Source: a bacterium
GTDB taxonomy: Bacteria > Actinomycetota > Acidimicrobiia > Acidimicrobiales > Bin134
Direction: 5' to 3'
Assembly (NCBI GenBank): GCA_026709815.1
Contig: JAPOSH010000055.1
Location: 4,363 to 68,362, forward strand
Length of the DNA stretch: 64,000 nucleotides
In this document: positions 1 through 64,000 of the stretch, in pieces
Position numbering within the stretch: the first letter of the stretch is position 1
Layout: each line of letters begins with the position of its first letter
Notes under the pieces: model-generated
What the model was told of the DNA's origin: nothing
The model's database searches: none
What the model saw: only the letters and a program-made list of their open reading frames with translations
Program-made: the position numbers and the translations under genes

Positions 1-1169
1 CCCGCCACCATGGCCAGTCCCACCATGCGAAAGCCCGCCATGGGCTTGGGAATGGTGACCCAGCCGAATAGATGGGCGAGCCACGCGAACAACAGGATCC
101 CCACGGATTTGCCCACCACCAATCCGATGGCCACCCCCAATGTCACCGGCGAGGTGAGCGCATCGGAGAGCACGTCGCCGGAGAGCTCGACCCCGGCGGC
201 AGACAGGGCGAAGACAGGGATGATGACGTATCCGGCGATGGGATGGAGCATCTCTTGAATCCGCAGGCCGACCGGCTGCGACTCCCGAATGTGGAATCCG
301 GCTCGGCGGACGTCGTCGAGATGCACAACGTCTTGCATCCGCAGCCAGTTGGCCCATTGGCGGGCGTCGTCCTCTGACTCGAGGGGCTTTGCCGGGGTTA
401 TCAGACCGAGGATCACCCCGGCGATGGTTGCATGGATGCCGGACTCCAGCACGGCCAGCCAGAAGGCCACGCCGACCACCAGGTACACGGGGAGGTACCA
501 GACGTTGAGGCGGCGCAGCGCCAGTATGCCGGCCAGCAATATGGCCGCGGTGAGCAGCCAATTGCCCGACAGATCGCTGGTGTAGAACACCGCGATCACC
601 AGGATCGCGCCGATGTCGTCCACGATGGCCAAGGTCAAGAGGAACACCTTCATCAGCGGTGAGACGCGATTGCCGAGCAGCGACAGCACGCCGACGGCAA
701 AGGCGATGTCAGTGGCCATGGGGATGCCCCAGCCGTCCTGGCCCGGACCGCCGGCATTGAACGCCACATAGATGACGGCGGGCATCACCATGCCGCCGAG
801 AGCGGCCACCGCGGGCAGGGCGGCGAAGCGGGGATCCCGGAGCTGCCCGCTCACCAACTCCCGCTTGATCTCCAAGCCGACCACGAAGAAGAACACCGCC
901 ATGAGGCCGTCTTGAACCACGTGGGCGAGATCTTGTTCGAAGTGATAATCGCCCACCGTGAACGATACGTGGGTGTGCCAGAAGTCGTCATAAGAGCTCT
1001 GCCAGGGGGAGTTGACCCACACCAAAGCGGCCACGGTGGCGATGAGCATGAGAACGCCGCCCGCGGCCTCGATGGCCGCGAAATGGTGAATGGGCCGGCC
1101 GACGAAACGGGCCAGCCGACTGGATCCGCCCAGGAAGGTGAGGTCGCTGAGAACGTTTTTGTCAGCCAC
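1..1169 (-). CDS. nhaA: Na+/H+ antiporter NhaA (C-terminal end runs off the window start)
   Basis: Absent from the ORF track because it has no in-window stop. My reverse-strand translation from GTG at 1167-1169 reads VADKNVLSDLTFLGG...FFFVVGLEIKRE...GIPMATDIAFAVGVL...LAIVDDIGAILVIAVFY (NhaA-type ATDIAF and DD motifs). The frame stays open down to position 3. Confidence 0.85.
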   Translation of the reverse strand, partial: MADKNVLSDLTFLGGSSRLARFVGRPIHHFAAIEAAGGVLMLIATVAALVWVNSPWQSSYDDFWHTHVSFTVGDYHFEQDLAHVVQDGLMAVFFFVVGLEIKRELVSGQLRDPRFAALPAVAALGGMVMPAVIYVAFNAGGPGQDGWGIPMATDIAFAVGVLSLLGNRVSPLMKVFLLTLAIVDDIGAILVIAVFYTSDLSGNWLLTAAILLAGILALRRLNVWYLPVYLVVGVAFWLAVLESGIHATIAGVILGLITPAKPLESEDDARQWANWLRMQDVVHLDDVRRAGFHIRESQPVGLRIQEMLHPIAGYVIIPVFALSAAGVELSGDVLSDALTSPVTLGVAIGLVVGKSVGILLFAWLAHLFGWVTIPKPMAGFRMVGLAMVA

Positions 1170-1177
1170 GGTTCTTC

Positions 1178-1627
1178 TCAAGCACGCGAGTCGGCCGACG
1201 ACAGGTTGATGGCCAAGCACACCTCGGTGCCGTCGGGGCCGCTTCGGATGTCGACTCTGTCGGAGAGGACTCGCATCAGATAGATGCCCAACCCCCGCTC
1301 GAAGTTCAAACGGCTGGGATCGTCGGGCTCAGGCAGCACCTGGAGTTGATCGGGGTAGAAGCCGAAGCCCCGATCAACGACGTGGAACTCAAGGCGGTCG
1401 TCGGCCAGCGTGCAGCGAATCTGGATGGAATCGTCTCGGCACGCTCGAGCATGGGCTTCGATGGCGTTGGTCGTGGCTTCGGAGACGGCCACCTTGAAGT
1501 CTTCGATGCGCTCCGGGCTCAGGTTCTCGTCCATTTCGGCCGTCTCGGCCACCAAAGACCGAACCAATGAGAGGTATTCCGGGCGGGCGGGAATCTCAAA
1601 GTCCACACATGCGGGACCGGCGGTCAC
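1178..1627 (-). CDS. anti-sigma regulatory factor, RsbW/SpoIIAB-type serine kinase (HATPase_c)
   Basis: 149 aa with VSEATTNAIEAHA (N-box-like) and RGLGIYLMRVLSD (G-box-like). Its start overlaps the stop of the upstream STAS gene at 1624-1627. Confidence 0.8.
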   Translation of the reverse strand: MTAGPACVDFEIPARPEYLSLVRSLVAETAEMDENLSPERIEDFKVAVSEATTNAIEAHARACRDDSIQIRCTLADDRLEFHVVDRGFGFYPDQLQVLPEPDDPSRLNFERGLGIYLMRVLSDRVDIRSGPDGTEVCLAINLSSADSRA

Positions 1628-2010
1628 GAGCCGGCATCCTCGGTGGCCGCCGAGACCGACTTGAACACATCCACGGCGCGGTCGAGCCGCGTGAGCTCAA
1701 TCAGCTCGGCGAGACGAGAGCTGGCCGCCACCAGACGGATGTCGCCCCCAGCGCTGCGCACTCGCTTGGCCCCGCCCATGACCACGCCCAAACCGGTGGA
1801 GTCGATGAAATCCACCCCGGAGATGTCGATCACCACGTGTCGGGCCCCGGCACCGATCACACCGAGCAGACGCTGGCGAAACCGGGGGGCGGTGGCCATA
1901 TCGATCTCACCGGCCACCGTCAAGACTTGCCAATGCCCGCGGGCAGCAACGGTGACGTTGAAATCCACGAAATAGCAGACTATCTGGACGCCGGGTGCGT
2001 TTCCGAACAA
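1624..2010 (-). CDS. STAS-domain anti-sigma-factor antagonist (RsbV/SpoIIAA family)
   Basis: 128 aa: LTVAGEIDMATAPRFRQRL...VVIDISGVDFIDSTGLGVVMG is the classic STAS core with a phosphorylatable Ser in DST. The TTG start is uncertain. It sits 4 nt after the TadE-like gene. Confidence 0.85.
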   Translation of the reverse strand: MFGNAPGVQIVCYFVDFNVTVAARGHWQVLTVAGEIDMATAPRFRQRLLGVIGAGARHVVIDISGVDFIDSTGLGVVMGGAKRVRSAGGDIRLVAASSRLAELIELTRLDRAVDVFKSVSAATEDAGS

Positions 2011-2014
2011 CCAG

Positions 2015-2413
2015 TCACTCCACCCGCACAGTCAGCGTCTCCTCGATGGTCACCGCGGGAAACAGGCGGCCCACAAGGGGCACCGCGGGGTCGGGCCGGT
2101 AGCGCACCGTCACCTTAAGCAGCCCGCCGGTGGTGCGGCTGCCCGCGATCTCCACCTGTAATTTGTCCCGATCCAGGCCGGTGGCGGCCCACGCGGAGGC
2201 AGAAGCCGCTTGGGTGGAAGGCTCGACCGCAGCGGCCCGTGCGGCCTCGCGGACCGAGTGGACCACCAGAATGCGGTCGCGCGCCAATAGCCCTATCTGC
2301 ACCAGTGCCAGCACCACTGCCACGATCAGCGGGAGCACCAAAGCGGTCTCCACCGCAGCCTGTCCCCGGTCGCGGCGCCGCTGTCCGTCAGCGGGACGGT
2401 TCGGGGCATCCAC
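2015..2413 (-). CDS. TadE-like pilus assembly (minor pilin-like) protein
   Basis: 132 aa. The N-terminus RGQAAVETALVLPLIVAVVLALVQIG matches the TadE N-terminal pattern, and the gene is last in Tad locus 1. Confidence 0.75.
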   Translation of the reverse strand: MDAPNRPADGQRRRDRGQAAVETALVLPLIVAVVLALVQIGLLARDRILVVHSVREAARAAAVEPSTQAASASAWAATGLDRDKLQVEIAGSRTTGGLLKVTVRYRPDPAVPLVGRLFPAVTIEETLTVRVE

Positions 2414-2427
2414 CGGCTATCGCACCA

Positions 2428-2634
2428 TTAGGTGACGAGGCCGGTGATGTGTCGGAATACGGCGTCGAGCAGATTGGCGATGCGGTTGGTCCTGGTGACC
2501 CAGGACACCAGCAGCATGGCCACCGCGGCCGCCCCCAAGAGGATGAGGGCATACTCAGCGGTGGCCTGGCCGCGGTCGGAACGCCGGTGGGACAACCAGA
2601 GATGAAGGGCGAGCAGCAATCGAAGCATGAACAT
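2428..2634 (-). CDS. Flp-type pilin (actinobacterial TAEYA class)
   Basis: I trimmed the track ORF (2428..2766) to the ATG at 2634, which has GAGG 8 nt upstream. Product: MFMLRLLLALHLWLSHRRSDRG/QATAEYALILLGAAAVAMLLV, i.e. a G/xxTAEY processing-type motif plus a hydrophobic helix. Confidence 0.7.
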   Translation of the reverse strand: MFMLRLLLALHLWLSHRRSDRGQATAEYALILLGAAAVAMLLVSWVTRTNRIANLLDAVFRHITGLVT

Positions 2635-2690
2635 GGGACAAACCTCAAAGAGGTGGAAGCGGCGGGGGAAGGCGGGGGAAGAAGAAGTGC

Positions 2691-3395
2691 TCATCGGCTC
2701 AAGACGGTCAGCGTCTCGGCGAGGACCGGGGCCAAGGTGAGGAGGATGAAAGCCGGCAGAATGCAAGTGACCAGCGGCAGCAAAAGCCGCACCGGCAGAC
2801 GACGGGCCTGCTCCTCGGCGCGGCGGCGCCGCCAGAGGCGGCTGTCGGCGGCGAGCTGCGCCAGCGGCGACTCCAGCTCGGTGCCATAGCGGTCGGCGTC
2901 GATCAACACCCTGACCAGGGGGCGCAACGGCTCGCCCACCGACTCGGGAAGCGGTTCCAGCGCATCGCCGAGGCGAATTCCGGCCTGAGTCCGGCCGACA
3001 GCCTCTGACAAACCTTCTCCCACGGGGCCAACGAGACGCTCTCCCACTGCGGCGACCGCCAGATGCACGTTGAGCCCCGAAGAGACGGCCAAACGGAGCA
3101 GGTCAACTGCTTCCGGCAGCTCATCAATGATCTCTGCCTGTTTCCGGCGATGCAGTCGGGCCCGGCGACGGTGAGGCGTGATCCACAACAGGAGTCCAGC
3201 GGCCACGCCCAATGCCGGGTGGACGATCACCGCGACAACCGCGGCCAGAGTGAACCCGGCGGCCGGCGCAGTGAAGCGCGTCGGCGGCCGCGTCCCGGGC
3301 GGCGCCGGCGACCGGACTTGTCGTGGTCGCCGACTCCACCCCCACAGCACTACCACTGCGGTCCACAACAGCCCCAGAGAGATCGGCAGGGTCAT
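2691..3395 (-). CDS. type II secretion system F-family membrane protein (TadC-like)
   Basis: Start moved to the ATG at 3393-3395, directly next to the upstream stop (3397-3399). Polytopic membrane protein of T2SSF type, in Tad gene order. Confidence 0.75.
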   Translation of the reverse strand: MTLPISLGLLWTAVVVLWGWSRRPRQVRSPAPPGTRPPTRFTAPAAGFTLAAVVAVIVHPALGVAAGLLLWITPHRRRARLHRRKQAEIIDELPEAVDLLRLAVSSGLNVHLAVAAVGERLVGPVGEGLSEAVGRTQAGIRLGDALEPLPESVGEPLRPLVRVLIDADRYGTELESPLAQLAADSRLWRRRRAEEQARRLPVRLLLPLVTCILPAFILLTLAPVLAETLTVLSR

Positions 3396-3396
3396 G

Positions 3397-4179
3397 TCAA
3401 TGGCGGGAATTGACGATGTGGCGCATCCACAGTCCGCCGATGACGTCAAGGCTGAGTCCGCAGGTGAGAATCGCCAGACCCAGGCGGGTGGTGAACAGAA
3501 AACCAGCCGAATCGTCGCTCACGCCGGCCGACATGAGCATGAACCCCAGAGGCAGCGCCGCGATCATCATTGCGGAGACCCGGGCCTGAGCGGTGAGCGA
3601 GCGCACCTCCGCCTCCAGCGCGGCCCGGTCTCGCAGCGTGGCCGCCACGCCGTCGATGGCCCGAGCCCGGGCCCCGCCCGCGGTGGCGGCAAAGGCCATG
3701 GCCGCGGCGGCCAAACCGACGCCGCGGGCCGGACAACGACGGCACCAGCGATCGAACACATCGGCGCTGCGAAACCCGCGGCCCAGCTCTACGGCCAGCG
3801 GCGCCACCTCATGGCGCAGCGGGGCCGGAGCGCTGGACGCGGCGGACACCGTGGCCGGGCCAATCTGCGACCCGGTGCGAAGCCCTCGGGCAATGGCCTC
3901 CAAAAAGCCAGGAAGCTGGGCCTCGATGGCGCGCTGGCGGCGATGGCGGTTGCACCGCAGCGCCATCAGCGCGGCCCCGATGCCCGCCGCGGCACCGACG
4001 CCCCCGCCGATCACACCGCCTTGCATCGCACCGAAGCTTGCGCCCAAAAGCGCAACCGCCCCCAACCCCCTCCAGACTTTCACCAGGGCGATATCCAGAC
4101 CGGCATCGGCGGCCCTGGCGCCAAGCCGCCCAGACGCCGCGGCGCCGACAGATCTGCTGACAGCTCTGAGGCGGTTCAT
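3397..4179 (-). CDS. type II secretion system F-family membrane protein (TadB-like)
   Basis: Start set at MNRLRAV (ATG 4177-4179), giving an ATGA overlap with the CpaF stop at 4176-4178. Membrane protein in Tad gene order. Confidence 0.75.
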   Translation of the reverse strand: MNRLRAVSRSVGAAASGRLGARAADAGLDIALVKVWRGLGAVALLGASFGAMQGGVIGGGVGAAAGIGAALMALRCNRHRRQRAIEAQLPGFLEAIARGLRTGSQIGPATVSAASSAPAPLRHEVAPLAVELGRGFRSADVFDRWCRRCPARGVGLAAAAMAFAATAGGARARAIDGVAATLRDRAALEAEVRSLTAQARVSAMMIAALPLGFMLMSAGVSDDSAGFLFTTRLGLAILTCGLSLDVIGGLWMRHIVNSRH

Positions 4180-5201
4180 GGCTGAAGCCACCGGGGGTCG
4201 GGATCGGCCGCCCCCGGCACCCGGGGCTGGACCGTCGGCAATCGGTGCAACTGAAACTCGTCGGCAATCGGGCACAACCGCGGCCGGCGGCCGTCATCGC
4301 GGCCGTCGGAGCGGTCGATCACCGCCAGTGAGGTGATGCGACGCCGACCCTGAGCGCGGCGGGAAACATGGACCACCATGTCCACCGCGGCGGTGATCTG
4401 CTGCCGCACCGCCGTCAGGGGCACGGCCCCGCCGTCGAACAGGACCATGGTCTCCAAGCGGCTGATGGCGTCGGCCGGGCTGTTGGCATGGCAGGTGGAG
4501 AGCGATCCCTCATGGCCGGTGTTCATCGCTTGGAGCATGTCCAAGGTCTCCGCCCCTCGGACTTCTCCGACGATGATCCGGTCAGGCCTCATCCGCAGGG
4601 CGTTGCGCACCAGCTCGCGGATGGTGACCGGCGCCACCCCATCGACGTCGGCCGGGCGAGCTTCGAGACGCACAACATGATCGCTGGCCAGGGACAGTTC
4701 GGCGGCGTCCTCCACCGTCACCACCCGCTCACCGGGTGAGATCGAAGCCGCCAGAGCGTTCAGCAGGGTGGTTTTGCCCGCGCCCGCGCCGCCGGACACC
4801 ACCAGATTGCAGCGAGCCGACACCGCCCAGCGCAGGGCGGCCGCCACGCCGGGAGGGGCGAACTCCTCCAAGGAAACCAGGCGGACAGAGAAGCGGCGGA
4901 TGGTCACGTAGGGCCCGTCCACCGCCACCGGCGGCACCACTGCGTTCAGGCGGGAGCCGTCGGAGAGCCGCGCGTCCACCATCGGAGAGCTGCGGTCAAT
5001 GCGTCGACCGAGCGGGGCCACGGTCTGCTCAATGAGCAACTCGATGGTCTCGCGGTCCAGAATCGTGCTGGTGGCCTCCAAACGCCCGCGCCGTTCGACC
5101 CATACCGGCCCGGGGCCGTTCACCATGATCTCCGATACCGAGGGGTCGCCCAGGAAAGGCTCGATGGCCTCTTTGCCACCCCCGCCGCTGGTCCACACCA
5201 T
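4176..5201 (-). CDS. CpaF/TadA-family pilus secretion ATPase (short actinobacterial form)
   Basis: 341 aa with Walker [17 protein letters not shown], then [43 protein letters not shown]. Confidence 0.9.
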
Positions 5202-5204
5202 CGC

Positions 5205-5894
5205 TCACACCTCCTCGGTGAGCCGACTCAGGGCCCGAACGGCGCCCTTGGGCACCTGGGTTCGCAGCATCCCGGCGTCCACCGCCCGGGCGATGCCGGG
5301 GTCGACGGCGACGGTGGCGAGCACCGGAGCGCCGATGGCCCGCTCGCAGTCGGATCGAGTCAGGGCCCGGCCGGCCTCGGCCACCAGAACCACTCCGCTG
5401 GGCCGGACCGGGAGCGATACGGCGCGGCGCAAGGCCAGATAGCACGCCCGGGTGACCAGCACCGACCGGTCAGCCTCGGCGGCGAGGCACCAGCGAAGCT
5501 CGTCGCTTGACCCGCGGCCACAGGGATGCTCATCGCCTCTCAGCACCCCCGCATCCACCACCACATCGGCGCCGGCCGCCAGCCACTCGACGAAATCCCC
5601 CGCCCGCTGAGGACTCAGCGGGCCTCGGCCTCGGGGCAGCAGCGACAGATTGGGCGTCAGCTCCAGCAGCGCTCGCTCCAGCGAGCAGGGGGCGAGATCG
5701 CTGCGAAGCCACTCGCTCAAACCGCTCGGCGCCTCGGCACTGCCGAACACTGCGGCGAGATCGCCGCACAGATCGACGAGGAGCAACGGCCGATCGGGGT
5801 CTTGGGCGGCTTGCAGGCCAGCGAGGGCGGCCATCACCGTTGTGCCCGAACCCCCCTTGGTTGACCAGCAGGTCACCAGCATGGAAACCTCCAC
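5205..5894 (-). CDS. ParA/MinD-like protein with degenerate Walker A (Ssd/TadZ-like)
   Basis: 229 aa. N-terminus CWSTKGGSGTTVMAALAG resembles the deviant Walker A KGGxGKT but lacks the GK[ST] lysine. First gene of Tad locus 1. Confidence 0.7.
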   Translation of the reverse strand: MEVSMLVTCWSTKGGSGTTVMAALAGLQAAQDPDRPLLLVDLCGDLAAVFGSAEAPSGLSEWLRSDLAPCSLERALLELTPNLSLLPRGRGPLSPQRAGDFVEWLAAGADVVVDAGVLRGDEHPCGRGSSDELRWCLAAEADRSVLVTRACYLALRRAVSLPVRPSGVVLVAEAGRALTRSDCERAIGAPVLATVAVDPGIARAVDAGMLRTQVPKGAVRALSRLTEEV

Positions 5895-5937
5895 GAGTTG
5901 ATCGCGGTCGCGAACAGAGGGGAACTCAGATCAATAT

Positions 5938-7071
5938 ATGCTGAGAATGACTAGCAGTCAAGAACAATTCTCTATAAAGCACGAAGCAGCTCGCTATATT
6001 CGCCCGTTTGCCGGCCTCGCCGTGCCCGCGGGCGCAGTGGTGGCCGCTTTGGTGGTGGGCGCCATTCTGCTGGCGGTCTTCGGGGCCAACCCGCTCACCG
6101 GCTACCGCGCCTTGTTCACCGGGGCGTTCGGCGGGCCGGACGAGCTGGCCGCCACCGCCTTGAAGTCCATTCCCCTGATGCTGGTCGGCGTCGGCATTTG
6201 CATTGCCTTCCGCACCGGCGTCATCAACATCGGCGGCGAGGGCCAGATCATCATGGGCGCCATTTTGGCCACGCTGGCAGCGCTGGCCCTGCCGGATGTG
6301 CCCCGGCCGATTCTGGTGCCGCTGGTGATGATCGCCGGCGGGATTGGCGGGGGAATCTGGGGGGCGATCCCCGGGGCTCTCAAGGCCTACAGCGGGGTCA
6401 ACGAGATCCTCAGCACCATTATGATGAACATCATCGCCGGGTTCTTCATGAGCTTTTTGCTCGAGGACTGGCTGATCGAGCCCGGCGCCATCAGGATCCA
6501 GCAGACCAAGCGGTTGAGCCAGAATGCCGACCTGCCCATTTTGCCGGGAGGAACCCGCCTGCACCTGGGGATCGTGGTGGCGGTGATCGTGGCCGTGCTG
6601 GGGTATCTCCTTTTGTTCCACAGCAGCCTGGGCATGCGACTGCGGGCCGTCGGGCACAATCCCCACGCCTCTCGGGCCGCCGGCATGAGGGTCGAGCTGA
6701 GCATCACCCAGGCATTGGCATTCAGCGGGGCCTGCGCCGGAATCGCCGGCGCGGTCTTGGTGTTCGGGAGCGAGTCGCACCGGCTGATCGGTGAGGGAGG
6801 CCCGCTGGCGTTCACCCAGAGCGCGGGGTTCAACGGCATCGTGACCGCGCTGTTCGGAGGGCTGCACCCGCTGTTCACGGTGCTGTCGTCTTATCTGTTC
6901 GGCGGAATGCTGGCCGGCGGCATCTCCCTGCAACGAGCGGTGCAGGTACCCCAGGCCCTGGTGATCGCCCTCAACGGCGTGGTGGTGGTGTTCGTGGTGG
7001 GAAGCCTCAAATTGCGAAACCGAGTGCAGCGATGGGCCGAGGGTGACGTCTTGATGGAGGATCGGGCGTGA
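5938..7071 (+). CDS. ABC transporter permease, BMP/nucleoside-type (NupP/YufP-like)
   Basis: 377 aa polytopic protein with VINIGGEGQIIMGA, typical of permeases that partner BMP lipoproteins. The AT-rich leader at 5930-5990 makes the start approximate. Confidence 0.85.
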   Translation: MLRMTSSQEQFSIKHEAARYIRPFAGLAVPAGAVVAALVVGAILLAVFGANPLTGYRALFTGAFGGPDELAATALKSIPLMLVGVGICIAFRTGVINIGGEGQIIMGAILATLAALALPDVPRPILVPLVMIAGGIGGGIWGAIPGALKAYSGVNEILSTIMMNIIAGFFMSFLLEDWLIEPGAIRIQQTKRLSQNADLPILPGGTRLHLGIVVAVIVAVLGYLLLFHSSLGMRLRAVGHNPHASRAAGMRVELSITQALAFSGACAGIAGAVLVFGSESHRLIGEGGPLAFTQSAGFNGIVTALFGGLHPLFTVLSSYLFGGMLAGGISLQRAVQVPQALVIALNGVVVVFVVGSLKLRNRVQRWAEGDVLMEDRA

Positions 7072-8003
7072 GCGACTTCTTCACCGTCGCCATCATCACC
7101 GCCACGCTGGCGTCGGGCATTCGGCTGGCGGTGCCGTTCCTGCTCGCCGCTTTGGGCGAAGCGGTCGGCCAACGGGCCGGGGTGCTGAACCTCGGGGTGG
7201 AGGGCGTGATGCTCATCGGCGCGTTCGCCGCCTATTACACCGCCCTGGAGACGGGCAGCGCGGCGTTTGGTTTGCTGATGGGGCTGGTGGTGGGAATGGT
7301 CATGGGCCTGGTCTATGCCCTCATCACCGTGGGGATGCACGCCGAGCAAGGCATCAGCGGCATCGGGATCTACCTCTTCGGCCTCGGCTTCACCGACCTG
7401 TTGTTCCAAAAGCAGGTGGGCACCCCCAGACCCATCAGCGGCTTGCAGGCCAAGCCCTTCAACTGGCTGGCCGACGACACCGGTCGAGTCGGCGAATTGC
7501 TGTTCAGCCACACCGTGCTCACCTATGTGGCCTTCTTGCTGGTGCCGGTGGTGTATTGGCTCATCACCCGAACCACCTTCGGCCTCAACGTGCGAGCGGT
7601 GGGGGAAAACCCCCATGCCGCCGACACGCTGGGCGTGAGCGTGAACGGCATCCGGACCGCGGCCATCGTCTTCGGCAACACCATGGCCGGATTGGCCGGT
7701 GCCGCTCTGGCCCTGGAGATCGGGATATTCCAGCAGAACCTCACCGCCGGACGGGGGTTCATCGCCATCGCCCTGGTGTACTTCGGAGCGTGGCGGCCCG
7801 TTGGCGTGATGGCAGGCTCGCTGCTGTTCGGCATCGTGTCGTCCACCGTGCTGCGGCTCCAGGTAGAAGGCGTCATCTCCGGATCGGTGGCATCCATCGC
7901 AAACATGGCCCCCGCGATCTTGACCGTGGTCGTGCTGGTGGTGGTGAGTCGGCGCATCGGCCAGCCCGCCGCCCTCACCCGACCGTTCACCCGAGACGGC
8001 TGA
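7068..8003 (+). CDS. ABC transporter permease, BMP/nucleoside-type (NupQ/YufQ-like)
   Basis: 311 aa with GVLNLGVEGVMLIGAF. Its start overlaps the upstream stop by 4 nt. Confidence 0.85.
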   Translation: MSDFFTVAIITATLASGIRLAVPFLLAALGEAVGQRAGVLNLGVEGVMLIGAFAAYYTALETGSAAFGLLMGLVVGMVMGLVYALITVGMHAEQGISGIGIYLFGLGFTDLLFQKQVGTPRPISGLQAKPFNWLADDTGRVGELLFSHTVLTYVAFLLVPVVYWLITRTTFGLNVRAVGENPHAADTLGVSVNGIRTAAIVFGNTMAGLAGAALALEIGIFQQNLTAGRGFIAIALVYFGAWRPVGVMAGSLLFGIVSSTVLRLQVEGVISGSVASIANMAPAILTVVVLVVVSRRIGQPAALTRPFTRDG

Positions 8004-8021
8004 AGGACAAAAGACGATTCC

Positions 8022-9260
8022 ATGAAAGTCGGCGACATCACCGCCCCCGAGCATGCGGCCAACGGAAAACCCCTCGACGGCCTTCGCATCCTGGCCATCG
8101 AGCAGATGCAGTCGCTCCCCTACGCCACCCAGCTCATGGCCCGCATGGGAGCGGAGGTGGTCAAAATCGAGCACCCGGTGCGAGGCGACCTGGGCCGGGG
8201 CTCGACCCCGGGCATCGCCGACCCTGGCGGCCGTCCGGTGGGCGGCACCTACCTGCGCAACAACCTCAACAAGCGCTCGGTGGGCATGGACTTGAAGCAT
8301 CCCAAGGCCGTCGACCTCCTCCGCCAGATGATTCCGAGCTATGACGTGCTGGCCGAGAACCTCAAGCCGGGGACCCTGGCCCGAAGCGGCTTGGGATATC
8401 AGGATTTGTCGCCGGTGCATCCCGGCCTCATCTACCTGTCGGTGTCGGGCTTCGGAAATCTCGGCGAGTCCCCCTACGGTCATTGGCCGGCCTACGCCCC
8501 CATTGCTGAGGCCATGGGCGGCCTCTACGCCATCAACCGGGCCGAAGGGGAGGACTTGAAGGTGTCTCCGGTGGGGGCGCTGGGCGACACCGGCTCCGGT
8601 CTCTTCGCCGTCATCGGGGTGCTCATGGCCCTGCGCCAGCGCGAGCGGCACGGCCACGGCCAGCATGTGGACATCGCCATGTTGGACGCCATGGTCGCCT
8701 TCGGCGACATCGTGCCCAACTACTGGTCGCTGGGCGCCGACCCCCGGACTCCCACTGCGATCATCAACGACGGCTTTCCCATCGACTCGGGCGAGCTGGT
8801 GATGCAGATCGGCCGAGAGCACCAGTTCGAGCGCCTGTGCCGCCTCATCGGCAGACCCGAATGGCTCGAAGACGAGCGGTTCTCGACCCGCGAGGGGTGG
8901 CGGGAGCATCTGGACGAGATCCGGGCCGCAGTCCGCTCCTGGGCGGGCGACCGCACCACCGTGCAAGCCGCCGACGACCTGGCCGCGGCGGGGCTGGCCG
9001 CGGCCCCGGTGTTCGAAGCCCCCGACGTGATCGGCGACCCCCACGTCGCCGCCCGCCACATGATGGTGGAGATCCCCCGCCCCGATGACGCCACGCCGGT
9101 GCTGACTCCCGGCAATCCGGTGAAAATGTCAGCGGTCAGCGAAGGCCCCGACACCCGGCCGGCATGGTTGGGTGAGCACACCGACGAGGTGCTCGGGGCC
9201 GACCTCGGCTTGGACGCCCAAGCGCTGGCCGAGCTCCGCGCCGACGGCGCCATCGGGTGA
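8022..9260 (+). CDS. family III CoA-transferase (CaiB/BaiF-like)
   Basis: 412 aa. LDGLRILAIEQMQSLPYATQLMARMGAEVVKIE and later ENLKPGTLARSGLGY are typical of the family. Confidence 0.85.
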   Translation: MKVGDITAPEHAANGKPLDGLRILAIEQMQSLPYATQLMARMGAEVVKIEHPVRGDLGRGSTPGIADPGGRPVGGTYLRNNLNKRSVGMDLKHPKAVDLLRQMIPSYDVLAENLKPGTLARSGLGYQDLSPVHPGLIYLSVSGFGNLGESPYGHWPAYAPIAEAMGGLYAINRAEGEDLKVSPVGALGDTGSGLFAVIGVLMALRQRERHGHGQHVDIAMLDAMVAFGDIVPNYWSLGADPRTPTAIINDGFPIDSGELVMQIGREHQFERLCRLIGRPEWLEDERFSTREGWREHLDEIRAAVRSWAGDRTTVQAADDLAAAGLAAAPVFEAPDVIGDPHVAARHMMVEIPRPDDATPVLTPGNPVKMSAVSEGPDTRPAWLGEHTDEVLGADLGLDAQALAELRADGAIG

Positions 9261-10185
9261 TGGCAGCGCCACCGCTTCGCTTCGACGGTCGCGCCGCGGT
9301 GGTCACCGGCGCAGGCCGGGGATTGGGCCGAGCCTACGCCCGCTTGCTGGCGGAGCGCGGAGCGCAGGTGGTGGTCAACGACGTCGAGGCCGAAGCCGCC
9401 GATCAAGTGGCTGACGAGATCAATGAGGCCGGCGGCACGGCCATCGCCGACTATCACTCCGTGGCAACCCCTCAAGGGGGCGTTTCGCTGGCGGCACAGG
9501 CGCAAGAGGCGTTCGGGGCCATACACATCGTCATCAACAACGCCGGGGTCAACCGAGCAGCTCAGTTTGCGGACATGACGGCGCAAACCGGCCCGGCTTT
9601 GTTCGACGAGATGATCGCCGTCCACCTATTGGGACCGTGTCATGTTCTGTGGCCGTTGTGGCCGGCCATGGTGCGGCAGGGATTCGGCCGGGTCGTGAAC
9701 GTCGGCTCAGGAGCGGTGTGGGGACTGCGAGGCCAAGCGGCCTACGCCGCCTGCAAGGCCGGGGTGATGGGGCTCACCCGGTCGCTGGGACGCGAAGGCC
9801 GCCGCTGCGGCGTACAGGTCAACTGCGTGCTTCCCTGGGCGGTGACCGATAGGAGCCCCGACCGCTCAGACGATAAGTTCGGACCCGTCATCGATGCCCA
9901 CATGCACCCCGACAACGTCGCCCCCGCCGTGGTCTGGTTGGCTCACGAGGACTGCGGCGCCAACGGCGAGTTCTTCACCGTGGACGGCCCCCGGATAGCC
10001 CGGCTGGCCTGGGTCGCCAGCCGAGGCCACACCGACTTGGACCCGACCCCCGAGACCTACCGCGACCACTGGGAGAAGATCATGGACCTCGCCGAGTTCA
10101 CCGTGCCCCGGTCCACCAACGACCACATGCGCAATACGGTGATGCCCCACTTCGCCCCGACGATAGAGAACCCCGAGGGGCGCTC

Positions 10186-10207
<22 letters not shown>
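9257..10207 (+). CDS. short-chain dehydrogenase/reductase (SDR)
   Basis: 316 aa with [14 protein letters not shown] (TGxxxGxG), NNAG and YAACKAG (YxxxK). ATGA-type overlap with the CoA-transferase gene. The last 22 nt overlap tRNA-Pro on the opposite strand. Confidence 0.85.
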
Positions 10208-10262
<55 letters not shown>

Positions 10263-10324
10263 TGGCCCTCACCCTAACAAGGAGGCGGTGAGAGAACCTA
10301 GGCGGTTTGGGGGCGGGGCCGCCA

Positions 10325-10750
10325 TCAATCCAAAACCGCGCTGACGGCCCGCTGCACGCTCAGCGCGTCCAGCGGTTTCACGAGCCAGCCGTCGGACTTC
10401 GCCTGGCGGGCCAAGTACACGTCGGCGGTGCGGTCCAAAAGCATCAGCACCTTCGTCTCCGGCAGCCGACCCATCTCCGCTTCCATCCGCAAGTCGAGAC
10501 AGGTTGCCATCCCCCCCATATTGCCGATCTGAAGATCGCATATCACCACAGCCGGTTCCTGCTCCCGCACCGCCGCCGCCACCTCAACCCCGGCCCGCAC
10601 TCTGGCGATCTCGATGCCGTCTCCCCCCAATGCGGCGTCGAGCGCATGGTGAACAGAGTCGCTGTCGGTGGCCAAGAGCATGCGGATCACGCTCTGATGG
10701 TATCCAACCCAATGCCGTCGCAGCCTACTGGGGAAATCGGCCTGGCCCAT
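10325..10750 (-). CDS. single-domain response regulator (CheY-like receiver)
   Basis: [11 protein letters not shown]...[13 protein letters not shown]...LVKPLD supplies the acidic pocket, the phospho-acceptor Asp and the conserved Lys. There is no output domain. The start is ambiguous (track start 10780; I chose the ATG at 10750). Confidence 0.75.
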
Positions 10751-10801
10751 GGCTTCGGGTTCGCGGCGCGTTAGCATCAAGGACGGCCAAGGGGAGGCGT
10801 T

Positions 10802-11158
10802 TTGCTCGAAATCGACGTCGAAAACTCAGACACCCACACGGTGCTTCGCCCCCGGGGCGAGATCGATGCCTACACCGTGGCCCAATTCCGGGAGCGCATC
10901 GGCGAACTGGCCCTCGAACCCCGGCTGCTCATCGACTTGGGATCGGTTCCGTTCATGGACTCGGCCGGATTGGGGGCGCTGATCGGCGGCATCCGCCGGA
11001 TCCGCGACTCAGACGGCGAGGTGGTCGTCGCCTGTGGCGAGGGCGCGCTGGCCCGACTGCTGCACACCACCGGCTTCGACCGAATTGTTCCAGTGGCGGA
11101 GACCCCCGAGGAAGCGCTGGCCTCGCTGCTGGCCGCCGACCCCGGCGAGGCGCAGTAA
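10802..11158 (+). CDS. STAS-domain anti-sigma-factor antagonist
   Basis: 118 aa: LRPRGEIDAYTVAQFRERI...LIDLGSVPFMDSAGLGALIGG. TTG start preceded by GGGGAGG. Divergent from the receiver gene. Confidence 0.85.
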   Translation: MLEIDVENSDTHTVLRPRGEIDAYTVAQFRERIGELALEPRLLIDLGSVPFMDSAGLGALIGGIRRIRDSDGEVVVACGEGALARLLHTTGFDRIVPVAETPEEALASLLAADPGEAQ

Positions 11159-11178
11159 GCAGGCGCGGATAGAGGCAC

Positions 11179-12699
11179 ATGGGTCTCAGAAAACCCAGCA
11201 AAATGCCGAAAACGCAGTGCCTCAAACCATCGGCGCGGCCGACCTGGCCCCCAAGAGCATCGACGGCTGTGAACCAGAGCGCAGCTGGATCGCGACGGCT
11301 GTGGCGGCTCAGACTCATCGCGGCCTGCCTGATCGTCGGCGCCGTCTTGGCCGCATCCGGCGACTGGCGGGGGGCGGCGGCGCAAAGCGACGGTGATGCC
11401 GCCGGAGTGGCGGTGGTGGTCGAGGTCACCGGGTTGCTGGATCCGGTCATGGCCGAGCTCATCGAGAACTCCGTGGCCGATGCCGCCGACGCGGGCGCCG
11501 CCCTCCTGGTGTTCAGGGTCGACAGCAATCGCTCTGTGGTCTCCAACGTACGCCTGGCGGAGTTGGCCGGCGCCATGGCCGCCTCACCGGTGCCCATCGC
11601 GGTCTGGGTCGGTCCGAACGGCGCTTCGCTCGAAGGCAAGGTAGCCCAGCTCTTCGCCGTGGCTGACGACGTGGGCATCGCCCCCGGCACCAGCGTGGGC
11701 AATCTCGGCCCGCCGCTGGCCTCGCTGGCCGAATTCCCTGTGGCTTGGGCCGACCAAGCGCCGATCCGAAGCCAGAAGCTGGGGTGGAGACAGCTCATCT
11801 CTCAGGGAGTCATCGGCTGTGATCTCCTCGACATCGACGATCTGCGAAGCCGATACCGCGAGGCGGGCATAGCGTTCGACCCTCAAACCGTGCGAGTCCC
11901 CCCCCCGGAAGAACAGTGCGTGGCCCCGGTGGCCGGCGACTACCTCGTCGACCTCGACCATCTGGGCTTCGCCTCCAACTTGGTCGATGTGAACGGCCAG
12001 CCGCGCCTCGAGCCGGTCACTCAGGTGCAGTTCCGAGGCCTGTCGCTCGCCCACCAGCTCTTCCACACCGTGGCCAGCCCGCCTGTTGCGTATCTGCTGC
12101 TGACCATCGGCATGGGCTTGATGTTGTTCGAGTTCTTCACTGCGGGCATCGGGGTGGCCGGGGTCGTGGGAGCGCTGCTGTTCATCCTGGCCGGCTACGG
12201 ATTCTCGGTTCTGCCCCACAACACCTGGGCGCTGGCCCTGCTGGGCGCTTCAATGGCGGCATTCGGCATCGACATCCAAACGTCGGTTCCCCGCTTCTGG
12301 ACGGGCGCGGGCATGATCATATTCGCCGCGGGCACATGGTGGCTCTACGACGAGGTGTCCATGTCGTGGATCCCGATGGTGGTGATGACCGCAGCGGTGG
12401 GAGTGGCCATGTTCTCGGGGATGCCGTCGATGGTGCGCACCCGCTTTTCCACGCCCACCATCGGGCGGGGTTGGATGATCGGCGAGACCGGTGAGACGGT
12501 CGAGGACATCTCTCCCAACGGCGTGGTGCGGATTCGGGGAGCCCTGTGGCGGGCCCGCTCGAACAGGGCCACGCCAGTGGCAGCCGGAGAGCAAGTCAAG
12601 GTGGTTGCGATAGACGGCCTGTGGTTGGAAGTGGAACCGATGGAGGGTGCGGCGCGCGACTATCGAGAGCCTCGCCGCAAAGGCGCCCAGCCCGCTTGA
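11179..12699 (+). CDS. NfeD-family membrane-bound (ClpP-class) protease
   Basis: 506 aa: signal/TM, ClpP-like region (VVVEVTGLLDPVMAELIENSV), multi-TM block and a C-terminal NfeD OB-domain (VVRIRGALWRARS...GEQVKVVAIDGLWLEVEP). The N-terminal start is uncertain. Confidence 0.75.
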   Translation: MGLRKPSKMPKTQCLKPSARPTWPPRASTAVNQSAAGSRRLWRLRLIAACLIVGAVLAASGDWRGAAAQSDGDAAGVAVVVEVTGLLDPVMAELIENSVADAADAGAALLVFRVDSNRSVVSNVRLAELAGAMAASPVPIAVWVGPNGASLEGKVAQLFAVADDVGIAPGTSVGNLGPPLASLAEFPVAWADQAPIRSQKLGWRQLISQGVIGCDLLDIDDLRSRYREAGIAFDPQTVRVPPPEEQCVAPVAGDYLVDLDHLGFASNLVDVNGQPRLEPVTQVQFRGLSLAHQLFHTVASPPVAYLLLTIGMGLMLFEFFTAGIGVAGVVGALLFILAGYGFSVLPHNTWALALLGASMAAFGIDIQTSVPRFWTGAGMIIFAAGTWWLYDEVSMSWIPMVVMTAAVGVAMFSGMPSMVRTRFSTPTIGRGWMIGETGETVEDISPNGVVRIRGALWRARSNRATPVAAGEQVKVVAIDGLWLEVEPMEGAARDYREPRRKGAQPA

Positions 12700-12784
12700 G
12701 CCTCAAAGAGCCGACAGCTCTTCGCGCTTGTTTTGTGCGCGGACGGCTTCGCCTATAAGGTCCGCTCAAAGGGGGTAACCGAGA

Positions 12785-13048
12785 GTGAGCGCCGTCACCA
12801 GTGAGAGAGCCTGGCAAGTAAAAGCAGCCTGTCGCGGGCCCCATTCGGCGGTGTTCTTTCCGCCCCCCTCATTTGAGCGCAAAGAGGAGAAGCTCGAGCG
12901 GGAGAGCCGGGCCAAGGCCATCTGCGAAGTGTGCCGCGTGATCGACGAGTGCCGCGACTACGCCCTAGAGATTCGCGAGCAGCACGGAATCTGGGGTGGC
13001 CTCAACGAATTGGAGCGACGGGAAATCCTCAGCCAGCGGCGGAACTGA
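12785..13048 (+). CDS. WhiB-family (Wbl) transcriptional regulator
   Basis: 87 aa with a four-Cys pattern (AACRG...CEVCRVIDECRDYA) followed by GIWGG, the WhiB signature. Confidence 0.9.
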   Translation: MSAVTSERAWQVKAACRGPHSAVFFPPPSFERKEEKLERESRAKAICEVCRVIDECRDYALEIREQHGIWGGLNELERREILSQRRN

Positions 13049-13074
13049 AGGCGAGACTGAACTCGCAGGGCGCC

Positions 13075-14793
13075 TCACAGGCGCGGCCCGGCGATTCGCA
13101 GGTCGCCCCGCCGACGGGTCACCCCATGGCCATCTAGCCACGCCAAAAGCGGCAACGCGTACTTGCGCGTGGTGCCCAAGCGCTCGCGCACCTCGGCCAC
13201 GGTGACGCCGGCAGGCTGGGAGGCCAGCATCTCAGCCAACACCGAACGGGCCGCATCTACTGCCACAGCCGCAAAGAACACACCGTCGGCGTCCACCACC
13301 AAGCCCCGCTTCACCAACTCCCGCACCTCGCTTCGGTCCACGCCCGCCGTCTCAGGATCGGGTGGGGTGAACGGGGCGGCTTCCAAGGCCGAGGTGTACC
13401 GATGGCTCTGGTAAGGGTCCGACTGCCCAGCGGGGCGTGCTCGGCCTCCTTCAATCGTCAAATCCTCCATGAGGCCCAACACCGCCCGGTCTCGAGCATC
13501 CAGCCCGGCGATGTCCAGTCCGAGCGGCCCGGCGGCGTCCACCGCATGGCGCAACCGGGCTCGGGCCGCCGCCAGCACGTTCGGGCTCACCACCCACCGT
13601 CCGGCGTCGGGCGCCCGACGCTGGCCGGTCAGCAACGCCAGGAGATCGGCCTCCACCCAGCCCCTTTCGGCCACCACTCTGTCGATCGACAAGTCGGGCT
13701 CAGCCCGCGACGCGGGCAGTATCGGGTCGACGTCGAGCACGGTGCCGCCGCCGATTGTCTCGGCTCGGCCGCTCTCTCGCAGAACGAAACGATCGCCCGG
13801 CAGCAGCGGCAGGCGGCGGGGGAGGTGGAGCCGAACCGATCCCGTTTCACCCGGTGACAGCGCGTGGTGGCCGAGAATGCGCATGCGAGCCGGCAGCTCA
13901 CACGCCCCCACGTACACTGCGTGCGCCCCCCGGCGAGACACTTCGTGGTCCAAGGTTCTCAAGACGGTCAGGGAGGCGTCGAAGCACCCGGTCAGATGCC
14001 ACTGCCCCGCTCGGACAAGCACATCGCCTCGGGCGATTTCTTGATGGCCGACACCTGAGAGGTTGACCGCCACCCGGTTGCCCGGCCCGACCTTGGTGCG
14101 CGGGCTGTGGTGGGTCTGCAGGGCTCGAACTCGGACCGAGATCCCCCGGGGCCAGAGCTCCAATTCGTCATCGGCTCGAATCTGTCCCCCGCCCAACGTG
14201 CCGGTTGCCACCGTGCCCGCCCCCCGGGCGGCGAACACCCGATCTATCCAAAGCCTTGGGCGACGCTGGTCGACAGCCGCGGGAGTCCAATCCAACAGAT
14301 GATCCAAAGCCGCTCGAAGATCATCGACGCCCAACCCGGCCACAACATCGGTCTCCACCATCGGCGCGGCGGCCAAGAACGTGTCCGCAATCCGCTCCTC
14401 GACCTCCAAGCGAGCCAGCTCGGCGATGTCAGGGTCGCACGAACCCACCTTGGTCAAGGCGATCAACCCGTGCGACACCCCCAGGAGCTCCAAGATGCGG
14501 AGGTGCTCCTCCGACTGGGGCATCCACCCCTCATTGGCCGCCACCACGAACCAGCACGCATCCACCGCCCCCACCCCGGCCAGCATGTTGCGGATGAACC
14601 TCTCGTGGCCGGGCACATCGATGACAGACACCCGCCGGCCCGAGGGCAACAGCACCGAGCCGAACCCCAGGTCGATGGTCAGGCCTCGTGCCTTCTCCTC
14701 GGCGAATCGGTCGGGGTCCACCCCGGTGAGCGCCTCCACCAGCGTGGACTTTCCGTGATCGACATGGCCCGCGGTGGAAATGGTGATGCTCAA
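13075..14793 (-). CDS. selB: selenocysteine-specific elongation factor SelB
   Basis: 572 aa. GTPase start TAGHVDHGKSTLVEALTG, DVPGHERF, then a long C-terminal winged-helix extension. Located directly downstream of selA. Confidence 0.9.
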   Translation of the reverse strand: MSITISTAGHVDHGKSTLVEALTGVDPDRFAEEKARGLTIDLGFGSVLLPSGRRVSVIDVPGHERFIRNMLAGVGAVDACWFVVAANEGWMPQSEEHLRILELLGVSHGLIALTKVGSCDPDIAELARLEVEERIADTFLAAAPMVETDVVAGLGVDDLRAALDHLLDWTPAAVDQRRPRLWIDRVFAARGAGTVATGTLGGGQIRADDELELWPRGISVRVRALQTHHSPRTKVGPGNRVAVNLSGVGHQEIARGDVLVRAGQWHLTGCFDASLTVLRTLDHEVSRRGAHAVYVGACELPARMRILGHHALSPGETGSVRLHLPRRLPLLPGDRFVLRESGRAETIGGGTVLDVDPILPASRAEPDLSIDRVVAERGWVEADLLALLTGQRRAPDAGRWVVSPNVLAAARARLRHAVDAAGPLGLDIAGLDARDRAVLGLMEDLTIEGGRARPAGQSDPYQSHRYTSALEAAPFTPPDPETAGVDRSEVRELVKRGLVVDADGVFFAAVAVDAARSVLAEMLASQPAGVTVAEVRERLGTTRKYALPLLAWLDGHGVTRRRGDLRIAGPRL

Positions 14794-14851
14794 CGCCGTG
14801 CCGCGGCCATCTCTTGAAGAACTCCAGTGCCGCCGAATGCCATCGCCGCTC

Positions 14852-16132
14852 CTACCCGAGGGCCGACAGCGCGGCGGCCACCCGCCGATCGTCGCCCGGC
14901 GCCACGGTCCGCAGGTCCAGCCAGGTGCGACCGTCGCTCACTCGGGCGATGACGGGCGGGCTGCCAGCGCGAAGGGCGGCGCGGCAGTCCCCGTCCACCA
15001 CCACCCCGAACGAGTCGATCTCAGCGCCGGGAATCGTGCCGCCGCCGGGCACTGACGCCATCGACGCCGCCTCGCCGATGCCGCACTCGGCCACCACAGC
15101 GCGGGCTCGGCACTCCAGTTCGTCGGCGGCTGCCGATGCCATCCGCCAGAATTCGATGGCCTGCCCGTCGCGCCGCAGATAGGCCAGGGCCACCTGCTGG
15201 AGAGCGCCCAGCACCAGGCTTCCCGGTCGAAGCGCCCTGGCCAGAGGGTGCCGGGCGCATTTTTCCACTAGATCGACGCGCCCGGCAATGATCCCCGCTT
15301 GGGGGCCGCCGAACAGCTTGTCGCCGGAGAAGGTCACCAGCGCCGCCCCGGCTGACAGGGTTTGGCGGGCCGCGGGCTCGCCAGCCAACCACGACGGCGG
15401 GCCGTCGTCCAGCCAAGGACAGGCGCTGTCCACCAATCCCGATCCGATGTCGGCTACCACCGGGACATCCAACGATGCCATCTCGCTCACCGTGACGCTC
15501 TCGGTGAAGCCCACGATGCGGTAATTGGACTGATGCACTTTGAGCGCCAGGACAGTGTCGTTGGCCGAATCGGCGGCGGCCGCGGCAAAATCGGTCAGAC
15601 GAGTGCGGTTGGTGGTGCCCACTTCCACGAGTCGGGCCCCCGACTGCTCCATGACCTCCGGCACTCGGAACCCGCCGCCGATTTCCACCAGCTCTCCCCG
15701 CGACACCGCCGCGCCACGCCCGGCGGCCAGCGCCGCCAGCACCAGCAGCACGGCCGACGCTCCGTTGTTCACCACGATGGCGGCGTCGGCACCGCACAGC
15801 CGGGCCAGCATCGCCGCAGCATGGGCGTGTCGGGATCCTCGGCGGCCCGACGAGAGATCCAGTTCCAGGTTGGTATAGGCGGCTTCGGCGGCGACCGCCA
15901 GCGGCGCCCGCCCCAAGTTGGTGTGCAGCAGAACCCCAGTGGCGTTTATCACCGGCTGGAGCAAGGCGAGGGCCATCAGGCGGGCATGGCGGCGGGCCCG
16001 CTGGCTCGCTTCTCCGGGATCACCCTCGGCGATGGCCGTCCGGGCGGCGCCCACCAGCAGCGGGTGGGGCAGGCCGGTGTCGGCCAGCGACCGGGCCAGG
16101 GCGTCCACCGAAGGAGGTTTGACGGATCTCAT
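14852..16132 (-). CDS. selA: L-seryl-tRNA(Sec) selenium transferase SelA
   Basis: 426 aa. FSGDKLFGGPQAGIIAGR contains the SelA PLP-lysine motif. Confidence 0.9.
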   Translation of the reverse strand: MRSVKPPSVDALARSLADTGLPHPLLVGAARTAIAEGDPGEASQRARRHARLMALALLQPVINATGVLLHTNLGRAPLAVAAEAAYTNLELDLSSGRRGSRHAHAAAMLARLCGADAAIVVNNGASAVLLVLAALAAGRGAAVSRGELVEIGGGFRVPEVMEQSGARLVEVGTTNRTRLTDFAAAAADSANDTVLALKVHQSNYRIVGFTESVTVSEMASLDVPVVADIGSGLVDSACPWLDDGPPSWLAGEPAARQTLSAGAALVTFSGDKLFGGPQAGIIAGRVDLVEKCARHPLARALRPGSLVLGALQQVALAYLRRDGQAIEFWRMASAAADELECRARAVVAECGIGEAASMASVPGGGTIPGAEIDSFGVVVDGDCRAALRAGSPPVIARVSDGRTWLDLRTVAPGDDRRVAAALSALG

Positions 16133-16145
16133 CGTCGGCGCCCGG

Positions 16146-16565
16146 TCAATCGCCGTCGACGTCGTGGATGGTTTGCGTGCCCCGGCGCCTGGGGCCGAAA
16201 TAGGCCGTGCGATGGCGGAAGCGTCGGATCACAAACGGGCGGATTGCCAGTCGCGTGGGGGGGAACAACAGCAACAGCCCCACCGCGTCGGTGGCGAATC
16301 CAGGGGTGAGCATGAGCCCGCCAGCCAGCAGCACCAGAGCGCCGTCCACCAATTCCCGACCGGGCATCTGGCCCTCGGCCAGCTTGTTGCGAACCCGCCA
16401 CAGCACGGCCAGGCCCTGGGCCTTGACCATCCACGCCCCGACCACGCTCACCAGGATCAGCAACCCGATGGTTTCGAGAGTGCCGATGCTCCTCGCGGCC
16501 ACCAAAATCACATACAACTCAGCCAGCGGCACCGCGATGAACAGCAGCACCAGCCAGAACAACAT
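16146..16565 (-). CDS. fxsA: FxsA-family membrane protein
   Basis: 139 aa. MLFWLVLLFIAVPLAELYVIL...GLMLTPGFATD matches the FxsA pattern. Confidence 0.8.
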   Translation of the reverse strand: MLFWLVLLFIAVPLAELYVILVAARSIGTLETIGLLILVSVVGAWMVKAQGLAVLWRVRNKLAEGQMPGRELVDGALVLLAGGLMLTPGFATDAVGLLLLFPPTRLAIRPFVIRRFRHRTAYFGPRRRGTQTIHDVDGD

Positions 16566-16585
16566 GCCTCGCCCCCCGTTGATCC

Positions 16586-17776
16586 CTATGACGAGGCGAT
16601 GTCGAGTTCAGCCAGGGCTTTTTCTGCGGCCTCGAAAATCCGCGCCGTGCAGCTCGCCATGTCCAACGGGGGAACCTCTTCCACCAGCCGGTCGGCGATG
16701 GCGCGAAATGCCGTCGCCGCCGAGCCGGGATCGCCAGCCAGCACCACAGGCGCCCCCTCGTCTCCGCCCGTGGACACCGAGCCGTCGATGGGCACCTGCC
16801 CGAGCAGGGGCACGCCGAGCGCATCGGCCAGTTCCTGCCCGCCTCCTCGGCCGAAGATCTCGTATTCCTCCCCATCAGGGGTGGTGAACGCGCTCATGTT
16901 CTCGATCACCCCGGCAATCCGCAGATAGTTCGACCGTCCCATCGAGGCCACTCGGGTGGCCACCTTCTGAGCGCTGCGGGACGGGGTGGTCACCACCACC
17001 ATCTCCGCTTGGGGAAGCATCTTGGCGATGCCCATCTGCACGTCTCCGGTTCCCGGCGGCATGTCGATCAGCAGATAGTCCACCGGGCCCCAGCGCACAT
17101 CCTCCAAGAAATGCTGGACGGCGCGGTTCAACATGAGGCCGCGCCACATCAGCGCGGCCTCCTCGGAGTCCACCAGGAATCCCATCGACACCACTTCCAG
17201 GGTGCCGTCGCCCACCTTCTTGGCGTTGGGAACGATCTTCTTCTCATTCTCAGCCCCGGCCAGACGCCCTTCGACACCCAACATCCGAGGCACCGAATAG
17301 CCCCAGATATCGGCGTCCATGACCCCGACCCGCATGCCCCGCCGGGCCAGCTCCGCGGCCAGGTTCACCGTCACCGACGACTTTCCCACCCCGCCTTTGC
17401 CCGACGCCACCATGACCACCTTGGTGGTGGGCGCCACCGCAGTGTCAGGAGCATTTTGGGCCACGTTGAAGCGGGCCTTGGCCATGGCCGACGCCTTCTC
17501 CTCCTGAGTCAACTCGCTCCAGTGGATCTTGACCTTTTCCACGCCCGGGAGGCCGCCGACCCGGCTGCGCACCTCACGCTGGATCTGGGCCCGCAGCGGA
17601 CATCCCGCCGTGGTGAGCGCCACCGTCACCTCGACCAGGCCGTCGGAATTGACCACCGCGTCGCGGGCCATGCCCAGCTCAACGATGTCACTGCCCAGCT
17701 CGGGGTCGATCACTCCGCGCAGCACGCCCATAATGTCATCAGTGGTCGGCCGCGATGTGGCTGCGCTCTGGTTCAC
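16586..17776 (-). CDS. Mrp/NBP35 (ApbC) Fe-S cluster carrier ATPase with N-terminal DUF59-like domain
   Basis: VIDPELGSDIVELGM (DUF59-like), then MVASGKGGVGKSSVTVNLA (deviant Walker A) and a CxxC-like context. I trimmed the low-complexity track N-terminus (start 17941) to the GTG at 17776; the start remains uncertain. Confidence 0.85.
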   Translation of the reverse strand: MNQSAATSRPTTDDIMGVLRGVIDPELGSDIVELGMARDAVVNSDGLVEVTVALTTAGCPLRAQIQREVRSRVGGLPGVEKVKIHWSELTQEEKASAMAKARFNVAQNAPDTAVAPTTKVVMVASGKGGVGKSSVTVNLAAELARRGMRVGVMDADIWGYSVPRMLGVEGRLAGAENEKKIVPNAKKVGDGTLEVVSMGFLVDSEEAALMWRGLMLNRAVQHFLEDVRWGPVDYLLIDMPPGTGDVQMGIAKMLPQAEMVVVTTPSRSAQKVATRVASMGRSNYLRIAGVIENMSAFTTPDGEEYEIFGRGGGQELADALGVPLLGQVPIDGSVSTGGDEGAPVVLAGDPGSAATAFRAIADRLVEEVPPLDMASCTARIFEAAEKALAELDIASS

Positions 17777-17909
17777 AGTCGCCGATGCTACCGGCTGGCT
17801 TTGTATACCTCTACGGGGAGCGGGACGCGGGGCTTGGGCTTCGGGTGTGCTGGGTCCCAGGGCCGGTGGGTAGAATGGCGATGTCCGCAACGTTGACCGG
17901 GAGAGTTCT

Positions 17910-18236
17910 GTGATCACACTGACTGATTCAGCAACCAGCAAAGTCGGAGATCTCGTGCGCCAGGAGCAGGCTGACGACGAAGAACTGGCGCTGCGGGTCG
18001 CAGTGCGTCCGGGCGGCTGCTCTGGTTTCAGCTATGAGATGTACTTCGACGCCGACATCGGCGCCGAAGACCAAGAGGTTCTCTTCGGCAACGTCAAGGT
18101 TGTCGTCGACACCTCCAGCGCGGCGCTGTTGGAGGGGGCGGTGCTCGACTACAAAGACGGTCTCACCGACGCGGGGTTCTCCATCACCAACCCCAATGCC
18201 CAGCGCACCTGCGGGTGCGGGCAGAGCTTCAGCTAG
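17910..18236 (+). CDS. erpA: HesB/IscA/ErpA-family iron-sulfur cluster insertion protein
   Basis: 108 aa with RPGGCSGFSY and a C-terminal CGCGQSFS. Confidence 0.9.
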   Translation: MITLTDSATSKVGDLVRQEQADDEELALRVAVRPGGCSGFSYEMYFDADIGAEDQEVLFGNVKVVVDTSSAALLEGAVLDYKDGLTDAGFSITNPNAQRTCGCGQSFS

Positions 18237-18240
18237 TGGT

Positions 18241-19779
18241 GTGCCGCGGGGGGCGGCCGCCTTGGAGTTCACCGTAGACGGTCGCCGAATCGAGGTTCCC
18301 GACGACGGTGCCTCGCTCATGGAAGTGCTCCGCGACCGGCTGGGCATCCGCACGGTAAAAGACGGGTGCAGCCCACAAGGCCAATGCGGGTGCTGCACGG
18401 TGTGGGTGGACGGGAAGCCGCGAGTGTCCTGTGTGACCCCGGCCCGCCGGGTGAAAGGCCGGGAGATCACAACGCTGGCCGGGCTGTCGGCGAAAACCCG
18501 CACCGACTGGGGCGCGGCGTTCTGTGCGGCTGGCGCCAGTCAGTGCGGGTTCTGCACCCCTGGCATCATCATGCGACTCGCGGGCCTCGATGCCCGCTCG
18601 CGGCCCCGCTCGACCCCGGCCGCGGCGCTGTCCGCGCATCTGTGCCGCTGCACGGGGTGGCAGACCATCTTGGAAGCGTGGGATGACTATGGCGCACCCC
18701 GGCCCGATCGCAATTGGCCGGCGGCGACAAGACGGGCTGAGCTAGAAGGCGGCGCCCCTCAGGCCGTGGGACCGGATGTGGCCTTGGGAGAGGGGGGCTT
18801 TGCCGACGACACTGCGCCTGAAGACGCCCTCGTCGCCCTGTCCGACGGACAAGAAGGGTGGGCCGTGGGGGAGACGGTGGCCGAGGCCCGGGCCGCCGCG
18901 GGGAAAGTGCAGGGCCGGCGAACTCCGTCCCAGCCGGGCATGCCCTTGGATTTTCCCGAGGGAGACTGGGAGGTCCGACTCCGAACCTCATGGGTGGAGC
19001 CTGCATATCTGGAGACTGATGCCTCGTGGTGCGCCCCCGGCGGTGAGCCCGCGAGCCCGCTGGCCAACGGCGGGGCATTCGGCGCCAAGCTGACGTCTCC
19101 GCTGCCCGACATCGCCCGGCGACTGGCCGACGAGCACGGTCGCCCGGTCCGAGTGCTCTGGTCTCGCGAGGACGCGGTTCGACATGGGCCCAAACGCCCC
19201 CCGGTGGCCATCGGCATCGACCGTGACGGCCGCGGAGCGGCGCGGGTGGTCCGCACACCTGGAGTGTCCGATGCCATTGCCTCGGTCGCGCCCGACCTCG
19301 AAGTAGAGGAGATGGACATACCCGGACCGCCGACTTCGACCGCCATCCGGGGCGGGGGATGGGTGGAGGCCGCCGTGGCGATGAGCGCGGTCGGCGACGG
19401 GACCAGCGGGATCGCCGCCCCCGGCGGGGGATGGGCGCAGGCTGAGTGGCACCAGGGCAGATTGCGGATTCAGGTGCGGTGCGGCGCGGCGCTCGACGAA
19501 ATCGTGCTGCGCTCCTACTGCATCGGCGCCGCTCACATGGCCTACAGCTGGGTCACCTCCGAAGCGCTGACGGTGACCGCCGACGGAGAAGTGCACGACC
19601 TGACCATCCGCTCCTTCGGGGTGGTTCCCGCATCTCGGATGCCGCCAGTGGAAGTGCAGATCGAACCATCCGATGATCTCCCGACCAACGGTTCCGACGC
19701 GGTGTTCGCCGCCGTGGCCGCGGCCACTTGGCGGCGTGCCGGTCACCGGGCTGACTGGCCCACCGGCCTGCTCGATTAA
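18241..19779 (+). CDS. (2Fe-2S)-binding protein fused to a short xanthine-dehydrogenase-family (hammerhead/MoCo-like) region
   Basis: CSPQGQCGCCTV and CGFCTPGIIM/CRCTGW are the CoxS/XdhC-type double 2Fe-2S motifs. The downstream GGAFGAK recalls the GGGFGGK motif of MoCo subunits. Start set to the GTG at 18241, after the erpA stop. Confidence 0.7.
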   Translation: MPRGAAALEFTVDGRRIEVPDDGASLMEVLRDRLGIRTVKDGCSPQGQCGCCTVWVDGKPRVSCVTPARRVKGREITTLAGLSAKTRTDWGAAFCAAGASQCGFCTPGIIMRLAGLDARSRPRSTPAAALSAHLCRCTGWQTILEAWDDYGAPRPDRNWPAATRRAELEGGAPQAVGPDVALGEGGFADDTAPEDALVALSDGQEGWAVGETVAEARAAAGKVQGRRTPSQPGMPLDFPEGDWEVRLRTSWVEPAYLETDASWCAPGGEPASPLANGGAFGAKLTSPLPDIARRLADEHGRPVRVLWSREDAVRHGPKRPPVAIGIDRDGRGAARVVRTPGVSDAIASVAPDLEVEEMDIPGPPTSTAIRGGGWVEAAVAMSAVGDGTSGIAAPGGGWAQAEWHQGRLRIQVRCGAALDEIVLRSYCIGAAHMAYSWVTSEALTVTADGEVHDLTIRSFGVVPASRMPPVEVQIEPSDDLPTNGSDAVFAAVAAATWRRAGHRADWPTGLLD

Positions 19780-22505
19780 TCGCCAGCCTGACCGTAGAGC
19801 AGCCGGGCCGCCACCTCTCGGACCGCGTCGGTGGTCTCCTGGTAGTCGGCTTCCAAGTCCTGGGGGCCGGGATAGCCGAGCCGCCGGGCCAGCAGGAGCT
19901 TTTCGTGCTCATCGTCGGGGAAGACGTCTGACGAGCGCCCGGAGAGGTGGTAGCGGGCGTTGCGGAACCGCTGGCAGAAGCGATAGCCCACATCCAGCGT
20001 GGCCCGATCGCCGATGTCCAGCAGGTTGTGCTCCGACAGGCCGGCCAGCGCCGACAGCGTGCGGCTGTCTTTGATGGAGGTTCGCCCGTAGCCGTGCTGG
20101 AGCTGCATGAGCTGCACCGTGAATTCAATGTCGCTGAGCCCGCCGGCGCCGAGTTTCACATCCCGCGCCTTGCGGCCGGTGCCCAGCCGTTCGGCCTCGA
20201 TGCGGCGCTTCATCGAGCGGATCTCGTCGACTTCCTCATCGCTGAAGTCAGGCCGATAGCACCATTCGTCAGCCAGCTGATGGAAACGCTGCCCGAGTTC
20301 GGGGGCGCCGGCCACAAAACGATGCTTGAGCAGGGCTTGACGCTCCCAAAGCTGGCCCCGCTGGGCATAGTACCGCTGATATCCCTCAAGCGACCGGGCC
20401 AGCTGCCCGCTCTCGCCTTCAGGGCGCAACCGCGCGTCAATCTCCCAGGCCCGCCCCTCTGCGGTTTGGGCCCCGATCTCTTGGAGCAGGCCCCGAGCCG
20501 TGCGATTGGCCGATCGGGCATCATCAGAGCTTGCGCCCTCGTAGACGAAGATCACGTCCAGATCAGAGGCATAGGAAAGATCAAAACCGCCGTAGCGCCC
20601 CAGTCCGATCACGGCAAAGGGCGTCTCCGGGGCCAGCGAACCGACCGCGGCGACCACGGCGGCATCGGCGATAATGGTCAATTCCCGGGGAATCTCGATG
20701 ACCGAGGCCAAACCCAAGATGTCCCGGGCCGCCACCCGCAGCTGCTCGCGGCGCACGAACCGGCGCAGCTCGGCCATTTGCATGTCATGGTCGCCGGCGG
20801 CTGATTGCATCGCCTCGACGGCCTCGGCCGTCAACGTTTCGGCGGTTCGGGCCCCGGCCAGCTCATCGGGGTTCATCAGCGAGGCGGCGAACTCCGGGTG
20901 GTTGCGCATCCACCCGGCGACCACTCGGCTGGAGCCCAGCAGCCGAGCGATATCGCTGATGGCCAGGGGAGAGTCGCGCAGCACGGGCAGAATAGTGCTG
21001 ACCCGATAGGAACCGTCCAGCAGCCAAGCCAGACGGACGAGTCCCAAATCGGGATCGGGGGCGGTGGCCAGGGCTTCCACCATGATCACCAGCACTTGCT
21101 GCATCACATTGGCTCTGCGGCCCAAGTTCTCCGTGAGGCGCTCGATGGCAACCGCCGCCCGATCGGGATCGGCAAAGCCGAGTTGGCCCAGACGTTCGGG
21201 CCGCAGCTCGCTGACCATCCCGGTCTCGTGCAACCGGTCGAGGGTCTGCCGATAGAAGATTCGCTGGTGGATTTCTCGAACCGACCCCTGATGGCGGCGG
21301 TGGGACTCTTGGAACGCGTTCAGGCTTTCGAAGCCCGATGCCAGGGCCGCCCATTCTCGGTCGGCGTCGTCGGCGGGCAGCTCATGAGTCTGGCGCTCGT
21401 CGCGGAGCTGCAACCGGTGCTCCACGGTGCGAAGGTGGATATAGGCCGTGGTGAAGTGGACGGCGTCGGCCTGGTCGATGTACTCGCCCCAGCTGAGCTG
21501 ACGCAGCGCGGTGAGGGTGTTGGGAGAGCGGATGGAAGGGTCGGCGCGGCCGTGAACCAGTTGGAGAAGCTGCACGGTGAACTCGATGTCGCGCAGGCCG
21601 CCCGGCCCCTTCTTCAGCTCTCGGCTGCCCTTGCGCTTGGCCGAATCCTCCACTCGCAGCTTCAGGGCGCGGAGATGGGGCACCGTGTCGGCTTCCAAGT
21701 TCTCGCCCCACACCCCTGGTTTGACGGCATCGAAAAAGGCATTCCCCAGTTCGCGATCACCGGCTGTCAGTCGGGTTTTGATGTAGGCCTGTCGCTCCCA
21801 GGGCACCGCCCACCGGTCGAAGTAGGTTCCGAACGCCTCGGGGGTGCGGCTCAACGCTCCCGCCCCTCCCTCGGGTCGCAATTCGATATCCACCCGATAA
21901 ACCTGCCCCTCGGGCGTGAACGCGGTGAGAATCTCCAGAACCCTCCGGGCCCGACGAGCCGCGGCGGCAGAGTTCCCCTCGTGGACGAACACGATGTCTA
22001 CGTCGCTGGCGTAGTTCAACTCGTTGCCCCCCAGCTTGCCCATGCCGATGACGGCCAAAGGCGGGCCCTCGTCAGCGATCTCCAAGGCCCGGGCGAAACA
22101 GGCATCGGCCAACACCGACAGCTCCCGGCCAACGGTGGCCAAGTCGGCTTCCCCCAGCAGGTCGCGCAGGGCGATGCGCAAGAGCTGCCGCCGCTTCCAC
22201 CGCCTCAAGCCATCGAGGGCGTCGTCATCATCGGGAGCGACCAGGGATGTCTTCTCGGCGGCGAACCCAGACGGGGGATCAAGCACATCGAGCAGGCTGG
22301 GGTCGCGTCGCACCGCCTTGCTCATGCTTCGGGAAGCCCCCGCCAGCATGGCCGCCGCCCGGGCGCGGCGCTCGTCGGTGATGCCGAGGTCGTCGATGAG
22401 CGAACGGGCATCTGCGGGCCACGGACAAGCGGCGATCAGACGCTCCACTTCCCTGTTCTGCTGCACCTGGCGGCTGGCGTCCATATCATCGGTGGGCATG
22501 AGCAC
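19776..22505 (-). CDS. glnE: bifunctional glutamine synthetase adenylyltransferase/adenylyl-removing enzyme GlnE
   Basis: 909 aa with two nucleotidyltransferase repeats (GMGKLGGNELNYASDVDIVFV and GLGRYGGFDLSYASDLDVIFV). Confidence 0.9.
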   Translation of the reverse strand: MLMPTDDMDASRQVQQNREVERLIAACPWPADARSLIDDLGITDERRARAAAMLAGASRSMSKAVRRDPSLLDVLDPPSGFAAEKTSLVAPDDDDALDGLRRWKRRQLLRIALRDLLGEADLATVGRELSVLADACFARALEIADEGPPLAVIGMGKLGGNELNYASDVDIVFVHEGNSAAAARRARRVLEILTAFTPEGQVYRVDIELRPEGGAGALSRTPEAFGTYFDRWAVPWERQAYIKTRLTAGDRELGNAFFDAVKPGVWGENLEADTVPHLRALKLRVEDSAKRKGSRELKKGPGGLRDIEFTVQLLQLVHGRADPSIRSPNTLTALRQLSWGEYIDQADAVHFTTAYIHLRTVEHRLQLRDERQTHELPADDADREWAALASGFESLNAFQESHRRHQGSVREIHQRIFYRQTLDRLHETGMVSELRPERLGQLGFADPDRAAVAIERLTENLGRRANVMQQVLVIMVEALATAPDPDLGLVRLAWLLDGSYRVSTILPVLRDSPLAISDIARLLGSSRVVAGWMRNHPEFAASLMNPDELAGARTAETLTAEAVEAMQSAAGDHDMQMAELRRFVRREQLRVAARDILGLASVIEIPRELTIIADAAVVAAVGSLAPETPFAVIGLGRYGGFDLSYASDLDVIFVYEGASSDDARSANRTARGLLQEIGAQTAEGRAWEIDARLRPEGESGQLARSLEGYQRYYAQRGQLWERQALLKHRFVAGAPELGQRFHQLADEWCYRPDFSDEEVDEIRSMKRRIEAERLGTGRKARDVKLGAGGLSDIEFTVQLMQLQHGYGRTSIKDSRTLSALAGLSEHNLLDIGDRATLDVGYRFCQRFRNARYHLSGRSSDVFPDDEHEKLLLARRLGYPGPQDLEADYQETTDAVREVAARLLYGQAGD

Positions 22506-22845
22506 TCCTATTGGACCCTATTCTCCCATAGTCCGGGCGGGAGGCTTCCTCATCTGTTCGGGACAGATCGGGATTGCCGGCGGCTCGCTGGTGCGGGGCG
22601 GGCTCATCGCCCAATTCCGCCAAGCGGTAGCCAACGCCGAAGCGGTGCTGGCCACCGAGGGGGCCACGCTGGGCGATGTGGTCAAAACCACCGTATTCCT
22701 GCTTCACATGAACGACTTCGACACAATGAATGAGGCCTACGTCGAGTGCTTCGGCGGCAACCGCCCCGCCCGCTCCGCCATAGGCGTCGACGCCCTGCCC
22801 CTTGGCGCCCTCGTGGAAATCGAGCTGTTGGCCTACACCGGCTGA
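22498..22845 (+). CDS. RidA/YjgF-family reactive-intermediate deaminase
   Basis: Internal ATG at 22498 in the 22024..22845 frame gives MSTPIGPYSPIVRAGGFLICSGQIG...TTVFLLHMNDF...ARSAIGV..LPLGALVEIE. Divergent from glnE, with an 8-nt overlap of the two starts. Confidence 0.85.
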   Translation: MSTPIGPYSPIVRAGGFLICSGQIGIAGGSLVRGGLIAQFRQAVANAEAVLATEGATLGDVVKTTVFLLHMNDFDTMNEAYVECFGGNRPARSAIGVDALPLGALVEIELLAYTG

Positions 22846-22849
22846 CGTG

Positions 22850-23515
22850 TCAACGCTCCCAGCGGGAAAGGCCGAAGCGGTAGCCGACCGATCTCACCGT
22901 GGTGATCAGACCGGCGTGTTGCTCGCCGAGCTTGGCCCGCAGGCGCCGCACGTGGACATCCACGGTACGGGCGCCGCCGAAGTAGTCGTAGCCCCAAACC
23001 CGGCTGAGCAGCGTCTCGCGGGTGAACACCTTGCCGGGAGAGCCCGCCAGGAACTTGAGCAGCTCATACTCCATGTAGGTGAGGTCGAGAGGCCGGCCGG
23101 CAATGGTGGCCTGATAAGTCTCCACGTTCAGCACCATGGGGCCGTATTCGATCAGTTCGGGGCGCAGGGCGGTTCCCGACCGCCACACCAAGTGGGCCAG
23201 CCGGGCTTCCAGCTCCCGCTGGTGGAAGGGGGTGAGGCAGAAGTCGGTGTAGAGGTCGTCGCGCATGTCCAGTTCGTCCAACTGCGCGCCGGACACCAAC
23301 AACAGCACCGGGATGTCCAGGCCCCGGCGGGCGAGAGCGCGGGAGAAACCGAAGGCATCATCAGGACTCTCCTGAGCGGAAACCACCGCTCCCAGCCACC
23401 GGCCCTCCAGTTCTTGGGCGCTGCCCGCGGCTTTCCAGTTGTATCCCCCCAAGTCCAGCGTGCGAACCAGCTCCGGCGGGGGCGGATCAGGAAAGACGAG
23501 CAGCGGCTCAGTCAC
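22850..23515 (-). CDS. glnR: GlnR-like orphan OmpR-family response regulator
   Basis: C-terminal winged helix (LTYMEYELLKFLAGSPGKVFTRETLLSRVWGYDYFGGARTVDVHVRRLRAKLG) behind an atypical receiver with no obvious acidic pocket. It sits between glnA2 and ridA/glnE. Start trimmed to the GTG at 23515, just after the glnA2 stop. Confidence 0.75.
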   Translation of the reverse strand: MTEPLLVFPDPPPPELVRTLDLGGYNWKAAGSAQELEGRWLGAVVSAQESPDDAFGFSRALARRGLDIPVLLLVSGAQLDELDMRDDLYTDFCLTPFHQRELEARLAHLVWRSGTALRPELIEYGPMVLNVETYQATIAGRPLDLTYMEYELLKFLAGSPGKVFTRETLLSRVWGYDYFGGARTVDVHVRRLRAKLGEQHAGLITTVRSVGYRFGLSRWER

Positions 23516-23520
23516 GGCGG

Positions 23521-24855
23521 TCACCAGGTGTTCAGATACCGGCGGAGTTCGAAGGGCGTGACCTCCCGGCGGTATTCGGCGAACTCGGCCCGCTTGTTGC
23601 GCAGGAACCACTCGTGTATGTGCTCGCCCAGCACCTCGGCCATCAGCGGCGACGACTCCAGAACGTCTAAGGCCTCCGACAGCGACATGGGGAGTTCCGC
23701 GAAGCCTTTGGCGCGGGCTTGGCCTCTGCTCATGGTATAGAGGTCGGCGGACGCCTCCGGGGGCAGCTCGTAGCCCTCCTTCACCCCGTTCAACCCGGCG
23801 GCCAGCACCGCGGAGAACGCCAGATAGGGGTTGGCCGCCGAGTCCAGCGCCCGGTATTCGATTCGAGTGGACGACTCCTTGCCCGGCTTGACCACCGGCA
23901 CCCGCACCAAAGCAGAGCGGTTGTTGCGGGCCCACGAGACAAACGTGGGCGCTTCGTCGCCGGCCACCAGCCGCTTGTAGCTGTTCACCAACTGGTTGGT
24001 CACCGCGGTGATCTCCCGGGCGTGGTGCAAGAGGCCGGCGATGAAGGCTTTGGCCGTTTCCGACAGGCCGTAGTCGTCACCGGGGTCGTGGAAGGCGTTC
24101 ACGTCGTTCTCGAACAGCGACATGTGGGTGTGCATCCCCGACCCCTGCACGCCGTTCAGCGGCTTGGGCATGAACGTGGCATGCAGCTCCCGATCCAGCG
24201 CCAGCTTGCGCACCACCAGCCGCAGGGTCATCACGTTGTCGGCCATGCTCAGCGCCTCGGTGTAGCGCAGGTCGATCTCATGCTGGCTGGGACTCTCCTC
24301 ATGAAAGGAGTACTCCACTGGAATGCCCATGGCCTCCAACATGGTGATCGTGCGCTTGCGCAGGGGGCTGGCCACATCCGCGGTGGTCAAATCGAAATAG
24401 GAGGCGCGGTCCAGCGGCACCAGGGGCTGGTCCGGGTCGCTGTGGCGGAAATAGAAGAACTCCACCTCGGGGGCGGTGTAGAAGGTATAGCCCATCTCGG
24501 CGGCTTTGGACAGGCTGCGCCGCATCACCCAACGGGGATCGCCGGCGAAGGGGGTGCCGTCAGGATTGCGGATGTCGCAGAAGATCCGGCCCGAGGGCTC
24601 TTCGGGGTCGGCCCACGGCAGCAGCTCGAAGGTGGCGGCATCGGGCACGGCCAGCACATCGCTCTCCTGCACTCGGGAGAAGCCGTCGATGGCCGACCCG
24701 TCGAATTGCAGCCCCTCGTCAAAGGCGTCGGCCAGCTCGGCCGGGGAGATGGCCACCGACTTGAGCTGGCCCAGTACGTCGGTGAACCAGAGTCGGATGA
24801 GCCGCACCCCCCGCTCCTCCACAGTGCGGAGCACATAGTCCTTTTGCGGTTCCAT
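23521..24855 (-). CDS. glnA2: glutamine synthetase, GlnA2-type (type I, about 445 aa)
   Basis: 444 aa. IRLWFTDVLGQLKSVAI, FDGSAIDGF, GSGMHTHMSLF and NRSALVRVP are GS motifs. Confidence 0.9.
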   Translation of the reverse strand: MEPQKDYVLRTVEERGVRLIRLWFTDVLGQLKSVAISPAELADAFDEGLQFDGSAIDGFSRVQESDVLAVPDAATFELLPWADPEEPSGRIFCDIRNPDGTPFAGDPRWVMRRSLSKAAEMGYTFYTAPEVEFFYFRHSDPDQPLVPLDRASYFDLTTADVASPLRKRTITMLEAMGIPVEYSFHEESPSQHEIDLRYTEALSMADNVMTLRLVVRKLALDRELHATFMPKPLNGVQGSGMHTHMSLFENDVNAFHDPGDDYGLSETAKAFIAGLLHHAREITAVTNQLVNSYKRLVAGDEAPTFVSWARNNRSALVRVPVVKPGKESSTRIEYRALDSAANPYLAFSAVLAAGLNGVKEGYELPPEASADLYTMSRGQARAKGFAELPMSLSEALDVLESSPLMAEVLGEHIHEWFLRNKRAEFAEYRREVTPFELRRYLNTW

Positions 24856-24955
24856 GGCGAGCTACCGGTGTGGGCCGGCCGAGGGTCTCCAAGGTTTCAT
24901 AGGACTCCAACAGCGTGCCCTGCCAACAGTCGCCGGCGCCAGCCCATTGGCAACG

Positions 24956-24993
24956 TTCACAGAGCTTTTACAATCGGGAAAAACTCTGGAAAC
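24956..24993. promoter_or_regulatory. four phased pentamers resembling GlnR-box half-sites in the glnA2/glnA divergent intergenic region
   Basis: TTCAC-n6-TTTAC-n6-GAAAA-n6-GAAAC with 11-bp phasing, 73 nt upstream of the glnA GTG. The pentamers resemble the published gTnAc / GaAAc GlnR a/b sites, but their order (a,a,b,b) differs from the canonical a-b-a-b. Confidence 0.3.
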
Positions 24994-25065
24994 TCAGCAC
25001 TGCGACAATGAGCTGTGCCCTTGCCGCTTGTGGGAGAGCGAGGGCTGGAAAAGGAGGAACCCACT

Positions 25066-26490
25066 GTGTCAACTCCCCAGGAGATCATCGCACTGGCCGC
25101 GTCTGAGGGGGCGGAGTTCGTGGACATGCGCTTCACCGACGTCCCCGGAGTGCAGCACCACTTCTCGCTTCCTATCAGCCAGTTGACCGAATCGGTGTTT
25201 GAGGAGGGCCTCGGCTTCGACGGCTCCTCGGTGAGCGGCTTCCAAACCATCGACGCCTCAGACATGCTGCTCATCCCCGATCCCGCCACTGCGATCTTCG
25301 ACCCGTTCACCCAGCGCAAGACCTTGGTGCTGCTGTGCGACGTGAAAGATCCCGTCACCGGCGAGATGTACGGCAAAGATCCCCGCGGCGTGGTACGCCG
25401 CTCCCTGGCCTATTTGGCCAGTACCAGGATCGCCGATGCCGCCTATTTCGGGCCGGAGGCTGAGTTCTTCATTTTCGACAGCGTGGCCTTCCAGAACCAT
25501 CCCGATGTGGCCGGGTATCAGATCCGCTCGGCGGAGGGCATCTTTGAGAGCGGTCGACCCTCGGTGAGCGGCGCGCCCAGTCCCGGGCACCGCATCCCCT
25601 ACAAGGGGGGATATTTCCCGCTGGCGCCGATGGACACCTTTCAAGATCTGCGTTCGGAGATGGTGGTGGCGCTCGAGTCGGTGGGCATCCCCATCGAAGT
25701 CCAGCACCACGAGGTGGGCACCGCCGGACAAGCCGAGATCGACATGGAGTTCGACGAGATGCTGACCATGGCCGACAAGGTGCAGCTGTACAAGTATGTG
25801 GTGAAGAATGTGGCCCGCCAGCACGGCTGCACCGCCACATTCATGCCCAAGCCCATCTACGGCGACAACGGCTCGGGCATGCACACCCACCAATCCCTGT
25901 GGCGCGACGGCGACACGCTGATGTACGACGAGCGGGGATACGCCGGACTGTCCGACGTGGCCCGCTGGTACATCGGCGGCCTCTTGGCCCACGCCCCGGC
26001 GATCTTGGCCTTCGCCGCTCCCACCACCAACTCCTACAAACGGCTGGTGCCCGGCTACGAGGCCCCGGTGAACCTGGCCTATTCCCAGCGCAATCGCTCG
26101 GCGGCCATCCGCATCCCGCTGCTCTCCGACAACCCCAAGGCCAAGCGGCTGGAGTTCCGGTGCCCGGACCCCAGCGCCAACCCCTATCTGGCGTTCGCCG
26201 CCATGCTCATGGCCGGCATCGACGGGATCCAGAACCAGATGGATCCGGGCGAACCGCTGGACAAGAACATCTACGACCTGCCGCCCGACGAGGCTGCGGG
26301 CATTGAAACAGTGCCCGGGTCGCTGAGCGCGGCGCTGGAGGCCCTCGAGGCCGACCACGATTTCCTGCTCGCGGGCGACGTGTTCAACTCCGCGCTGATC
26401 GAGTCCTACCTCGAGGTCAAGCAGGAAGAGGTAGATGCAGTCAATCTGCGGCCTCATCCCCTCGAGTTCGAGATGTACTACTCCGTCTAG
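25066..26490 (+). CDS. glnA: glutamine synthetase type I (GlnA)
   Basis: GTG at 25066 with AAGGAGG 9 nt upstream. FVDMRFTDVPG, FDGSSVSGF, NGSGMHTHQSLW and NRSAAIRIP are present. NIYDLPP is a likely adenylylation-site Tyr context, which fits the glnE nearby. Confidence 0.9.
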   Translation: MSTPQEIIALAASEGAEFVDMRFTDVPGVQHHFSLPISQLTESVFEEGLGFDGSSVSGFQTIDASDMLLIPDPATAIFDPFTQRKTLVLLCDVKDPVTGEMYGKDPRGVVRRSLAYLASTRIADAAYFGPEAEFFIFDSVAFQNHPDVAGYQIRSAEGIFESGRPSVSGAPSPGHRIPYKGGYFPLAPMDTFQDLRSEMVVALESVGIPIEVQHHEVGTAGQAEIDMEFDEMLTMADKVQLYKYVVKNVARQHGCTATFMPKPIYGDNGSGMHTHQSLWRDGDTLMYDERGYAGLSDVARWYIGGLLAHAPAILAFAAPTTNSYKRLVPGYEAPVNLAYSQRNRSAAIRIPLLSDNPKAKRLEFRCPDPSANPYLAFAAMLMAGIDGIQNQMDPGEPLDKNIYDLPPDEAAGIETVPGSLSAALEALEADHDFLLAGDVFNSALIESYLEVKQEEVDAVNLRPHPLEFEMYYSV

Positions 26491-26549
26491 GCGCGGACAC
26501 CACCGCCCAACCAATCTGCTTTCGGGCTTCACACCACTAACCTGAACTC

Positions 26550-28205
26550 GTGGCCATGCTGCGGGTGGCTTTGTGCCAGATCAACTCAGTGGTCGGCGAT
26601 ATCGGCGCCAACACCGAGCGCGTGCTCGCTGCGATGGAGGACGCTGAGGCTGCCGGCTGCCAGGCAGCGGTGTTCCCAGAACTGGCCGTCACCGGCTACC
26701 CCCCTGAGGATCTGGTGCTCAAGCGGCGGTTTGTGCAGGACAGCCGCCGTGCGATGGAACACATAGCGGCCCGCTCCCGGTCATGTACCGCAGTCGTGGG
26801 GTTCGCAGACGATGTCGGCGGTTGCCGAAACGCCGCGGGGATCGCGTGCGGCGGCCGTCTGCTGCGGGTCTACCACAAGCGGCAACTCCCCAACTACGGC
26901 GTGTTCGACGAGCGCCGTTATTTTCAGCCTGGTACCGGCGATCCTGTTCTCCACGACATCGCCGGCGTCGCAGTCGGCGTCTCCGTCTGCGAAGACGCAT
27001 GGGTGGCGGGCGGCCCGATGGCTCAGATGGCCGCCGCCGGCGCCGAGGTTCTCTTCAACCTGAATGCCTCTCCGTACCACGCGGGCAAGCGGGATCAGCG
27101 CCTGGAAATCCTCCGGCGCCGCAGTGCGGAGACCGGCTGCGCCATCGCTTATGTCAATCTGGTGGGCGGCCAAGACGAGTTGGTGTTCGACGGCGCCTCG
27201 CTGGTCATGGCGGCCGATGGCCGCGTCATCGCCCAGGCCCCCCCGTTCCGAGAACACCTGCTGATCGCCGAGGTGGAGGTGGCCGACCGGCCCGAGCTAG
27301 CCGAGCAGCCCGCCATCGCCACGGAGATCAACCCGGTGGCGGATGGCTTGGACGGACTCGACGAGCAATACGAGGCCCTGGTGCTGGCTACCCGGGACTA
27401 TGTGCACAAGAACGGCTTCACCGACGTGGGCATCGGCATGTCGGGGGGGATCGACTCCTCGCTGGTGGCGGTTATCGCCGCCGACGCCCTCGGGGCCAGC
27501 CATGTCCACGGCGTTTTGATGCCTTCTCGCTATTCCAGCGACCACTCGGTGGCCGATGCCGAAGCACTGTGCCGCAACCTGGGCATCGACCACCGGATCG
27601 TGCCCGTGGAGCCCGGCCATCAGGCCTTCCTCGACATGCTGGCGCCATCGTTCGACGGCCTCGACCCCGACCTGGCCGAAGAGAACGTGCAGTCCCGCAT
27701 CCGGGGGACGCTGCTCATGGCGCTGTCCAACAAGTTCGGCTGGCTGATCCTCACCACCGGGAACAAGAGCGAGAGCGCAGTGGGCTATTCCACGCTGTAC
27801 GGCGACACAGCCGGGGCCTATGCCGTGATCAAAGACCTGTGGAAACTCCAGGTCTACGCCTTCGCCCGACGCCGCAACCAGCGGGCCGGCCGCGATCTCA
27901 TCCCCGAGAACGTTTTGACCAAGCCGCCGTCGGCCGAACTGCGGCCCGACCAGCAAGACGACCAGAGCCTTCCCCCCTACGACGTGCTCGATCCGCTGCT
28001 CGAGGCTTATGTGGAGGACGACCTCACCGTCGACGACCTGTGTGAGCAGGGTTACGACCCCGCACTGGTGAGCCGCATCGGTGCCATGGTAGACCGAGCC
28101 GAGTACAAGCGGCGTCAGAACCCCCCCGGCGTGCGCATCACCGCCAAGGCTTTCGGCCGAGACCGCCGGTTACCCATCACCAATCACTACCGGGGACGGC
28201 GCTGA
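26550..28205 (+). CDS. nadE: glutamine-dependent NAD+ synthetase NadE
   Basis: 551 aa: N-terminal nitrilase-type domain (LRVALCQIN...FPELAVTGY...CED) plus a synthetase domain with GMSGGIDSS. Confidence 0.9.
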   Translation: MAMLRVALCQINSVVGDIGANTERVLAAMEDAEAAGCQAAVFPELAVTGYPPEDLVLKRRFVQDSRRAMEHIAARSRSCTAVVGFADDVGGCRNAAGIACGGRLLRVYHKRQLPNYGVFDERRYFQPGTGDPVLHDIAGVAVGVSVCEDAWVAGGPMAQMAAAGAEVLFNLNASPYHAGKRDQRLEILRRRSAETGCAIAYVNLVGGQDELVFDGASLVMAADGRVIAQAPPFREHLLIAEVEVADRPELAEQPAIATEINPVADGLDGLDEQYEALVLATRDYVHKNGFTDVGIGMSGGIDSSLVAVIAADALGASHVHGVLMPSRYSSDHSVADAEALCRNLGIDHRIVPVEPGHQAFLDMLAPSFDGLDPDLAEENVQSRIRGTLLMALSNKFGWLILTTGNKSESAVGYSTLYGDTAGAYAVIKDLWKLQVYAFARRRNQRAGRDLIPENVLTKPPSAELRPDQQDDQSLPPYDVLDPLLEAYVEDDLTVDDLCEQGYDPALVSRIGAMVDRAEYKRRQNPPGVRITAKAFGRDRRLPITNHYRGRR

Positions 28206-28207
28206 GC

Positions 28208-28762
28208 ATGGACATCGAGCAGTTGAGCGATGCCTGTGGCGGGCTGGCCTGGATATCGGAGCGGCTGTTCGAGATCCAAGGCCGCTTGGCCACCGGCCCC
28301 GATGCCGACGGCGCGCTGGACGCCCGCTCTCGGGCTTTTCTGGCCCGATCCAGCCGTCACCATGGGCAGCACGCCCAATGGTGGCGGGCAGCGCTGCCCG
28401 ATTCGCCGGCTTTGGCCGCCCACAACCGAGTTCGCCCGCCCACGCAAGCCTGGGCCCGACTGATCGGCCACATAGAAGTCGCCGCACCGGGTGCCGCGGT
28501 TGACGCGCTTTGTGAAGTGGCTCTGCCCCAGCTGAGCTTTGTGATCGAGTGCCTAGGCCGTGAGCTGTCGCCGGTGAGCGACGGCGCCGTGATGCGCACG
28601 GCTCGCATGGTGGCCGCCGATTTGGCGGAGGGGCGGCGCGATGCGAAGAAGGCGTGGACTCCGCCGAACACCTCCGCTGCCGGTGCGCCCGAGGAACTGG
28701 CTTCTGGCTTTGCCGCCGACGACCGCGAAAAAAGATGGCCTCCACTGGTGACACATCTGTGA
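28208..28762 (+). CDS. hypothetical protein, translationally adjacent to nadE
   Basis: 184-aa ORF starting 3 nt after the nadE stop. I recognise no family; coding is inferred only from length, position and GC3-rich codons. Confidence 0.45.
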   Translation: MDIEQLSDACGGLAWISERLFEIQGRLATGPDADGALDARSRAFLARSSRHHGQHAQWWRAALPDSPALAAHNRVRPPTQAWARLIGHIEVAAPGAAVDALCEVALPQLSFVIECLGRELSPVSDGAVMRTARMVAADLAEGRRDAKKAWTPPNTSAAGAPEELASGFAADDREKRWPPLVTHL

Positions 28763-28778
28763 TGAAGCGGGTAGCCTT

Positions 28779-28825
28779 ACCGGTCAAACATTGTCTGTGT
28801 CTCTGCTCGGTCAGCGTTGACCGGT
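28779..28825. repeat. 9-bp perfect inverted repeat ACCGGTCAA ... TTGACCGGT (29-nt spacer) upstream of the sigma factor gene
   Basis: ACCGGTCAA at 28779-28787 and its exact reverse complement at 28817-28825. It lies in the 5' region of the sigma-70 gene: upstream of the GTG at 28889, and overlapping the alternative TTG at 28817. Confidence 0.6.
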
Positions 28826-28888
28826 CCGACAGCGGTGTCGGTAACCATTCGGATTATCGAGCCCAATGACCATCGGGAAGGTGTGACT

Positions 28889-29848
28889 GTGCCGAAAGAG
28901 CGTGTTGAGCGAGACGATGAGGATCTCGTCCGCCTCTATCTGACGGATATCGGCCAATACCCGCTGCTCACCAAAGACGACGAAGTCGAGCTGGCCCAGA
29001 AAATCGAGGAGGGCAACGAGGCGCAAGCTCTCCTCGACCAGGACAAGCAGTTCGAAACCGGCAGCCCGGAGCGGCTCTCGCCGGCCCGACGGAGGCTGCT
29101 GCGCCGCCAGGTCAAGGTGGGCGAGCAGGCTGAGCGGCGCTTCGTCCAGTCCAACCTTCGGCTGGTGGTGTCCATCGCCAAGAAGTACCAGGCGTCAGGG
29201 CTGCCCTTGCTGGATCTGATCCAAGAGGGCAACCTCGGTCTGATGCATGCGGTGGAGAAGTTCGACTGGCGGAAGGGGTTCAAGTTCTCCACCTACGCCA
29301 CTTGGTGGATTCGCCAGGCCATCACCCGGGGCATCGCCAATACCGGGCGCACCATTCGCCTTCCCGTCCACGCCGGCGACACCCTGGCCCGCCTCCAGAA
29401 AGCCCGGGCCAACCTGGAGAAGAAGCTGGGCCGCCCCGCCACCCTGGCGGAGCTGGCGGTCGAGGTGGATCTCTCCGAGGAGAAAGTCACCGAAGCGCTG
29501 CGCTGCGCGGCCGAGCCGCTCTCGCTCAGCGAGCCGCTACGCGAGGACGGCGATGCCGAGCTCGGAGATGTGGTAGAGGACCGCTCCGCCGAGTCCCCCT
29601 TCGAAGTGGCCGCCACTGCGCTCTTGCCCGAGGAGATCACCCGCCTGCTCGGCCCGCTCGACGAACGCGAGCGAGAGATCCTCCAACTCCGCTTCGGCCT
29701 CGATCGGGGCGAGCCCCGCACGCTCGAAGAGGTGGGCGAACACTTCAACCTCACCAGAGAGCGCATCCGCCAAATCGAAGCTCGGGCCATGTCCAAGCTC
29801 CGCCACCCCAGCAGCGACACCGGCGCCCGCGACCTACTAGCGGTCTAA
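28889..29848 (+). CDS. sigma-70 family RNA polymerase sigma factor, group 1/2 (SigB/HrdB-like, short N-terminus)
   Basis: YLTDIGQYPLLTKDDEVELA (region 1.2), NLRLVVSIAKKY, DLIQEGNLGLMHAVEKFDWRKGFKFSTYATWWIRQAITR (region 2), region 4 LTRERIRQIEARAMSKLRH. Start chosen at the GTG at 28889 (GGAAGG 8 nt upstream); the track start at 28817 is also possible. Confidence 0.85.
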   Translation: MPKERVERDDEDLVRLYLTDIGQYPLLTKDDEVELAQKIEEGNEAQALLDQDKQFETGSPERLSPARRRLLRRQVKVGEQAERRFVQSNLRLVVSIAKKYQASGLPLLDLIQEGNLGLMHAVEKFDWRKGFKFSTYATWWIRQAITRGIANTGRTIRLPVHAGDTLARLQKARANLEKKLGRPATLAELAVEVDLSEEKVTEALRCAAEPLSLSEPLREDGDAELGDVVEDRSAESPFEVAATALLPEEITRLLGPLDEREREILQLRFGLDRGEPRTLEEVGEHFNLTRERIRQIEARAMSKLRHPSSDTGARDLLAV

Positions 29849-29934
29849 CCTGCTCCCGACCCCTGTTCACGGACCTTCAAACCACCCCCACACCAAGAAT
29901 TCGCGAGGGCGCATACATCTCTACGTTCGGGTAG

Positions 29935-30027
29935 CGGAGGTGGACGGGAATCGAACCCGCCGGACGGGGATCGCCCGTCCCACCCGCTTTGAAGGCGGGG
30001 GAGCCCACCAGGTACTCAGACACCTCC
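29935..30027 (-). tRNA. selC: tRNA-Sec (selC), anticodon UCA, CCA not encoded
   Basis: Reverse strand: GGAGGTG...CCCGC-CTTCAAA-GCGGG (UCA in the same CTTCAAA loop as E. coli selC). Long variable arm GGACGGG-CGATC-CCCGTCC (7 bp). T arm GGCGGG-TTCGATT-CCCGTC (6 bp), then CACCTCC-G. The 7+6 = 13 bp acceptor/T helix is characteristic of tRNA-Sec. Length 93 nt. Confidence 0.85.
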
Positions 30028-30066
30028 CTGGAAGAGGTCATCTTACCGGCGCTGGCCTTGACCACC

Positions 30067-31623
30067 CTATCCCGGCAGCACCTCGCCCTGTGGGTCGCTC
30101 ACCCCGCTCATCAGCAGGCCCACCTGCTCAACAGTGGCATCGGCCCGGTCCACCCGGCCCATCACCGACCCTTCGTACATCACGACCAGCCGATCCGAGA
30201 GCGCCATTATCTCGTCCAAATCCTCGCTGATCAACAAAATGGCCTTGCCCTGCGAGCGCTGGGTCAAAAGCTGCTCGTGGATGTACTCGGCGGCACCGAT
30301 GTCAACCCCCCGAGTGGGCTGGGCCACCAGCAGCATCTCGGCATCGCCGCTGAACTCCCGGGCGATGACCACTTTCTGGATGTTGCCCCCCGACAGCTTC
30401 CGGGTGAGCGTCCCGGTGCTCGGCGTGCGAATCGAGTAGTCGTCGATCAGCTGTTGGCCGCGGGACTCGATGGCGCTGAGGCGCAACACCCCGCGCCGGG
30501 CGTACGGTGGCTGGTCGTAATCCGCCAGAATCAGGTTCTCGGCCACGGTGAAGTCGCCGACGCTGCCGTACTTCATGCGCTCTTCGGGCACATAGGCCAA
30601 GCCCATCGCCCGCACCTGTTTGGGAGTGGCAGCCTTCACCGAGCAGCCGTCGAGGAAGACTTCGCCCGATTCGATCTCCCGCAACCCCACAATGGCTTCG
30701 GCCAGCTCTCGCTGCCCGTTGCCCGACACGCCCACGATCCCGACGATCTCGCCGGCGCAGACCTCAACGTCCATGTCGCGCACGGCCAGCTCCCCCCGGT
30801 CGCCCCGAACCCGGAGGCTCTTCACCTCCAGTTTGGCATCGCCCGACTCCTGAGAGGCCAGGGTGCGGGTGAACTCCACCGGTCGCCCCACCATCATCAC
30901 GGCCAATGACTCCCGGCTGGACGCCACGGGGGTGGTGCGTCCTGCGACCCGCCCGTCGCGCAAAACGGTGATCTCGTCGGAGATCTCCATCACCTCGTTC
31001 AGCTTGTGGGAGATGAACACCAGCCCCTTTCCGGCCGCGGTGAGCTGACGGAGGGTGGCGAACAGGTCGGCAACTTCGGGTGGGGTCAGCACCGCGGTGG
31101 GCTCATCCAACACCAGCAACCGCACGTTTCGGTACAGCGCTTTGACGATCTCGGCTCGCTGCCGCTCCCCCACCGCCATCTGCCAGATGTAGGCATCGGG
31201 ATCGACGTGCAGACCGAACTCCTCAGAAACCTTCCGGATGCGGCGGCGAATCGGCTGGAGGTTGGTCAGGCTCAGTGGTGTTCCCAACCCCAAGGCCACG
31301 TTCTCGGCCACGGTCAGCGTGTCCACCAGCATGAAGTGCTGGTGGATCATGCCGATGCCGGCCAAGATCGCCGCGGAGGGAGAATCGATGCTCATCTCGG
31401 CGCCGTCGAAGAAGATCGACCCTTCATCGGGCTGATGGAGCCCATAGAGGATCTTCACCAGTGTGCTCTTGCCAGCCCCGTTCTCTCCCAAAAGGGTGTG
31501 AACCTGACCGGCCAGCACCGTGAAGTCGACGCCGTCGTTGGCAACCACCCCGGGGAAGCGCTTGGTTATGCCGCGCATCTCCAGCATCGGCGCCTGCTTC
31601 GACAGCGCCAGCTCGAAGTTCAT
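30067..31623 (-). CDS. ABC transporter ATP-binding protein, tandem-NBD CUT2/BMP type (NupO/RbsA-like)
   Basis: 518 aa with two NBDs: GENGAGKSTLVKIL / LSGGNIQK-type signatures, LVLDEPTA and LLVAQPTRGVD. Confidence 0.9.
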   Translation of the reverse strand: MNFELALSKQAPMLEMRGITKRFPGVVANDGVDFTVLAGQVHTLLGENGAGKSTLVKILYGLHQPDEGSIFFDGAEMSIDSPSAAILAGIGMIHQHFMLVDTLTVAENVALGLGTPLSLTNLQPIRRRIRKVSEEFGLHVDPDAYIWQMAVGERQRAEIVKALYRNVRLLVLDEPTAVLTPPEVADLFATLRQLTAAGKGLVFISHKLNEVMEISDEITVLRDGRVAGRTTPVASSRESLAVMMVGRPVEFTRTLASQESGDAKLEVKSLRVRGDRGELAVRDMDVEVCAGEIVGIVGVSGNGQRELAEAIVGLREIESGEVFLDGCSVKAATPKQVRAMGLAYVPEERMKYGSVGDFTVAENLILADYDQPPYARRGVLRLSAIESRGQQLIDDYSIRTPSTGTLTRKLSGGNIQKVVIAREFSGDAEMLLVAQPTRGVDIGAAEYIHEQLLTQRSQGKAILLISEDLDEIMALSDRLVVMYEGSVMGRVDRADATVEQVGLLMSGVSDPQGEVLPG

Positions 31624-31635
31624 GTTCGACCCGTC

Positions 31636-31708
31636 AAGGGGTTGGAACTATCGCCCGGTGGAGATGGATCCAAAGGGGTTGGAACTATTGCCCGGTGGAG
31701 ATGGATCC
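31636..31708. repeat. 37-bp-period tandem duplication of the 3' end of the SBP-fusion gene
   Basis: AAGGGGTTGGAACTATCGCCCGGTGGAGATGGATCC (31636-31671) versus AAGGGGTTGGAACTATTGCCCGGTGGAGATGGATCC (31673-31708): 35 of 36 bases identical. The right copy holds the real ...GSISTGQ-TAG end of the gene. The left copy fills most of the 61-nt gap before the ATPase gene. Confidence 0.9.
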
Positions 31709-33820
31709 GTCGATCAAACCGGCGATGGTGGCCTCGGCCGAGGCCCGCACATCGGCGGGAAGGTCCATAGCCTCGTTGAACTGGATATCGAGTCCTCCAT
31801 CCTCAAAGGTCATGATGAAGGTGGTTCCGCCCAAGATGCCCTCCTTGACCTGCTCGACCACCTCCGAGAGCACAGCCTCCCAGCGGTACACCTGCGAGGC
31901 CACCACGATGTCCTCACCGAGAGCGGTTTGGTTGGCCTGGGTGCCGAACCACAGCACGCCGTTCTCCTGGGCCACCCCGGTGGCGCCCACCACCATCTGG
32001 GCCGAACCGGTCAGCACGTCGGCGCCGGCGGAGATATGCGATTGAGCGGCTTCGGCCGCCAGTGCGACGTCGGAGAACGAACCGGTGTAGACGATGTTGA
32101 CCTCCACGTCGGGATTCTGGGCCGTGGCGCCGGCCGCGAACCCGTCGACGTAGAGCTTGGCGTCGCCCACCTCGATCGGACCGACCACGCCGATTACGCC
32201 GCTGGAAGTGAGCTGGGCGGCCACCACGCCGTTGACGTAGCCGCCGAGGTCGGAGCGAACCGAGTAGGAGTTCACATTGGGCAGGCCGAAAGTGTCAACC
32301 GCGGTGCCCCAAGCGAACGAGGTGTCGGGGAAGTCCGGCGCGATCTCCTGAAGCGGGCCGCCGTACTGGGAGCCGTGGGCGATGACCAGGTCATAGCCAT
32401 CCTCGGCATAGCCCCGGATGGCCGCCGCCGCATCCTCCACGATGAAGGTGCCGTCGGTGATGGCGAACTCGCTGATCTCCCCCGCATCCACGAGGACGTT
32501 GACCGCGTCGAACATGCTCTGGGTGAAAGCCAGATCGTTGCTCGCACTCGGCGCCACCACTGCGACGCGCAAGGGCGCCGCGGCCGACGGCGCGGGAGCG
32601 GCCGCAGGGGTGAAACCGCTGGCATTGCGAGCTTCGTCGAGCCAGCCGTCGACCGTAGCCCGGTTGTCGGCGATCCACTGGGCGGCGTGGCGGTTCACGT
32701 CGGCGGTCGTATCCTCACCGCTGTCGTAGAGCACGTTCTGGAGCGCCACATCAACCACGCTGATCTGCACCAGCTCCAGCAGCCTCGCCGCCGCGGGGTT
32801 GGCGACCAGGAAATCGTTGTTGGCCGTGACCTTGATATCGGCAGAGTTGCGGAACAGCCAGCAAGGATCGTTTGTGCAGACATCGGTGCTCAAAGAAGCC
32901 GGAGCAGAGACCGCGAAGCCCGGGTTGTCCGTTGAGCCGTCATGCAGCTTGTCGGGATCGTGGGCCAGCCACATCACGTTGTCGCCCGGTATGAGCTGGG
33001 TGACGTAACCGCTGGGCGTCCACGTGTAGGCCACAAACGGGGTGCCATCGGCGGCCCGGGCCACGGCGTCGGCGATGCTGGCGTCATAGCCCGCGACGTC
33101 AAGCTGCTCGACTCTGTCGGCATATCCGGCCAACTGGATCGTCTCGTCCAGCGCGACAAGGCAGCCCCAGCCCTCGATGCAGCCGAAGAGCTGAAGAACC
33201 CCGTCACCGGGGTTGGGATCAGCCGACTCGTACAACTCGAACAATGCGTCGTCGTTGACGATCTGATCAAACGTCTTGATCCCGTACTCCTCGACGAGCG
33301 ACTTGTTCGTCAGCAGCCCCTCGAGACCCCCGGCGAGCATCAACTCGCCGATCACCGACACGTGCTGGTTGACCAAGGACCCGTCAGGCATCTCGCCGTT
33401 GAGAAACGGGTCGTGATTCGGAGTCCAAGAGTTGGCCCAGAAATCGAAAGCTCCCTCGGCCATGGCCACGTACGCGTTCGCAGGCGAGAGCTCGAGATCA
33501 GCCGGCTCGCTGACTTCGTATCCGAGCTCTTCCAGCAGATGGTGATAGATGGCCGCTTGCATGTAGCCCGTGCTCCAATCCGCCCGGGCCATGGTGACGC
33601 TGACTCCCTCGCCAGGGATCGCATCCATCGGTGCTTCGTTGTCTGGATCGGCGGGCGCCTCGGAATCAGGGGCGGCGGGGGCTTCGGTGCCAGAAGCGAC
33701 AGGGGCTTCGGATCCGGCCCCCGAATCGTCGTCGTTGCCACAGGCTGCGGCAGTCAAAGCAAACACCGCCACCAGGACGACCCACACTCGTCGAGACTTC
33801 TTCATCAGCTTCGTCAACAT
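31685..33820 (-). CDS. lipoprotein fusing an OpuAC/ProX-type glycine-betaine-binding domain to a BMP-family (PnrA/NupN-like) binding domain
   Basis: 711 aa. Lipobox LTAAAC/GNDDD. The N-terminal half (ADWSTGYMQAAIYHHLLEELGYEV...FWANSWTPNHD) looks OpuAC-like. The C-terminal half (LRVAVVAPSASNDLAFTQSMFDAV...DLVIAHGSQYGGP) looks BMP-like. Confidence 0.8.
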   Translation of the reverse strand: MLTKLMKKSRRVWVVLVAVFALTAAACGNDDDSGAGSEAPVASGTEAPAAPDSEAPADPDNEAPMDAIPGEGVSVTMARADWSTGYMQAAIYHHLLEELGYEVSEPADLELSPANAYVAMAEGAFDFWANSWTPNHDPFLNGEMPDGSLVNQHVSVIGELMLAGGLEGLLTNKSLVEEYGIKTFDQIVNDDALFELYESADPNPGDGVLQLFGCIEGWGCLVALDETIQLAGYADRVEQLDVAGYDASIADAVARAADGTPFVAYTWTPSGYVTQLIPGDNVMWLAHDPDKLHDGSTDNPGFAVSAPASLSTDVCTNDPCWLFRNSADIKVTANNDFLVANPAAARLLELVQISVVDVALQNVLYDSGEDTTADVNRHAAQWIADNRATVDGWLDEARNASGFTPAAAPAPSAAAPLRVAVVAPSASNDLAFTQSMFDAVNVLVDAGEISEFAITDGTFIVEDAAAAIRGYAEDGYDLVIAHGSQYGGPLQEIAPDFPDTSFAWGTAVDTFGLPNVNSYSVRSDLGGYVNGVVAAQLTSSGVIGVVGPIEVGDAKLYVDGFAAGATAQNPDVEVNIVYTGSFSDVALAAEAAQSHISAGADVLTGSAQMVVGATGVAQENGVLWFGTQANQTALGEDIVVASQVYRWEAVLSEVVEQVKEGILGGTTFIMTFEDGGLDIQFNEAMDLPADVRASAEATIAGLIDGSISTGQ

Positions 33821-33946
33821 TTATTTTCCTCAACTCTCTCTTGCCGCCTGTGGCGCAGCGCCCAAACGACGCCTGAGACGCTAGCCCTGCCGCGCCAAGA
33901 CAGACAATCACAGCCCCTGTGTGGGACCGACCGCGGCCATCCCTTC

Positions 33947-36118
33947 CTAAGGCACCGTCTGCTGGCCGTCGACGGGGACATAGGTCTGCGACCGCCCGAA
34001 CTTGGCCAACACGCCAGCAGTGCTCGCCATGAGCAGAACCCCGGCGATCAAACTGATAAACGCTCCCGCGCCGCTGGTGACCTGGGGGTCGGCCACCCTG
34101 AGCAGTGAGGCAATCCACGCTGTGGCCACCACCATCAGCGCAACGCCGATGCAAGCCACCGCCGCGCTCCAACGGCGCCGCCGGCGCTCGTCGTTTCCGA
34201 ACACACCCGCCGCGGGCAGCGTAAAACCGAGGCCTGTTATGGCAAGTCCTATGGTCAAGTACCCGTATCTGCTGCCGTGCGCTACAAAACCGTCGATCAC
34301 AACGGTGCCAGTACGCCGGGCGGCGTTGGAAATGGCGCTGATTTCTTGTGCGATCTCAGCGGCGATGGTCGGATCTTCGAGAGCTTGCTGGCGCAGAGCT
34401 TCGATCTGGTTTTCCACCGCCGGATCGGGAACGATGCCCGCGCCGGTGCGGCTGTCGAACGACCAGCCCGCGAACCCGCTGATGACGGTTAATAACACCG
34501 CGGCGACCGCCACCCCGAGTTTGCCGAGCGAGACCCCAGCGGGAAGCGGCGTCAACGCCGAATAAGGTGCTTTTCTCAGCCACTGGATGGCGGCAACGAG
34601 CGCGAGTGCTCCTCCGGCGAGCGCGACCCAAGGGCCGATGCCATCGCGGTAAGCCACATTGTCGGGCCCTGGGGCGGACCAGAGATAGGCGACAGCCGCG
34701 GCCAGCACACCGACCGACATCACGAACACCCCGTTCGATCCGAAAAGGCGCATCCCGCGGCCCGGTCGCCACAAGTTGGCGCCCGCCGCCGCAATTATCA
34801 GCGCCGCAAAACCAAAAGCGCCGATGCCGTAGAACGACCCTCCTGAAGCGCTGAAACCATTGAAGCTGCTCCCTGCGAGCGGATTGGCAGCCGCTGCTTG
34901 GTATTCGAACTCACCAGGGGCCCCCACCGGATCAACTTCGACATATTCCCATCGGCCTGTATCCACGAGGCGCTGGTGGCCGGAGATTTTGCCCGAGTCG
35001 TGTCCCCACGGGAGGAACACGGCAACCACCACCACGAGCGCTCCAACGGCGGCAGCCACCAGGCTGCGGCGCTCTTGCGGGCACAAAGGTGCAGGTTGAC
35101 CCCGGGTCTTGGCCACAGTGCCGACCGCCTCCGCCTGAGGCAGGAGTGATTCAGGGTCCCGGCGATGGGCCCATGCCCGTCGCAAACGCGTGAGCAAGTT
35201 CTCAGGGTCGCTGCTCTCGGGCTGCGAAATGCGGTCGAGAACCACCGCCACGATGTAAAGGGCCAGCCCAGATGACGCACCAGCTTCGATATCAAGGTTT
35301 CTGATGGCCCGGAACACCAGCAGGCCGAGGCCGCCGGCGCCCATGATCGCGGCGATTCCCAGCATGGAGATCGACAGCAGCAGCGTCTGGTTGAGCCCGG
35401 TCATCACCGCGGGGCGGGCCAGTGGCAACTGAACGTCAGCGAGCACCCGCCACTCGGGCGCGCCGTAAGCCCGACTGGCCTCCACAACATCGGCGGGCAC
35501 CTGTCGGATGCCGAGGTTCGTCAGCCGTATCAACGGCGGCAGCGCGAACACCATGGTGACCATCGTGGCCGGCGTGAGGCCAATGCTGAAGAAAAAGACG
35601 ATCGGCAGCATGTAGACGAATGGGTGAACCACCTGCATCGCATCGAGCACTGGCCGCACTGCGTTCCACGCGCCGTCGGAACGGCCGCAGATAATGCCGA
35701 CGGGGATGCCTATGAGCGCACAGAGCAAAACGGCGACGACGATCATGCCCACGGTAAGGGCGGTCTCCTCCCAATACTCGCCGCCCAGCAGGCCACAGAG
35801 CGCCAAGAGCCCGGCCACCAAGCCGCCGACTCTGACGTTGCGAAAAACAGTTCCAACAGCAAAAAAGAGGAGGCATACCGCGATCCAGGGCATGTCGGTG
35901 ATCTGCCACCAAGGTTGGTGGCCGGGACCATCCACGAAGTTGCGGAACAGGAATGAGAAAGGCCATCTCACGATGTCCAGCAGCCACTCCAGGTTGAGGT
36001 CAACCCATCTGACCATTTGCTCGACCCAAGCCCCGAAAGGCACCTCCCACTGGTCCAGAACCCTGTTGTCGGTGATAGCGGGAGACTCCGAGACGGCCAA
36101 CAGATTCGGCGGGCTCAT
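33947..36118 (-). CDS. OpuAB/ProW-type ABC permease with about 390-aa C-terminal multi-TM extension of unknown function
   Basis: 723 aa. The first 320 aa or so carry the betaine-permease core (LIRLTNLGIRQVPADVVEASRAYGAPEWRVLADVQLPLARPAVMTGLNQT). The remainder is hydrophobic with no family I recognise. Confidence 0.8.
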   Translation of the reverse strand: MSPPNLLAVSESPAITDNRVLDQWEVPFGAWVEQMVRWVDLNLEWLLDIVRWPFSFLFRNFVDGPGHQPWWQITDMPWIAVCLLFFAVGTVFRNVRVGGLVAGLLALCGLLGGEYWEETALTVGMIVVAVLLCALIGIPVGIICGRSDGAWNAVRPVLDAMQVVHPFVYMLPIVFFFSIGLTPATMVTMVFALPPLIRLTNLGIRQVPADVVEASRAYGAPEWRVLADVQLPLARPAVMTGLNQTLLLSISMLGIAAIMGAGGLGLLVFRAIRNLDIEAGASSGLALYIVAVVLDRISQPESSDPENLLTRLRRAWAHRRDPESLLPQAEAVGTVAKTRGQPAPLCPQERRSLVAAAVGALVVVVAVFLPWGHDSGKISGHQRLVDTGRWEYVEVDPVGAPGEFEYQAAAANPLAGSSFNGFSASGGSFYGIGAFGFAALIIAAAGANLWRPGRGMRLFGSNGVFVMSVGVLAAAVAYLWSAPGPDNVAYRDGIGPWVALAGGALALVAAIQWLRKAPYSALTPLPAGVSLGKLGVAVAAVLLTVISGFAGWSFDSRTGAGIVPDPAVENQIEALRQQALEDPTIAAEIAQEISAISNAARRTGTVVIDGFVAHGSRYGYLTIGLAITGLGFTLPAAGVFGNDERRRRRWSAAVACIGVALMVVATAWIASLLRVADPQVTSGAGAFISLIAGVLLMASTAGVLAKFGRSQTYVPVDGQQTVP

Positions 36119-37350
36119 AGGAAGACTTCCCGCTCGAAATCATCGATGAGGCTTTCGACCCGGCCCATCTCCTCCATGATGTGGCGAGGGTCGAGGTTCC
36201 CGACCAGCAGCCCCGCCTCATCGCATACTGCGATGGAAAGCCCGCGGCCCGCAACGGCATACACCTCGTTGAGCCGGTCGTTGGGGCCGCAGCGGTCGAA
36301 GTCGGTGCGCAGCGCCGGGGCCAGATCAGTGGTTCCCATGCTCGCCGCCCGGGCCGCGTCATCCACCGTGAGCAGGTGCGTGGGCACCCCCTCGGGGTCG
36401 AGCACAAAAGCACCTATGCGGTTGCCCATCACGCTGAGGGCTTCAGCGATGGTGGCGTCGTCATCGACGGGGGCGGGCGGTTGCATCACCTCGTGAACCT
36501 GAATAACACGGCCCTGGTCGACGTCCTGCACGAACTCGGCCACATACCCCGTGGCCGGTTCGGTGAGAATCTCCTCGGGGGTGCCGATCTGCACGACGGC
36601 GCCGTCTTTCATGATGCACACCCGGTCGCCGATGCGGAGCGCCTCGTTCAGATCGTGGGTGATGAACAAGATGGTCTTGTGAAGCTCGCTTTGGATTTGC
36701 AGCAACTCGTCCTGCATCTGACGGCGGATCAGCGGGTCGAGCGCACTGAAGGCTTCGTCCATCAGCAGTATTTCGGGATCCGAAGCCAGCGCTCGGGCCA
36801 GACCCACCCGCTGCTGCATGCCGCCGGAGAGCTCCGACGGCATGTTCTGCGAATAGGCGTCGAGGCCGACGAGGGCCAGCGCGCCCATAGCCGCTTCGTT
36901 GCGGGCGGCCTTGTCCACGCCCTGAACCTTGAGGCCGTAGCCCACGTTGTCGATGACATTGCGGTGGGGGAACAGCGCGAAGTGCTGGAAGACCATGCCC
37001 ATGTGGCGGCGGCGAAACGCCTGAAGCTCTGAGCCTTGGAGCGTCTGCACGTCGACGCCATCGACCATGACGGTGCCGGCGGTGATGTTGTGAAGTTTAT
37101 TGACGGTGCGGATGGCCGTGGACTTGCCCGACCCCGACAAGCCCATCACCACGAATATCTCGCCTTTGGACACTGAGAAAGACACATTGTGCAGACCGAT
37201 CACATGCCCGGTCTCGGCCTGCACTTCGTCTTTGCCCATCCCCGAACTCGCCAACTCGAACGCCCTGCCGCGTGGTTGGGGGCCGAAGATCTTGTAGACG
37301 CCGTCCAGCACGACGAGATCCTCGCCGCTCTCGTCGCCCCCCTGTGCCAT
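36115..37350 (-). CDS. glycine betaine/proline ABC transporter ATP-binding protein (OpuAA/ProV) with C-terminal CBS pair
   Basis: Track ORF trimmed to the ATG at 37350 (MAQGGDESGEDLVVLDGVYKIFG). GLSGSGKST, LSGGMQQRVGLARAL and LLMDEAFSALD are present, followed by a CBS-like tail. ATGA-type overlap with the permease start. Confidence 0.9.
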   Translation of the reverse strand: MAQGGDESGEDLVVLDGVYKIFGPQPRGRAFELASSGMGKDEVQAETGHVIGLHNVSFSVSKGEIFVVMGLSGSGKSTAIRTVNKLHNITAGTVMVDGVDVQTLQGSELQAFRRRHMGMVFQHFALFPHRNVIDNVGYGLKVQGVDKAARNEAAMGALALVGLDAYSQNMPSELSGGMQQRVGLARALASDPEILLMDEAFSALDPLIRRQMQDELLQIQSELHKTILFITHDLNEALRIGDRVCIMKDGAVVQIGTPEEILTEPATGYVAEFVQDVDQGRVIQVHEVMQPPAPVDDDATIAEALSVMGNRIGAFVLDPEGVPTHLLTVDDAARAASMGTTDLAPALRTDFDRCGPNDRLNEVYAVAGRGLSIAVCDEAGLLVGNLDPRHIMEEMGRVESLIDDFEREVFL

Positions 37351-37432
37351 AGAATCCCTTCCGCCGGTCAACGCGTTGCCACCGTAGTGCGTCCCATCGG
37401 TTCGTTCTCTCAGGCTCAGATTCTTGAACGAG

Positions 37433-38317
37433 TCAATGCCGCCGGCGGAGGCGGCGGGCGTGGGCTTCAAGCTGTTTGCGCTGCTTGCGGGTGAGGCTGT
37501 CCAACCCTTGGCTGGCCACCTGATCGAGCAGGGCATCGATCTCGGGGGAGACCGACTCGTCACGGGTTGGGACGGCCCGCAGATAGTCGCGACTCCGAGA
37601 CCGGCGACGAGACTTTGCGCGGTCAGCGCGAGCCGACGATTGCCTGGAGCTCGGCGCCAGCGAAAGTTTGGGAATCCATGTGAGGTTGGTGGCGTAGCCG
37701 AACGCCCGAATGCCCAGCAGAGCCACCGACACCGTGCAGGCCAGCACGATGAGCGAATACTCGTCTCGGTTGCCGAGAGCCTGGAGGGTATCGAGCCCGA
37801 CGACGACCACCGCGATGACCCACCCGGGGATGCCGGGCCAGAACCGGGCCTGGGCGTACTGGGCGGCGAAGGCCACCAACACCCCGACTTCCACCATTCG
37901 CAGGCCCGCCGCATAGCCATCTATGCCGGCTGCTGCCTCCACCGCAGTCACGATCACGGAAGGGACGAGCGTCAGGCAAACGAGGAAGAACGCGAACCGC
38001 CAGCGCCCCAGCAGCGATTCAAGCTGAGATCCCAACATGTAGAAGATGGCGAACAAGATGATCGTCCAGAAATCGGGTTCGTTGGGGATGGGCCAGGTAA
38101 TCAGCCGCCAGACGTCTCCTTCCTGCACGCTTCCGAGCGAGTAGCTCTCCGAAACCAGCACCAACTCGCGAAAAATGGGCCCGAACCGGCCTTCAACCCC
38201 CCAGATGATCATGGAAACCACACCGAGGCCGACCACAAAAGCGGTGGTCGACACCGGAAATCCCCCAATGCGGAACCAGGGGTCATCGCTGTAGCCGAAG
38301 CGCCTCGAGAAGTGCAT
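37433..38317 (-). CDS. rhomboid-like polytopic membrane protein (catalytic residues not evident) with basic coiled C-terminal tail
   Basis: 294 aa. GDVWRLITWP...YMLGSQLESLLGRWRF resembles the rhomboid WR / GxxLE region, but I cannot find a GxSG serine or the TM6 His by eye. C-terminal tail: SPEIDALLDQVASQGLDSLTRKQRKQLE. Confidence 0.55.
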   Translation of the reverse strand: MHFSRRFGYSDDPWFRIGGFPVSTTAFVVGLGVVSMIIWGVEGRFGPIFRELVLVSESYSLGSVQEGDVWRLITWPIPNEPDFWTIILFAIFYMLGSQLESLLGRWRFAFFLVCLTLVPSVIVTAVEAAAGIDGYAAGLRMVEVGVLVAFAAQYAQARFWPGIPGWVIAVVVVGLDTLQALGNRDEYSLIVLACTVSVALLGIRAFGYATNLTWIPKLSLAPSSRQSSARADRAKSRRRSRSRDYLRAVPTRDESVSPEIDALLDQVASQGLDSLTRKQRKQLEAHARRLRRRH

Positions 38318-38320
38318 GGT

Positions 38321-40213
38321 CTATTGGTGGCGCATGGCGTGGGCCAGTTCGGCGTCGAAGTCGAGTGGGGGCAGCGGGCCGGTTTCGATGATGAGCGATG
38401 CCAGGGCGGCGGGGGCTTCGAAGGGCGGCTGGTAGTCGTCGCACACGGGGAAGGGGCGGCTATAGCCCACGGTGAGAAAGGCGCCGTCGGGGGACCAGTT
38501 CGCGGGCAGGGGGACCGGTTGGGCGCCAGCGCCGATGTCGGCGCCGTCGGCAATGAGCGTCACGGTGAAAAGGCCGCCGGCGGCGGGGGCCAGCACTGCG
38601 CTCAGCAGCCGGGTGCCGGCAGGCGCGAGGGCGGCGGCCCGGTACTGGCGCCCGTGCACCACCGCGGTCCATCGGAGCTCGCCGCCGGCCAAAAACATCG
38701 CCCAGCCGGAAGTCCAGTCGCCCTGCTCGCAGATGATGCCGGCGGCGGCTGCGGGCAATCCGCCGGGAAAAGCGGCGGTGGCTCGGTAACCGCCGAACTG
38801 CACCGGGCCGGAGGTTTCGTGCACCCGGTCGCCGGGCCGCAGCTCGTAACGAGACCGCAGCGACATCCACGGGACGTACATGTGGGCGATCCGGTTCACC
38901 GAGGTGTCGTCAATGGGCAAAACCCCATTGCGATCGGCCTCGGCATGCCACAGATCCACCAGTTCAGCAACCTTCTCGGGGTGTTGGCCGGCCAGATTCT
39001 GCGACTCGGTGGGATCGGTCACGGTGTCGAACAGCTCCCAGCGGTCGTCGGCGAAGTCATGGCTGCCCGCGATGGCGTTCCGGTCGGCGGCGGTGAGCTG
39101 GTTGACGTGGTTGGTGACCGCCTTCCAGCCCTGGTGGTACATGGCCCGGCTGCCCCAGCACTCGTAATACTGGCTGGCGCGGTGGTCGGGAGAGCCGGCA
39201 TCGTCGAGCACGGTCCTCATGCTGACGCCGTCGAAGGACATCTGCTCCACCCCGCCGAACACGGTCGGGGGCTGCACCCCGGCCAGATCCAGAATGGTGG
39301 GCATCACGTCGGTGACGTGGGCGTACTGGTGGCGCAGCTCTCCCCGGGCGGCGATGCGGGCCGGGTCGATCTCATCCCAGGGCTCGACCCACTCCGGCCG
39401 GGCCGACAACGCCACATCGGTGGCCACGATTCCCATGTCCTTCTGGCGGCCCAGCACTTCATCACGCCACACGTCCCACCCCCCGTCGAACCGCCCTGCG
39501 TAGCGGTCGATCCACTCCTGCGGCGCCTGATGGGGAGCGTGAGGCGTGCCGGTGGCGTACCACATCATGAACGGCCGATCAGGATCGGCCAGCCGCAGGC
39601 CGCGCAGATAGGCGATGGCCTGATCGGCCAGATCGGCGTCGAGGTGATACCCCTGCTCCGGCGCGGCCGGCGGCTCGACATAGGTCTGATCCCGTACCAG
39701 CTGCGGAGTCCAGTTGTTGGTCTGGCCGTTGAGGAATCCGTAGTAGCGGTCGAAGCCCACCCCGGTGGGCCACATGCGATACGGGCCGGCCGGCCGCTGG
39801 TCCCGGGGCGTGAGATGCCACTTCCCCACTGCGAAAGTAGCCCAACCCGCAGCTCCCAGATACTGGGCCAGCGTCCCCGCGGAATCGGGGATCTGGCCGT
39901 TGTAGCCGGGGAAGTTCACCGGCAAATCAGTGAGCATGCCCACTCCCACCCGATGGTGATTGCGCCCCGTCAGCAGACAAGCCCGAGTGGGAGAGCAGAT
40001 CGCGGTGGTATGGAAATTGGTGAACCGCAGACCCCGAGCGGCCAAACCGTCCAAATGAGGCGTGTCGATGTCAGAGCCATAACACCCCAGCTGGGCGAAA
40101 CCCAGATCATCCAACACGATCACCAGCACACTCGGCGAACCGGCATCATACGGCCGCGGCACCGGCGGCGACGACGACTCGGCCAAAGTAAGCCCCACTC
40201 GATACCCCGTCAT
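38321..40213 (-). CDS. arylsulfatase (formylglycine-dependent sulfatase family)
   Basis: 630 aa. LVIVLDDLGF and CSPTRACLLTGRNHH (the CxPxR FGly motif followed by LTGR). Confidence 0.85.
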   Translation of the reverse strand: MTGYRVGLTLAESSSPPVPRPYDAGSPSVLVIVLDDLGFAQLGCYGSDIDTPHLDGLAARGLRFTNFHTTAICSPTRACLLTGRNHHRVGVGMLTDLPVNFPGYNGQIPDSAGTLAQYLGAAGWATFAVGKWHLTPRDQRPAGPYRMWPTGVGFDRYYGFLNGQTNNWTPQLVRDQTYVEPPAAPEQGYHLDADLADQAIAYLRGLRLADPDRPFMMWYATGTPHAPHQAPQEWIDRYAGRFDGGWDVWRDEVLGRQKDMGIVATDVALSARPEWVEPWDEIDPARIAARGELRHQYAHVTDVMPTILDLAGVQPPTVFGGVEQMSFDGVSMRTVLDDAGSPDHRASQYYECWGSRAMYHQGWKAVTNHVNQLTAADRNAIAGSHDFADDRWELFDTVTDPTESQNLAGQHPEKVAELVDLWHAEADRNGVLPIDDTSVNRIAHMYVPWMSLRSRYELRPGDRVHETSGPVQFGGYRATAAFPGGLPAAAAGIICEQGDWTSGWAMFLAGGELRWTAVVHGRQYRAAALAPAGTRLLSAVLAPAAGGLFTVTLIADGADIGAGAQPVPLPANWSPDGAFLTVGYSRPFPVCDDYQPPFEAPAALASLIIETGPLPPLDFDAELAHAMRHQ

Positions 40214-40243
40214 CAGATCAAAAGATAGGCCATAGCCGATGCG

Positions 40244-41908
40244 CTAAGACGAGATGAGCTGAAACCCCTCGTAGCCGGCGGCGGCCACTTGATCGCACTT
40301 CTCGGCGTAGGGGGGGAAACCGGGCAGGGGCATGAACACTCGGGTCTTGCCGGGGATGTTGGCCCCCAGGTACCAGGAGTTGCAGGTGGGGTAAAGCGTG
40401 TAGCTGGCCACCAGGTTCACATGGTCCACCCAGGCTTCGGCAGCCTCCTCGGAGGCTTCGATGTGGCGGTGGCCCTTGGCCCGCATGTAGCTGATGCAGT
40501 CGCCGATCCAATCCACATGCTGCTCGATGCACACGATCATGTTGGCCAGCACCGAGGGGCTGCCCGGACCGGTGATGGTGAACATGTTGGGAAAACCGGG
40601 CACGCTCAGGCCCAGGTAGGTGCGGGGGCCGGCGTGCCACTGCTCGGCCAATGAAAGCCCGCCGCGACCGCAGACGTCGATGCGGAGCAGCGAGCCGGTC
40701 ATGGCGTCATACCCGGTGGCGAACACGATCACATCGAGGTCGTGCTCGGTCCCGTCGGCGGTGCACAGGCCGCGGGAGGTGATCTCGGCGATGGTGTTCT
40801 CGCTGATGTCCACCAGGGCGACGTTGTCGCGGTTGTAGGTCGCGAAGTAGTCGGTGTCGAGCACCAGCCGCTTGCAGCCGATGTAAGTGGTGGGGATCAG
40901 CCGCTCGGCCACCTCGGGATCGGTGACCGTCTCACGGATTTTGGCCTTCACGAAATCAGCGGCCACATGATTGGCCTCGGGATTGCGGGCAATGTCGCCG
41001 TAGGCGCCGAGAAAGGCGAAGCCGCCGATCTCCCAGCGGGCGTCGAACTCCTTGAACGCCTCGGTTGCTTCGACGTCGAGCACTGAGCCCTCGTTCCAGT
41101 CGAACCGGGCGCCCAGCGCACCCTGCTGGGCTTTGTTCTTCTCCCGCAACCTGCGGTATTCGGCCTTGACCTGCGCCTGCTCTTTCGGGTCGAGGGGGTG
41201 GTTTCGGGCCGGAATGGCGTATTGAGGCGTGCGCTGGAACACGGTGAGGTGCTCGGCTGTCTCCGCTATCACCGGGATGGCCTGAATGCCCGAGGAGCCG
41301 GTGCCGATCACCCCCACCCGCTTGCCGGCGAAGTCGATGCCCTCCTTGGGATAGCGGCCGGTGTGGCACACCTCGCCCGCGAAGGTGTCGATGCCCGAGA
41401 TGTCGGGGACGTTGGAAGACGACAGGCAGCCCACCGCGCAGATGAGGTAGTCAGCGGCCACCAGATCGGTGGTCGCCCCGGCCGGGGCGTGGTTGTGGTC
41501 GATGTGGTCGATGGCGGCCGCGCTGCTGACGAGCCAGCGGCCGGTGCGGTCGTCGAAGGCCGCCCTGGTGACCTTGGTGTTGAACTGGATATCCTGATAC
41601 AGGTCGTAGCGCTCGGCCACGTGCTGGGCGTAACGGAGGATCTCAGGCTGCGCCGGATAGCGCTCGGTCCACTCCCACTCCTGCGCCAGCTCAGGATCGA
41701 AGCTGTAGCAGTACTCCAGGCTCTCCACATCACAACGGGCACCGGGATAGCGATTCCAGTACCAGGTGCCGCCCACGTCGTCGCCGGTCTCATAGACCTT
41801 GGCGGACAGCCCCAACCGGCGAAGCTTGTACAGCATGTAGATGCCCGCAAATCCAGCACCGATGACCACGGCGTCGTAGTGAACGAGGTCTTGGGTGTCG
41901 GCGGTCAC
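40244..41908 (-). CDS. Baeyer-Villiger (cyclohexanone-type) flavin monooxygenase
   Basis: YDAVVIGAGFAG (FAD), GGTWYWNRYPGARCD, FAGEVCHTGRYP (BVMO fingerprint FxGxxxHxxx[W/Y]P), GTGSSG (NADPH). Start trimmed to the GTG at 41908, after the P450 stop at 41940. Confidence 0.85.
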   Translation of the reverse strand: MTADTQDLVHYDAVVIGAGFAGIYMLYKLRRLGLSAKVYETGDDVGGTWYWNRYPGARCDVESLEYCYSFDPELAQEWEWTERYPAQPEILRYAQHVAERYDLYQDIQFNTKVTRAAFDDRTGRWLVSSAAAIDHIDHNHAPAGATTDLVAADYLICAVGCLSSSNVPDISGIDTFAGEVCHTGRYPKEGIDFAGKRVGVIGTGSSGIQAIPVIAETAEHLTVFQRTPQYAIPARNHPLDPKEQAQVKAEYRRLREKNKAQQGALGARFDWNEGSVLDVEATEAFKEFDARWEIGGFAFLGAYGDIARNPEANHVAADFVKAKIRETVTDPEVAERLIPTTYIGCKRLVLDTDYFATYNRDNVALVDISENTIAEITSRGLCTADGTEHDLDVIVFATGYDAMTGSLLRIDVCGRGGLSLAEQWHAGPRTYLGLSVPGFPNMFTITGPGSPSVLANMIVCIEQHVDWIGDCISYMRAKGHRHIEASEEAAEAWVDHVNLVASYTLYPTCNSWYLGANIPGKTRVFMPLPGFPPYAEKCDQVAAAGYEGFQLISS

Positions 41909-41939
41909 GGATATGGGAAGGTGGACTCGAACGGAAGGG

Positions 41940-43193
41940 TCAGGCGGCGGGACGCAGCTTGTAGCGAACCGGCAGCTTCTTGGCGCCGACGATGAGATTG
42001 GACTCAGTGCGAACCACCGGCCCCGCGGGCTCGATCTCAACCACCCGTTCGGCCAACTGGGTGATGAGCGCCTGGGTGCTGGCCCGAGCCAAATGCGCGC
42101 CCAGGCAATAGTGCTCGGCCCAGCCGAATCCCAGATGGCGGTTGGGGTGGCGACCGATGTCAAAATCATGGGGCCGGTCGAACACCGTCTCGTCCCGATT
42201 GCCCGAGGCGTAGAACAGCACCAAGAAGTCGCCTTCTTTCACTGGCTGCCCGGCGACGGTGACGTCGGCGAGGGCAGTGCGCTTCATGTAGTTGACCGGC
42301 GCAGACCAGCGGATGACCTCTTCCACCGCGCTTTTGGCCAGCTCCGGATTCTCTCTGAGGCGCTGAAACTGATCGGGGTAGGCTAAGAACGCCTCAAGCG
42401 CGCCCGAAAGGCCGTTGCGAGTGGTGTCGTGTCCGGCCACGAACACGATGAGGTAGTAGCCAAACGTCTCAATCACGCCCAGCGGCTCGCCCGTCGGGAG
42501 ATGGGCATGGGCGAGCATGGAGGCTAAATCTTGGGTGGGGTTCGTCCTGCGGTCTTTGATGATGCGGTCGAACATGGCGTAGAACTCCATGCCCACTTCC
42601 TGGCTGGCCTCATAGCGGCTGCCGGCTGATCGGCGATAGTCGGGGTCATCGCCGGCCAGCAGCTGCTGGGTGAGCACCAGGAGGCGCTCCTCGTCCTCGC
42701 GGTCGATGCCCAAGATGGTGGCCAGCACGCGCAGCGGATGACGCTGGGCGATGATGTCCACAAAATCGCATTCGCCCTCGTCACCGAGGCTGTCGAGCAG
42801 GGCTTTGGCGCTGTCGTTGACGATCTGGTCAAGTTGGCTGATTCCCCGAGGGGTGAAGAAGCCGCTGGCCACTTTGCGGTAGAGCCGGTGATCGGGCGGA
42901 TCCATGCTGATGATGGTGCGCATGTTGACCACGATGCTCTCGCCCTTCGCCTGGTCGGCCACCTGCTGGTCGCTGAGCACCGTGATGTTGCCGGCCTCGT
43001 TGCTGAACAGCTCGGGCTGGGTGGAAACCTCAATGATGTCGGCGTGGCGGGTGACGGCCCAGAAGTTCTGAAAGCCGTCGGGCTCGCACCAGTGCACAGG
43101 GAAGCTTTGGCGCATCTGGGTCAACAGCTCATGGGGTTGGCCGTTCTGGCCGTAGCGCTGGGGCGAGATGAGATCGAGAGGATCGACGTCCAC
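41940..43193 (-). CDS. cytochrome P450
   Basis: 417 aa. AGHDTT (I-helix), EEVIRW (ExxR) and the heme loop FGWAEHYCLGAHLAR. Confidence 0.9.
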   Translation of the reverse strand: MDVDPLDLISPQRYGQNGQPHELLTQMRQSFPVHWCEPDGFQNFWAVTRHADIIEVSTQPELFSNEAGNITVLSDQQVADQAKGESIVVNMRTIISMDPPDHRLYRKVASGFFTPRGISQLDQIVNDSAKALLDSLGDEGECDFVDIIAQRHPLRVLATILGIDREDEERLLVLTQQLLAGDDPDYRRSAGSRYEASQEVGMEFYAMFDRIIKDRRTNPTQDLASMLAHAHLPTGEPLGVIETFGYYLIVFVAGHDTTRNGLSGALEAFLAYPDQFQRLRENPELAKSAVEEVIRWSAPVNYMKRTALADVTVAGQPVKEGDFLVLFYASGNRDETVFDRPHDFDIGRHPNRHLGFGWAEHYCLGAHLARASTQALITQLAERVVEIEPAGPVVRTESNLIVGAKKLPVRYKLRPAA

Positions 43194-43216
43194 GCTGCAA
43201 ACGTTAGTGCAACCCC

Positions 43217-44335
43217 TTACCGGCTCAATATTCCACTGCGCTGGATTATGTCCTCTGAGCCTTCGAAACCGCCGCCTAGAGCATCGAAATCCACCGAGCC
43301 GATGGACAGAGCGGAGAGCGGGGGCAAGACGGGGTTGGGCTCGACGCCCGCCGCGAGGGGGTACTCATAAGTGTTCGAGGTGAAGTAGCGCTGCGCCGGC
43401 GCTGACAGCAGGTAGGCGATGAGGCTTTGGGCTGCTGGCCGGTCGGCCGCATTCTTGGTCATGGTGGCTGCCGTGATAACCAGCAGCGATCCGATGTCCT
43501 GATCGGCCAGGTCGTAGTTGGCCGCACGATGATCCTGTCCAGCCGACTCGGCGTCGGCGGCCAGCCGGTAGTTGTAGTAGTGGTTGACCAGACCCATATC
43601 GATCTCACCCCTGGCCACGGCCTCCACGATGGCCACATTGTTGGGGTAGTAGCGAGCGTCGTTGGCCACCATGTCGCGCAGCCACCCGGTGGCCTCGTCA
43701 TCGCCGTACTGGTCGCGGAACACCGTGAACCAGTCCACAAACGATCCGTTGGTGGCCGGTATGGCCACCCGCCCCCGCCACTTTGGCCCCGTGAGGTCGA
43801 AAACCGAGGAGGGCAAGTCCGAGGAGGGCACGGTGTCGAGGTTGTGGACCAGCACCCGCTTGCGGCCAGAGAACCCGATCCAGGTGCCGCTGTCCCCCCG
43901 GTGGTCATCGTCAACCAGATTCAGCACGCTGGAGTCCATGGAGCTGAGCAGGCCCTTCGACTCCAAGAACCCCACCGGACCGGGCGAGCGTGAAATGAAC
44001 ACATCGGCTTCAGTTCGGTCGCCTTCGGTGTCGACCAAAAGGGCCAAGTCGGTGGAGGAGCCCCAGCGAACCCGGACCGATATGCCGCTCTCGCAGGCGA
44101 ACGCGTCATACACGGGCTTCATCAGGTTCTCGCTCCGACCGGAGTAGACGGTGACCGACGAACCGGTGTCGTCGGCGCAGTCGCCGTCGTAGACAGTGGC
44201 GGCGACGCCCTCGAGTTTCGTGCCGCCGCCGCAAGCCGCAGCCAACAAGGCCAATGCGAGCAGCGGGCCAACCAGGCCGATACGGGGGCTGATGCGGAGG
44301 GGGCTGATACGGGAAATCTTCATCATGGGCGGCAC
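43217..44335 (-). CDS. extracellular solute-binding lipoprotein, family 1 (Fe3+/AfuA-FbpA-like)
   Basis: 372 aa. Lipobox LLAAAC/GGG. VTVYSGRSENLMKPVYDAF...VFISRSPG resembles iron(III)-type SBPs. No permease or ATPase is adjacent. Confidence 0.7.
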   Translation of the reverse strand: MPPMMKISRISPLRISPRIGLVGPLLALALLAAACGGGTKLEGVAATVYDGDCADDTGSSVTVYSGRSENLMKPVYDAFACESGISVRVRWGSSTDLALLVDTEGDRTEADVFISRSPGPVGFLESKGLLSSMDSSVLNLVDDDHRGDSGTWIGFSGRKRVLVHNLDTVPSSDLPSSVFDLTGPKWRGRVAIPATNGSFVDWFTVFRDQYGDDEATGWLRDMVANDARYYPNNVAIVEAVARGEIDMGLVNHYYNYRLAADAESAGQDHRAANYDLADQDIGSLLVITAATMTKNAADRPAAQSLIAYLLSAPAQRYFTSNTYEYPLAAGVEPNPVLPPLSALSIGSVDFDALGGGFEGSEDIIQRSGILSR

Positions 44336-44404
44336 ACCCTACAGTGGTCCGCCCTGGCTATCAAGTTAGCCTAACAATAGATGTGCGGGGATTAGAACCC
44401 CACG

Positions 44405-45625
44405 CTATGCCGCCGGCTTGACCGCCTTCCAGCGCAGCGGCAGCTCGACGTAGCCGTCGATGAGGCTGGAGTGCAGACGGGGCAGGCTGCGGGGATCGTC
44501 CACCCCCAGCTCCAAGCCCTCGAAGCGTCCGATCACAGCCTCGAACATCATCTTGGCCTCCAAGCGGGCGAGCGACGCCCCCAAACAGAAGTGTGGCCCG
44601 CCCGCACCGAAAGCCACATGCCCGCTGGCGTCACGGGTGACGTCGAGGACGTCGGGATCGTCGAAAGCCCGCTCGTCCCGGTTGGCCGAGGAGTACCAGA
44701 TCACCACCGGCTGGCCGGCTTTGATCTCTTTGCCCCCCACCACGGTGTCGCTGCTGGGGCGGCGCACAAACTGCATGACCGGAGTGGTGTAGCGCAACAG
44801 CTCTTCCACCGCGTTCGGAATCAGAGACATATCGTCCCTGAGCAGCTGCATCTGGTCGGGGTTGCGGATCAGCTCCAGCGTCCCCGTGGTGATCAGGTTG
44901 CGGGTGGTCTCCGAGCCGGCGTTTTGGAGCAGCATGAAGAACACGTCGATCTGCATCTGATTGAGCGATTCCCCGTTGATCTCGGCTTCCATCAGCACGC
45001 TGATGAGGTCGTCGTGGGGCTCGGTCTTGCGGATCTCGCACATCTGGTCGGCATAGGCGAACATCGCCGCCCCGGCCGCCGCCATCTCCTCGATGGTGTA
45101 TTTCTCGTCGAACCCGAACGTCGTCTCGGTCCAGTGGAAGACCTGACGGCGGTCTTCTTCGGGCACGCCCACCAAGTCGGCGATCACCTGCAAGGGCAAC
45201 TCCACCGCGATCTCATTGACCATCTCACAGCTCGTTTTGTCCGACACCTGATCCACGAGCCGGTCGACCTGGGCTTGGATCTTGGCCTCCAAATCCCTCA
45301 CCCGACGCGGAGTGAACCCCCGGTTGACCAGCTTTCGCATCTTGGTGTGATCGGGAGGGTCCAGGCTGATGAGGAACTGCGAGTTGGAGCCATCGTCCAC
45401 TGAAGGGGCCCGGTCGCCGGACAGAAACGGATTGGGCTGGTTCTTGAAGCAATCCGAGTCGCGCGACACGCGCTGCACATCGTCGTGGCGGGTGACGTTC
45501 CAGAAGCCGCCCCACACTGGGTGCTCACACCAGAACACCGGCTCGGCATCGCGCATGCGCCGGAAATAGTCGTAGGGAAACCCTGCTTTGAAGGTTTCGG
45601 GATTCCACAACTCCAGTGCTTCCAT
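44405..45625 (-). CDS. cytochrome P450
   Basis: 406 aa. LISLDPPDHTKMRKLV, GSETT, EELLRY (ExxR) and the heme loop FGAGGPHFCLGASLAR. Confidence 0.9.
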   Translation of the reverse strand: MEALELWNPETFKAGFPYDYFRRMRDAEPVFWCEHPVWGGFWNVTRHDDVQRVSRDSDCFKNQPNPFLSGDRAPSVDDGSNSQFLISLDPPDHTKMRKLVNRGFTPRRVRDLEAKIQAQVDRLVDQVSDKTSCEMVNEIAVELPLQVIADLVGVPEEDRRQVFHWTETTFGFDEKYTIEEMAAAGAAMFAYADQMCEIRKTEPHDDLISVLMEAEINGESLNQMQIDVFFMLLQNAGSETTRNLITTGTLELIRNPDQMQLLRDDMSLIPNAVEELLRYTTPVMQFVRRPSSDTVVGGKEIKAGQPVVIWYSSANRDERAFDDPDVLDVTRDASGHVAFGAGGPHFCLGASLARLEAKMMFEAVIGRFEGLELGVDDPRSLPRLHSSLIDGYVELPLRWKAVKPAA

Positions 45626-45643
45626 CTGCGTCTCCTCAACTCC

Positions 45644-46429
45644 CTACTTCGCGGGCTTGCGGCCGACCACGGCGATCGAGACGGTGCTCATCATGACAAA
45701 TCCGGGCTCTCGAACCTGCGCCAGAGCAGTCTCGCCCTCGGTGGGGGTCACCAGTCCAGCCTCCACCAGCCGGGGTATGGCCCGCTCCAGGGCCATGAAC
45801 CACCACTCCCCTTCCGGCTCTTGGGGCCGCATGGCCCACACGTCGCCGACGACGTCGACGTCGAGTGCTCCCAAGTCGCGAAAACGACCCACCAGCTGCA
45901 CCCCATAGTCGGCGTCCCGCCACTGGGTGGTCACCCCCGAGGACACATAGCGGTGGACGGTGGCATAAGGCTCGGGCAGCGACTGCTGGGCGAAAGATCC
46001 GAAGGCGCCGTCCTCGGCCACCAGCCAACCGCCGGGGACCAATGCCTTCCACAGCTTCTCAATCACCTGGTCGCGCTCGGGCAGATGCTGGAGAACAGCG
46101 CGGGCGTGGACGAGGTCGAAGGCCGATTCGGGAACCGGGTCATTCGCCACGTCGTGTTGTTCCACCACCACGTTGGGCAGTGTCGGACAGTGGAACTGGA
46201 GGTCGACATCGGTAGACCACACCGCGCCATCGGGGCCCGTTCGCTTGCCCAGCCAAGCCGACACCGAACCGGCGCCGGCGCCCACCTCCCAGCACCGCCA
46301 ACCGGTGCTCAGCCCCGTGCCATTCAGTATGCGGCGGGTGCGGGGGTCGCGGGCGGTGGCCAGCATCTCAAGGCGGTTGCGCTCGATCTCCACCTCTTCG
46401 TCGCGAACCCCGTATCGATCCTCTGCCAT
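45644..46429 (-). CDS. class I SAM-dependent methyltransferase
   Basis: Trimmed to the ATG at 46429 (MAEDRYGVRDEE...). CWEVGAGAGSVSAWL is the motif I glycine-rich loop, followed by FDLVHARAVLQHL. Confidence 0.75.
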   Translation of the reverse strand: MAEDRYGVRDEEVEIERNRLEMLATARDPRTRRILNGTGLSTGWRCWEVGAGAGSVSAWLGKRTGPDGAVWSTDVDLQFHCPTLPNVVVEQHDVANDPVPESAFDLVHARAVLQHLPERDQVIEKLWKALVPGGWLVAEDGAFGSFAQQSLPEPYATVHRYVSSGVTTQWRDADYGVQLVGRFRDLGALDVDVVGDVWAMRPQEPEGEWWFMALERAIPRLVEAGLVTPTEGETALAQVREPGFVMMSTVSIAVVGRKPAK

Positions 46430-46526
46430 GGGTGCTTCCCCCTGTCTCCGGTGACGACCGCTCAGATCTCGGGCAACCCCGTGCTTGTCCTCTTTCTCCG
46501 GTGGCGGCATAGCGTATCGTCGCATC

Positions 46527-47765
46527 GTGAGCGAGCGCTCAGAGGACACCCCGGAACAAGCGGCCTTCCGAGCAGAGGTGCGGGCCTGGCTGGCGGCCCG
46601 CGCGCCCCTGCGGGAAAACGGTGACGGTTGGTCCACCCGCACCACCCACGCCGATGCCGAGGCCGAGAAGGCTCACATGGACCGCTGCCGGGCATGGCAG
46701 AGAGAGCTGTACGACGGCGGATGGGCCGCCATCGACTGGCCGGTTGACCAAGGCGGCCGGGGCGGCGAGCGCTGGCAACAACAGACCTTCCAGCAAGAGG
46801 CCGCCCGATTCGACGTCACCAGCGGCTTCCTCGCCGCCGGCATTGCCTTGGCCGGCCCGGCCATCGGGCGCTTCGGCGCCGACGAGCAGAAAGCCCGTCA
46901 CCTCAAGCCGATGCTGCGGGGGGAAGCAGTGTGGTGCCAGCTCTTCAGCGAGCCCGGCGCCGGGTCGGATCTCGCCAACCTCTCGACGAGGGCCGAGCGG
47001 GACGGCGACGAGTTCGTGGTGAGCGGGCAGAAGGTGTGGAACTCCTCAGCCCACCTGTCGGACTGGGGAATCCTGTTGGCCCGCACCGACCCAGACGCTC
47101 CCAAGCACAAGGGGATCACTTTTTTCCTGCTGGACATGGCCACACCGGGCGTGGACCCTCGTCCCATTCGAACCATCAACGGGTCGGCCCATTTCAACGA
47201 AGTGTTCTTGAGCGATGTGCGGATCCCCGCCGACAACGTGGTCGGCGAGGTGAACCGCGGCTGGGCGGTGGCCCGGCTGGTGTTGGCCAACGAGTCGACC
47301 ATGATCGGCGGCGGCATGGACCGGGTCGACAGCGCGGCCAACCTGATCGCCCTGGCCCGGCGATGGGGCGCAGCCCAAGATCCCATGGTTCGCCAGAAAC
47401 TGGCCCAGGCCTACACCAAAGAACGGCTGCTGGACTGGATGGGGCGACGGATGCAAACAGATGTGCGACGGGGTCGGCAGCCTGCTTTCGACGGCTCGGT
47501 GCTGAAGGTGTACTGGTCGGAAAGCCGCCGTGATCGGGGCAACCTCGGCGTAGGAATGCTCGGGGGCTACGGGGTGGCCGGTGATCACGCCGACACCGAG
47601 GTGTGGGCCAACGAGGCGCTGAACCGGTTCTGGGGGTCGATCGGAGGGGGCACCGACGAGGTGCATCGCAACAACATGGCTGAGCGGGTGCTCGGTTTGC
47701 CCCCCGAGCCACGGGTGGACAAGAGCGTGCCGTGGCGGGAACAAGTGGGCGGCCCGATCAAATGA
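46527..47765 (+). CDS. acyl-CoA dehydrogenase family protein
   Basis: TPEQAAFRAEVRAWL..., GEAVWCQLFSEPGAGSDLA, DEFVVSGQKVWNS and GGGTDEVHRN are ACAD patterns. Start at the GTG at 46527 (the track TTG at 46485 is possible). Confidence 0.85.
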   Translation: MSERSEDTPEQAAFRAEVRAWLAARAPLRENGDGWSTRTTHADAEAEKAHMDRCRAWQRELYDGGWAAIDWPVDQGGRGGERWQQQTFQQEAARFDVTSGFLAAGIALAGPAIGRFGADEQKARHLKPMLRGEAVWCQLFSEPGAGSDLANLSTRAERDGDEFVVSGQKVWNSSAHLSDWGILLARTDPDAPKHKGITFFLLDMATPGVDPRPIRTINGSAHFNEVFLSDVRIPADNVVGEVNRGWAVARLVLANESTMIGGGMDRVDSAANLIALARRWGAAQDPMVRQKLAQAYTKERLLDWMGRRMQTDVRRGRQPAFDGSVLKVYWSESRRDRGNLGVGMLGGYGVAGDHADTEVWANEALNRFWGSIGGGTDEVHRNNMAERVLGLPPEPRVDKSVPWREQVGGPIK

Positions 47766-47822
47766 CTCCCCTCCCGGACGAGCGGTGGCCGGTGGCGGTG
47801 ACAGCAGTAGGGTGGATGCAGC

Positions 47823-48422
47823 ATGGCTGACCAAGCCAAATTCGCCGATCAGGCCATGGTCTATATGGACCAGCTCTACTCGGCCGCCCGGCGGATGACC
47901 CGCAACCCCGCCGACGCTGAGGATTTGGTGCAGGAAACCTATCTGCGAGCCTATCGGGGCTTCGGCAACTTCCAGGAGGGCACCAACCTGCGGGCATGGC
48001 TGTTCCGCATCCTCACCAACGCATTCATCAACTCCTATCGGAGCAAGCAGCGCAAGCCGAAGTCTGTGGATCTGGCCGGTGTCGAAGATCTCTATCTCCA
48101 CCAGCGGCTGGGGGGCGACACCAAAGCCGTCTTGGGCGCTAGCGCCGAAGACGTGCTGATGGACTCGATCACCGAGTCGGAAATCGTGGAAGCACTGGAG
48201 TCGCTGCCCGAGGAGTACCGGATCACTGTGCTTTTGGCCGATGTGGAGGGCTTTGCCTACAAGGAGATCGCCGAAATTCTGGACGTGCCCATCGGCACGG
48301 TCATGAGCAGGCTCCATCGGGGAAGAAAAACGCTGCAAAAGCGGTTGTTGGAGTTCGCCAGAGCAAGAGGCTGGGTGGATCCATCCGGCCCCGACCGAGC
48401 GCCGGCGCAGGCTGGCATCTGA
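47823..48422 (+). CDS. ECF sigma factor (SigH/SigR-like)
   Basis: 199 aa. Region 2 [20 protein letters not shown] and region 4 [29 protein letters not shown]. Followed by a ZAS-like anti-sigma gene. Confidence 0.85.
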
Positions 48423-48439
48423 TTTCCGGAGGCACTGAG

Positions 48440-48724
48440 ATGAGAAGCGATCAGCGTTGCCGAGGAATCCCCAACCAGTGCGACTTCTCACGCCAGCTCA
48501 TTGCCCGGGCCTTGGACGGCCAACCCACTGTGGATGCCATCAGCCAAGTGCGAGCCGAGTTGGAAAGCTGCCTGCCCTGCGCTCAGATACTCGATGTGGA
48601 GGTGCGGTTCAAGCTGGCCATGAGCCAAGCATGCCGGGAATCGGCCCCCGCCTCTTTGCAGATCCGCATCACTGAGACCTTCCAGCGAGTCGTCCTCGAC
48701 GATTTGGACGTTGAAGACCTCTGA
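48440..48724 (+). CDS. ZAS-type anti-sigma factor (RsrA/RshA-like) with ExxxCxxC instead of HxxxCxxC
   Basis: 94 aa. It aligns by eye to RsrA (CDFSRQL... / ...RAELESCLPC...). Three Cys are conserved, but the position of the zinc-ligand His is Glu. Confidence 0.7.
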   Translation: MRSDQRCRGIPNQCDFSRQLIARALDGQPTVDAISQVRAELESCLPCAQILDVEVRFKLAMSQACRESAPASLQIRITETFQRVVLDDLDVEDL

Positions 48725-48792
48725 GCGGCACGCCACGAGACCCCCGCCGGTCCGGCATGGAGTCTTGCCAAACCGGGCACTAGGGTGACCCC

Positions 48793-48960
48793 ATGGATTT
48801 AATCGCGGCGGTGGTGTGGCATTGGTGGATCGCCCTGTTGTTGGTCATCGGAACGGTTCCCCTGGTCATCGCCACCATTGTCGGCTACTTCACCAAAGTG
48901 GTCGCCCCCCGCTACAACAGTCGGCACCGGCGGGAAACCAGATCTCAGCAGTCTGAATAA
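48793..48960 (+). CDS. small (55 aa) single-pass membrane protein, not in ORF track
   Basis: My translation: MDLIAAVVWHWWIALLLVIGTVPLVIATIVGYFTKVVAPRYNSRHRRETRSQQSE*. One hydrophobic helix plus a basic tail, with GC-rich third positions. It is below the track length cutoff. The overlapping minus ORF 48799..49071 looks like a shadow. Confidence 0.4.
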   Translation: MDLIAAVVWHWWIALLLVIGTVPLVIATIVGYFTKVVAPRYNSRHRRETRSQQSE

Positions 48961-48978
48961 AGGCGACGGGAATATCGG

Positions 48979-50061
48979 GTGGTTGAAGCAGACGATCTCG
49001 TCGATTGGCGACTGGCCGAGCGAGTAGCGAAGAAGGTCGGCGGTCACGAGCCGTTCATCGACTCCTATCACTATCGCCGTCTCGCCCCAGAGCTAACCGA
49101 GCTCACCGCTCAGGCGGAGGAGATGGTGGCAACCGAGACGGGGCTGAAGTCGATGGCGGGGAATGCCCGGGCCCAGGTGACCACTCGGGCCGGATGGGTG
49201 GACGCCAACGTGGCTTCTTTCCAGCGGTTGCTGCGCCCGGTGACCGACAAGATGGCCGAGCGGCTTTCACGCTCGTGGTTTGCCCCCATGGCCCAGCGGG
49301 TGGGCGGCACAGAGATGGGAGCGGTGTTGGGCTGGATGTCCACCCGGGTGCTGGGTCAGTACGACATGCTGATCATCGAGGACGACCGGCCCGAGGACCA
49401 GGACATGGTGTACTACGTGGGCCCCAACGTGATGGCCCTCGAGCACAAGCACGGTTTCGACCCCCGACAATTCCGACTGTGGCTTGCCTTGCACGAGACC
49501 ACCCACAGGGCGCAGTTCACGGGCATCGAGTGGCTGCGACCCCACTTTCTGGGCCTCGTGCGAGACGCCCTCCAAGCGGCCGAGCCCGACCCCGAGCACT
49601 TCAAGCAAGTAGCCCGACAGGTGATTGAAGCTCGCCGCCGGGGCGATGAGCTGCTGGCCGATGGGGGCGTTCCCGCGCTGTTGGCCACTCCGGAGCAGAA
49701 GGCGGTGCTCGACCGCATCGGTGGCATGATGAGCTTGCTCGAGGGCCACGGCGACGTCACGATGGACCGCGCCGGCGCCGAGGGCATCCCCGATGCCGCT
49801 CACTTCGCCCGAGTGCTGCGCCATCGGCGCAATTCGGCGCGGGGGATGGCCAGGCTGATTCAGCGAGTCATCGGCATCGAAGCCAAACTCAACCAATACG
49901 CTGCGGGGGAGGCGTTCATCGAAGCGGTCGAGACCCGAGGCGGTCCCGAACTCCTGAACCGGGTGTGGGAATCGCCTGAGAAGCTGCCCACTATGACTGA
50001 GATCCGCAATCCTCAGCAATGGGTCGACCGTATCAACGCCGTCCCGGCGAGGGCCGGCTGA
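48979..50061 (+). CDS. zinc-dependent metalloprotease (DUF2342-like, HExxH)
   Basis: 360 aa. LALHETTHRAQF is an HExxH motif. Located immediately upstream of tilS, an arrangement I recall from other Actinobacteria. Confidence 0.75.
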   Translation: MVEADDLVDWRLAERVAKKVGGHEPFIDSYHYRRLAPELTELTAQAEEMVATETGLKSMAGNARAQVTTRAGWVDANVASFQRLLRPVTDKMAERLSRSWFAPMAQRVGGTEMGAVLGWMSTRVLGQYDMLIIEDDRPEDQDMVYYVGPNVMALEHKHGFDPRQFRLWLALHETTHRAQFTGIEWLRPHFLGLVRDALQAAEPDPEHFKQVARQVIEARRRGDELLADGGVPALLATPEQKAVLDRIGGMMSLLEGHGDVTMDRAGAEGIPDAAHFARVLRHRRNSARGMARLIQRVIGIEAKLNQYAAGEAFIEAVETRGGPELLNRVWESPEKLPTMTEIRNPQQWVDRINAVPARAG

Positions 50062-50141
50062 GCGCATCGGCTGGCGGGCGTTCTGGCTCTGTCGGTTCGC
50101 CGACCCGCGGCCGCATCGACCGACGCTTCGCACTACATCCG

Positions 50142-51002
50142 ATGATTCCCGCTCTGCTGGCCCGCTGCACTTTCCCCCCGCCGGGCACCGCAGTGGACTG
50201 CGCAGTGTCGGGCGGACCGGACTCGCTGGCCCTGCTGGTACTGGCCGCAGAAGCCGGCTGCTCGGTGACCGCCTGGCACGTGGACCACGGCCTGCGGCCC
50301 GGCTCGGCTCTCGAAGCCGACGTGGTGGCTGCGGCCGCGGCCCGTTGGGGTGCGGCCTTCGAAGCTCGCGCCGCGCACTGCGACCCCGGCCCCAATCTGG
50401 AAGCCCGAGCCCGCCAAGCCCGTTATGGGGTACTCCCCCGAGGGGTGCTCACCGGCCACACCGCCGACGACCAAGCCGAGACGGTGCTGTTGAACCTCAT
50501 CCGGGGGGCAGGTCCAGACGGCCTTGCCGGCATCGGCCCGGCACGGCGCCCGTTGCTGGGCCTGCGGCGACGCGAGACCCAGACGTTGTGCAAGACCCTC
50601 GGTCTAGAACCGGTTCAAGACCCATCCAACCTCGACCCTGGCCACCGCCGCAACCGCATCCGCCACGAGCTGTTGCCGCTGCTCTGCGACATTGCCGACC
50701 GCGACGTGGTGCCGATCATCGCCCGGGGTGCAGGCTTGATGGGCGGCATCCGCGACCTCCTCGGCCAATTGGCCGAGGCCATCGATCCCACCGATGCCAA
50801 AGCCGTGGCCCAAGCTCCCGCTCCGCTGGCCCAGATGGCACTGCGCCGGTGGATCCAGCGAGAGACCGGCGCCGAACATCCACCCGATGGCGCCGCCATT
50901 GGACGCGCCATGGCTGTCGCCCGCAATGAAACTCGATCGGCGGAAATTGGCGGTGGCTGGCGAATCGCTCGATCTTCCCAACGGCTCGGCTTGAAAAGAT
51001 AG
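50142..51002 (+). CDS. tilS: tRNA(Ile)-lysidine synthase TilS
   Basis: Start at the ATG at 50142 (MIPALLARC...). PP-loop AVSGGPDSLALLVLA, then HVDHGLRPGS and GHTADDQAETVLLNLIRG. Confidence 0.85.
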   Translation: MIPALLARCTFPPPGTAVDCAVSGGPDSLALLVLAAEAGCSVTAWHVDHGLRPGSALEADVVAAAAARWGAAFEARAAHCDPGPNLEARARQARYGVLPRGVLTGHTADDQAETVLLNLIRGAGPDGLAGIGPARRPLLGLRRRETQTLCKTLGLEPVQDPSNLDPGHRRNRIRHELLPLLCDIADRDVVPIIARGAGLMGGIRDLLGQLAEAIDPTDAKAVAQAPAPLAQMALRRWIQRETGAEHPPDGAAIGRAMAVARNETRSAEIGGGWRIARSSQRLGLKR

Positions 51003-51021
51003 CCAGAACTAGGTTGGCGAC

Positions 51022-51579
51022 GTGTCCAGCGAGGCGGAGACCGGCAACGGCGACCCCGGGCCGATTCTGATCTCCGACGATGAGCTGGCGGCCTGCATCA
51101 CCGAGCTCGGATCGCGCATCACCGCCGACTACCAAGGCCGGGCACCGCTGATGGTGGGAGTTCTCAAAGGCGCCTTCATGTTCATGGCCGATCTGGCCCG
51201 GGCCATCGAGCTGCCGGTGGAGTTCGATTTCATGGCGGTGTCTTCCTATGGCAGCTCAACCCGGACCAGCGGGGTGGTGCGGATCGTCAAAGATCTCGAC
51301 CTCGACCTCGCCGGGCGTGACGTGATCCTGGTGGAAGACATCATCGACAGCGGCCTGACCCTCAACTACCTCCGCAAAAACCTCGCCGCTCGCAACCCTG
51401 CCACCCTGGAGGTGTGCGCCCTGCTCGTTCGCAAGGGCCGCCAATACGAAGATCTCGATCTGCGCTATGTGGGCTTCGAGATCCCACCCGACTTCGTGGT
51501 CGGCTACGGCCTCGATGTTGGCGAGCGCTACCGCCAACTTCCCCACATCCGCCAATATCAGCCCAATGGAAACTCATAA
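51022..51579 (+). CDS. hpt: hypoxanthine phosphoribosyltransferase
   Basis: 185 aa. VILVEDIIDSGLTLNYL (PRPP loop), FVVGYGLD and YRQLPHI. Confidence 0.9.
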   Translation: MSSEAETGNGDPGPILISDDELAACITELGSRITADYQGRAPLMVGVLKGAFMFMADLARAIELPVEFDFMAVSSYGSSTRTSGVVRIVKDLDLDLAGRDVILVEDIIDSGLTLNYLRKNLAARNPATLEVCALLVRKGRQYEDLDLRYVGFEIPPDFVVGYGLDVGERYRQLPHIRQYQPNGNS

Positions 51580-51626
51580 TATAATTTGAAATACATCTTG
51601 ATTTGCTGATTGGGATGTGGCAGATT
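51580..51626 (+). promoter_or_regulatory. AT-rich gap with sigma-70-like hexamers upstream of Tad operon 2
   Basis: TATAATTTGAAATACATCTTGATTTGCTGATTGGGATGTGGCAGATT is by far the most AT-rich stretch nearby. TTGATT (51598-51603), 17 nt, then CAGATT (51621-51626) is a possible -35/-10 pair. Purely pattern-based. Confidence 0.25.
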
Positions 51627-51649
51627 GAGGTCATCGGCACCGCTCGACG

Positions 51650-52372
51650 GTGCCCATCCCAACCTATCGGGCACAAACCATGCCGATGGCAAGCGAGGAT
51701 CGCCGGCGCCAGCTTCCCTGGGTGGCGCTTGGGCTGACCGTCACCCTCACCGCCGCGATCATCTTCTCCCTCTGGGCATCCTCGCTCAGCAACCGGACCG
51801 CAGTGGCCGCAGCCGGGCGTGACATCCCCGCCGGATCGCCCATCGAGATCGATGATCTGCGGGCCGTTGAAGTGGCCGGCGGGCAAGGTGCGGGATTCGT
51901 ATCCATGGCTGATCTAGAGGCGGTCGTCGGACGCACCGCCCGGTCGGCCATTCCCGAGGGGGCGATCCTTCACCCCGGGTTGCTGTCAACCAACTCGCCG
52001 ATCGAGATGGGCATGGCGGTGGTCGGCGCCGTTCTCCATCCCGGTGAATACCCGATTGTGGGCCTCAGCTCCGGCCAGAGGGTCGGTGTGGTTATCGGCG
52101 TCGGCGGATACGGGTTCGACCCGCGGGATTCCGCCAGCTGGGACGCAACCTCGAACACGTCGGCCCGGTCCCCCAAAGCCACGGTCGCTGAAGTGAGCGA
52201 GTTGTCGGATGCAAGCCGGGGGGCGCTCTTCGTGTCGCTCTTGGCCTCCGCAGACGAAGCCGTGCTCATTGGCAAAGCCGCCGCAGCAGACGAGTTGCGG
52301 CTGATCCTGCTGCCTGGAGAACCTCACCGGGCCAACAGAGCGCCTGAGGCAGTGGCTAGAGCAGGCCAATGA
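51650..52372 (+). CDS. SAF-domain protein (CpaB/RcpC-like pilus assembly protein)
   Basis: N-terminal TM (LPWVALGLTVTLTAAIIFSLW), then a SAF-like segment (AAAGRDIPAGSPIEIDDLRAVEV...ARSAIPEGAILHPGLL). The start is ambiguous (GTG 51650, ATG 51680 or ATG 51686). Confidence 0.65.
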   Translation: MPIPTYRAQTMPMASEDRRRQLPWVALGLTVTLTAAIIFSLWASSLSNRTAVAAAGRDIPAGSPIEIDDLRAVEVAGGQGAGFVSMADLEAVVGRTARSAIPEGAILHPGLLSTNSPIEMGMAVVGAVLHPGEYPIVGLSSGQRVGVVIGVGGYGFDPRDSASWDATSNTSARSPKATVAEVSELSDASRGALFVSLLASADEAVLIGKAAAADELRLILLPGEPHRANRAPEAVARAGQ

Positions 52373-53115
52373 GCATCATCGCCGTGGGGAGTGTGAAGGC
52401 CAGTCCTGGAGTCACCACTTTGTCGGTGGGGCTGGCAATGTCATGGGCCCCGGTCGCCGGGCGAGGCGCGGTCCTGATCGAAGCGGACGCAGACGGCGGT
52501 GTTCTAGCGGCGCGTTTCGGGCTAGCCCCAGCACCCTCGCTGATCGAACTCTCTGCAACGGCCCGACACGAGCTGACCACCGACCGCATCCAAACCAGCT
52601 GCCAGCTGCTGGCGGGCACATTGCCCACCCTCGTTGCCCCTGGGTGCGGCGAGACCACTACTGCGGTGCTCACCCCGCTGGCCCGACGGTTGGGCGAGGG
52701 GCTCGGGCACCTCGGCGAAATCGATGCCGTGGTGGACGTCGGACGCGTGCGGGTTGGCTCCCCCGCGGGCGATCTGGTCAAACGCTGCGACTTGCTGCTG
52801 CTCGTCGCCCGCCCCCGGTTTGACCAACTCGTCCCCCTGGTCCATCAGGCTCGCCGGGTGGTCGCCCAAAACATTCCAACGGCGCTGGTTTGCGTCGGCG
52901 ACCGGCCTTATCCCCCGACGGAGATGGCCAAGGCATCCCAACTCAACCTCTTGGGCGTGATCGCTCATGAGCCCAAGATGGCTCAGACCTTTGAGCGCGG
53001 CCTGTCAGGCGACCAGCGCCATCGCCGGTTGCTGCTGTGGAGAACCCTGGCTGAGCTGGTTCGCCGAATTCAATTCCGCTTGCCCGCCGGCGCCGGCGGA
53101 CGGGAGGCGGCGTGA
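52369..53115 (+). CDS. ParA/MinD-fold protein with degenerate P-loop (TadZ/Ssd-like)
   Basis: 248 aa. IIAVGSVKASPGVTTLSVGLA occupies the place of KGGxGKT, so both lysines and the glycine pair are lost. EADADGG and later VVDVGRV keep the ParA layout. ATGA overlap with the upstream gene. Confidence 0.6.
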   Translation: MSIIAVGSVKASPGVTTLSVGLAMSWAPVAGRGAVLIEADADGGVLAARFGLAPAPSLIELSATARHELTTDRIQTSCQLLAGTLPTLVAPGCGETTTAVLTPLARRLGEGLGHLGEIDAVVDVGRVRVGSPAGDLVKRCDLLLLVARPRFDQLVPLVHQARRVVAQNIPTALVCVGDRPYPPTEMAKASQLNLLGVIAHEPKMAQTFERGLSGDQRHRRLLLWRTLAELVRRIQFRLPAGAGGREAA

Positions 53116-54392
53116 TGGCTTGTCCGGTGGTGAACCGAGTGCTGAATATGGTCACCCAAAGACTCGAGCAGGCCGAGACCGGCCAACCCGGGAGCCGACT
53201 CGAACAGAAGGCCTTAGCAGGGCAATTCCTCCTCGAGGCTCTCGATGTCATAGCCACCGAAAGAACCAGAGCGTTTCTCCCTCCGATAGACAGCGACGAA
53301 GAGCTGCGAATCACCGACGAGGTATTGGCCATCTTGTTCGGATTGGGGCCGCTAGAGCGATTGCTAGCCGACGAGTCCGTTGAGAACATAAACATGAACG
53401 GCTGTGACACGGTTTGGGTTCACCATGCTGATGGCACCAAACGCAAAGTCGATCCGCTCGTTGAATCAGATGATGAGTTGATCGCCCTCATACGCAAAGC
53501 AGCTGCTCATTTGGGTCGCAACGAACGGCGTTTTGACATCGCCAATCCGTTCCTAGATCTGCGACTACTGGATGGATCTCGCCTCAACGCAATCATGGAA
53601 GTATCCGAACGACCAGCAGTCTCCATCCGCCGCCATCGGCATCAGCGGGTCACCTTGGACAACCTCCACGATCTCGGCACCATAGACGGTTGTCTCCGTG
53701 GTTTTTTAGAGGCAGTGGTAAAAGCTCGAATGAGCATCATCGTATGCGGAGGGACGAACGCCGGAAAAACAACCCTCCTGCGGGCGCTTCTGAATGCTTG
53801 TGACCCGAACGAGCGGCTGATTACAATTGAAGATCGGTTAGAGCTATACCTGACTGCTGACAAACCGCGGCACCACGATGTAATCGAACTAGAAACTCGC
53901 ACCGCCAACATTGAGGGAACCGGCGAGATAACCATGCAGCAGCTGGTGCGAAACGCTCTGGCTATGTCACCGGACCGACTCATTGTAGGAGAAGTGCGAG
54001 GCGCTGAAGTCGTGGACATGCTCGCGGCGCTGTCAACCGGAAATGACGGATCGATGTGTACCATTCATGCCAACTCCTCCCAAGCAGCGTTCAGCAAGAT
54101 CGCCACTTACGCCTTGCGATCAACAGAGCGCATCCCTATTGAAGCCATCAACCGCATGATCGCGGAGAGTATCAACTTCGTAACCCACATAGTCAAAGAC
54201 CATCTGGGCCACCGCCGTGTGGTCTCAGTGCGAGAAGTTACGGGAAACCGGGCTGGAGAAGTGAGCAGTGTCGAAGTGTTCGCCGCCGAGAGATCACCTA
54301 AAAACTCTGGATTGCAACCCTGCACTCGAGATCGGTTGATCAATGTGGGATTCGACCCCGCGTCTCCAATGATGAAAGATGACGTAAAATGA
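53112..54392 (+). CDS. CpaF/TadA-family secretion ATPase (long form)
   Basis: 426 aa. VENINMNGCDTVWVHH, Walker [64 protein letters not shown] overlap with the upstream stop. Confidence 0.9.
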   Translation: MMACPVVNRVLNMVTQRLEQAETGQPGSRLEQKALAGQFLLEALDVIATERTRAFLPPIDSDEELRITDEVLAILFGLGPLERLLADESVENINMNGCDTVWVHHADGTKRKVDPLVESDDELIALIRKAAAHLGRNERRFDIANPFLDLRLLDGSRLNAIMEVSERPAVSIRRHRHQRVTLDNLHDLGTIDGCLRGFLEAVVKARMSIIVCGGTNAGKTTLLRALLNACDPNERLITIEDRLELYLTADKPRHHDVIELETRTANIEGTGEITMQQLVRNALAMSPDRLIVGEVRGAEVVDMLAALSTGNDGSMCTIHANSSQAAFSKIATYALRSTERIPIEAINRMIAESINFVTHIVKDHLGHRRVVSVREVTGNRAGEVSSVEVFAAERSPKNSGLQPCTRDRLINVGFDPASPMMKDDVK

Positions 54393-55261
54393 CTATGTTG
54401 GTGGGAGCGCTGCTCGGTACCGCAATGGGCTGCGGTGCCTTTGGTGCCCTCATAGGCTGGCGCGGTGTACCGCAGAGATCGGAAGTCCGCTCGCTAGGAA
54501 CCCGAACGCAACGACAACAACACGCCATTGCACCAGTGCTTCGCCCGATTGCAGCAATTGCCAGCGCCGCGGTCGCAATAGGGGCAACTGGGTGGCCCGT
54601 TGCCGGGTTCATTGCGGGCATAGCCGGATTCGCGATGCCGACGGCATTCAAAGCCAAGATGGACCGCAACCGAGAAATAGATCGCATGACGGCTCTGGCT
54701 ACCTGGATAGAAATGGTGCGAGATACCGCCAGCGCGACATCAGGATTGATTGAGGCGCTGAAAACAACAGCGGTGTCGGCGCCAACTGTCGTGCGCGTTC
54801 CTGTACGACAGCTTGCTGCCCGAGCAGAACGGGAATCCCTGCCAAAGGCATTAGCAAAGTTCGCCGAGGAGATGGACCATGCAGTTGCTGACTCCATTGT
54901 GGCAACTCTTGGGCTTGCAGCCGCTAATCAGATCGGCTCATTACAAGAACATTTGGCTGAAATTGCCGAGAGCACTCGCCAAGAGGTTTCGATGCGCCTG
55001 CGAATAGAAACCTCCCGAGCTCGTCAATTCACTTCTGCCCGTTTCATCGCAAGCATTGTGGCAATATTCTCCGCGGGAATGGTATTATTTAGCAGACCAT
55101 ACTTGTCACCATTTGATACCCTATTGGGGCAGGTTATTCTTGCAATTATCGGCGGTCTTTTTCTCGGATCGGGAATTGCTCTCGTAAGAATGAGTCGTTT
55201 CAACAGTCCGCCTCGTATTCTCAATCTAACCGGCACTCCGATCACCATCGATGAACGATAA
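54389..55261 (+). CDS. type II secretion system F-family membrane protein (TadB-like)
   Basis: 290 aa with N- and C-terminal TM blocks flanking a cytoplasmic helical domain. ATGA overlap with the ATPase gene, in Tad gene order. Confidence 0.7.
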   Translation: MTMLVGALLGTAMGCGAFGALIGWRGVPQRSEVRSLGTRTQRQQHAIAPVLRPIAAIASAAVAIGATGWPVAGFIAGIAGFAMPTAFKAKMDRNREIDRMTALATWIEMVRDTASATSGLIEALKTTAVSAPTVVRVPVRQLAARAERESLPKALAKFAEEMDHAVADSIVATLGLAAANQIGSLQEHLAEIAESTRQEVSMRLRIETSRARQFTSARFIASIVAIFSAGMVLFSRPYLSPFDTLLGQVILAIIGGLFLGSGIALVRMSRFNSPPRILNLTGTPITIDER

Positions 55262-55263
55262 CA

Positions 55264-56142
55264 ATGATCATTGGCCTCGCTCTTGGAACAGTCATAGGGG
55301 TCGGACTCGCTGTTGCTTTCTGGGGATTCTTTCCCCCGCGAAAGCCATTGAACATCCGACTCAATGAACTCGAACAGTTTGATGACAGCCATAATTCAAA
55401 AAGCATACTACGCCATCGTCTTGGCTCAGTAGCTGCAAAGCTCTCCTGGCATGGAGGGTCGCGCCGTCACCGAGTAGAACGCGACCTGAGGATTGTAGGT
55501 CAAAGCGCTGAAGAGATGGCCGTGACCAAGCTGGTTATGTTGCTGTTAGGCGTAGGATTGCCTATTGGAGTGTGGATCATCTCATGGCTTGGTCATGTAT
55601 GGATCTCCCCCACACTCGTGGCAACAGCATCTCTCTTAACAGGAGGATTACTTTTTGTTGTGCCCGATTTATCATTGCGCGAAAGAGCTCGAAATCGACA
55701 CCGTGAACTGCTTCAGCAGATTAGTGTATACTTGGATTTAGTGAGCCTCCATCTAGCGGGAGGTGCAGGATTAGATCGAGCGCTAGAAGAGTCAGCTGCA
55801 CAGGGAATGGCATGGGGTTTTGTAGAATTCAAACGAGTACTTGCACAAGCAAAGTTGACCAATGAGTCTCCATGGACTGCATTTGAAAAACTAGGACAAG
55901 AGCTTGGCTCTCCTGAACTTGAAGAACTGGGCTCATGGCTCTTTCTAGCCGGATACTCTGGATCGCGAGTGCGATCCTCTCTGCAAATCAAAGCTCGAGG
56001 ATTGCGAGAGCGAGCTCTGCACGAGGCTGAGACTCGAGCTCAACAAGCTACGGAACGCATGTCGCTGCCAGTGGTGCTCATGTTCTCAGGCTTTCTCGGA
56101 CTGATCGGCTATCCAGCCTTGGCTGCGCTTACTAGCGCATGA
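55264..56142 (+). CDS. type II secretion system F-family membrane protein (TadC-like)
   Basis: 292 aa with the same architecture (LPVVLMFSGFLGLIGYPALA at the C-terminus). Starts 2 nt after the TadB-like stop. Confidence 0.7.
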   Translation: MIIGLALGTVIGVGLAVAFWGFFPPRKPLNIRLNELEQFDDSHNSKSILRHRLGSVAAKLSWHGGSRRHRVERDLRIVGQSAEEMAVTKLVMLLLGVGLPIGVWIISWLGHVWISPTLVATASLLTGGLLFVVPDLSLRERARNRHRELLQQISVYLDLVSLHLAGGAGLDRALEESAAQGMAWGFVEFKRVLAQAKLTNESPWTAFEKLGQELGSPELEELGSWLFLAGYSGSRVRSSLQIKARGLRERALHEAETRAQQATERMSLPVVLMFSGFLGLIGYPALAALTSA

Positions 56143-56185
56143 GTAAGACCCCGCTTACCCCTTCTCAACATATAAGGAGACAGAA

Positions 56186-56386
56186 ATGAAAACAGGAATC
56201 AAGCTCTACTTATTGGTATCCACAGCGAAAAACGCGCTCGAAAAACGAATTCGCGCGGCTTGGAAATGTGAGCAGGGTGATGTGACGTCAACGGTGATCA
56301 TGATTGCTGTCCTCGTTGCCGCCGCAGTGGCAGCCGGCGTGGTCATCACTAATTACATATCTGGCCAAACCAGCAAGATCAGCTGA
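56186..56386 (+). CDS. pilin-like small protein (atypical Flp-class prepilin)
   Basis: 66 aa: MKTGIKLYLLVSTAKNALEKRIRAAWKCEQG/DVTSTVIMIAVLVAAAVAAGVVITNYISGQTSKIS. AAGGAGA lies 8 nt before the ATG. The gene occupies the flp position, but the usual xxxEY after the Gly is absent. Confidence 0.5.
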   Translation: MKTGIKLYLLVSTAKNALEKRIRAAWKCEQGDVTSTVIMIAVLVAAAVAAGVVITNYISGQTSKIS

Positions 56387-56403
56387 GCGAGCCTGATCAA
56401 AGC

Positions 56404-56781
56404 ATGAAACGCGAGCGTGGAGAAGTGACCACCACCGTCTTGGCCGTTCCCATTGCCATGTTCCTGATCTTTATCACTATCCAAGCTGCCTTAGTGTTTC
56501 ACGCCCGATCCGTGGTTGATGCTGCAGCTCAAAATGGTGCTCTAGCGGGCCAAAGTGAAATGGGAACCGAAGCCGCAGTGCATTCCGCCGTCTGGTCAAT
56601 AATAGGACCAAGCGAAAAAAATCTGCTATCGGACATGGAAATCGCCATTGAAACGAATCCAAGCCGCTTGTCAGTTACGGTGCATGCCACCGTCAAGTCG
56701 CTGATCCCTGGATTTGCTCCGAAAATCGCCTCTACTGCTGCCGGTCCTCGAGAGGTCTTCATCTCACGGAGCCGACGATGA
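56404..56781 (+). CDS. TadE-like protein
   Basis: 125 aa. ERGEVTTTVLAVPIAMFLIFITIQAALVF follows the TadE N-terminal pattern. Confidence 0.65.
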   Translation: MKRERGEVTTTVLAVPIAMFLIFITIQAALVFHARSVVDAAAQNGALAGQSEMGTEAAVHSAVWSIIGPSEKNLLSDMEIAIETNPSRLSVTVHATVKSLIPGFAPKIASTAAGPREVFISRSRR

Positions 56782-57233
56782 ACGACCAAACCCAGCCGTA
56801 CCGGCTAGTCGGTGAAACAGCAGAGCGTGGCAGCAGCATGGTCGAACTAACCCTCTTCACCCCGATTATGGTCGCTCTCCTGTTCTTTGTGATCGCGGCA
56901 GGCCGTGTGGGAACGATTCAAAGCAAATTAACTGCTGCTGCTAGCGGCGCTGCTCGCGCCGCCGCCCAGCACCAGTCAATCCCAACAGCCCAAGCAGCCG
57001 CCACGATGACGGCCGAAGCCTCCTTGCGTCATTCGGATCTAGGTTGTGCGAACGGGCCGAAAGTGTACTTCCAAGAGTTGAACCTGAGCCCTGGCGGCAA
57101 AGTCATGCTGCGAATCTCATGCGCCGTGCGACTATCGGATCTAGCCTTGCCCGGATTGCCCGGCAATTTGGAGGTGTCCGCGGCTTCGGTGTCAGTGGTG
57201 GACCGCTATCGAAGCGAAAGCGCTTCGCCATGA
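56778..57233 (+). CDS. TadE-like protein
   Basis: 151 aa. ERGSSMVELTLFTPIMVALLFFVIAAG. ATGA overlap with the upstream gene. Confidence 0.65.
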   Translation: MNDQTQPYRLVGETAERGSSMVELTLFTPIMVALLFFVIAAGRVGTIQSKLTAAASGAARAAAQHQSIPTAQAAATMTAEASLRHSDLGCANGPKVYFQELNLSPGGKVMLRISCAVRLSDLALPGLPGNLEVSAASVSVVDRYRSESASP

Positions 57234-57691
57234 CCAGCGTCATCGCACAAGAACGTTTCTGCAATGGCAAGACCACAAGAAACAGCCAGTGCGGCCAAGT
57301 CACCGTGGTGTTCGTAATCCTGGCCCCAGTCTTGATCATGCTCGGAGGACTGACATACGACGGCGCCCAACTTCTGAACGCCAGACGAGAGGCATTCACA
57401 TTGGCCGCCGAAGCAGCCAGAGCCGGGGCTCAGGCCATCTCTGTCGAAACTGTCTATCGGGACACAAACAGTATGAACGTGGATTTAGCGCGAGCTCGAA
57501 TCGCCACTTCAGAATTTCTCGGCCCGCAGGCTGACTGGTCCCTTTCCGTGACAAACGACACGGTCACAACCACTGTTTGGCACCGCCAGCCTCTTCAATT
57601 CTTGTCATTGTTCGGAATCGATTCGCGCCGAGTGGCCGGCACCGCCACCGCTCGCGCGGTCAGAGGAATACAGACCGGAGACGATCTATGA
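57230..57691 (+). CDS. TadG-like (Tad N-terminal domain) pilus assembly protein
   Basis: Internal ATG at 57230 of track ORF 57044..57691, forming ATGA with the upstream stop. GQVTVVFVILAPVLIMLGGLTYDGAQLLNARREAFTLAAEAARAGA resembles the TadG-type N-terminus. Confidence 0.55.
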   Translation: MTSVIAQERFCNGKTTRNSQCGQVTVVFVILAPVLIMLGGLTYDGAQLLNARREAFTLAAEAARAGAQAISVETVYRDTNSMNVDLARARIATSEFLGPQADWSLSVTNDTVTTTVWHRQPLQFLSLFGIDSRRVAGTATARAVRGIQTGDDL

Positions 57692-60600
57692 AGCCGAACG
57701 AAGAGCTGCGTACCGAAATCCTCCACGGATTGACCGCGGCCGGAGCGCTGTGCGGACTGCTGATGGGGGTGCCGCTTTTGCTGATCTTCGGTGTCGGTTG
57801 GCCACTACCCGCTGGAATGCCATCAGGAGCAGAAGTGCTCGCCGCCTTCAAGACCGGAACGATTTCTCCCTCCATGATCTTGAAACCTATCTCAGTGGTG
57901 GTGTGGCTCCTCTGGTTGCAGATGACATCTGGGGTGGGAGTCGAGCTTTGGGCACACCTGAACGGTCGAGTAGCCCCCCGAGTCTCTGTCATTCCCCTGT
58001 TCATGCAGCGCTTGTCAGCCCGACTCATGGGCACGATCCTCCTCGTCGCTCTCTCAGTCCAACAGCCCGCAGCAGCGCTGGACGATAACCAAGAACTTCT
58101 TTCCCCGCCCACGATGGAATTAGGCAGCGGTCAGTCACAGACCGTTGAATCCTCCGTCGAAAGCTCTCTCACAAACCCCGCTTCAAGAATCAACGATGTC
58201 ATGGCGCAAGATTTTCTTGATCCTGTTCCTCTTCTTCACACTGTGGAGCGGCGCGACAGCCTTCGAGCGCTAGCGGCGCGGTATTTGGGAGACCCAAACC
58301 GATGGACTGAAGTGTTCGTCCTCAACCAGGGACAAATCCAAGAGGACGGGGAATCGCTGACCGATCCAGCACGGCTTCGGCCCGGATGGAAACTGATCAT
58401 GCCCACCGATGCCCAGCTTCCGACTGCCGGGGCATCTGCTTTTGATGAGATGGCAAATAGCGCCGACGCGCCAGTCCCGGAAACAGAAGATCTAGCTGCC
58501 CACCAAGACTCTGTCAACGGATCCGAACATTTCACAGTCACTGTGCAAGAGGGGGATACTTTATGGGATCTGGCGGAACATCATCTCAAAGATCCCGAAA
58601 GGTGGGTCGAGATCCTCGACCACAACCAGGACGTTATCCAAGATCCCGACATGATCTTGCCGGGATGGCAGCTCCAAGTGCCAGCCCAGGACAGCAAACC
58701 CAGCATAGTTCAGCTACCAATCCAACCATGGCCTGAACCAGTCGACTCTGGTGTCTTGAGCCGAAACGTCCGAGACGCATCAGACGAAGGCCAACCCCTC
58801 CGCCGCGTCGAACCCCGCCAAATTGTCGCCCCCGTTGCGGCGTTCACAACCGCCAAGCCCACGGTGGTGGCTAACATCGCAGCACCCACCGCCGAAGCTC
58901 GCCCCGAAAGTCAGACAACGCCCAGCAAACAAACAATGCTGGCGATAGGAGGGCTCGGGGTGTTCGTCAGCAGCCTCAGCTGGGTGCTTGTCCGACTGCG
59001 GAAAACCCAGCGGCGGCGCTTGCCGAGCGGTCGAATGCCCGTCGCCCTTTCCCATGACGCTGCACACTTAGACCAGCAATTGCAGGCGGTCGCCGATTCC
59101 GACAACGCCCTCTTCTTGGACGCCGCTTTGAGAGTCATGTCCTCTCGAGTGGGCGGCAATACACCACCCGAGATCATCGGCGTGACCCATGACACCGAAA
59201 GCGCATCTGTTCATCTCAGACACCCGGCGGATGCACCCCCTGGATTTCATCCCAGCAATAACAGCATGACCTGGACTCTGCGAAGGGGTGCTGGGCTGGA
59301 GGCGCTACTGGCTGAGGCTGATGACGTGCCCGCTCCGTTGCCGGCATTGGCCGCAGCAGGAACAAGTGATGGCCGCGAATGCCTGTTGAACCTCGAGCAC
59401 ATGGTCGCGCTGAGCCTGCATGGGGACCCGGCGCTCGTTGCCGATTTCTGCATTGCCATCGCCACTCAGCTGGCCAGCAGCCACCTCGCTGACGATCTGA
59501 CAGTGATCTGTGTGGGTTTCGGCCAAGAGCTGACCGTGTTTGAAAGGGTGGAACATGTGCCCGATGTCGCCGCGGCTCTCGAGCGGCTCCAGCATCACAA
59601 GCGTCAACACCAAGCCTTGCTCGGGAACCATCCCCCTCTGGTCGCCAGCAGGATTGGCACTAGCGGCGACTATTCACAGCCGATCGTGGTGCTGGCCCCC
59701 GACAGGCTGGCCGAAGAAGAGGCTACTCAAGTTCTCGGCGCTTGCGTTTCGCCGGTCTGTGTCGTGGCCCACGGACTCCAAGGTGCCGCCTGGTCGGGGC
59801 ACTTCGACGGCGACAACCTTCTGCTGGAGCCGATCGGCCTGCGGCTGAAGGCCCACTGTCTGTCGGGTGCCGCTTCTGCCGCCATCGCCGAATTAGCGGA
59901 AAACACCGCGGGCGCAGAGCAGCTTTCACCGCGGTGGACAGGGCGCCAGCACAACTCCGACATTGACTTCCCATTAGGAGCGGAATACGACCACCGGGAA
60001 AATCCGGGCATTGAAGTGCGAGTGTTGGGTCCGGTGGAAGTGATCGGCGCCAAGCAGCCGTTTGCCTCCCGGCGAGCCCTCGACCTGGTGGCGTTCTTGG
60101 CTTTCCATCCCGAGGGAGCTGACCGAGATCAGATGAAAGCTCAGCTGTGGCCGCCAGACCATCCGCCATCCAATTCAACTCTCGCCAACACCATCAGCCG
60201 CGCCCGCAAAGCCTTGGGAGCAGACGACGACGGCAAGCCATATTTGCCGCGCGCGAACTCAAATGGGATATACCGACTGCACGAAGGAATTGAAACTGAT
60301 GTGGATAGGTTCAAGGCCTTGGTGGACGCCGCTCGCGACGAGCCCGGGCCGCGGGGTCAAAGTTGTCTCCGAACGGCTCTGAAACTCGTGCGGGGAACTC
60401 CGTTCACCGGCGGCGGCGGGGATATGTACCGATGGGCCGATTTCGGACTTCGCACCCAGATCGAATGCTTGGTGGACACTGCGGCCCATGAACTGGCCAG
60501 TAGATGCATCGACGCAGGCGATCTCTCCGGCGCAGCCAGCGCGGCCATGACCAGTCTTCGGCTGGTGGGGGTGTGCGAGCAGTGCTACCGATGGCGGCTT

Positions 60601-60762
60601 ATAGCCGCGGCCGACAACCCCACGGAGATGCGCAAGATCATGGCCGAGCTGGACAACTTGTTGAAACGGGAAAGTCCTCAGGGTGGCCCCGATGACCTGG
60701 TTCGCTCTAACCTGCTGGAACTCAGCCAGCAGCTGATGTCGGGCCACAAGACCTTCAACTAG
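57688..60762 (+). CDS. polytopic membrane protein with two LysM domains and a C-terminal SARP-type module (OmpR-like winged helix + BTAD)
   Basis: Start at the ATG at 57688 (ATGA with the upstream stop); 1024 aa. Three N-terminal hydrophobic helices. LysM-like repeats at 58237-58404 (HTVERRDSLRALAARYLGDPNRW...LRPGWKLIMP) and 58531-58683 (FTVTVQEGDTLWDLAEHHLKDPERW...ILPGWQLQVP). TM at 58936-58995. From 60010: IEVRVLGPVEV...SRRALDLVAFLAFHPEGADRDQMKAQLWP...YRL, followed by DVDRFKALV... helical repeats (BTAD-like). Confidence 0.8.
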   Translation: MKPNEELRTEILHGLTAAGALCGLLMGVPLLLIFGVGWPLPAGMPSGAEVLAAFKTGTISPSMILKPISVVVWLLWLQMTSGVGVELWAHLNGRVAPRVSVIPLFMQRLSARLMGTILLVALSVQQPAAALDDNQELLSPPTMELGSGQSQTVESSVESSLTNPASRINDVMAQDFLDPVPLLHTVERRDSLRALAARYLGDPNRWTEVFVLNQGQIQEDGESLTDPARLRPGWKLIMPTDAQLPTAGASAFDEMANSADAPVPETEDLAAHQDSVNGSEHFTVTVQEGDTLWDLAEHHLKDPERWVEILDHNQDVIQDPDMILPGWQLQVPAQDSKPSIVQLPIQPWPEPVDSGVLSRNVRDASDEGQPLRRVEPRQIVAPVAAFTTAKPTVVANIAAPTAEARPESQTTPSKQTMLAIGGLGVFVSSLSWVLVRLRKTQRRRLPSGRMPVALSHDAAHLDQQLQAVADSDNALFLDAALRVMSSRVGGNTPPEIIGVTHDTESASVHLRHPADAPPGFHPSNNSMTWTLRRGAGLEALLAEADDVPAPLPALAAAGTSDGRECLLNLEHMVALSLHGDPALVADFCIAIATQLASSHLADDLTVICVGFGQELTVFERVEHVPDVAAALERLQHHKRQHQALLGNHPPLVASRIGTSGDYSQPIVVLAPDRLAEEEATQVLGACVSPVCVVAHGLQGAAWSGHFDGDNLLLEPIGLRLKAHCLSGAASAAIAELAENTAGAEQLSPRWTGRQHNSDIDFPLGAEYDHRENPGIEVRVLGPVEVIGAKQPFASRRALDLVAFLAFHPEGADRDQMKAQLWPPDHPPSNSTLANTISRARKALGADDDGKPYLPRANSNGIYRLHEGIETDVDRFKALVDAARDEPGPRGQSCLRTALKLVRGTPFTGGGGDMYRWADFGLRTQIECLVDTAAHELASRCIDAGDLSGAASAAMTSLRLVGVCEQCYRWRLIAAADNPTEMRKIMAELDNLLKRESPQGGPDDLVRSNLLELSQQLMSGHKTFN

Positions 60763-60800
60763 GTTCTGGGCAACTAGCTTCTGGGCAACTAGCTTCTGGG
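60756..60800. repeat. three tandem copies of a 15-bp unit CAACTAG[G/C]TTCTGGG
   Basis: Units at 60756-60770, 60771-60785 and 60786-60800. The first unit contains the TAG stop of the LysM-SARP gene. Units 2 and 3 are identical and unit 1 differs at one base. Confidence 0.9.
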
Positions 60801-60877
60801 CCCTTCAGCGTCCCTGTCAAAGAGCGACCAGCCCCCAATATCGGATATGACACATCCCGGCGATAGTCTGCACTCCT

Positions 60878-61207
60878 ATGGCTGATGCCGCTGAGCCGAA
60901 GGAAGAACCGACCGCGGCCTCAATTCTGGGGCTTTCAGAAGACTGGCCAGAGCAGGCTGCCGATGCCGTTGTGAACGCCGTGGACAAGGTCCGCGGGGTG
61001 ACCACCGGTCCAGTGGTCAGCTTCACTCGCCTATTGGCCTATCTCATCTTTGGGGTGTTTCCCCTGGTTATCGTGCTAGTGCTAGGTCTTATCGCCGCAG
61101 TGCGCGGGTTGGAGGTGGCTCTCGGCCGGGCATGGGCAGCCCACGGCATACTCGGCCTGATCTTCGTTTCGCTCGGTGCTTACGCCTGGTCAAGGCGGCC
61201 TTCATGA
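60878..61207 (+). CDS. small membrane protein upstream of trxB
   Basis: 109 aa with two predicted TM helices (LLAYLIFGVFPLVIVLVLGLIAAV; ILGLIFVSLGAYAW). The stop overlaps the trxB start (ATGA at 61204-61207). Confidence 0.5.
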   Translation: MADAAEPKEEPTAASILGLSEDWPEQAADAVVNAVDKVRGVTTGPVVSFTRLLAYLIFGVFPLVIVLVLGLIAAVRGLEVALGRAWAAHGILGLIFVSLGAYAWSRRPS

Positions 61208-62169
61208 CCGACGTTCGCCGCGTGATCATCATCGGTTCAGGGCCAGCTGGGCTGACCGCAGCCATCTATTCGGCGCGTGCCAACCTCGCCCCTTTGGTCA
61301 TTGAAGGCGAACCGTCGTCCACCAGCGACCAGCCCGGCGGGCAGCTGATGCTCACCACCGATGTGGAGAACTATCCCGGCTTCCCCGAGGGCATCATGGG
61401 CCCAGAGCTGATGCTCAATTTCCGAGAGCAGGCCCAGCGATTCGGCGCGGAGATGCTCACCGACAAAGTCACCCGGGTCGATTTGTCGGGACCGCCCCAT
61501 GGCGTTTGGGTCGGAGATCCCAATGCGCCCGAGCCCACCTATCGGACATGGGCGGTCATCGTGTCCACCGGCGCTCGGTCGCTCATGTTGGGGCTCGAAG
61601 CCGAGGAGCGGCTCATCGGTCACGGTCTCTCCACTTGCGCCACTTGTGATGGATTCTTCTTCCGCGATCAGCACATCGCCGTGGTCGGGGGCGGAGATTC
61701 TGCCATGGAGGAAGCCACTTTTTTAACTCGTTTTACCTCGAAAGTTACGGTTATACATCGAAGAGACGAGTTAAGAGCCTCGAAAATCATGCAAGAACGC
61801 GCTTTCGCCAACAGTCGCATCGAGTTCTTGTGGAACAGCGCAGTAACCGACATCCGCGGCGAGGACAAGGTCACAGGCGTTGCCGTGCAGAACACGGTCA
61901 CCGGAGAGTCTTCGGTGTTAGACGTGACCGGACTGTTCATTGCCATCGGCCACCGACCCAATACCGACCTGTTCGAAGGGCAATTGAAGCGCAAGGAGAA
62001 CGGGTACCTCATTACCGAGTCTGACTCCAGCCGAACTGAAATTGAAGGGGTGTTCGCCTGCGGAGACGTGCAAGATGACTACTACCGCCAGGCAGTGACT
62101 GCGGCTGGTTCAGGCTGCATGGCGGCCATTGACACTGAACGGTGGCTGGAGTCGGCTGGACACGGTTAA
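61204..62169 (+). CDS. trxB: thioredoxin-disulfide reductase
   Basis: MTDVRRVIIIGSGPAGLTAAIY, redox-active CATCDG, GGGDSAMEEA, and C-terminal GDVQD...YRQAVTAAGSGC. Confidence 0.9.
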   Translation: MTDVRRVIIIGSGPAGLTAAIYSARANLAPLVIEGEPSSTSDQPGGQLMLTTDVENYPGFPEGIMGPELMLNFREQAQRFGAEMLTDKVTRVDLSGPPHGVWVGDPNAPEPTYRTWAVIVSTGARSLMLGLEAEERLIGHGLSTCATCDGFFFRDQHIAVVGGGDSAMEEATFLTRFTSKVTVIHRRDELRASKIMQERAFANSRIEFLWNSAVTDIRGEDKVTGVAVQNTVTGESSVLDVTGLFIAIGHRPNTDLFEGQLKRKENGYLITESDSSRTEIEGVFACGDVQDDYYRQAVTAAGSGCMAAIDTERWLESAGHG

Positions 62170-62230
62170 ACCGTGTGGCCGCTGATAGGCTGCTCTGTGC
62201 TGTCCGATGCAAATGAAGGGACCACCAAAG

Positions 62231-62560
62231 ATGGCCGAAAGCATCACCACGCTCACCAATGAGACCTTTGACGAGGTGATCAAAAGCGCCGAGCTGCCGG
62301 TTGTTGTCGATTTCTGGGCTGAGTGGTGTGGCCCATGCAAGATGATCGCTCCCATCCTCGACGAGATCGCCGTCGAACAAGCCGGAACGATTAGCGTGGC
62401 CAAGCTCAACGTCGACGATGCCCAAGATGTCGCGCTGCGATATCAAGTGATGAGCATACCTACGCTTATTGTATTCAAGGACGGAGAACCCGCCAAGCGG
62501 ATCGTCGGCGCCAAGGGCAAGCAGCAGCTGCTTCAGGAGATCGGCGAAGTCGCTTTTTAG
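62231..62560 (+). CDS. trxA: thioredoxin
   Basis: MAESITTLTNETFDEV...VVDFWAEWCGPCKMIAPIL (the WCGPC motif). Start chosen at the ATG at 62231 within track ORF 62207..62560. Confidence 0.9.
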   Translation: MAESITTLTNETFDEVIKSAELPVVVDFWAEWCGPCKMIAPILDEIAVEQAGTISVAKLNVDDAQDVALRYQVMSIPTLIVFKDGEPAKRIVGAKGKQQLLQEIGEVAF

Positions 62561-62610
62561 CCGTCCAAAGGCACTCATAGTCTTCAGGAGGCTCGGCAGG
62601 AGGGTAGGTC

Positions 62611-63591
62611 TTGTCCGACAACCATCCCGCCACTCTGAAGCGAGGAGACCAGAGCGACGAAGTCCTCTTGTTGCAGCAGCGGTTGGCGATCGCAGGCTTT
62701 TCTATGGGGCTGTCAGTCAATGGGGTCTTTGACACTTCGACCGCAGCCGCGGTGGCCGACTTCCAAGCCAGCAGAGGTCTCAGCGTAGACGGGATCTGCG
62801 GACCCCACACCTGGACCGCGTTACAGGAAGCCGGCTGGGTTCTTGGCGAGCGGCGTCTCTCTTTGTGCCAGCCCATGCTGCGGGGTGACGACGTGGCCGA
62901 GTTACAGCTGCGCCTCGGGTCTTTGGGATTTGACGCCGGTCGGGTAGACGGCATTTTCGGCCCCGACACTGCTGAGGCCGTAAGAGAGTTCCAACTCAAC
63001 AGCGGCCTCACCTCCAACGGAGTTTGCGGAGAAACCACTACCGGGGCCCTGGCGCGGATGTCAGCCCGTGTTGTCCCCGCTACCGTGGCCGCAGTTCGCG
63101 AACGAGCCAAACTTCAACAAGCTCCCAGACGGCTTACTGAACGGCACATCATCATTGCATCCACTACCAGCACGGTCGCAGTGGCCGGTGAATTGGCCAC
63201 CGGATTGCGGCGCTCGGGTGCAACCGTCAGCGAAGCATGCAACTGGACCGAGTCCAAGCGAGTCAGCGAAGCCAACCGCCTTGAAGTCGATGTGTATCTA
63301 GAACTGCTCCCATCTGACGAAGCTACATGCCGGGTGGCTTATTTTGCCACTGAGGGATTCGTGTCACCCGGGGGGCAGCGCCTCGCTAGTATCCTGGGCC
63401 AGCGGCTTCCGGCTGCACTAGGCGTTGACAAAGCTGACGTGAGGGGCATGCGCTTGCCCGTCCTGCGGTATACCCGCATGACCGCAGTCCAGTGCCTTGT
63501 CGGCCCGCCGGGACTGGCCCAAGCCCGCCTTGCCCCTCTTGCCCGCTCCATCGAAAGCAGTCTTGCCTTCTGGGCGGCCCGACCTGTGTGA
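62611..63591 (+). CDS. cwlM: CwlM-like protein: two PG-binding repeats plus a degenerate amidase_3-like domain
   Basis: Two repeats (LKRGDQSDEVLLLQQRLAIAGF...DGVFDTSTAAAVADFQ and LRGDDVAELQLRLGSLGFD...DGIFGPDTAEAVREFQ). In the C-terminal domain the usual DPGHGG opening is replaced by IIIASTTST. TTG start with GGCAGGAGGG upstream. Confidence 0.75.
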   Translation: MSDNHPATLKRGDQSDEVLLLQQRLAIAGFSMGLSVNGVFDTSTAAAVADFQASRGLSVDGICGPHTWTALQEAGWVLGERRLSLCQPMLRGDDVAELQLRLGSLGFDAGRVDGIFGPDTAEAVREFQLNSGLTSNGVCGETTTGALARMSARVVPATVAAVRERAKLQQAPRRLTERHIIIASTTSTVAVAGELATGLRRSGATVSEACNWTESKRVSEANRLEVDVYLELLPSDEATCRVAYFATEGFVSPGGQRLASILGQRLPAALGVDKADVRGMRLPVLRYTRMTAVQCLVGPPGLAQARLAPLARSIESSLAFWAARPV

Positions 63592-64000
63592 TCAGGTCTG
63601 AAGCATCACCCGATAAATGCGTTCTAAGTCATCTAGGTCGGCAAACTGGATCACGAGTTTCCCCTGGTTCTTGCCGAGCGTCACATCCACCTTGGTGTCG
63701 AGATGATCGCTCAACAAACCTTCCAACTCCAATACCGCCGCGCCCCTGTCGGCGCTGACCGGTTTCTTGTCCGGTTGTTTGGGCCTCTTGTCCGCCGCGG
63801 CGATCTGACGTACCGCTTCTTCCACCATTCTGACGGTCAATTCATTGGACACTGCTTTTTTCGCTAGCGCGACCAAGCGCTTCTCGTTGGTCACCCCAAG
63901 CAGTGCCCGCGCATGGCCCGCCGACAAAGCACCCGCCACCACCATTTCCTTGACTTCGTCGGGAAGCTGAAGCAGGCGAACCGAATTGGCCACCGCCGAT
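63592..64000 (-). CDS. parB: chromosome partitioning protein ParB (N-terminus beyond window end)
   Basis: LQLPDEVKEMVVAGALSAGHARALLG (HTH region) and the C-terminal dimerisation tail KLVIQFADLDDLERI. The frame stays open to position 64000. Confidence 0.85.
   Translation of the reverse strand, partial: SAVANSVRLLQLPDEVKEMVVAGALSAGHARALLGVTNEKRLVALAKKAVSNELTVRMVEEAVRQIAAADKRPKQPDKKPVSADRGAAVLELEGLLSDHLDTKVDVTLGKNQGKLVIQFADLDDLERIYRVMLQT

Follow-up and report, generated by a model that had tools for sequence, protein, structure and literature searches.

A single 711-residue lipoprotein, carrying two binding domains of different families, probably serves two transporters, one of the OpuA type and one of the BMP type. 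Its gene lies in a 64,000-nucleotide stretch of DNA (the window), between an OpuA-type ATPase/permease pair and the ATPase gene of a BMP-type importer. We consider it likely that an opuA locus captured half of a BMP importer by inversion, that the binding domains were then fused (OpuAC::BMP), and that both heads of the fusion feed their own importer, as conservation suggests. A sequence-only reading of this DNA had already proposed that two importers share a binding protein and that the genes of one of them are divided between two loci, and the comparisons described below argue for both proposals.

Organization of the locus

All four minus-strand genes that the sequence-only reading had described are present (Table 1). 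Both domains that it had assigned to the lipoprotein are complete, with Pfam boundaries at residues 74–384 for OpuAC (E 4e-27, profile positions 2–256 of 257) and at residues 418–680 for Bmp (E 4e-38). The scores are far above the gathering scores, which excludes a chance match. The junction between the domains includes the sequence NASGFTPAAAPAPSAAAPLRV, and the junction motif is homologous in all 21 of the fused proteins examined; the interdomain linker itself is short, low in complexity and variable. The signal peptide is of the same type as that of the OpuAC::OpuAC protein encoded next to the fusion gene in relatives. The BMP half has no signal peptide of its own and relies for its lipid anchor on the one at the N-terminus of the fused protein.

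Table 1. Features of the two loci, with window coordinates.
Feature	Position	Strand	Basis or remark
Permease 1, BPD_transp_2, 377 aa	5938–7071	+	Pfam
Permease 2, BPD_transp_2, 311 aa	7068–8003	+	Pfam
Inverted segment, 24.6 kb	8004–32630	.	Relative to ancestral arrangement; blastn and ORF-level synteny
CoA_transf_3 gene (family III)	8022–9260	+	Not a transporter part
SDR gene	9257–10207	+	Not a transporter part
Tandem-NBD ABC ATPase of BMP-type importer, 518 aa	30067–31623	-	Two ABC_tran stretches
Fused binding lipoprotein, 711 aa	31685–33820	-	Between OpuAA(CBS)/OpuAB pair and tandem-NBD ATPase
BMP-family (PF02608) domain, aa 417–711	31688–32572	-	Complete mature domain of ancestral stand-alone Bmp lipoprotein
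Pro/Ala-rich interdomain linker and fusion junction NASGFTPAAAPAPSAAAP	32573–32626	-	Sequence comparison
OpuAC/ProX-type betaine-binding domain, aa ~61–398	32627–33640	-	Pfam OpuAC, phmmer, Foldseek
Lipoprotein signal peptide and lipobox MLTKLMKKSRRVWVVLVAVFALTAAAC, Cys27	33742–33820	-	Read from sequence
OpuAB/ProW-type permease, 723 aa	33947–36118	-	Pfam BPD_transp_1 only at aa 137–294
OpuAB C-terminal extension, ~400 aa, ~8 TM helices	~33947–35158	-	Hydropathy and AF2 model
OpuAA/ProV-type ABC ATPase, 411 aa	36115–37350	-	Pfam ABC_tran and CBS (C-terminal)

The OpuAC head and the OpuA translocator

The OpuAC head is related to E. coli ProX (1R9L; E 1.5e-34 with phmmer). It retains the three-tryptophan cage of ProX (W65, W140 and W188, equivalent to W132, W218 and W267), the counterpart of His69 (H136), and the disulfide formed in ProX by C136 and C142 (C214/C220). 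The score against the ProX equivalog model NF008334 is 210.1, slightly under the cutoff of 215. The whole fusion was modeled with AF2 from an alignment of 20 close homologs. A structural check that both lobed domains are intact had been proposed with the sequence-only reading. The model of the OpuAC half is usable and matches 1R9L with a TM score of 0.86 (Foldseek); that of the BMP half, where the alignment was shallow, is uninformative (pLDDT <50). No confident interdomain contact was found in the model of the fusion. Based on these similarities, the OpuAC head would dock on OpuAB/OpuAA, and its ligand would be glycine betaine or another quaternary-ammonium solute.

The start codon of OpuAA, an ATG at position 37350, agrees with the start of the 407-residue orthologs, and the protein scores 360.4 bits against the NCBIfam proV subfamily model TIGR01186, above its cutoff of 326.6. 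The best NCBIfam models of OpuAB stay below their equivalog cutoffs: it reaches 224 bits with ChoW (cutoff 363) and 222 bits with ProW (cutoff 439). The permease part is confined to residues 1 to ~300, and the remaining helices, predicted with pLDDT values of 80–97, form an extension that more than 100 homologs, 700–790 residues long, have in common. OpuAA evolves with a dN/dS of 0.05–0.07, and selection still acts on both OpuAA and OpuAB where the fusion is the only OpuAC protein of the operon, as in the window and L002.

By DNA comparison, the OpuAC head is homogenized with the neighboring OpuAC::OpuAC gene: in L001, L088 and L089, its DNA is 93–100% identical to the modules of that adjacent gene within one genome. 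We found no description of concerted evolution of tandem binding-domain modules in the literature searched.

The BMP head and its likely ligand

The fused BMP domain is 82–91% identical to the stand-alone Bmp proteins of intact operons. Its best matches in the PDB are Brucella 3S99 (E 4e-24) and Pseudomonas AtzT (6PI5; E 8e-22), and its similarity to PnrA is weak (E 2e-6). These two nearest solved relatives bind free purine bases (PMC6834077). Of the AtzT pocket (PMC6834077), the BMP head retains the aromatic sandwich, with Tyr45 as F432 and Trp194 as F582, and the acidic residue, with Glu165 as D553. However, the hydrogen-bonding residues differ from those of AtzT: Ser97 is replaced by G483, Asn218 by S606 and Asn220 by Q608. 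These changes suggest that the ligand is probably neither guanine nor adenine. A planar heterocycle is, on sequence grounds, a more likely ligand than a nucleoside. The labels "nucleoside", "PnrA" and "NupPQ" given to these proteins in the sequence-only reading are unsupported: the closest solved structures are of binders of free purine bases, and the pocket residues deviate even from these. We propose that the BMP head would bind a planar N-heterocycle and dock on permeases 1 and 2, and that these permeases would be energized in trans by the tandem-NBD ATPase, whose gene adjoins that of the fusion.

The tandem-NBD ATPase and the distant permeases

The ATPase is of the BMP-system type, as had been recognized: it has two NBDs, with Walker A, signature and Walker B motifs present in both halves, and in all intact operons its gene comes after bmp. 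The locus lacks the two permeases required by such a system, again as noted earlier, and the only candidates in the window are the pair located 22 kb away. Searches of the window by tblastn with all of these proteins revealed no further paralog of either permease, of the BMP domain, of the tandem-NBD ATPase or of any OpuA component. The best NCBIfam matches of the BMP half, the ATPase and the two permeases all fall in one four-component model set, the "putative B6 ABC transporter" (NF047927/28/29/30), with all four scores well below cutoff (84.7 vs 400, 190.5 vs 465, 161.2 vs 400 and 514.6 vs 670). Promoter and terminator scans of both loci gave counts at chance level.

The ancestral operon and the inversion

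Ilumatobacter and other Acidimicrobiia have ~50 loci with an operon encoding permease 1, permease 2, Bmp and the ATPase, and seven genomes of the Poriferisocius clade carry it as well. In five of these seven (L012, L022, L025, L029 and L041), the intact operon is adjacent to Tad genes, and in L012, L025, L029 and L041 it is followed by genes for a sigma factor and NadE, as in the window. In the ~50 loci, orthologs of the permeases lie directly upstream of bmp and the ATPase gene. The pair at 5938–8003, for which the sequence-only reading had suggested a role as the missing permeases, is thus the cognate pair, as sister genomes and outgroups carry the whole operon at the Tad-adjacent position.

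Relative to this arrangement, the window contains a large inversion (Table 1). Its left breakpoint is 1–7 nt past the stop codon of permease 2, its right end is at the BMP/OpuAC junction, and breakpoint mapping places both breakpoints in intergenic DNA. The two un-inverted junctions were read from different genomes, that of the intact BMP operon with L012 and that of the opuA side with L085. In blastn comparisons, L012 aligns to window positions 1–8003 and then from 32599 down to 24812, while L085 aligns from 49381 down to 33986, from 33619 down to 32631, and then from 8020 up to 12424. The gene order across the un-inverted junction in L085 is OpuAA-OpuAB-OpuAC::OpuAC-MFS-DUF4389-Amidohydro_2-CoAT-SDR-RR-STAS-NfeD. 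In other split genomes, the MFS, DUF4389 and Amidohydro_2 genes still lie between permease 2 and the CoA-transferase/SDR genes. The adjacency of the CoA-transferase and SDR genes to the permeases, to which the sequence-only reading had drawn attention, is a by-product of the inversion and a later deletion, and is without functional meaning.

The comparisons show that the ancestral BMP system was a single operon of permease 1, permease 2, Bmp lipoprotein and tandem-NBD ATPase beside the Tad pilus genes. An inversion of ~25–35 kb, with one break after the permease 2 stop codon and the other just after the opuAC::opuAC gene, left the permeases in place and put bmp and the ATPase gene directly behind the opuA operon in the same orientation. 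No inverted repeats that might cause recurrent inversion were found at the two breakpoints, apart from chance 7–8-mers, and neither a reciprocal chimeric product nor a remnant of the Bmp signal peptide was found after permease 2. In neighbor-joining (NJ) trees of the two permeases and of Bmp plus ATPase, the intact-operon genomes L012, L025 and L029 fall among the split genomes, which were monophyletic in 0 of 200 bootstraps, so that a single origin of the inversion is not established.

Two other routes to the present arrangement were considered and rejected. A deletion between adjacent tandem operons (opuAC::opuAC and P-P-bmp::bmp) is inconsistent with close relatives, in which bmp is single-domain, and with the retention of the permeases at the ancestral site; an inversion fits the data. 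A "rescue" of a breakpoint-truncated bmp gene by a new signal peptide conflicts with the intergenic breakpoints, and with L089, where the original intergenic region between permease 2 and bmp and its RBS persist upstream of the fusion gene (79% identity over 121 nt).

Origin and distribution of the fusion

In a second event, recombination in the DNA coding for the Pro/Ala linker would have placed an OpuAC module and linker before the mature BMP domain, the module thereby being inserted between the lipoprotein signal peptide and the BMP domain. This would give a single lipid-anchored protein whose two Venus-flytrap heads are both intact and independent of each other. The dedicated OpuAC::OpuAC gene was then lost in the lineage of the window. 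Tandem-domain binding lipoproteins of several kinds, formed by module recombination, are common in the lineage. A selective advantage of the fusion is not evident, and it may be a neutral by-product of such recombination.

The host is a sponge-associated actinobacterium, and its relatives belong to the Ca. Poriferisocius clade, a sponge-symbiont genus. The same 711-residue protein, with one residue different, is present in ENA. Searching other genomes for the architecture, a check proposed with the sequence-only reading, yielded ~20 further OpuAC+Bmp proteins at 63–87% identity. Four genomes assembled from long reads and closed or nearly so (L001, L002, L088 and L089) have the same gene order. 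The matching protein and gene order in other genomes indicate that the fusion is not an assembly artefact. The idea that an assembly or gene-calling error joined two adjacent binding-protein genes can practically be dismissed: frameshift errors are possible in high-GC metagenome assemblies, but many MAGs, as well as closed genomes obtained independently from long reads, have the same continuous reading frame, the in-frame junction is conserved, and the BMP part, as noted above, lacks a signal peptide.

Every genome in which the fusion was located has split permeases (the window, L001/L080, L002/L006, L088/L005 and L089/L055); L018, L021 and L030 were also counted as having both, by indirect assignment. 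Among the fusions located, none comes from a genome with an intact operon.

Selection on the separated parts

Purifying selection has continued to act on all four parts of the BMP system since they were separated. Between genomes with the split, at dS of 0.5–0.8, dN/dS is 0.03–0.085 for permease 1, 0.025–0.084 for permease 2, 0.10–0.12 for the BMP domain and 0.08–0.15 for the tandem ATPase, matching the values among intact genomes. Permease 1 is 90–93% identical across split genomes.

An alternative, which we consider improbable, is that the BMP head and ATPase work with another BPD_transp_2 pair, or that the permeases at 5938–8003 have other partners; the two loci would then not make up one transporter. 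As the analysis covered 64 kb of this genome, another set of BMP-type components could lie elsewhere, and the related Acidimicrobiia L053, L083 and L087 do hold several paralogous sets of BMP-type and OpuA-type components. However, in all relatives with an intact operon, the partners of this bmp and ATPase are the orthologs of the distant pair, in syntenic position. The absence of a paralog from the window, the equally low dN/dS of the four parts after separation and their best matches to one NCBIfam set also argue against other partners.

Slightly less probable still is functional coupling, in which the tether would have been selected to hold the importers together or to link their ligand states, for instance if an osmotically gated OpuA controlled the access of the BMP head; the heads would then depend on each other. 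The fusion persists across more than 20 clusters of proteins, at identities as low as 63% and with a conserved junction, and the OpuAC::OpuAC gene has been lost on two independent occasions (in the window and in L002) with the fusion remaining. Nevertheless, the nature of the linker and the lack of a confident interdomain contact in the AF2 model, both described above, speak against coupling, and a neutral origin suffices in a lineage that makes several kinds of tandem binding-domain proteins by module recombination.

It is very unlikely that only the OpuAC head works, and that the rearrangement left the BMP half and the orphan ATPase without function, as passengers in the opuA transcript. The operon is physically broken and the benefit of the fusion is not obvious; however, the BMP domain and the ATPase evolve with the same dN/dS as in intact operons, and the ATPase has lost none of its motifs. 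Of the 104 columns that are at least 95% conserved in 42 stand-alone orthologs, the fused BMP domain retains all 104, and across 20 fusion proteins the BMP half is richer in invariant columns than the OpuAC half. In addition, the orphan permeases are 90–95% identical across species.

Comparison with known systems

The OpuA side resembles E. coli ProU (ProVWX) and B. subtilis OpuA in its CBS-containing ATPase, BPD_transp_1 permease and OpuAC/ProX-fold domain. Unlike those systems, the permease carries an extra membrane domain of ~400 residues, and the binding protein is a lipoprotein that continues C-terminally into a BMP domain, or, in relatives, a tandem OpuAC::OpuAC protein. The ProX, ProW and ChoW equivalog scores also set it apart from ProU, being under cutoff.

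The other half resembles the BMP/PnrA importers (T. pallidum PnrA; B. burgdorferi BmpA-D with BB0677-BB0679) in having a PF02608 lipoprotein domain, an ATPase with tandem NBDs and a pair of BPD_transp_2 permeases. Borrelia is an example of BMP binding proteins whose genes may lie apart from those of the translocator (PMC7093131). Here, in contrast to a typical importer of this type, the components are not in one operon and are split by the inversion; the ATPase stays with the binding protein, apart from the permeases, and the BMP domain follows, in the same polypeptide, a binding domain to which it is unrelated.

In GlnPQ, with its tandem binding domains, and in L. lactis OpuA, with its fused SBD, flexible linkers hold more than one binding domain close to the translocator (PMC8025302, PMC11065425). 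The lipoprotein described here likewise has more than one tethered domain. However, the domains of GlnPQ and L. lactis OpuA are permease-fused, mutually homologous and feed the same translocator, whereas the two heads here are of different structural classes, are lipid-anchored and are accompanied by separate translocator genes. Nothing specific on hetero-fused binding proteins or on Ca. Poriferisocius transporters was found in the literature searched.

Implications

The locus is a well-explained curiosity made from known systems, not a new kind of system. Annotation pipelines labelled the fused protein only as "BMP family" or only as "glycine betaine" binding, which calls for caution with such chimeric proteins. 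The locus also provides a breakpoint-resolved example of how an inversion and linker-mediated recombination can lead to a new domain architecture. The fusion offers a ready test case for whether tethered heterologous binding domains act independently.

A broader proposal, which we regard as rather unlikely, is that the tether, by keeping a betaine receptor and a heterocycle receptor no more than a few nanometres apart, would bring the OpuA-type and BMP-type translocators into one membrane neighborhood or couple their activities, and that binding-domain modules behave as cassettes more generally. If true, this would be a natural binding protein that physically links two ABC importers of different architecture, and ~1-kb binding-domain modules with Pro/Ala linkers would be recombining cassettes that build multi-headed receptors in Acidimicrobiia.

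A typical ABC importer has a dedicated binding protein encoded together with its translocator. The chimeric receptor, combining two structural classes of binding domain, is a natural and evolutionarily stable exception to such textbook importers, and so is the importer whose ATPase and receptor are encoded 22–35 kb from its permeases; purifying selection has kept both across many species of the sponge-symbiont genus.

Organization of the transporter genes

Open reading frames and Pfam matches bear out the four minus-strand genes described in the sequence-only reading, and OpuAA also scores above the cutoff of the NCBIfam proV subfamily model. Domain-boundary mapping with Pfam places OpuAC at residues 74–384 of the lipoprotein (E = 4e-27, almost the full profile) and Bmp at residues 418–680 (E = 4e-38), in agreement with the proposed dual architecture. 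Each half of the tandem ATPase carries regular Walker A, signature and Walker B motifs. The permease pair is followed by a family III CoA-transferase and then an SDR, and adjoins a Tad/Flp pilus set divergently; a second CpaF paralog (40% identity) is also present. No second paralog of any transporter part was found within the 64-kb window, and an additional BMP-type set may exist elsewhere in the genome. Both the window and L088 carry sulfatase genes ahead of opuA, consistent with a sponge-symbiont lifestyle.

The OpuAB-type permease has a conserved C-terminal extension of ~400 residues with no Pfam match. It is modeled as ~8 TM helices in two 4-helix groups (AlphaFold2 pLDDT 80–97 for the helices) with small outside β-sheets. 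Foldseek similarities are weak, both to LetA (E = 5e-3) and to claudin/TARP four-helix proteins (probability 0.9–0.99, E above 0.1). The extension occurs in more than 100 homologs of 700–790 residues, whether the fusion is present or absent.

Features of the window and of related loci (L numbers)
Sequence	Feature	Position	Strand	Remarks
Window	Tad/Flp pilus set	1–5894	-	CpaF, TadZ-like, TadB/C-like
Window	Permease 1	5938–7071	+	BPD_transp_2 (Pfam)
Window	Permease 2	7068–8003	+	BPD_transp_2 (Pfam)
Window	Tandem ATPase	30067–31623	-	518 aa, two nucleotide-binding domains
Window	Fused lipoprotein	31685–33820	-	711 aa, OpuAC + Bmp (Pfam)
Window	OpuAB-type permease	33947–36118	-	723 aa; BPD_transp_1 limited to aa 137–294
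Window	Permease extension	33947–35158		aa ~320–723
Window	OpuAA	36115–37350	-	ABC_tran + CBS (Pfam)
Window	Sulfatase gene(s)	38321–40213	-	upstream of opuA operon
Window	Second CpaF paralog	53352–54230	+	~53.3–54.2 kb
L088	Three tandem sulfatase copies	957–7795		756 aa; upstream of opuA operon
L001	Tandem binding lipoprotein (OpuAC::OpuAC or Bmp::Bmp), two ~1-kb modules	7508–9772
L003	Same	10001–12016
L085	Same	12295–14604
L088	Same	12447–14699
L089	Same	12435–14753
	Same			proteins P0011, P0026, P0048, P0052
L089	OpuAC module remnant	14753–15088		~45 codons
L025	Stand-alone Bmp linker	12188–12520		EEAPM, ~9 times
L041	Stand-alone Bmp linker	12184–12560		EEPMDEPAA-type repeats
L007, L010, L011, L018, L027, L030, L036	opuA-like set	~12200–15400		permease 2 to MFS
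L005	~400-bp insertion	12060–12449		permease 2 to MFS
L019	~400-bp insertion	12060–12495		permease 2 to MFS
L019	Transposase-like ORF	14000–14938		variable region

The fusion is a stable gene

The OpuAC+Bmp fusion is a real, stable gene. ENA holds a protein differing at one residue, and the search for this architecture in other genomes returned ~20 more OpuAC+Bmp proteins (63–87% identity), the majority from Candidatus Poriferisocius, an Acidimicrobiales genus associated with sponges. The neighborhood is syntenic in four long-read genomes (L001, L002, L088 and L089), which share the order sulfatase, DUF6576, OpuAA, OpuAB, fusion and tandem ATPase, with a convergent sigma factor, NadE and GlnA 3′ of the ATPase. 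The junction is homologous in all 21 fused proteins examined: the OpuAC domain extends to its native C-terminal end (...DGWL.EAR), and a short Pro/Ala linker connects it to the mature BMP domain, which begins at (F/L)RVAVVAPSASNDL.

An inversion split the ancestral BMP operon

One genome per species was scanned with permease 1 as the query, and the resulting 80 loci were mapped with the window proteins. Ilumatobacter and other Acidimicrobiia encode permease 1, permease 2, Bmp and the tandem ATPase in that order, as do seven Poriferisocius-clade genomes (L012, L022, L023, L025, L029, L033 and L041), in which Bmp, a stand-alone lipoprotein, has a signal peptide of its own and is 82–91% identical to the BMP half in the window. 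These intact operons match the distant pair to the ATPase, which lacks cognate permeases beside it, as had been suspected. In L012, L025, L029 and L041, the operon adjoins the Tad pilus genes found next to the permeases in the window; beyond it lie the sigma factor, NadE and GlnA, oriented as if window ~8004–32600 were flipped.

DNA alignments settle that this segment is inverted relative to the ancestral order. L012 aligns to window 1–8003 and then from 32599 descending to 24812. The other junction is un-inverted in the closed genome L085, with the order OpuAA, OpuAB, OpuAC::OpuAC (a tandem-domain binding lipoprotein), MFS, DUF4389, Amidohydro_2, CoA-transferase, SDR, response regulator, STAS and NfeD; it aligns from window 49381 descending to 33986, its OpuAC modules to 33619–32631, and then from 8020 ascending to 12424. 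The two un-inverted junctions are observed in different genomes (L012-type and L085, respectively). Since breakpoint A lies 1–7 nt past the permease-2 stop codon and breakpoint B inside the 110-nt spacer that separates opuAC::opuAC from the MFS gene, this was a clean inversion. It relocated the intact bmp and ATPase genes behind the opuA operon, and the genes from MFS through CoA-transferase and SDR behind the permeases. MFS, DUF4389 and Amidohydro_2 still separate permease 2 from the CoA-transferase in many split genomes, where the permease pair lies apart from bmp and the ATPase; they are lost in the window, L014 and L021, resulting in a 19-bp spacing in the window. The co-orientation of the permeases with the CoA-transferase and SDR, noted in the sequence-only reading, is therefore accidental.

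In NJ trees, the intact genomes L012, L025 and L029 fall among the split genomes, which are monophyletic in none of 200 bootstraps. The inversion may have recurred, the lineages may have recombined, or saturated sites may have left the trees poorly resolved. No inverted repeats were found at the two breakpoints. Gene content downstream of the breakpoint varies, since some split genomes carry a paralogous opuA-like set (ATPase 62% identical; permease, with its extension, 52%); smaller insertions also occur.

Probable origin of the fusion by module recombination after the inversion

The fusion is a second event, after the inversion. The 121 nt 5′ of the L089 fusion gene share 79% identity with the permease-2/bmp spacer of intact L025, RBS included, and the L088 junction starts with ARSATEFMVTPAAA, the interdomain linker of its own OpuAC::OpuAC protein. 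An OpuAC module and its linker would have been copied into the bmp linker region by recombination in low-complexity linker DNA. The linker-coding DNA of stand-alone Bmp lipoproteins is highly repetitive, with perfect tandem peptide repeats, and is probably the substrate of the recombination events. The OpuAC::OpuAC gene is retained upstream of the fusion in L001, L088 and L089, and lost in the window and L002, by different routes because their fusion signal-peptide types differ.

Tandem binding lipoproteins of this lineage include OpuAC::OpuAC, Bmp::Bmp, a form with at least four consecutive OpuAC modules (P0015, 984 aa) and a Ser/Thr protein kinase domain joined to a Bmp::Bmp tandem (P0101, 997 aa). 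Copies within a protein are 78–100% identical (87–100% in 11 of the 12 checked, the single exception being P0084 at 78%), whereas orthologs across species share only 58–70% identity. The three OpuAC modules of a genome (two in the tandem gene, one in the fusion) are 93–100% identical in DNA, and 100% across 990 nt in L089, compared to 72–90% between genomes. The modules of these tandem lipoproteins thus undergo concerted evolution, which is strong for these intragenic repeats and unusual among binding proteins. A third module remnant (VNVTPGKGVSVAQARVDWSTGYMQAAIY...) past the OpuAC::OpuAC stop in L089 is joined directly to the old permease-2/bmp spacer, and resembles a scar left when modules recombined.

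Constraint on the components

Pairwise Nei-Gojobori dN/dS among three split genomes (window, L001/L080 and L002/L006; dS 0.5–0.8) is 0.03–0.085 for permease 1, 0.025–0.084 for permease 2, 0.10–0.12 for the BMP domain, 0.08–0.15 for the tandem ATPase, 0.05–0.07 for OpuAA, 0.10–0.14 for OpuAB and 0.12–0.27 for the OpuAC domain, comparable to genomes with intact operons. All 104 columns that are ≥95% conserved in 42 stand-alone orthologs are kept in the BMP domains of five fusion proteins, and invariant columns among 20 fusion proteins are more numerous in the BMP half than in the OpuAC half. The OpuAC head is being homogenized with the dedicated OpuAC::OpuAC gene and so must represent one and the same functional module. 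Apart from the fusion, no OpuAC protein is encoded in the operon of the window or of L002, yet OpuAA and OpuAB are still constrained. The best NCBIfam matches of the BMP half, ATPase and both permeases belong to one four-component model set, far below cutoffs. Taken together, these sequence comparisons suggest that each of the two heads is still used and that the BMP importer is now assembled from two loci. The proposal of one binding protein for two importers, one of them split, is thus supported, with its ligand and the meaning of the CoA-transferase/SDR adjacency corrected.

Predicted ligands

The OpuAC head matches E. coli ProX (1R9L) with E = 1.5e-34, conserves its three cage tryptophans, His69 and disulfide, and its AlphaFold2 model superposes with a TM-score of 0.86. 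It carries all the hallmarks of a glycine-betaine/proline-betaine cage. For the BMP half, the corresponding model gave no usable information.

The closest matches of the BMP half are Brucella 3S99 (E = 4e-24) and AtzT (E = 8e-22), and it is distant from PnrA (E = 2e-6), so that the earlier nucleoside, PnrA and NupPQ labels should be dropped. AtzT binds guanine, and 3S99 was modeled with adenine (PMC6834077). By alignment, AtzT Tyr45, Trp194, Glu165, Ser97, Asn218 and Asn220 correspond to F432, F582, D553, G483, S606 and Q608, all six invariant among fusion proteins. The pocket retains its aromatic sandwich and acidic residue, but its hydrogen-bonding residues are altered; we therefore expect a planar N-heterocycle rather than a nucleoside.

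Comparison with known systems

Taken separately, the OpuA part is an ordinary ProU/OpuA-kind importer and the BMP part an ordinary BMP-type importer. Borrelia offers a known case of BMP binding proteins encoded apart from their translocator (PMC7093131). Tandem binding domains are known from GlnPQ and OpuA; these, however, are homologous, permease-fused and feed one translocator (PMC8025302, PMC11065425). No two-class-headed binding lipoprotein of this kind was found described in the searchable literature. What is unusual here is the union of two heads of different structural classes on a single lipid anchor, the separation of ATPase and receptor from the permeases, and an evolutionary path that is fully traceable.

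Follow-up and report, generated by a model that had tools for sequence, protein, structure and literature searches.

A ten-gene Tad-type operon with a LysM membrane protein, inherited at one chromosomal site in Acidimicrobiia

Introduction

Classical Tad/Cpa systems, such as tad of Aggregatibacter and cpa of Caulobacter, comprise the TadA/CpaF ATPase, TadB, TadC, minor pilins of TadE/F/G type, the SAF protein CpaB/RcpC, the ParA-like TadZ/CpaE and a very short pilin. Another tad locus was described on linear plasmids of Cutibacterium acnes, with genes for a SAF/RcpC-like protein, a TadZ-like protein without a Pfam match, TadA, two TadB/C proteins, a small ORF, three TadE-like proteins and a LysM+BTAD protein (PMC3666418 Table 2). 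This plasmid-borne locus adjoins FtsK-like, VirB4-like and TcpC-like conjugation genes; surface detection of its pilin and EM images of appendages have been published (PMC5696575). In Micrococcus luteus, transformation depends on tad clusters, and a separate operon with SAF and TadZ genes has an effect on competence (PMC8467076).

A second Tad operon between hpt and trxB-parB

The window analysed here, a stretch of 64 kb, carries between hpt and trxB-parB the following elements:

51580..51679, + strand, promoter-like region and 5′ leader (conservation across species)
51680..52372, + strand, SAF-domain protein (CpaB/RcpC-like), one N-terminal transmembrane helix (Pfam SAF 4e-9)
52369..53115, + strand, ParA/MinD-like pseudo-ATPase (TadZ/Ssd-like), without a Pfam match
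53112..54392, + strand, CpaF/TadA secretion ATPase (T2SSE 6.7e-39)
54389..55261, + strand, TadB-like platform protein (T2SSF 0.0056, below cut-off; collinearity with Streptomyces)
55264..56142, + strand, TadC-like platform protein (T2SSF 3.3e-9)
56186..56386, + strand, prepilin of 66 aa (conservation pattern of leader and mature part; no Pfam match)
56404..56781, + strand, first TadE-like minor pilin, ERG/EVTTTV (TadE 1.5e-6)
56778..57233, + strand, second TadE-like minor pilin, ERG/SSMVEL (TadE 2.4e-8)
57230..57691, + strand, TadG-like minor pilin, QCG/QVTVVF (PF13400 Tad 1e-8)
57688..60762, + strand, LysM membrane protein of 1024 aa (LysM 5.8e-10)

The ten ORFs are co-directional, as the original prediction had stated, and all six 4-nt ATGA/GTGA overlaps that it listed (at 52369, 53112, 54389, 56778, 57230 and 57688) are read directly in the sequence, the remaining intergenic gaps measuring 2, 43 and 17 nt. 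Orthologues and gene callers place the start of the SAF gene at ATG 51680, versus 51650 for the longest ORF. The same block and flanks occur in at least four independent metagenome assemblies with 99.8-100% identity, so the block is not an assembly artefact. It is a real, translationally coupled Tad-type operon, and the proposal of a second system distinct from a compact Tad locus at 2.0-5.9 kb is supported. The latter locus is also real (2015-5894, - strand) and encodes TadE, a DUF4244 pilin, two T2SSF proteins, a 341-aa CpaF and an Ssd-like protein; the SAF, TadG-like and LysM/SARP proteins are indeed absent from it. The two CpaF paralogues share 40% identity, and both score below the TIGR03819 cut-off of 373 bits (266 for the block, 296 for the compact locus).

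HMM searches, suggested at the outset for all ten products, supported SAF, CpaF, TadC, TadE, TadG-like and LysM assignments, but left TadB below the Pfam cut-off and the ParA-like protein and pilin without a Pfam match. The SAF protein has its transmembrane segment at residues 15-33 and matches TIGR03177 CpaB below cut-off (5.5e-7). CpaF keeps an intact Walker A (GGTNAGKT), and the TadB-like protein, with several predicted transmembrane segments, is 35% identical to and collinear with a Streptomyces T2SSF gene product. The ParA-like protein has the P-loop K-A-S-P-G-V-T-T, from which the GK[ST] lysine is absent; it shows only weak PDB profile matches, to BceF, FleN and Soj, and an hhalign probability of 94% against the Ssd-like protein of the compact locus. 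Among its 1,566 representative relatives, SPGxTT was present in all 150 best and GK[ST] in none of these. Judged by these relatives, the protein belongs to a large family that no Pfam model covers and whose mark is an SPGxTT P-loop. It was earlier described as degenerate ParA-like, but this P-loop is a conserved hallmark of the whole family rather than a fault of this copy.

The upstream region contains TTGATT-N17-CAGATT and two inverted repeats, followed by a C-rich leader without a Shine-Dalgarno sequence, and is nearly invariant in 24 aligned species. In the two helices together, 85% of cells are standard pairs and six pairs are changed on both sides, compared with 1.7 in shuffles; RNAalifold support is weak and there is no Rfam match.

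Pilin and minor pilins

The prepilin gene, preceded by an AAGGAG Shine-Dalgarno sequence, encodes a leader of ~31 aa and, after the cleavage site EQG/DVTSTV, a mature pilin of 35 aa. Among 28 species the leader is hypervariable; the mature part, by contrast, is almost the same in all of them, the most AT-rich genome included. A cleavage-type motif (E/Q)-(R/Q)-G is common to the pilin and all three minor pilins. It is conserved in relatives, and in the TadG-like protein it reads QCG/QVTVVF in the window and QRG/QVTVVF in most relatives. In agreement with the original prediction, an HMM search for a prepilin peptidase (Peptidase_A24) found none in the window, nor in 35 related 23-kb loci.

Observations on these genes speak against a functional pilus. 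Peptidase_A24 is missing from the window, while other members of the subtype carry one beside the LysM gene, and the pilin has no Flp E5/Y6 motif and is not recognised by any pilin HMM, Flp and DUF4244 included.

A LysM protein with FtsK-like and SARP parts

[quoted passage not shown]

N-terminal part, before the LysM domains, three transmembrane helices (transmembrane prediction)
about 58228-58407 and 58531-58683, two LysM domains (Pfam LysM 5.8e-10)
about 58936-59016, fourth transmembrane helix (transmembrane prediction)
about 59173-59916, FtsK/TcpA/EccC-like domain with degenerate Walker A (profile and Foldseek)
about 60013-60759, SARP module of winged helix and BTAD (profile and Foldseek)

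The SARP module of the window protein alone stays below Pfam cut-offs. A profile of the family, compared with the PDB, matches AfsR (6e-11), the LysM domain of TsaP (3e-10), an FtsK/SpoIIIE-family chain (entry 4nh0, 1.8e-8) and EccC5 (2.6e-4). In the same line, Foldseek searches with an AF2 model of residues 468-1024 (pLDDT 89.5) returned AfsR (2.7e-8), EmbR (1.5e-6), TcpA (2e-6), FtsK (2.5e-5) and EccC (1.4e-4); for the winged helix, CadC and ToxR are matches as well. The original name of LysM-SARP protein was right for both of these parts and missed the FtsK/TcpA/EccC-like domain between them. Walker A is degenerate in every family member examined, so that this domain is a pseudo-ATPase.

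Such an architecture brings to mind a mating-contact pilus for DNA transfer, a remnant of a conjugative element in which the FtsK-like/SARP protein would handle DNA. The last protein does have a coupling-protein fold of the TcpA/FtsK kind together with a predicted DNA-binding module; the closest outgroup copy resides in an ICE that also carries an integrase and genes like VirB4, TrbL and VirD4, and plasmids of Brachybacterium and C. acnes pair the locus with FtsK-like, VirB4-like and TcpC-like genes (PMC5696575 for C. acnes). However, a domain without Walker A anywhere in its family cannot pump DNA, neither the window nor any of 35 related loci contains a homologue of relaxase, VirB4, VirD4, TcpC or integrase, and the block is kept under purifying selection without transfer genes. 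Altogether, we give little credence to this reading.

Inheritance, composition and loss

From 35 species-level loci recovered, ~29, belonging to Ca. Poriferisocius and related Acidimicrobiia, hold the full ten-gene block between hpt and trxB-parB. Amino-acid identity across relatives is 46-83% for the block and 75-97% for the flanks, and the trees of the ParA-like, LysM-protein and Tad genes agree with that of the flanks. The dN/dS values of all ten genes lie at 0.05-0.51, mostly 0.1-0.3; against locus L011, the window genes, all ten intact, give 0.09-0.35. The copies are orthologous: a whole clade of sponge-associated bacteria has inherited the block at this position, and its ten genes are under purifying selection. 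The hint of an unusual or inserted system is not supported by this comparison, nor is the view of the SAF, TadG-like and LysM-SARP proteins as extra parts, since they are standard components of a widespread actinobacterial Tad subtype. The case originally raised against novelty, of relatives sharing the block at this site with host-like composition and of a characterised subtype, holds in part: relatives do carry it there and the subtype has been described, but base composition departs from that of the host and experimental work on the subtype is scarce.

Genes of the block have a GC3 of 0.43-0.66, whereas 40 other window genes average 0.81 (sd 0.05), and, as first noticed, the block starts after a markedly AT-rich gap: the hpt-SAF (GC 0.49) and TadC-pilin (0.47) gaps are the most AT-rich between 44 and 64 kb. 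These features, together with relatives of the block on plasmids and an ICE, would suit an island recently acquired from a lower-GC donor. Nevertheless, the GC trough is not equally deep in sister lineages (GC3 0.17-0.31 in L029, host-like in L030), polarised changes place GC-to-AT substitutions on single branches with the opposite trend in L011, and no integrase or T4SS homologues were found by tblastn in the window. The Streptomyces copy has a host-like GC3 of 0.88-0.97. The low GC of the block arose in place through lineage-specific GC-to-AT drift at silent sites and is not a sign of horizontal transfer. With this drift, the clade-wide orthology at the same site and the congruent trees, recent horizontal transfer is refuted and a young island is extremely improbable.

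The strong silent-site drift could reflect low or no expression, and raises the possibility of a decaying operon that makes no pilus, whose ParA-like and LysM/SARP genes form a pilus-independent regulatory or envelope module. In this regard, three lineages (L028, L033 and L044) independently deleted the SAF gene and those from CpaF to TadG, and all three retained the promoter-like region together with an intact ParA-like gene. In two of them the LysM gene is intact as well, L033 rebuilt a 4-nt coupling between the ParA-like and LysM genes, and dN/dS of both shows no change when a reduced locus is part of the pair (0.16-0.22). The missing nearby prepilin peptidase would fit as well. On the other hand, the intact ORFs and dN/dS values of the window, the near-invariance of the mature pilin even under extreme AT content, and the LysM gene of L044, itself broken by a transposase, make decay an improbable account of this copy. 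Since three relatives lost the pilus genes, the pilus is dispensable in some settings.

Proposed function

We consider it likely that the block, fixed in the chromosome, is functional and makes a thin Tad (type IVc) surface pilus, in a sponge- or coral-associated acidimicrobial host of the Ca. Poriferisocius group. It falls in the actinobacterial subtype with a fixed order of genes, for SAF, SPGxTT ParA-like, CpaF, TadB, TadC, short pilin, two TadE and TadG-like proteins and a LysM membrane protein of about 1000 aa. The pilins would be cut after the conserved Gly by a prepilin peptidase whose gene lies elsewhere in the genome, and CpaF, on a TadB/TadC platform, would polymerise pilin onto a tip primed by the two TadE-like and the TadG-like proteins. 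By analogy, the SAF protein may form a wall-side collar, the ParA-like pseudo-ATPase may position or dock the machine as TadZ does, and the LysM protein may anchor it in peptidoglycan while acting, through its cytoplasmic FtsK-like scaffold and predicted SARP DNA-binding module, as a membrane-tethered regulator. A conjugative element probably brought the subtype into the ancestor of the lineage, where it was domesticated, as suggested by the CpaF tree, where the nearest outgroup and sister of the block clade is the ICE-borne copy.

The pilus most likely serves adhesion, or contact between cells, within the host matrix. A competence pilus for DNA uptake, for which the tad clusters of M. luteus, likened by their published description (PMC8467076), offer a precedent and which the very short, highly conserved mature pilin would also suit, is conceivable but unlikely; genes of comEA/comEC type were not observed around the block, and none of its sequence features separates uptake from adhesion.

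Comparison with known systems

The compact actinobacterial locus (M. tuberculosis Rv3654c-Rv3660c type, as in the first locus of the window) shares with the block a CpaF-family ATPase, two T2SSF proteins, TadE and a ParA-like protein with a degenerate P-loop, but lacks the SAF, TadG-like and LysM proteins; its pilin is of the DUF4244 type and its ATPase is shorter. With classical Tad/Cpa systems the block has in common the core set and the very short pilin; it differs in having no secretin, TadD, Flp G/XXXXEY motif or TadV/CpaA in the locus, and in the additional LysM/FtsK-like/SARP protein. A bacterium with only one membrane would be expected to lack secretin and TadD.

As for this last protein, its C-terminal 250 residues share the fold of the SARP regulators AfsR and EmbR; unlike in these and in ToxR/CadC, the predicted SARP module is C-terminal and follows four membrane helices, two LysM domains and the FtsK-like domain. 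The central domain has the motor-domain fold of FtsK, the pCW3 coupling protein TcpA and EccC/EssC, but without the Walker A of FtsK/SpoIIIE ATPases it most resembles the non-catalytic EccC DUF domain.

The same ten-gene order is found on the Streptomyces fungicidicus chromosome and in Amycolatopsis, Rhodococcus (R. erythropolis pREL1 included), a Brachybacterium kimchii plasmid and an Acidimicrobiales ICE, all of which have the SPGxTT ParA-like protein and a LysM protein with degenerate FtsK-like domain and BTAD; homologues of the latter occur on 204 plasmids. Each gene of the block has its collinear counterpart in these copies. Amino-acid identity to the Streptomyces copy is 26-48%, and the pilin and TadE of the latter keep E5 (G/ASAVEW, G/MTAIEF), in contrast to G/DVTSTV in the window pilin. 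Several copies have a Peptidase_A24 gene beside or near the block, unlike the window. According to the published table, the C. acnes plasmid loci (pIMPLE-HL096PA1, p15.1.R1 and p09-9) have the same gene order too, whereas the window block is chromosomal, fixed in its clade and free of transfer genes. Judged by gene order and sequence, the block is not a novel system in itself, and belongs to a Tad subtype already known from actinobacterial plasmids and chromosomes.

The second Tad operon and its chromosomal site

As originally predicted, ten co-directional ORFs fill 51.65-60.76 kb of the window, and six of their junctions are 4-nt start-stop overlaps (GTGA at 53112 and ATGA at 52369, 54389, 56778, 57230 and 57688), the other intergenic gaps of the block being 2, 43 and 17 nt long. 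The first gene starts at ATG 51680 rather than at GTG 51650, the start of the longest ORF. The main features are the following:

2015-5894, - strand, compact actinobacterial Tad locus (locus 1)
51580-51679, spacer between hpt and the SAF gene
51680-60762, + strand, ten-gene block, from the SAF gene to the gene of the 1024-aa LysM protein
52369-53115, + strand, gene of the ParA-like protein

Searches with Pfam and NCBIfam models supported the Tad assignments for the SAF protein (Pfam SAF, 4e-9), the CpaF/TadA-type ATPase (T2SSE, 6.7e-39, with an intact Walker A, GGTNAGKT), TadC (T2SSF, 3.3e-9), the two TadE-like proteins (TadE, 1.5e-6 and 2.4e-8), the TadG-like protein (PF13400, Tad, 1e-8) and the LysM protein (Pfam LysM, 6e-10). 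TadB reached just 0.0056 with T2SSF, yet it is collinear with a Streptomyces T2SSF gene at 35% identity. No model of either collection matched the ParA-like protein or the 66-aa ORF. An exact-sequence look-up of the 426-aa CpaF came back empty because gene callers choose the next start codon, while the same look-up worked for TadC. The compact Tad locus proposed at 2.0-5.9 kb does exist, and its CpaF shares 40% identity with that of the second operon. Beside it, at 1178-2010 (- strand), lie genes for a STAS-domain protein of the anti-sigma-factor-antagonist type and a HATPase_c_2 protein of the anti-sigma-factor/kinase type, which may be a partner-switching pair.

At least four independent metagenome assemblies contain the block with the same flanks (99.8-100% identity), and therefore the GC break near 53.1 kb is not the seam of an assembly chimera. 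Strains show no more than 17 differences over 18.7 kb, too few to judge diversifying selection. Homologues of the last gene bear the names Acidimicrobiia and Candidatus Poriferisocius, and when genomes were scanned with an alignment of the LysM protein, 35 species-level loci were recovered, all of them in this sponge- and coral-associated group. All ten genes are found in the same order and at the same site in about 29 of these loci, with tilS-hpt on one side and, on the other, a gene for a 109-aa protein followed by trxB, trxA, an amidase gene and parB. Amino-acid identity to the window ranges across the related loci from 46 to 83% in the block and from 75 to 97% in the flanks. Moreover, neighbour-joining trees of both flanks, of the ParA-like protein, of the LysM protein and of the concatenated Tad proteins agree in their main groupings, and pairwise dN/dS lies mostly at 0.1-0.3 for all ten block genes, compared with 0.0-0.2 for the flanks. 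The block is thus an old one, passed on vertically and kept by purifying selection. The original prediction stands as an observation and, in its interpretation, as far as a second Tad-type system is concerned; its hint of an inserted system does not. A genomic island is rejected, since some 29 species share the site and the gene trees match the flanks, and the operon is not a new system either.

Several other traits of the neighbourhood were observed. Most relatives carry a sigma/anti-sigma pair between the LysM gene and the 109-aa gene and trxB (14591-16100 in locus L012, 13197-14601 in L008). The window has lost it and keeps only a 115-nt gap (60763-60877). We considered the pair as a Tad-specific part and rejected this idea, because it joins an ECF sigma factor of the SigM type to a zinc-finger anti-sigma factor; its position beside trxB corresponds to the sigM-trxB-trxC-cwlM-parB arrangement of Mycobacterium tuberculosis. 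In locus L033 the sequence preceding the block has been rearranged, so that gyrB and not tilS-hpt lies nearby, and origin-proximal IS genes (IS481-like or with a DDE_3 transposase) occur in some relatives (L008, 19514-20955; L033, 6955-8064). Upstream, window positions 30067-46000 encode a sulfatase, a flavin monooxygenase, a cytochrome P450 and several ABC-transporter and solute-binding proteins, one of them a fused OpuAC-Bmp protein, a gene content that fits the lifestyle of a sponge symbiont.

A pilin free of the Flp motif

In the 66-aa prepilin the leader, some 31 aa long, is hypervariable, and the mature part of 35 aa is almost invariant. Among the orthologues, the site and mature sequence read (E/D)(R/Q)G↓DVTSTVII(M)IAVLVAAAVAAGVVIT(N/T)(F/Y)ISGQTSKIS (the arrow marks the predicted cleavage site), and the window pilin has EQG↓DVTSTVIMIA at this point, so E5 and Y6 of the Flp motif G/XXXXEY are absent. 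Neither Flp nor DUF4244 matched in the HMM search with the pilin, which still has the layout of a class III signal, a glycine followed by a hydrophobic helix. Sites of this kind also occur in the three minor pilins (ERG↓EVTTTV, ERG↓SSVVGL and QRG↓QVTVVF). An HMM built from 22 A24 sequences found no Peptidase_A24 in the window or in the 35 related loci (best E = 0.77).

Two proteins with degenerate ATPase motifs

The P-loop of the ParA-like protein reads K-A-S-P-G-V-T-T and departs from the ParA/MinD consensus KGGxxGK[ST]; its catalytic lysine is replaced in 20 out of 20 aligned orthologues, those of Streptomyces included. The family is large, with 1,566 representative relatives (clusters), 678 of them at E <= 1e-10, and the best 150 of the 1,566 all have SPGxTT and never GK[ST]. 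Profile searches of the PDB gave weak matches to BceF, FleN and Soj and did not recover the solved TadZ structure, and hhalign related the protein to the Ssd-like protein of locus 1 with 94% probability. Among the relatives P0140-P0289, some carry C-terminal extensions of 200-500 aa, and one of these (P0184) has an FHA domain; no SARP or LysM fusion was seen in these long extensions.

The last gene had been described as encoding a LysM-SARP protein, a call that is right for both parts and incomplete, as an FtsK-like domain lies in the same polypeptide. Hydropathy and structural models indicate three transmembrane helices, two LysM domains, a fourth transmembrane helix followed by RKTQRRR, and a cytoplasmic half. 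The family profile matched AfsR (6e-11), the LysM protein TsaP (3e-10), the FtsK/SpoIIIE-family chain of entry 4nh0 (1.8e-8) and EccC5 (2.6e-4) in the PDB, as well as the winged helices of CadC and ToxR. For the fold search we used an AF2 model of residues 468-1024 made with 66 diverse sequences (pLDDT 89.5), the full-length 1024-aa model from 30 close sequences being poor (pLDDT 51.6) and therefore left aside. With this partial model Foldseek found AfsR (2.7e-8), EmbR (1.5e-6), the coupling protein TcpA, the FtsK motor and EccC. Family profile and Foldseek together thus place a winged helix of the OmpR type with a BTAD helical domain behind it, that is, the SARP architecture, next to a RecA-like motor-domain fold, although the window protein taken alone stays under the Pfam cut-off for Trans_reg_C (16.5 vs 26.2 bits). 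In the FtsK-like domain the Walker A motif GxxGxGK[ST] is replaced by LSLHGDPALVADF in the window and by VSLSGREADRAAVF in Streptomyces, and GK[ST] is found in none of the family members examined, which makes this domain a pseudo-ATPase.

A putative promoter and leader, conserved across the clade

The 100-nt spacer between hpt and the SAF gene is nearly invariant across the clade, and we treat it as a putative conserved promoter and leader. It contains, in this order, TGAAATAC, a -35-like CTTG(C/A)TT, 17 nt and a -10-like CAGATT, together with two inverted repeats and a C-rich leader devoid of a Shine-Dalgarno sequence. Direct repeats of the kind targeted by SARP regulators were not clearly present in the conserved promoter region. 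When both helices were followed on the alignment, 85% of the cells held a standard pair, and six two-sided pair changes were counted against 1.7 in shuffles; some changes in the inverted repeats are compensatory or of the G-U type. RNAalifold gave a small covariation term and weak support for the leader hairpins, and Rfam had no match in 51300-61300, for which reasons we do not claim a riboswitch or other RNA element.

A GC trough that arose in place

GC3 falls along the operon from about 0.8 in hpt to 0.59 in CpaF, 0.50 in TadB and 0.43 in TadC, and then returns to 0.66-0.69, compared with a mean of 0.81 (sd 0.05) for 40 other genes of the window. The block of the relatives typically lies 0.15-0.2 under its upstream flank, with depths that go from no trough at all in L030 to the extreme of L029 (GC3 0.17-0.31 vs 0.74-0.82), against 0.43-0.66 in the window, and the Streptomyces copy has a host-like GC3. 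The trough was noted over these regions, and also in L019 and L011:

window, 53100-59000
L029 (the same locus as L008), 4000-13100

A comparison of composition had been suggested as a check, and the block is indeed unlike its host; a reading of the low GC as horizontal transfer does not hold, because the gene trees of the block track the flanks, which likewise argues against AT-rich genes imported from a low-GC relative. Polarised third-position changes confirm that the trough arose in place:

Third-position changes per site on three branches
Window branch, CpaF to TadE: GC-to-AT 0.24-0.33 in the block, 0.08-0.10 in the upstream flank
L029 branch: GC-to-AT 0.4-0.7 in the block, 0.12-0.19 in the upstream flank
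L011 branch: reversed in the block (AT-to-GC excess in CpaF and TadC), not reversed in the upstream flank

The excess consists of C-to-T and G-to-A transitions, and changes between C and G are not raised, a pattern that fits a local loss of the silent-site bias favouring GC and not a general rise of the mutation rate. The cause may be low recombination, low expression or selection for silencing. Low GC is here no sign of horizontal transfer, which calls for caution with island-finding methods based on composition.

Reduced loci

Three of the related loci have lost the SAF gene and the genes from CpaF to TadG, and retain the ParA-like gene with the LysM gene beside it:

L028, 9155-13012
L033, 9000-12979
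L044, 9042-13564

They sit on three separate branches in flank trees and gene trees alike, and therefore represent three independent losses. Promoter, leader and the first SAF codons remain in L028 and L033, and in the latter the ParA-like stop and the LysM start share a 4-nt overlap. In L044 a fusion has brought the -10 element to 8 nt ahead of the ParA-like ATG. The ParA-like gene is intact there and an rve-type transposase interrupts the LysM gene, so that the LysM gene is whole in two of the three reduced lineages. In pairs that include reduced loci, dN/dS of both genes is 0.16-0.22, similar to other pairs. Each of the three losses removed genes to the left and right of the ParA-like gene and left it in place, which argues for selection acting on this gene and, in two lineages, also on the LysM gene.

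A bolder reading, which we regard as speculative and rather unlikely, starts from these reduced loci, all three of which retain the promoter and one of which (L033) has rebuilt the 4-nt coupling to the LysM gene: the ParA-like pseudo-ATPase and the LysM/FtsK-like/SARP protein would work as an independent unit that is fixed in the peptidoglycan, tied to the membrane and capable of binding DNA, with a job beyond pilus building; the whole Tad subtype would be a contact apparatus domesticated from a conjugative element, and the repeated local GC-to-AT drift of the operon would point to a region no longer reached by whatever force maintains the high GC of these genomes. Such a force could be lost, for example, through a recombination cold spot deprived of biased gene conversion or through silencing by nucleoid proteins.

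Proposed mechanism and role

We propose that a peptidase encoded elsewhere would cut the prepilin after its conserved glycine, and that CpaF, working on the TadB/TadC platform, would build the 35-aa pilin on a TadE/TadE/TadG tip, with the SAF protein as a likely wall-side collar. The ParA-like pseudo-ATPase would position this machine and the LysM protein would fix it in peptidoglycan and, by means of its pseudo-FtsK scaffold and SARP module, would regulate transcription from the membrane. Adhesion or contact within the host matrix is the role that we favour; the main alternative is a DNA-uptake pilus like the one of Micrococcus luteus (PMC8467076). In regard to adhesion or contact, Tad pili are colonisation factors and the clade is made up of uncultured sponge and coral symbionts, and an operon that is retained at one site clade-wide, and whose 35-aa pilin hardly varies, is a concrete candidate for attachment to the host or for contact between cells.

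Comparison with known Tad systems

The same ten-gene order is found on the chromosome of Streptomyces fungicidicus (26-48% identity), in Amycolatopsis and in Rhodococcus, and also on the plasmid pREL1 of Rhodococcus erythropolis and on one of Brachybacterium kimchii that carries conjugation genes as well. Moreover, tblastn with the LysM protein matched 204 plasmids, 145 of them from Streptomyces. A metagenome contig of Acidimicrobiales (an ICE) has this order too, preceded by an integrase gene and followed by genes for a Peptidase_A24 and for TpcC-, VirB4-, TrbL-, VanY- and VirD4-like proteins. The tad locus of the Cutibacterium acnes linear plasmids was already described with this gene order, including a "LysM, BTAD" gene (PMC3666418, Table 2); for this locus, a pilin was detected at the cell surface, electron microscopy showed appendages, and the authors noted FtsK-like, VirB4-like and TcpC-like genes on the plasmid (PMC5696575). 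The extra components that had seemed unusual in the window are therefore standard parts of a described, little-studied actinobacterial Tad subtype. In the CpaF phylogeny, which had been suggested as a check, the Poriferisocius sequences form the sister group of the ICE-borne copy, and this fits an old origin of the block from a mobile element.

Some differences set the clade apart. The linkage to VirB4-, TcpC/TrbL-, FtsK- or VirD4-like genes of the plasmid and ICE type is absent at the window, and tblastn with ICE and plasmid proteins, run on the window and the 35 loci, found no integrase or T4SS homologues there. A Peptidase_A24 gene, not found in the window and these loci, lies beside or near the block in other members of the subtype, and Streptomyces keeps the classical E5 (G↓ASAVEW, G↓MTAIEF) that is missing from the window pilin. 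Compared with the compact actinobacterial Tad systems, the ATPase of the block stays under the TIGR03819 cut-off (266 vs 373 bits) and the pilin does not match DUF4244. What the block shares with the C. acnes plasmid and ICE type is the fixed ten-gene order ending in a membrane protein of about 1000 aa with LysM and BTAD domains, and to this widespread and barely studied subtype the present operon adds structural detail, namely a pseudo-FtsK domain, a ParA-like family outside Pfam and a pilin free of the Flp motif.

Follow-up and report, generated by a model that had tools for sequence, protein, structure and literature searches.

SARPs have been divided into small, medium, large and SARP-LAL classes, in all of which the winged helix and BTAD module is N-terminal; the word 'membrane' is absent from the review that treats them, and the SARPs listed there are all transcription regulators, nearly all of them activators, that bind DNA upstream of their targets (PMC10972967). 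ToxR, TcpP and CadC also carry an OmpR-type winged helix, in this case held at the membrane and accompanied by an extracytoplasmic domain, the order being N-terminal winged helix, one transmembrane (TM) segment and periplasmic sensor. In EccC/EssC, FtsK and TcpA, an FtsK-type fold comes directly behind a TM helix with its short stalk of helices; the EccC DUF domain (8rin) has degenerate nucleotide-binding motifs, and the order in FtsK and TraB is TM segments, FtsK-like domain and C-terminal winged helix. Finally, in pilus systems, TsaP, FimV, HubP and PodJ (of Caulobacter Tad pili) combine a wall-binding domain, a TM segment and a TPR-like part with ParA/MinD-like partners, and hubs of the FimV/HubP type, in which LysM and a TM segment occur with TPR-like parts in the cytoplasm, recruit ParA/MinD-like ATPases.

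The gene described here resembles each of these in part. It lies in a window of 64,000 nucleotides (the whole stretch of DNA that was analysed, contig JAPOSH010000055.1 of an Acidimicrobiales genome), where it is preceded by a complete Tad cassette, as judged from Pfam matches and inspection of small ORFs, whose successive genes are linked by a chain of four-base overlaps:

51650-52372, forward strand: cpaB/rcpC-like gene with SAF domain (alignment of related loci, annotation)
52369-53115, forward strand: TadZ/Ssd-like ParA/MinD-type protein, kept beside the LysM-SARP gene in loci L015 and L018
53112-54392, forward strand: tadA/cpaF ATPase (T2SSE, E 6.7e-39)
54389-56142, forward strand: tadB (54389-55261) and tadC (55264-56142), both with T2SSF matches
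56186-56386, forward strand: Flp prepilin of 66 aa (small ORF, hydrophobic helix preceded by QG/DVTST)
56404-57691, forward strand: three pseudopilin genes, tadE (56404-56781), tadE/F (56778-57233) and tadG-like (57230-57691), with Pfam TadE and Tad matches
57688-60762, forward strand: gene for the LysM / FtsK-like / SARP membrane protein, 1024 aa (ORF, ATGA overlap)

The real start of the cpaB/rcpC-like gene is probably the ATG at 51680, and the TadZ-like protein reads KASPGVTT near its N-terminus, at what we take to be the expected position of a deviant Walker A motif. The Flp prepilin ORF is kept in 20 related loci. The pseudopilin genes overlap from gene to gene by four bases, ATGA where the DNA was read, and the ATG at 57688 in turn shares an ATGA with the TGA of the preceding TadG-like ORF. 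The coordinates previously assigned to the last gene all stood up to re-checking, and a public MAG carries a protein (P0001) identical to its product. No type VII or conjugation genes were found near it.

The three N-terminal helices and the more distant fourth one that had been picked out by eye in a preliminary description were recovered as four hydrophobic segments by Kyte-Doolittle analysis (aa 13-35, 62-86, 107-131 and 416-437; the fourth helix as first drawn, 58936-58995, corresponds to aa 417-436). The membrane and wall-facing features are as follows:

57724-57792, forward strand: TM1, aa 13-35 (hydropathy peak 2.28)
57793-57810, forward strand: VGWPLP motif, aa 36-41, in the predicted outer TM1-TM2 loop (alignments)
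57871-57945, forward strand: TM2, aa 62-86 (hydropathy)
58006-58080, forward strand: TM3, aa 107-131, with a K/R-rich loop before it and an acidic stretch after it
58237-58404, forward strand: LysM repeat 1, aa 184-239 (Pfam, NCBIfam: two stretches)
58531-58683, forward strand: LysM repeat 2, aa 282-332 (best Pfam LysM stretch, aa 285-332)
58933-58998, forward strand: TM4, aa 416-437, followed by RLRKTQRRR (hydropathy)

VGWPLP shows no variation in alignment A4 and almost none in A1. Within TM2, W73 and W76 are invariant and E86 is nearly invariant. The LysM pair was likewise confirmed, Pfam finding two stretches and scoring 39.4 bits where the cut-off is 20.9 (E 5.8e-10); the better stretch coincides with the repeat at 58531-58683. 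Repeat 1 is the most conserved module of the family (72% mean identity in the close clade), and repeat 2 gives PDB sequence matches to TsaP and to the LysM of 6ve2. The loop of aa 87-111 has three K/R and no D/E, aa 132-160 have no K/R and six D/E, and the stretch of aa 437-460 has six K/R, a charge distribution that supports the earlier proposal of LysM repeats outside and a DNA-binding module inside. With the topology taken from hydropathy and a hand-calculated positive-inside rule only, the LysM pair is predicted to lie outside the cell, with the C-terminal ~590 aa being cytoplasmic; score and predicted location together would place the pair among LysM peptidoglycan-binding proteins. The protein as a whole is predicted, with good support, to be a polytopic membrane protein whose conserved three-TM module is combined with two LysM domains directed towards the cell wall.

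The direct LysM match to TsaP, which belongs to the secretin complex of type IVa pili and in which LysM ties the pilus machine to peptidoglycan, speaks for a serious if less likely rival explanation, namely that the protein serves the Gram-positive Tad machine only in structure or positioning, like FimV, HubP, TsaP and PodJ. In such a protein LysM would anchor the machine in the thick peptidoglycan, the FtsK-like domain and the TPR-like BTAD would be surfaces for protein-protein contacts that recruit TadZ and TadA, and the winged helix would no longer bind DNA. It also fits this explanation that TadZ is a protein of the ParA/MinD ATPase kind that FimV/HubP hubs recruit. Homology to TsaP, FimV, HubP and PodJ is confined to LysM, however, and those proteins are without an FtsK-like or DNA-binding domain.

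The segment following TM4 is covered by no Pfam family in a Pfam search of the protein. It had been said to recall, vaguely, an FtsK/EccC-like fold, and that impression was correct:

59053-59919, forward strand: cytoplasmic stalk helices and FtsK/EccC-like domain, aa ~456-744 (AF2, Foldseek, profiles)
59407-59430, forward strand: lost P-loop site VALSLHGD, aa 574-581 (secondary structure of the model)

The AlphaFold model of this domain (pLDDT 87) gives Foldseek matches of which the best 36 in the PDB are all FtsK, TcpA, EccC or EssC (E 4e-7 to 3e-3), and the domain's sequence profile reaches the EccC entries 4nh0 (E 7e-5) and 8rin, a weak similarity. As in EccC/EssC, FtsK and TcpA, the domain, which has the FtsK-type fold of FtsK/HerA-type ATPases, directly follows a TM helix and short stalk, but it is a single domain with no active ATPase domain after it. 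VALSLHGD sits at the strand-helix junction where Walker A would be; the loop reads SLxG-D and is reduced to a turn of two or three residues (G-D), with GK[ST] in none of the 46 aligned family members, and the VVL strand leads into no conserved pair of acidic residues in the same 46. Because Walker A is lost and Walker B is not conserved, canonical ATP binding by the domain is improbable.

These features bear on a second rival, that the protein is a DNA-handling device akin to FtsK, SpoIIIE or Streptomyces TraB, whose membrane anchor, FtsK-like ring and DNA-binding winged helix would keep DNA at the Tad machine or guide it there during uptake or transfer. Its module order does mirror that of FtsK and TraB, and many copies of the gene are on actinobacterial plasmids. 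In Micrococcus luteus, moreover, transformation requires Tad pili and is affected by Mlut_07490, an active FtsK/SpoIIIE gene adjoining tad-1 (PMC8467076). However, Mlut_07490 is a different protein, with its GTTGSGKS motif intact. Neither Walker A nor a conserved acidic Walker B is seen in any of the 46 aligned members here, which makes a canonical ATP-driven motor unlikely; and the winged helix, which is followed by a BTAD, belongs to the OmpR/SARP type and is not an FtsK gamma domain. We consider this rival improbable.

The C-terminal part contains the SARP module:

60013-60297, forward strand: OmpR/ToxR-type winged helix, aa 776-870 (Trans_reg_C 16.5 bits, fold match)
60172-60219, forward strand: presumed recognition helix STLANTISRARKALG, aa 829-844 (alignments)
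60298-60759, forward strand: TPR-like BTAD, aa 871-1024, with ALxLVRGxPF motif (fold match, relatives' PF03704)

A winged helix plus BTAD starting at 60010 (aa 775) had been proposed, and predicted structure and family homology agree that this is a SARP module: the AlphaFold model of aa 775-1024 (pLDDT 90.9) matches, over the whole 250 aa, the SARP domain of AfsR (Foldseek E 1e-7, TM 0.67) and EmbR. At the level of Pfam profiles the proposal holds for relatives but not for the query itself, whose Trans_reg_C match is below threshold (16.5 bits against a cut-off of 26.2) and which has no BTAD match; among the 46 aligned members, BTAD (PF03704) is matched in 24 and Trans_reg_C in 19. TPR profiles match the BTAD region. 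Fold and relatives' Pfam matches thus both give an OmpR-type winged helix with BTAD directly behind it, as in SARPs. LW..PP...ISRxRKAL and ALxLVRGxPF, which we take to be SARP patterns, are kept, and LW..PP, (I/V)SRxRxAL and ALxLxRGxP, presumably general among SARPs, match as well. The recognition helix was placed by its likeness to what we take to be the helix pattern of PhoB, CadC and ToxR; in it R840 and L843 do not vary in alignments A4 and A5 and reach at least 90% conservation in A1, and R838 is without variation in the nine-sequence alignment A5 only. Across the module, W821, R840, L843 and G903 are invariant or nearly so. Within the close clade the winged helix is among the top two modules in conservation (mean identity 71%, the FtsK-like domain reaching 54%). 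With its patterns kept and its winged helix conserved in this way, the SARP module looks functional. The recognition helix differs between clades, being rather acidic in Streptomyces (DDVRDALVDRLREWLG).

The variability of the recognition helix among clades is what a purely structural subunit would allow. Against such a subunit stand the complete SARP module kept in essentially every full-length member and a winged helix that ranks among the best conserved parts within a clade, and we know of no SARP domain without DNA binding.

The protein shares the winged helix and BTAD fold with the SARPs AfsR (8k60, 8hvr) and EmbR (2fez; TM 0.67, 22-24% identity) but differs from them in several respects. 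The first is position: the module is C-terminal (aa 776-1024), after four TM segments, and so membrane-tethered rather than soluble and N-terminal. The second is its partner, an FtsK-type domain and not NB-ARC/TPR or FHA. Finally, it is encoded in a pilus operon and not in a biosynthetic cluster, and the heptamer repeats associated with SARPs were not found in cpaB promoters. The winged helix gives PDB sequence matches to CadC (1e-4) and ToxR (0.08) with the family profile and to CadC (0.11) and TcpP (2.3) with the single sequence. That these closest matches are membrane-tethered activators was counted in favour of a regulator. ToxR itself is laid out differently, as here there are four TM segments and the winged helix is C-terminal, behind a globular domain of 340 aa, with BTAD and LysM in addition. 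The order of parts is thus the reverse of that in ToxR-like activators, with which the protein has in common just the principle of tethering an OmpR-type winged helix to the membrane.

Relatives occur in at least 494 species-representative genomes and on 167 plasmids, and the central domain has the same protein position in 943 representative clusters (50% identity). All six modules are present in 68 of 81 loci, and eight more are without only the weak match to the short TM4/stalk model. The coupling to a Tad operon suggested earlier is strong: tadA-B-C lie upstream on the same strand in 61 of the 75 informative loci (those with enough upstream sequence), and co-conservation with tad genes extends from Acidimicrobiia to Streptomyces, Rhodococcus, Kribbella, Arthrobacter and plasmids, the gene having the same tad position on plasmids of Streptomyces and Rhodococcus. 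Of the three checks on which the preliminary description could have failed (topology, C-terminal homology and co-conservation with tad genes), none refuted it. Encoded in the tad operon and conserved with it, the LysM-SARP protein is part of the Tad (Flp) pilus cassette of CpaB type that occurs in Actinomycetota. The gene had been described as the last of its operon, which holds here but not in Streptomyces, where it lies between the pseudopilins and a prepilin peptidase gene that overlaps it and so comes after it. In a Cutibacterium acnes plasmid tad locus, PAGK_2369, listed as 'LysM, BTAD', directly follows three TadE-like genes and is only tabulated, under the label 'TadB' (PMC3666418). It has the same locus position as the LysM-SARP gene; likened by listed domains and position, without alignment, it is a putative orthologue. 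We found no functional study of the family in the literature and no published mutant. Database names reflect single domains, such as 'BTAD domain-containing putative transcriptional regulator'.

Names of that kind would suit an ordinary SARP of a secondary-metabolite cluster that had come by chance to stand beside tad, or an artefact of gene fusion or assembly. This is very improbable, and we regard it as refuted by the six-module architecture found in 76 of 81 loci (eight of them without the TM4/stalk match) across many orders, by the tad synteny in 61 of 75 loci and by the 943 clusters with the central domain at one position; nor were biosynthetic genes found among the neighbouring genes of the locus. 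That the gene keeps its place behind the pseudopilins throughout the phylum, plasmids included, with its start codon overlapping the preceding stop codon, also speaks for the structural explanation. A component of the machine would suit this constant position among structural genes just as well as a signalling protein would, and a gene embedded in such a translationally coupled block is more typically that of a machine subunit than that of a regulator.

Transcription of the operon appears to start from a conserved region:

51586-51660, forward strand: conserved operon promoter (alignment of 21 related loci)
51598-51603 and 51621-51626, forward strand: -35 element TTGATT and -10 element CAGATT
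51636-51654, forward strand: 5' leader hairpin of five pairs, three with compensatory changes

Promoters upstream of cpaB are conserved, with good -35 elements, both in the Acidimicrobiia clade and in Streptomyces, but SARP heptamer repeats with spacings of 10-12 or 21-23 nt are not conserved in the cpaB promoters of these two clades, at most two of 21 sequences sharing any position in the scan. Operon promoters without a SARP box again suit a structural subunit. ToxR-like signalling from envelope to transcription, the main suggestion of the preliminary description, found no support, with no DNA target in the operon promoters and a layout unlike that of ToxR. The lack of an operon-promoter target and the variation of the recognition helix between clades were both counted against a regulator.

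Two loci, L015 and L018, have lost cpaB and tadA-tadG and keep a TadZ-like gene (70-73% identical) and a full-length LysM-SARP gene with all modules present; in L015 the two genes still stand behind the conserved promoter, and the L015 chromosome is the source of no clade-type TadA cluster. L015 is closest to L016 (62.9%) and L018 to L011 (70.9%), the two being 58% identical to each other, so the losses look independent. An intact gene after pilus-gene loss from the locus in two lineages is unexpected for a dedicated structural part, and this retention suggests a role beyond the pilus, jointly with TadZ. The same co-retention is what suggests an interaction with TadZ.

We favour, with a probability of roughly 45%, a conserved accessory subunit that is anchored in the wall and works with TadZ as a regulator or hub; a passive structural part seems less likely. 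In this subunit the LysM pair would anchor the protein in peptidoglycan beside the pilus machine, and the FtsK-like domain might serve as a nucleotide-independent platform for oligomerisation or docking, in the manner of EccC's membrane-proximal DUF domain, that contacts ParA/MinD-like TadZ and perhaps TadA. The SARP module would be the output, an activator of transcription tethered to the membrane, and its contact with DNA and RNA polymerase might depend on envelope or machine state. It is tempting, if doubtful, to speculate that the protein is a transcription factor built into the pilus machine, with an FtsK-like ring docked on TadZ/TadA, a LysM/TM module that would sense pilus assembly, retraction load or the state of the peptidoglycan, and a SARP that switches. 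If so, there would be a direct path from Tad pilus to gene expression in Gram-positive actinobacteria, a form of surface sensing, and a fourth, membrane-embedded class of SARP whose regulon can outlive the pilus, as the two genomes with only TadZ and LysM-SARP might illustrate.

Gram-positive actinobacterial Tad pili have, to our knowledge, no secretin, and wall crossing, attachment, positioning and regulation of the Gram-positive Tad machine are all poorly known. The LysM-SARP family is a candidate for these roles. The family extends SARPs beyond soluble regulators of antibiotic clusters and adds to the parts of type IV filament systems a previously unannotated FtsK/EccC-like domain with degenerate nucleotide-binding motifs. 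Its carriers include Streptomyces, Rhodococcus, colonisation-linked Cutibacterium plasmids and sponge-symbiont Acidimicrobiia.

The LysM-SARP gene, which closes the CpaB-type tad cassette, spans 57688-60762 from its ATG through its stop codon, for a product of 1024 aa, and every feature that the preliminary description had placed there by eye is present according to the reading of the ORF, hydropathy and the Pfam and NCBIfam LysM models. Hydropathy gives four hydrophobic segments at aa 13-35, 62-86, 107-131 and 416-437, and the two LysM-like repeats are recognized by Pfam (score 39.4 bits, cut-off 20.9, E 5.8e-10; two stretches, the best at aa 285-332), with which the NCBIfam LysM models concur. 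The loop between TM2 and TM3 (aa 87-111) has three K/R and no D/E, the stretch following TM3 (aa 132-160) carries six D/E and no K/R, and RLRKTQRRR comes directly after TM4. By the positive-inside rule, calculated by hand together with the hydropathy rather than with a dedicated predictor, the N-terminus, the TM2-TM3 loop and the final ~590 aa are likely to be cytoplasmic, and the LysM pair, with its acidic and proline-rich linkers, is likely to lie outside, facing the wall and not the cytoplasm, as had been proposed. No paralogue of the gene was found within the window, and a simple scan detected no terminator or promoter 3' of it.

Upstream on the same strand lie, in order, tilS, hpt, cpaB, a TadZ/Ssd-like gene, tadA, tadB, tadC, Flp, two tadE-like genes and a tadG-like gene; on the downstream side come a thioredoxin-reductase-like gene and one for a PG_binding_1 protein. 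Among the cassette members are:

plus strand, upstream of the TadZ/Ssd-like gene: cpaB, with a SAF domain
52369-53115, plus strand: TadZ/Ssd-like protein, its N-terminus reading KASPGVTT
plus strand, between tadC and the tadE-like genes: Flp prepilin, 66 aa
57230-57691, plus strand: tadG-like gene, directly before the LysM-SARP gene
57688-60762, plus strand: LysM-SARP gene

Successive pseudopilin genes overlap by four bases, and the series continues into the LysM-SARP gene: ATGA at 57230-57233 joins tadE2 to the tadG-like gene, and ATGA at 57688-57691, containing the TGA of the latter, joins it to the LysM-SARP gene, which bears out the overlap with the cassette noted earlier. The ORF table adds four-base overlaps at cpaB/tadZ, tadZ/tadA, tadA/tadB and tadE/tadE2, and together these suggest that most of the cassette is translationally coupled. 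The tad region (about 52000-58000) has a G+C content of 0.53-0.62 against 0.63-0.69 in the remaining window, a hint of foreign origin, although throughout the clade the cassette is found in this same place, flanked by hpt and the thioredoxin-reductase gene. A second, shorter Tad-like locus at 1178-5894 on the minus strand includes no cpaB and no member of the LysM-SARP family:

5205-5894, minus strand: TadZ/BcsQ-like
4176-5201, minus strand: TadA
3397-4275, minus strand: TadB
2691-3449, minus strand: TadC
2015-2413, minus strand: TadE
1624-2010, minus strand: STAS anti-sigma antagonist
1178-1627, minus strand: HATPase_c_2 anti-sigma kinase

The C-terminal region had been read as a winged helix followed by BTAD. 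On the query alone this is borderline, as Trans_reg_C scores 16.5 bits, below the 26.2 cut-off, and Pfam finds no BTAD; the assignment stands on fold and family instead, since the AlphaFold model of aa 775-1024 (pLDDT 90.9) matches the AfsR SARP domain (8k60, 8hvr; E 1e-7, TM 0.67, 22-24% identity), then EmbR and then generic TPR proteins, and among 46 family members Pfam detects BTAD in 24 and Trans_reg_C in 19. Structure comparison alone reached AfsR and EmbR, which PDB sequence searches did not; the best PDB sequence matches of the winged helix were CadC, ToxR and TcpP, all membrane-tethered activators. Although the recognition helix differs between clades (STLANTISRARKALG in the window protein versus DDVRDALVDRLREWLG in Streptomyces), R840, L843 and G844 are retained. 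Among the Acidimicrobiia relatives that form the close clade, identity peaks at 72% in LysM1 and 71% in the winged helix, and the FtsK-like domain, at 54%, is the least conserved folded part. The protein is like SARPs in fold and motifs but not in layout, as all described classes carry the module N-terminally and are nowhere called membrane proteins (PMC10972967). With ToxR, CadC and TcpP it may have a principle in common, but its domain order is the opposite and it has four TM segments.

Between TM4 and the winged helix lies a cytoplasmic domain that had given the impression of a P-loop-less FtsK/EccC-like fold. We modelled aa 437-790 with AlphaFold from a family alignment of 83 members (A2; mean pLDDT 87), and the first 36 Foldseek PDB matches were exclusively FtsK motor domains, the TcpA coupling protein and EccC/EssC domains, the EccC5 DUF domain among them (E 4e-7 to 3e-3, TM 0.30 to 0.41). 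Independently of structure comparison, the family sequence profile matched EccC 4nh0 (E 7e-5) and 8rin (E 0.036) in the PDB. At the P-loop site the model has a strand (VALSL), a turn of 2-3 residues (HGD) and a helix, and 0 of 46 aligned members have GK[ST] there; nor do these members share a conserved acidic pair on the strand at the Walker B position (VVL...). No Pfam family covers the domain. The Foldseek and EccC profile matches and the missing GK[ST] show that the impression was correct: the domain is structural kin of FtsK and EccC but lacks their catalytic motifs, and the loss of the canonical nucleotide-binding motifs is well predicted. The KASPGVTT of the TadZ/Ssd-like protein, to which Pfam gave no match at E 0.01, stands at what we take to be the expected site of a ParA/MinD deviant Walker A motif; if so, two cassette proteins would have degenerate NTPase motifs. 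For a role in handling DNA, such as FtsK or TraB play, one might point to Micrococcus luteus, where an FtsK-like gene adjoining the tad-1 cluster affects transformation (PMC8467076), but that gene is active and unrelated to the LysM-SARP family, and with the Walker motifs lacking here we regard such a role as unlikely.

An identical protein occurs in a public MAG, and about 58 close relatives (47-64% identity) occur in Acidimicrobiia MAGs, with sponge-associated Candidatus Poriferisocius among them; relatives of similar length and 25-30% identity in Streptomyces and other actinomycetes are named 'LysM...' or 'BTAD domain-containing putative transcriptional regulator'. With each GTDB species represented by a single genome, a scan confirmed at least 494 relatives, the matches listed including Streptomyces, Arthrobacter, Cellulomonas, Nocardioides, Kribbella and Aeromicrobium, among others, as well as the orders Pseudonocardiales and Mycobacteriales; relatives also occur on 167 actinobacterial plasmids. 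The suggested co-conservation with tad genes holds: among the 75 loci for which 8 kb or more of upstream sequence was retrieved, tadA, tadB and tadC are all in the flank in 62, upstream on the same strand in 61, and any tad gene is present in 71, and the gene keeps its place on plasmids, following TadG-like genes on S. clavuligerus pSCL3 and a Rhodococcus qingshengii plasmid. In Streptomyces fungicidicus it lies between the pseudopilins and a prepilin peptidase gene that overlaps its end. In many Streptomyces genomes (loci L040, L042, L052, L054, L057, L060, L068-L070, L072, L074, L077 and L081), 3.5-9.7 kb of other genes separate the TadG-like and LysM-SARP genes, and a prepilin peptidase gene follows the latter. 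No tad gene lies within 10 kb at loci L048 and L049.

When HMMs for each module, built from the family alignment, were run on 81 loci, all six modules were detected in 68 and a further eight were without only the match to the short TM4/stalk model; of the remaining five, L019, L024, L035 and L063 are apparently cut by contig ends, and L041 is without a BTAD match only. A search with the central domain alone matched 943 representative clusters (E up to 0.001), mostly around residues 350-800 in proteins 900-1250 aa long. From this census and placement we conclude that the architecture is old and stable. Conserved architecture and synteny rule out both an artefact or gene fusion and an ordinary antibiotic-cluster SARP, and we regard the architecture, the likely topology, the SARP fold and the membership of an actinobacterial CpaB-type tad cassette as established or well predicted.

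In two complete Acidimicrobiales genomes (L015, OZ220474.1; L018, NZ_OZ242338.1), cpaB and tadA-tadG are missing at the locus, and a TadZ-like gene (70-73% identical) adjoins a full-length LysM-SARP gene, the pair lying at 9008-13012 in L015, where the conserved promoter and the first 30 cpaB codons precede it, and at 9210-12979 in L018. Because their nearest relatives (L016 for L015; L011, L012 and L021 for L018) have the full operon and the two share only 58% identity, the losses look independent, as judged from a neighbour-joining tree without support values. Among TadA relatives, no cluster of the clade's type came from the L015 chromosome, where a distant second tad locus is possible. The co-retention suggests that TadZ and the LysM-SARP protein form a unit that does not strictly need neighbouring pilus genes.

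The hpt-cpaB spacer (window 51586-51660) is strongly conserved in 21 relatives in the close-clade alignment. The cpaB promoter is sigma-70-like (-35 TTGATT, 17-nt spacer, -10 CAGATT) and is followed by a leader hairpin, GGCACCG-CTCGA-CGGTGCC in the window and GGAGC...GCTCC in relatives, with compensatory changes in three of five pairs; Rfam had no match to the leader, and cpaB probably starts at ATG 51680 rather than GTG 51650. Besides the promoter, no binding-site-like element appeared in the 21 close-clade hpt-cpaB regions or in eight Streptomyces cpaB upstream regions, and a scripted search found no heptamer pairs spaced by 10-12 or 21-23 nt at a conserved position in either clade. With no conserved heptamer repeats at that spacing, the cpaB promoters of the two clades give no sign that the operon is autoregulated in the classical SARP manner. 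The tadC-flp spacer is 85 nt in most relatives (L004-L023, about 8600-8690 in most loci) and carries before flp a conserved element with a GC hairpin, TATCGGCG-N7-AACCGCCCC, which is absent from the window's 43-nt spacer.

We favour, at a probability of roughly 0.45, a regulator or hub that is anchored in the wall and tethered to the membrane. Its LysM domains would hold the protein in peptidoglycan, the FtsK-like domain might be a nucleotide-independent docking or oligomerisation platform working with TadZ, and the SARP module would provide the transcriptional output; the envelope-to-transcription signalling envisaged in the preliminary description is a plausible hypothesis. The main rival, less likely in our view but a serious one, is a structural or positioning role only, like that of FimV, HubP, TsaP or PodJ, the SARP module having been co-opted for contacts between proteins. 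The literature searched mentions the family just once, in a table that gives PAGK_2369 of a Cutibacterium acnes plasmid tad locus the domains 'LysM, BTAD' and the label TadB (PMC3666418). It is a very widespread, unstudied family with an unexpected combination of domains, and it extends the known kinds of SARP or membrane-tethered activator and of Tad accessory protein.
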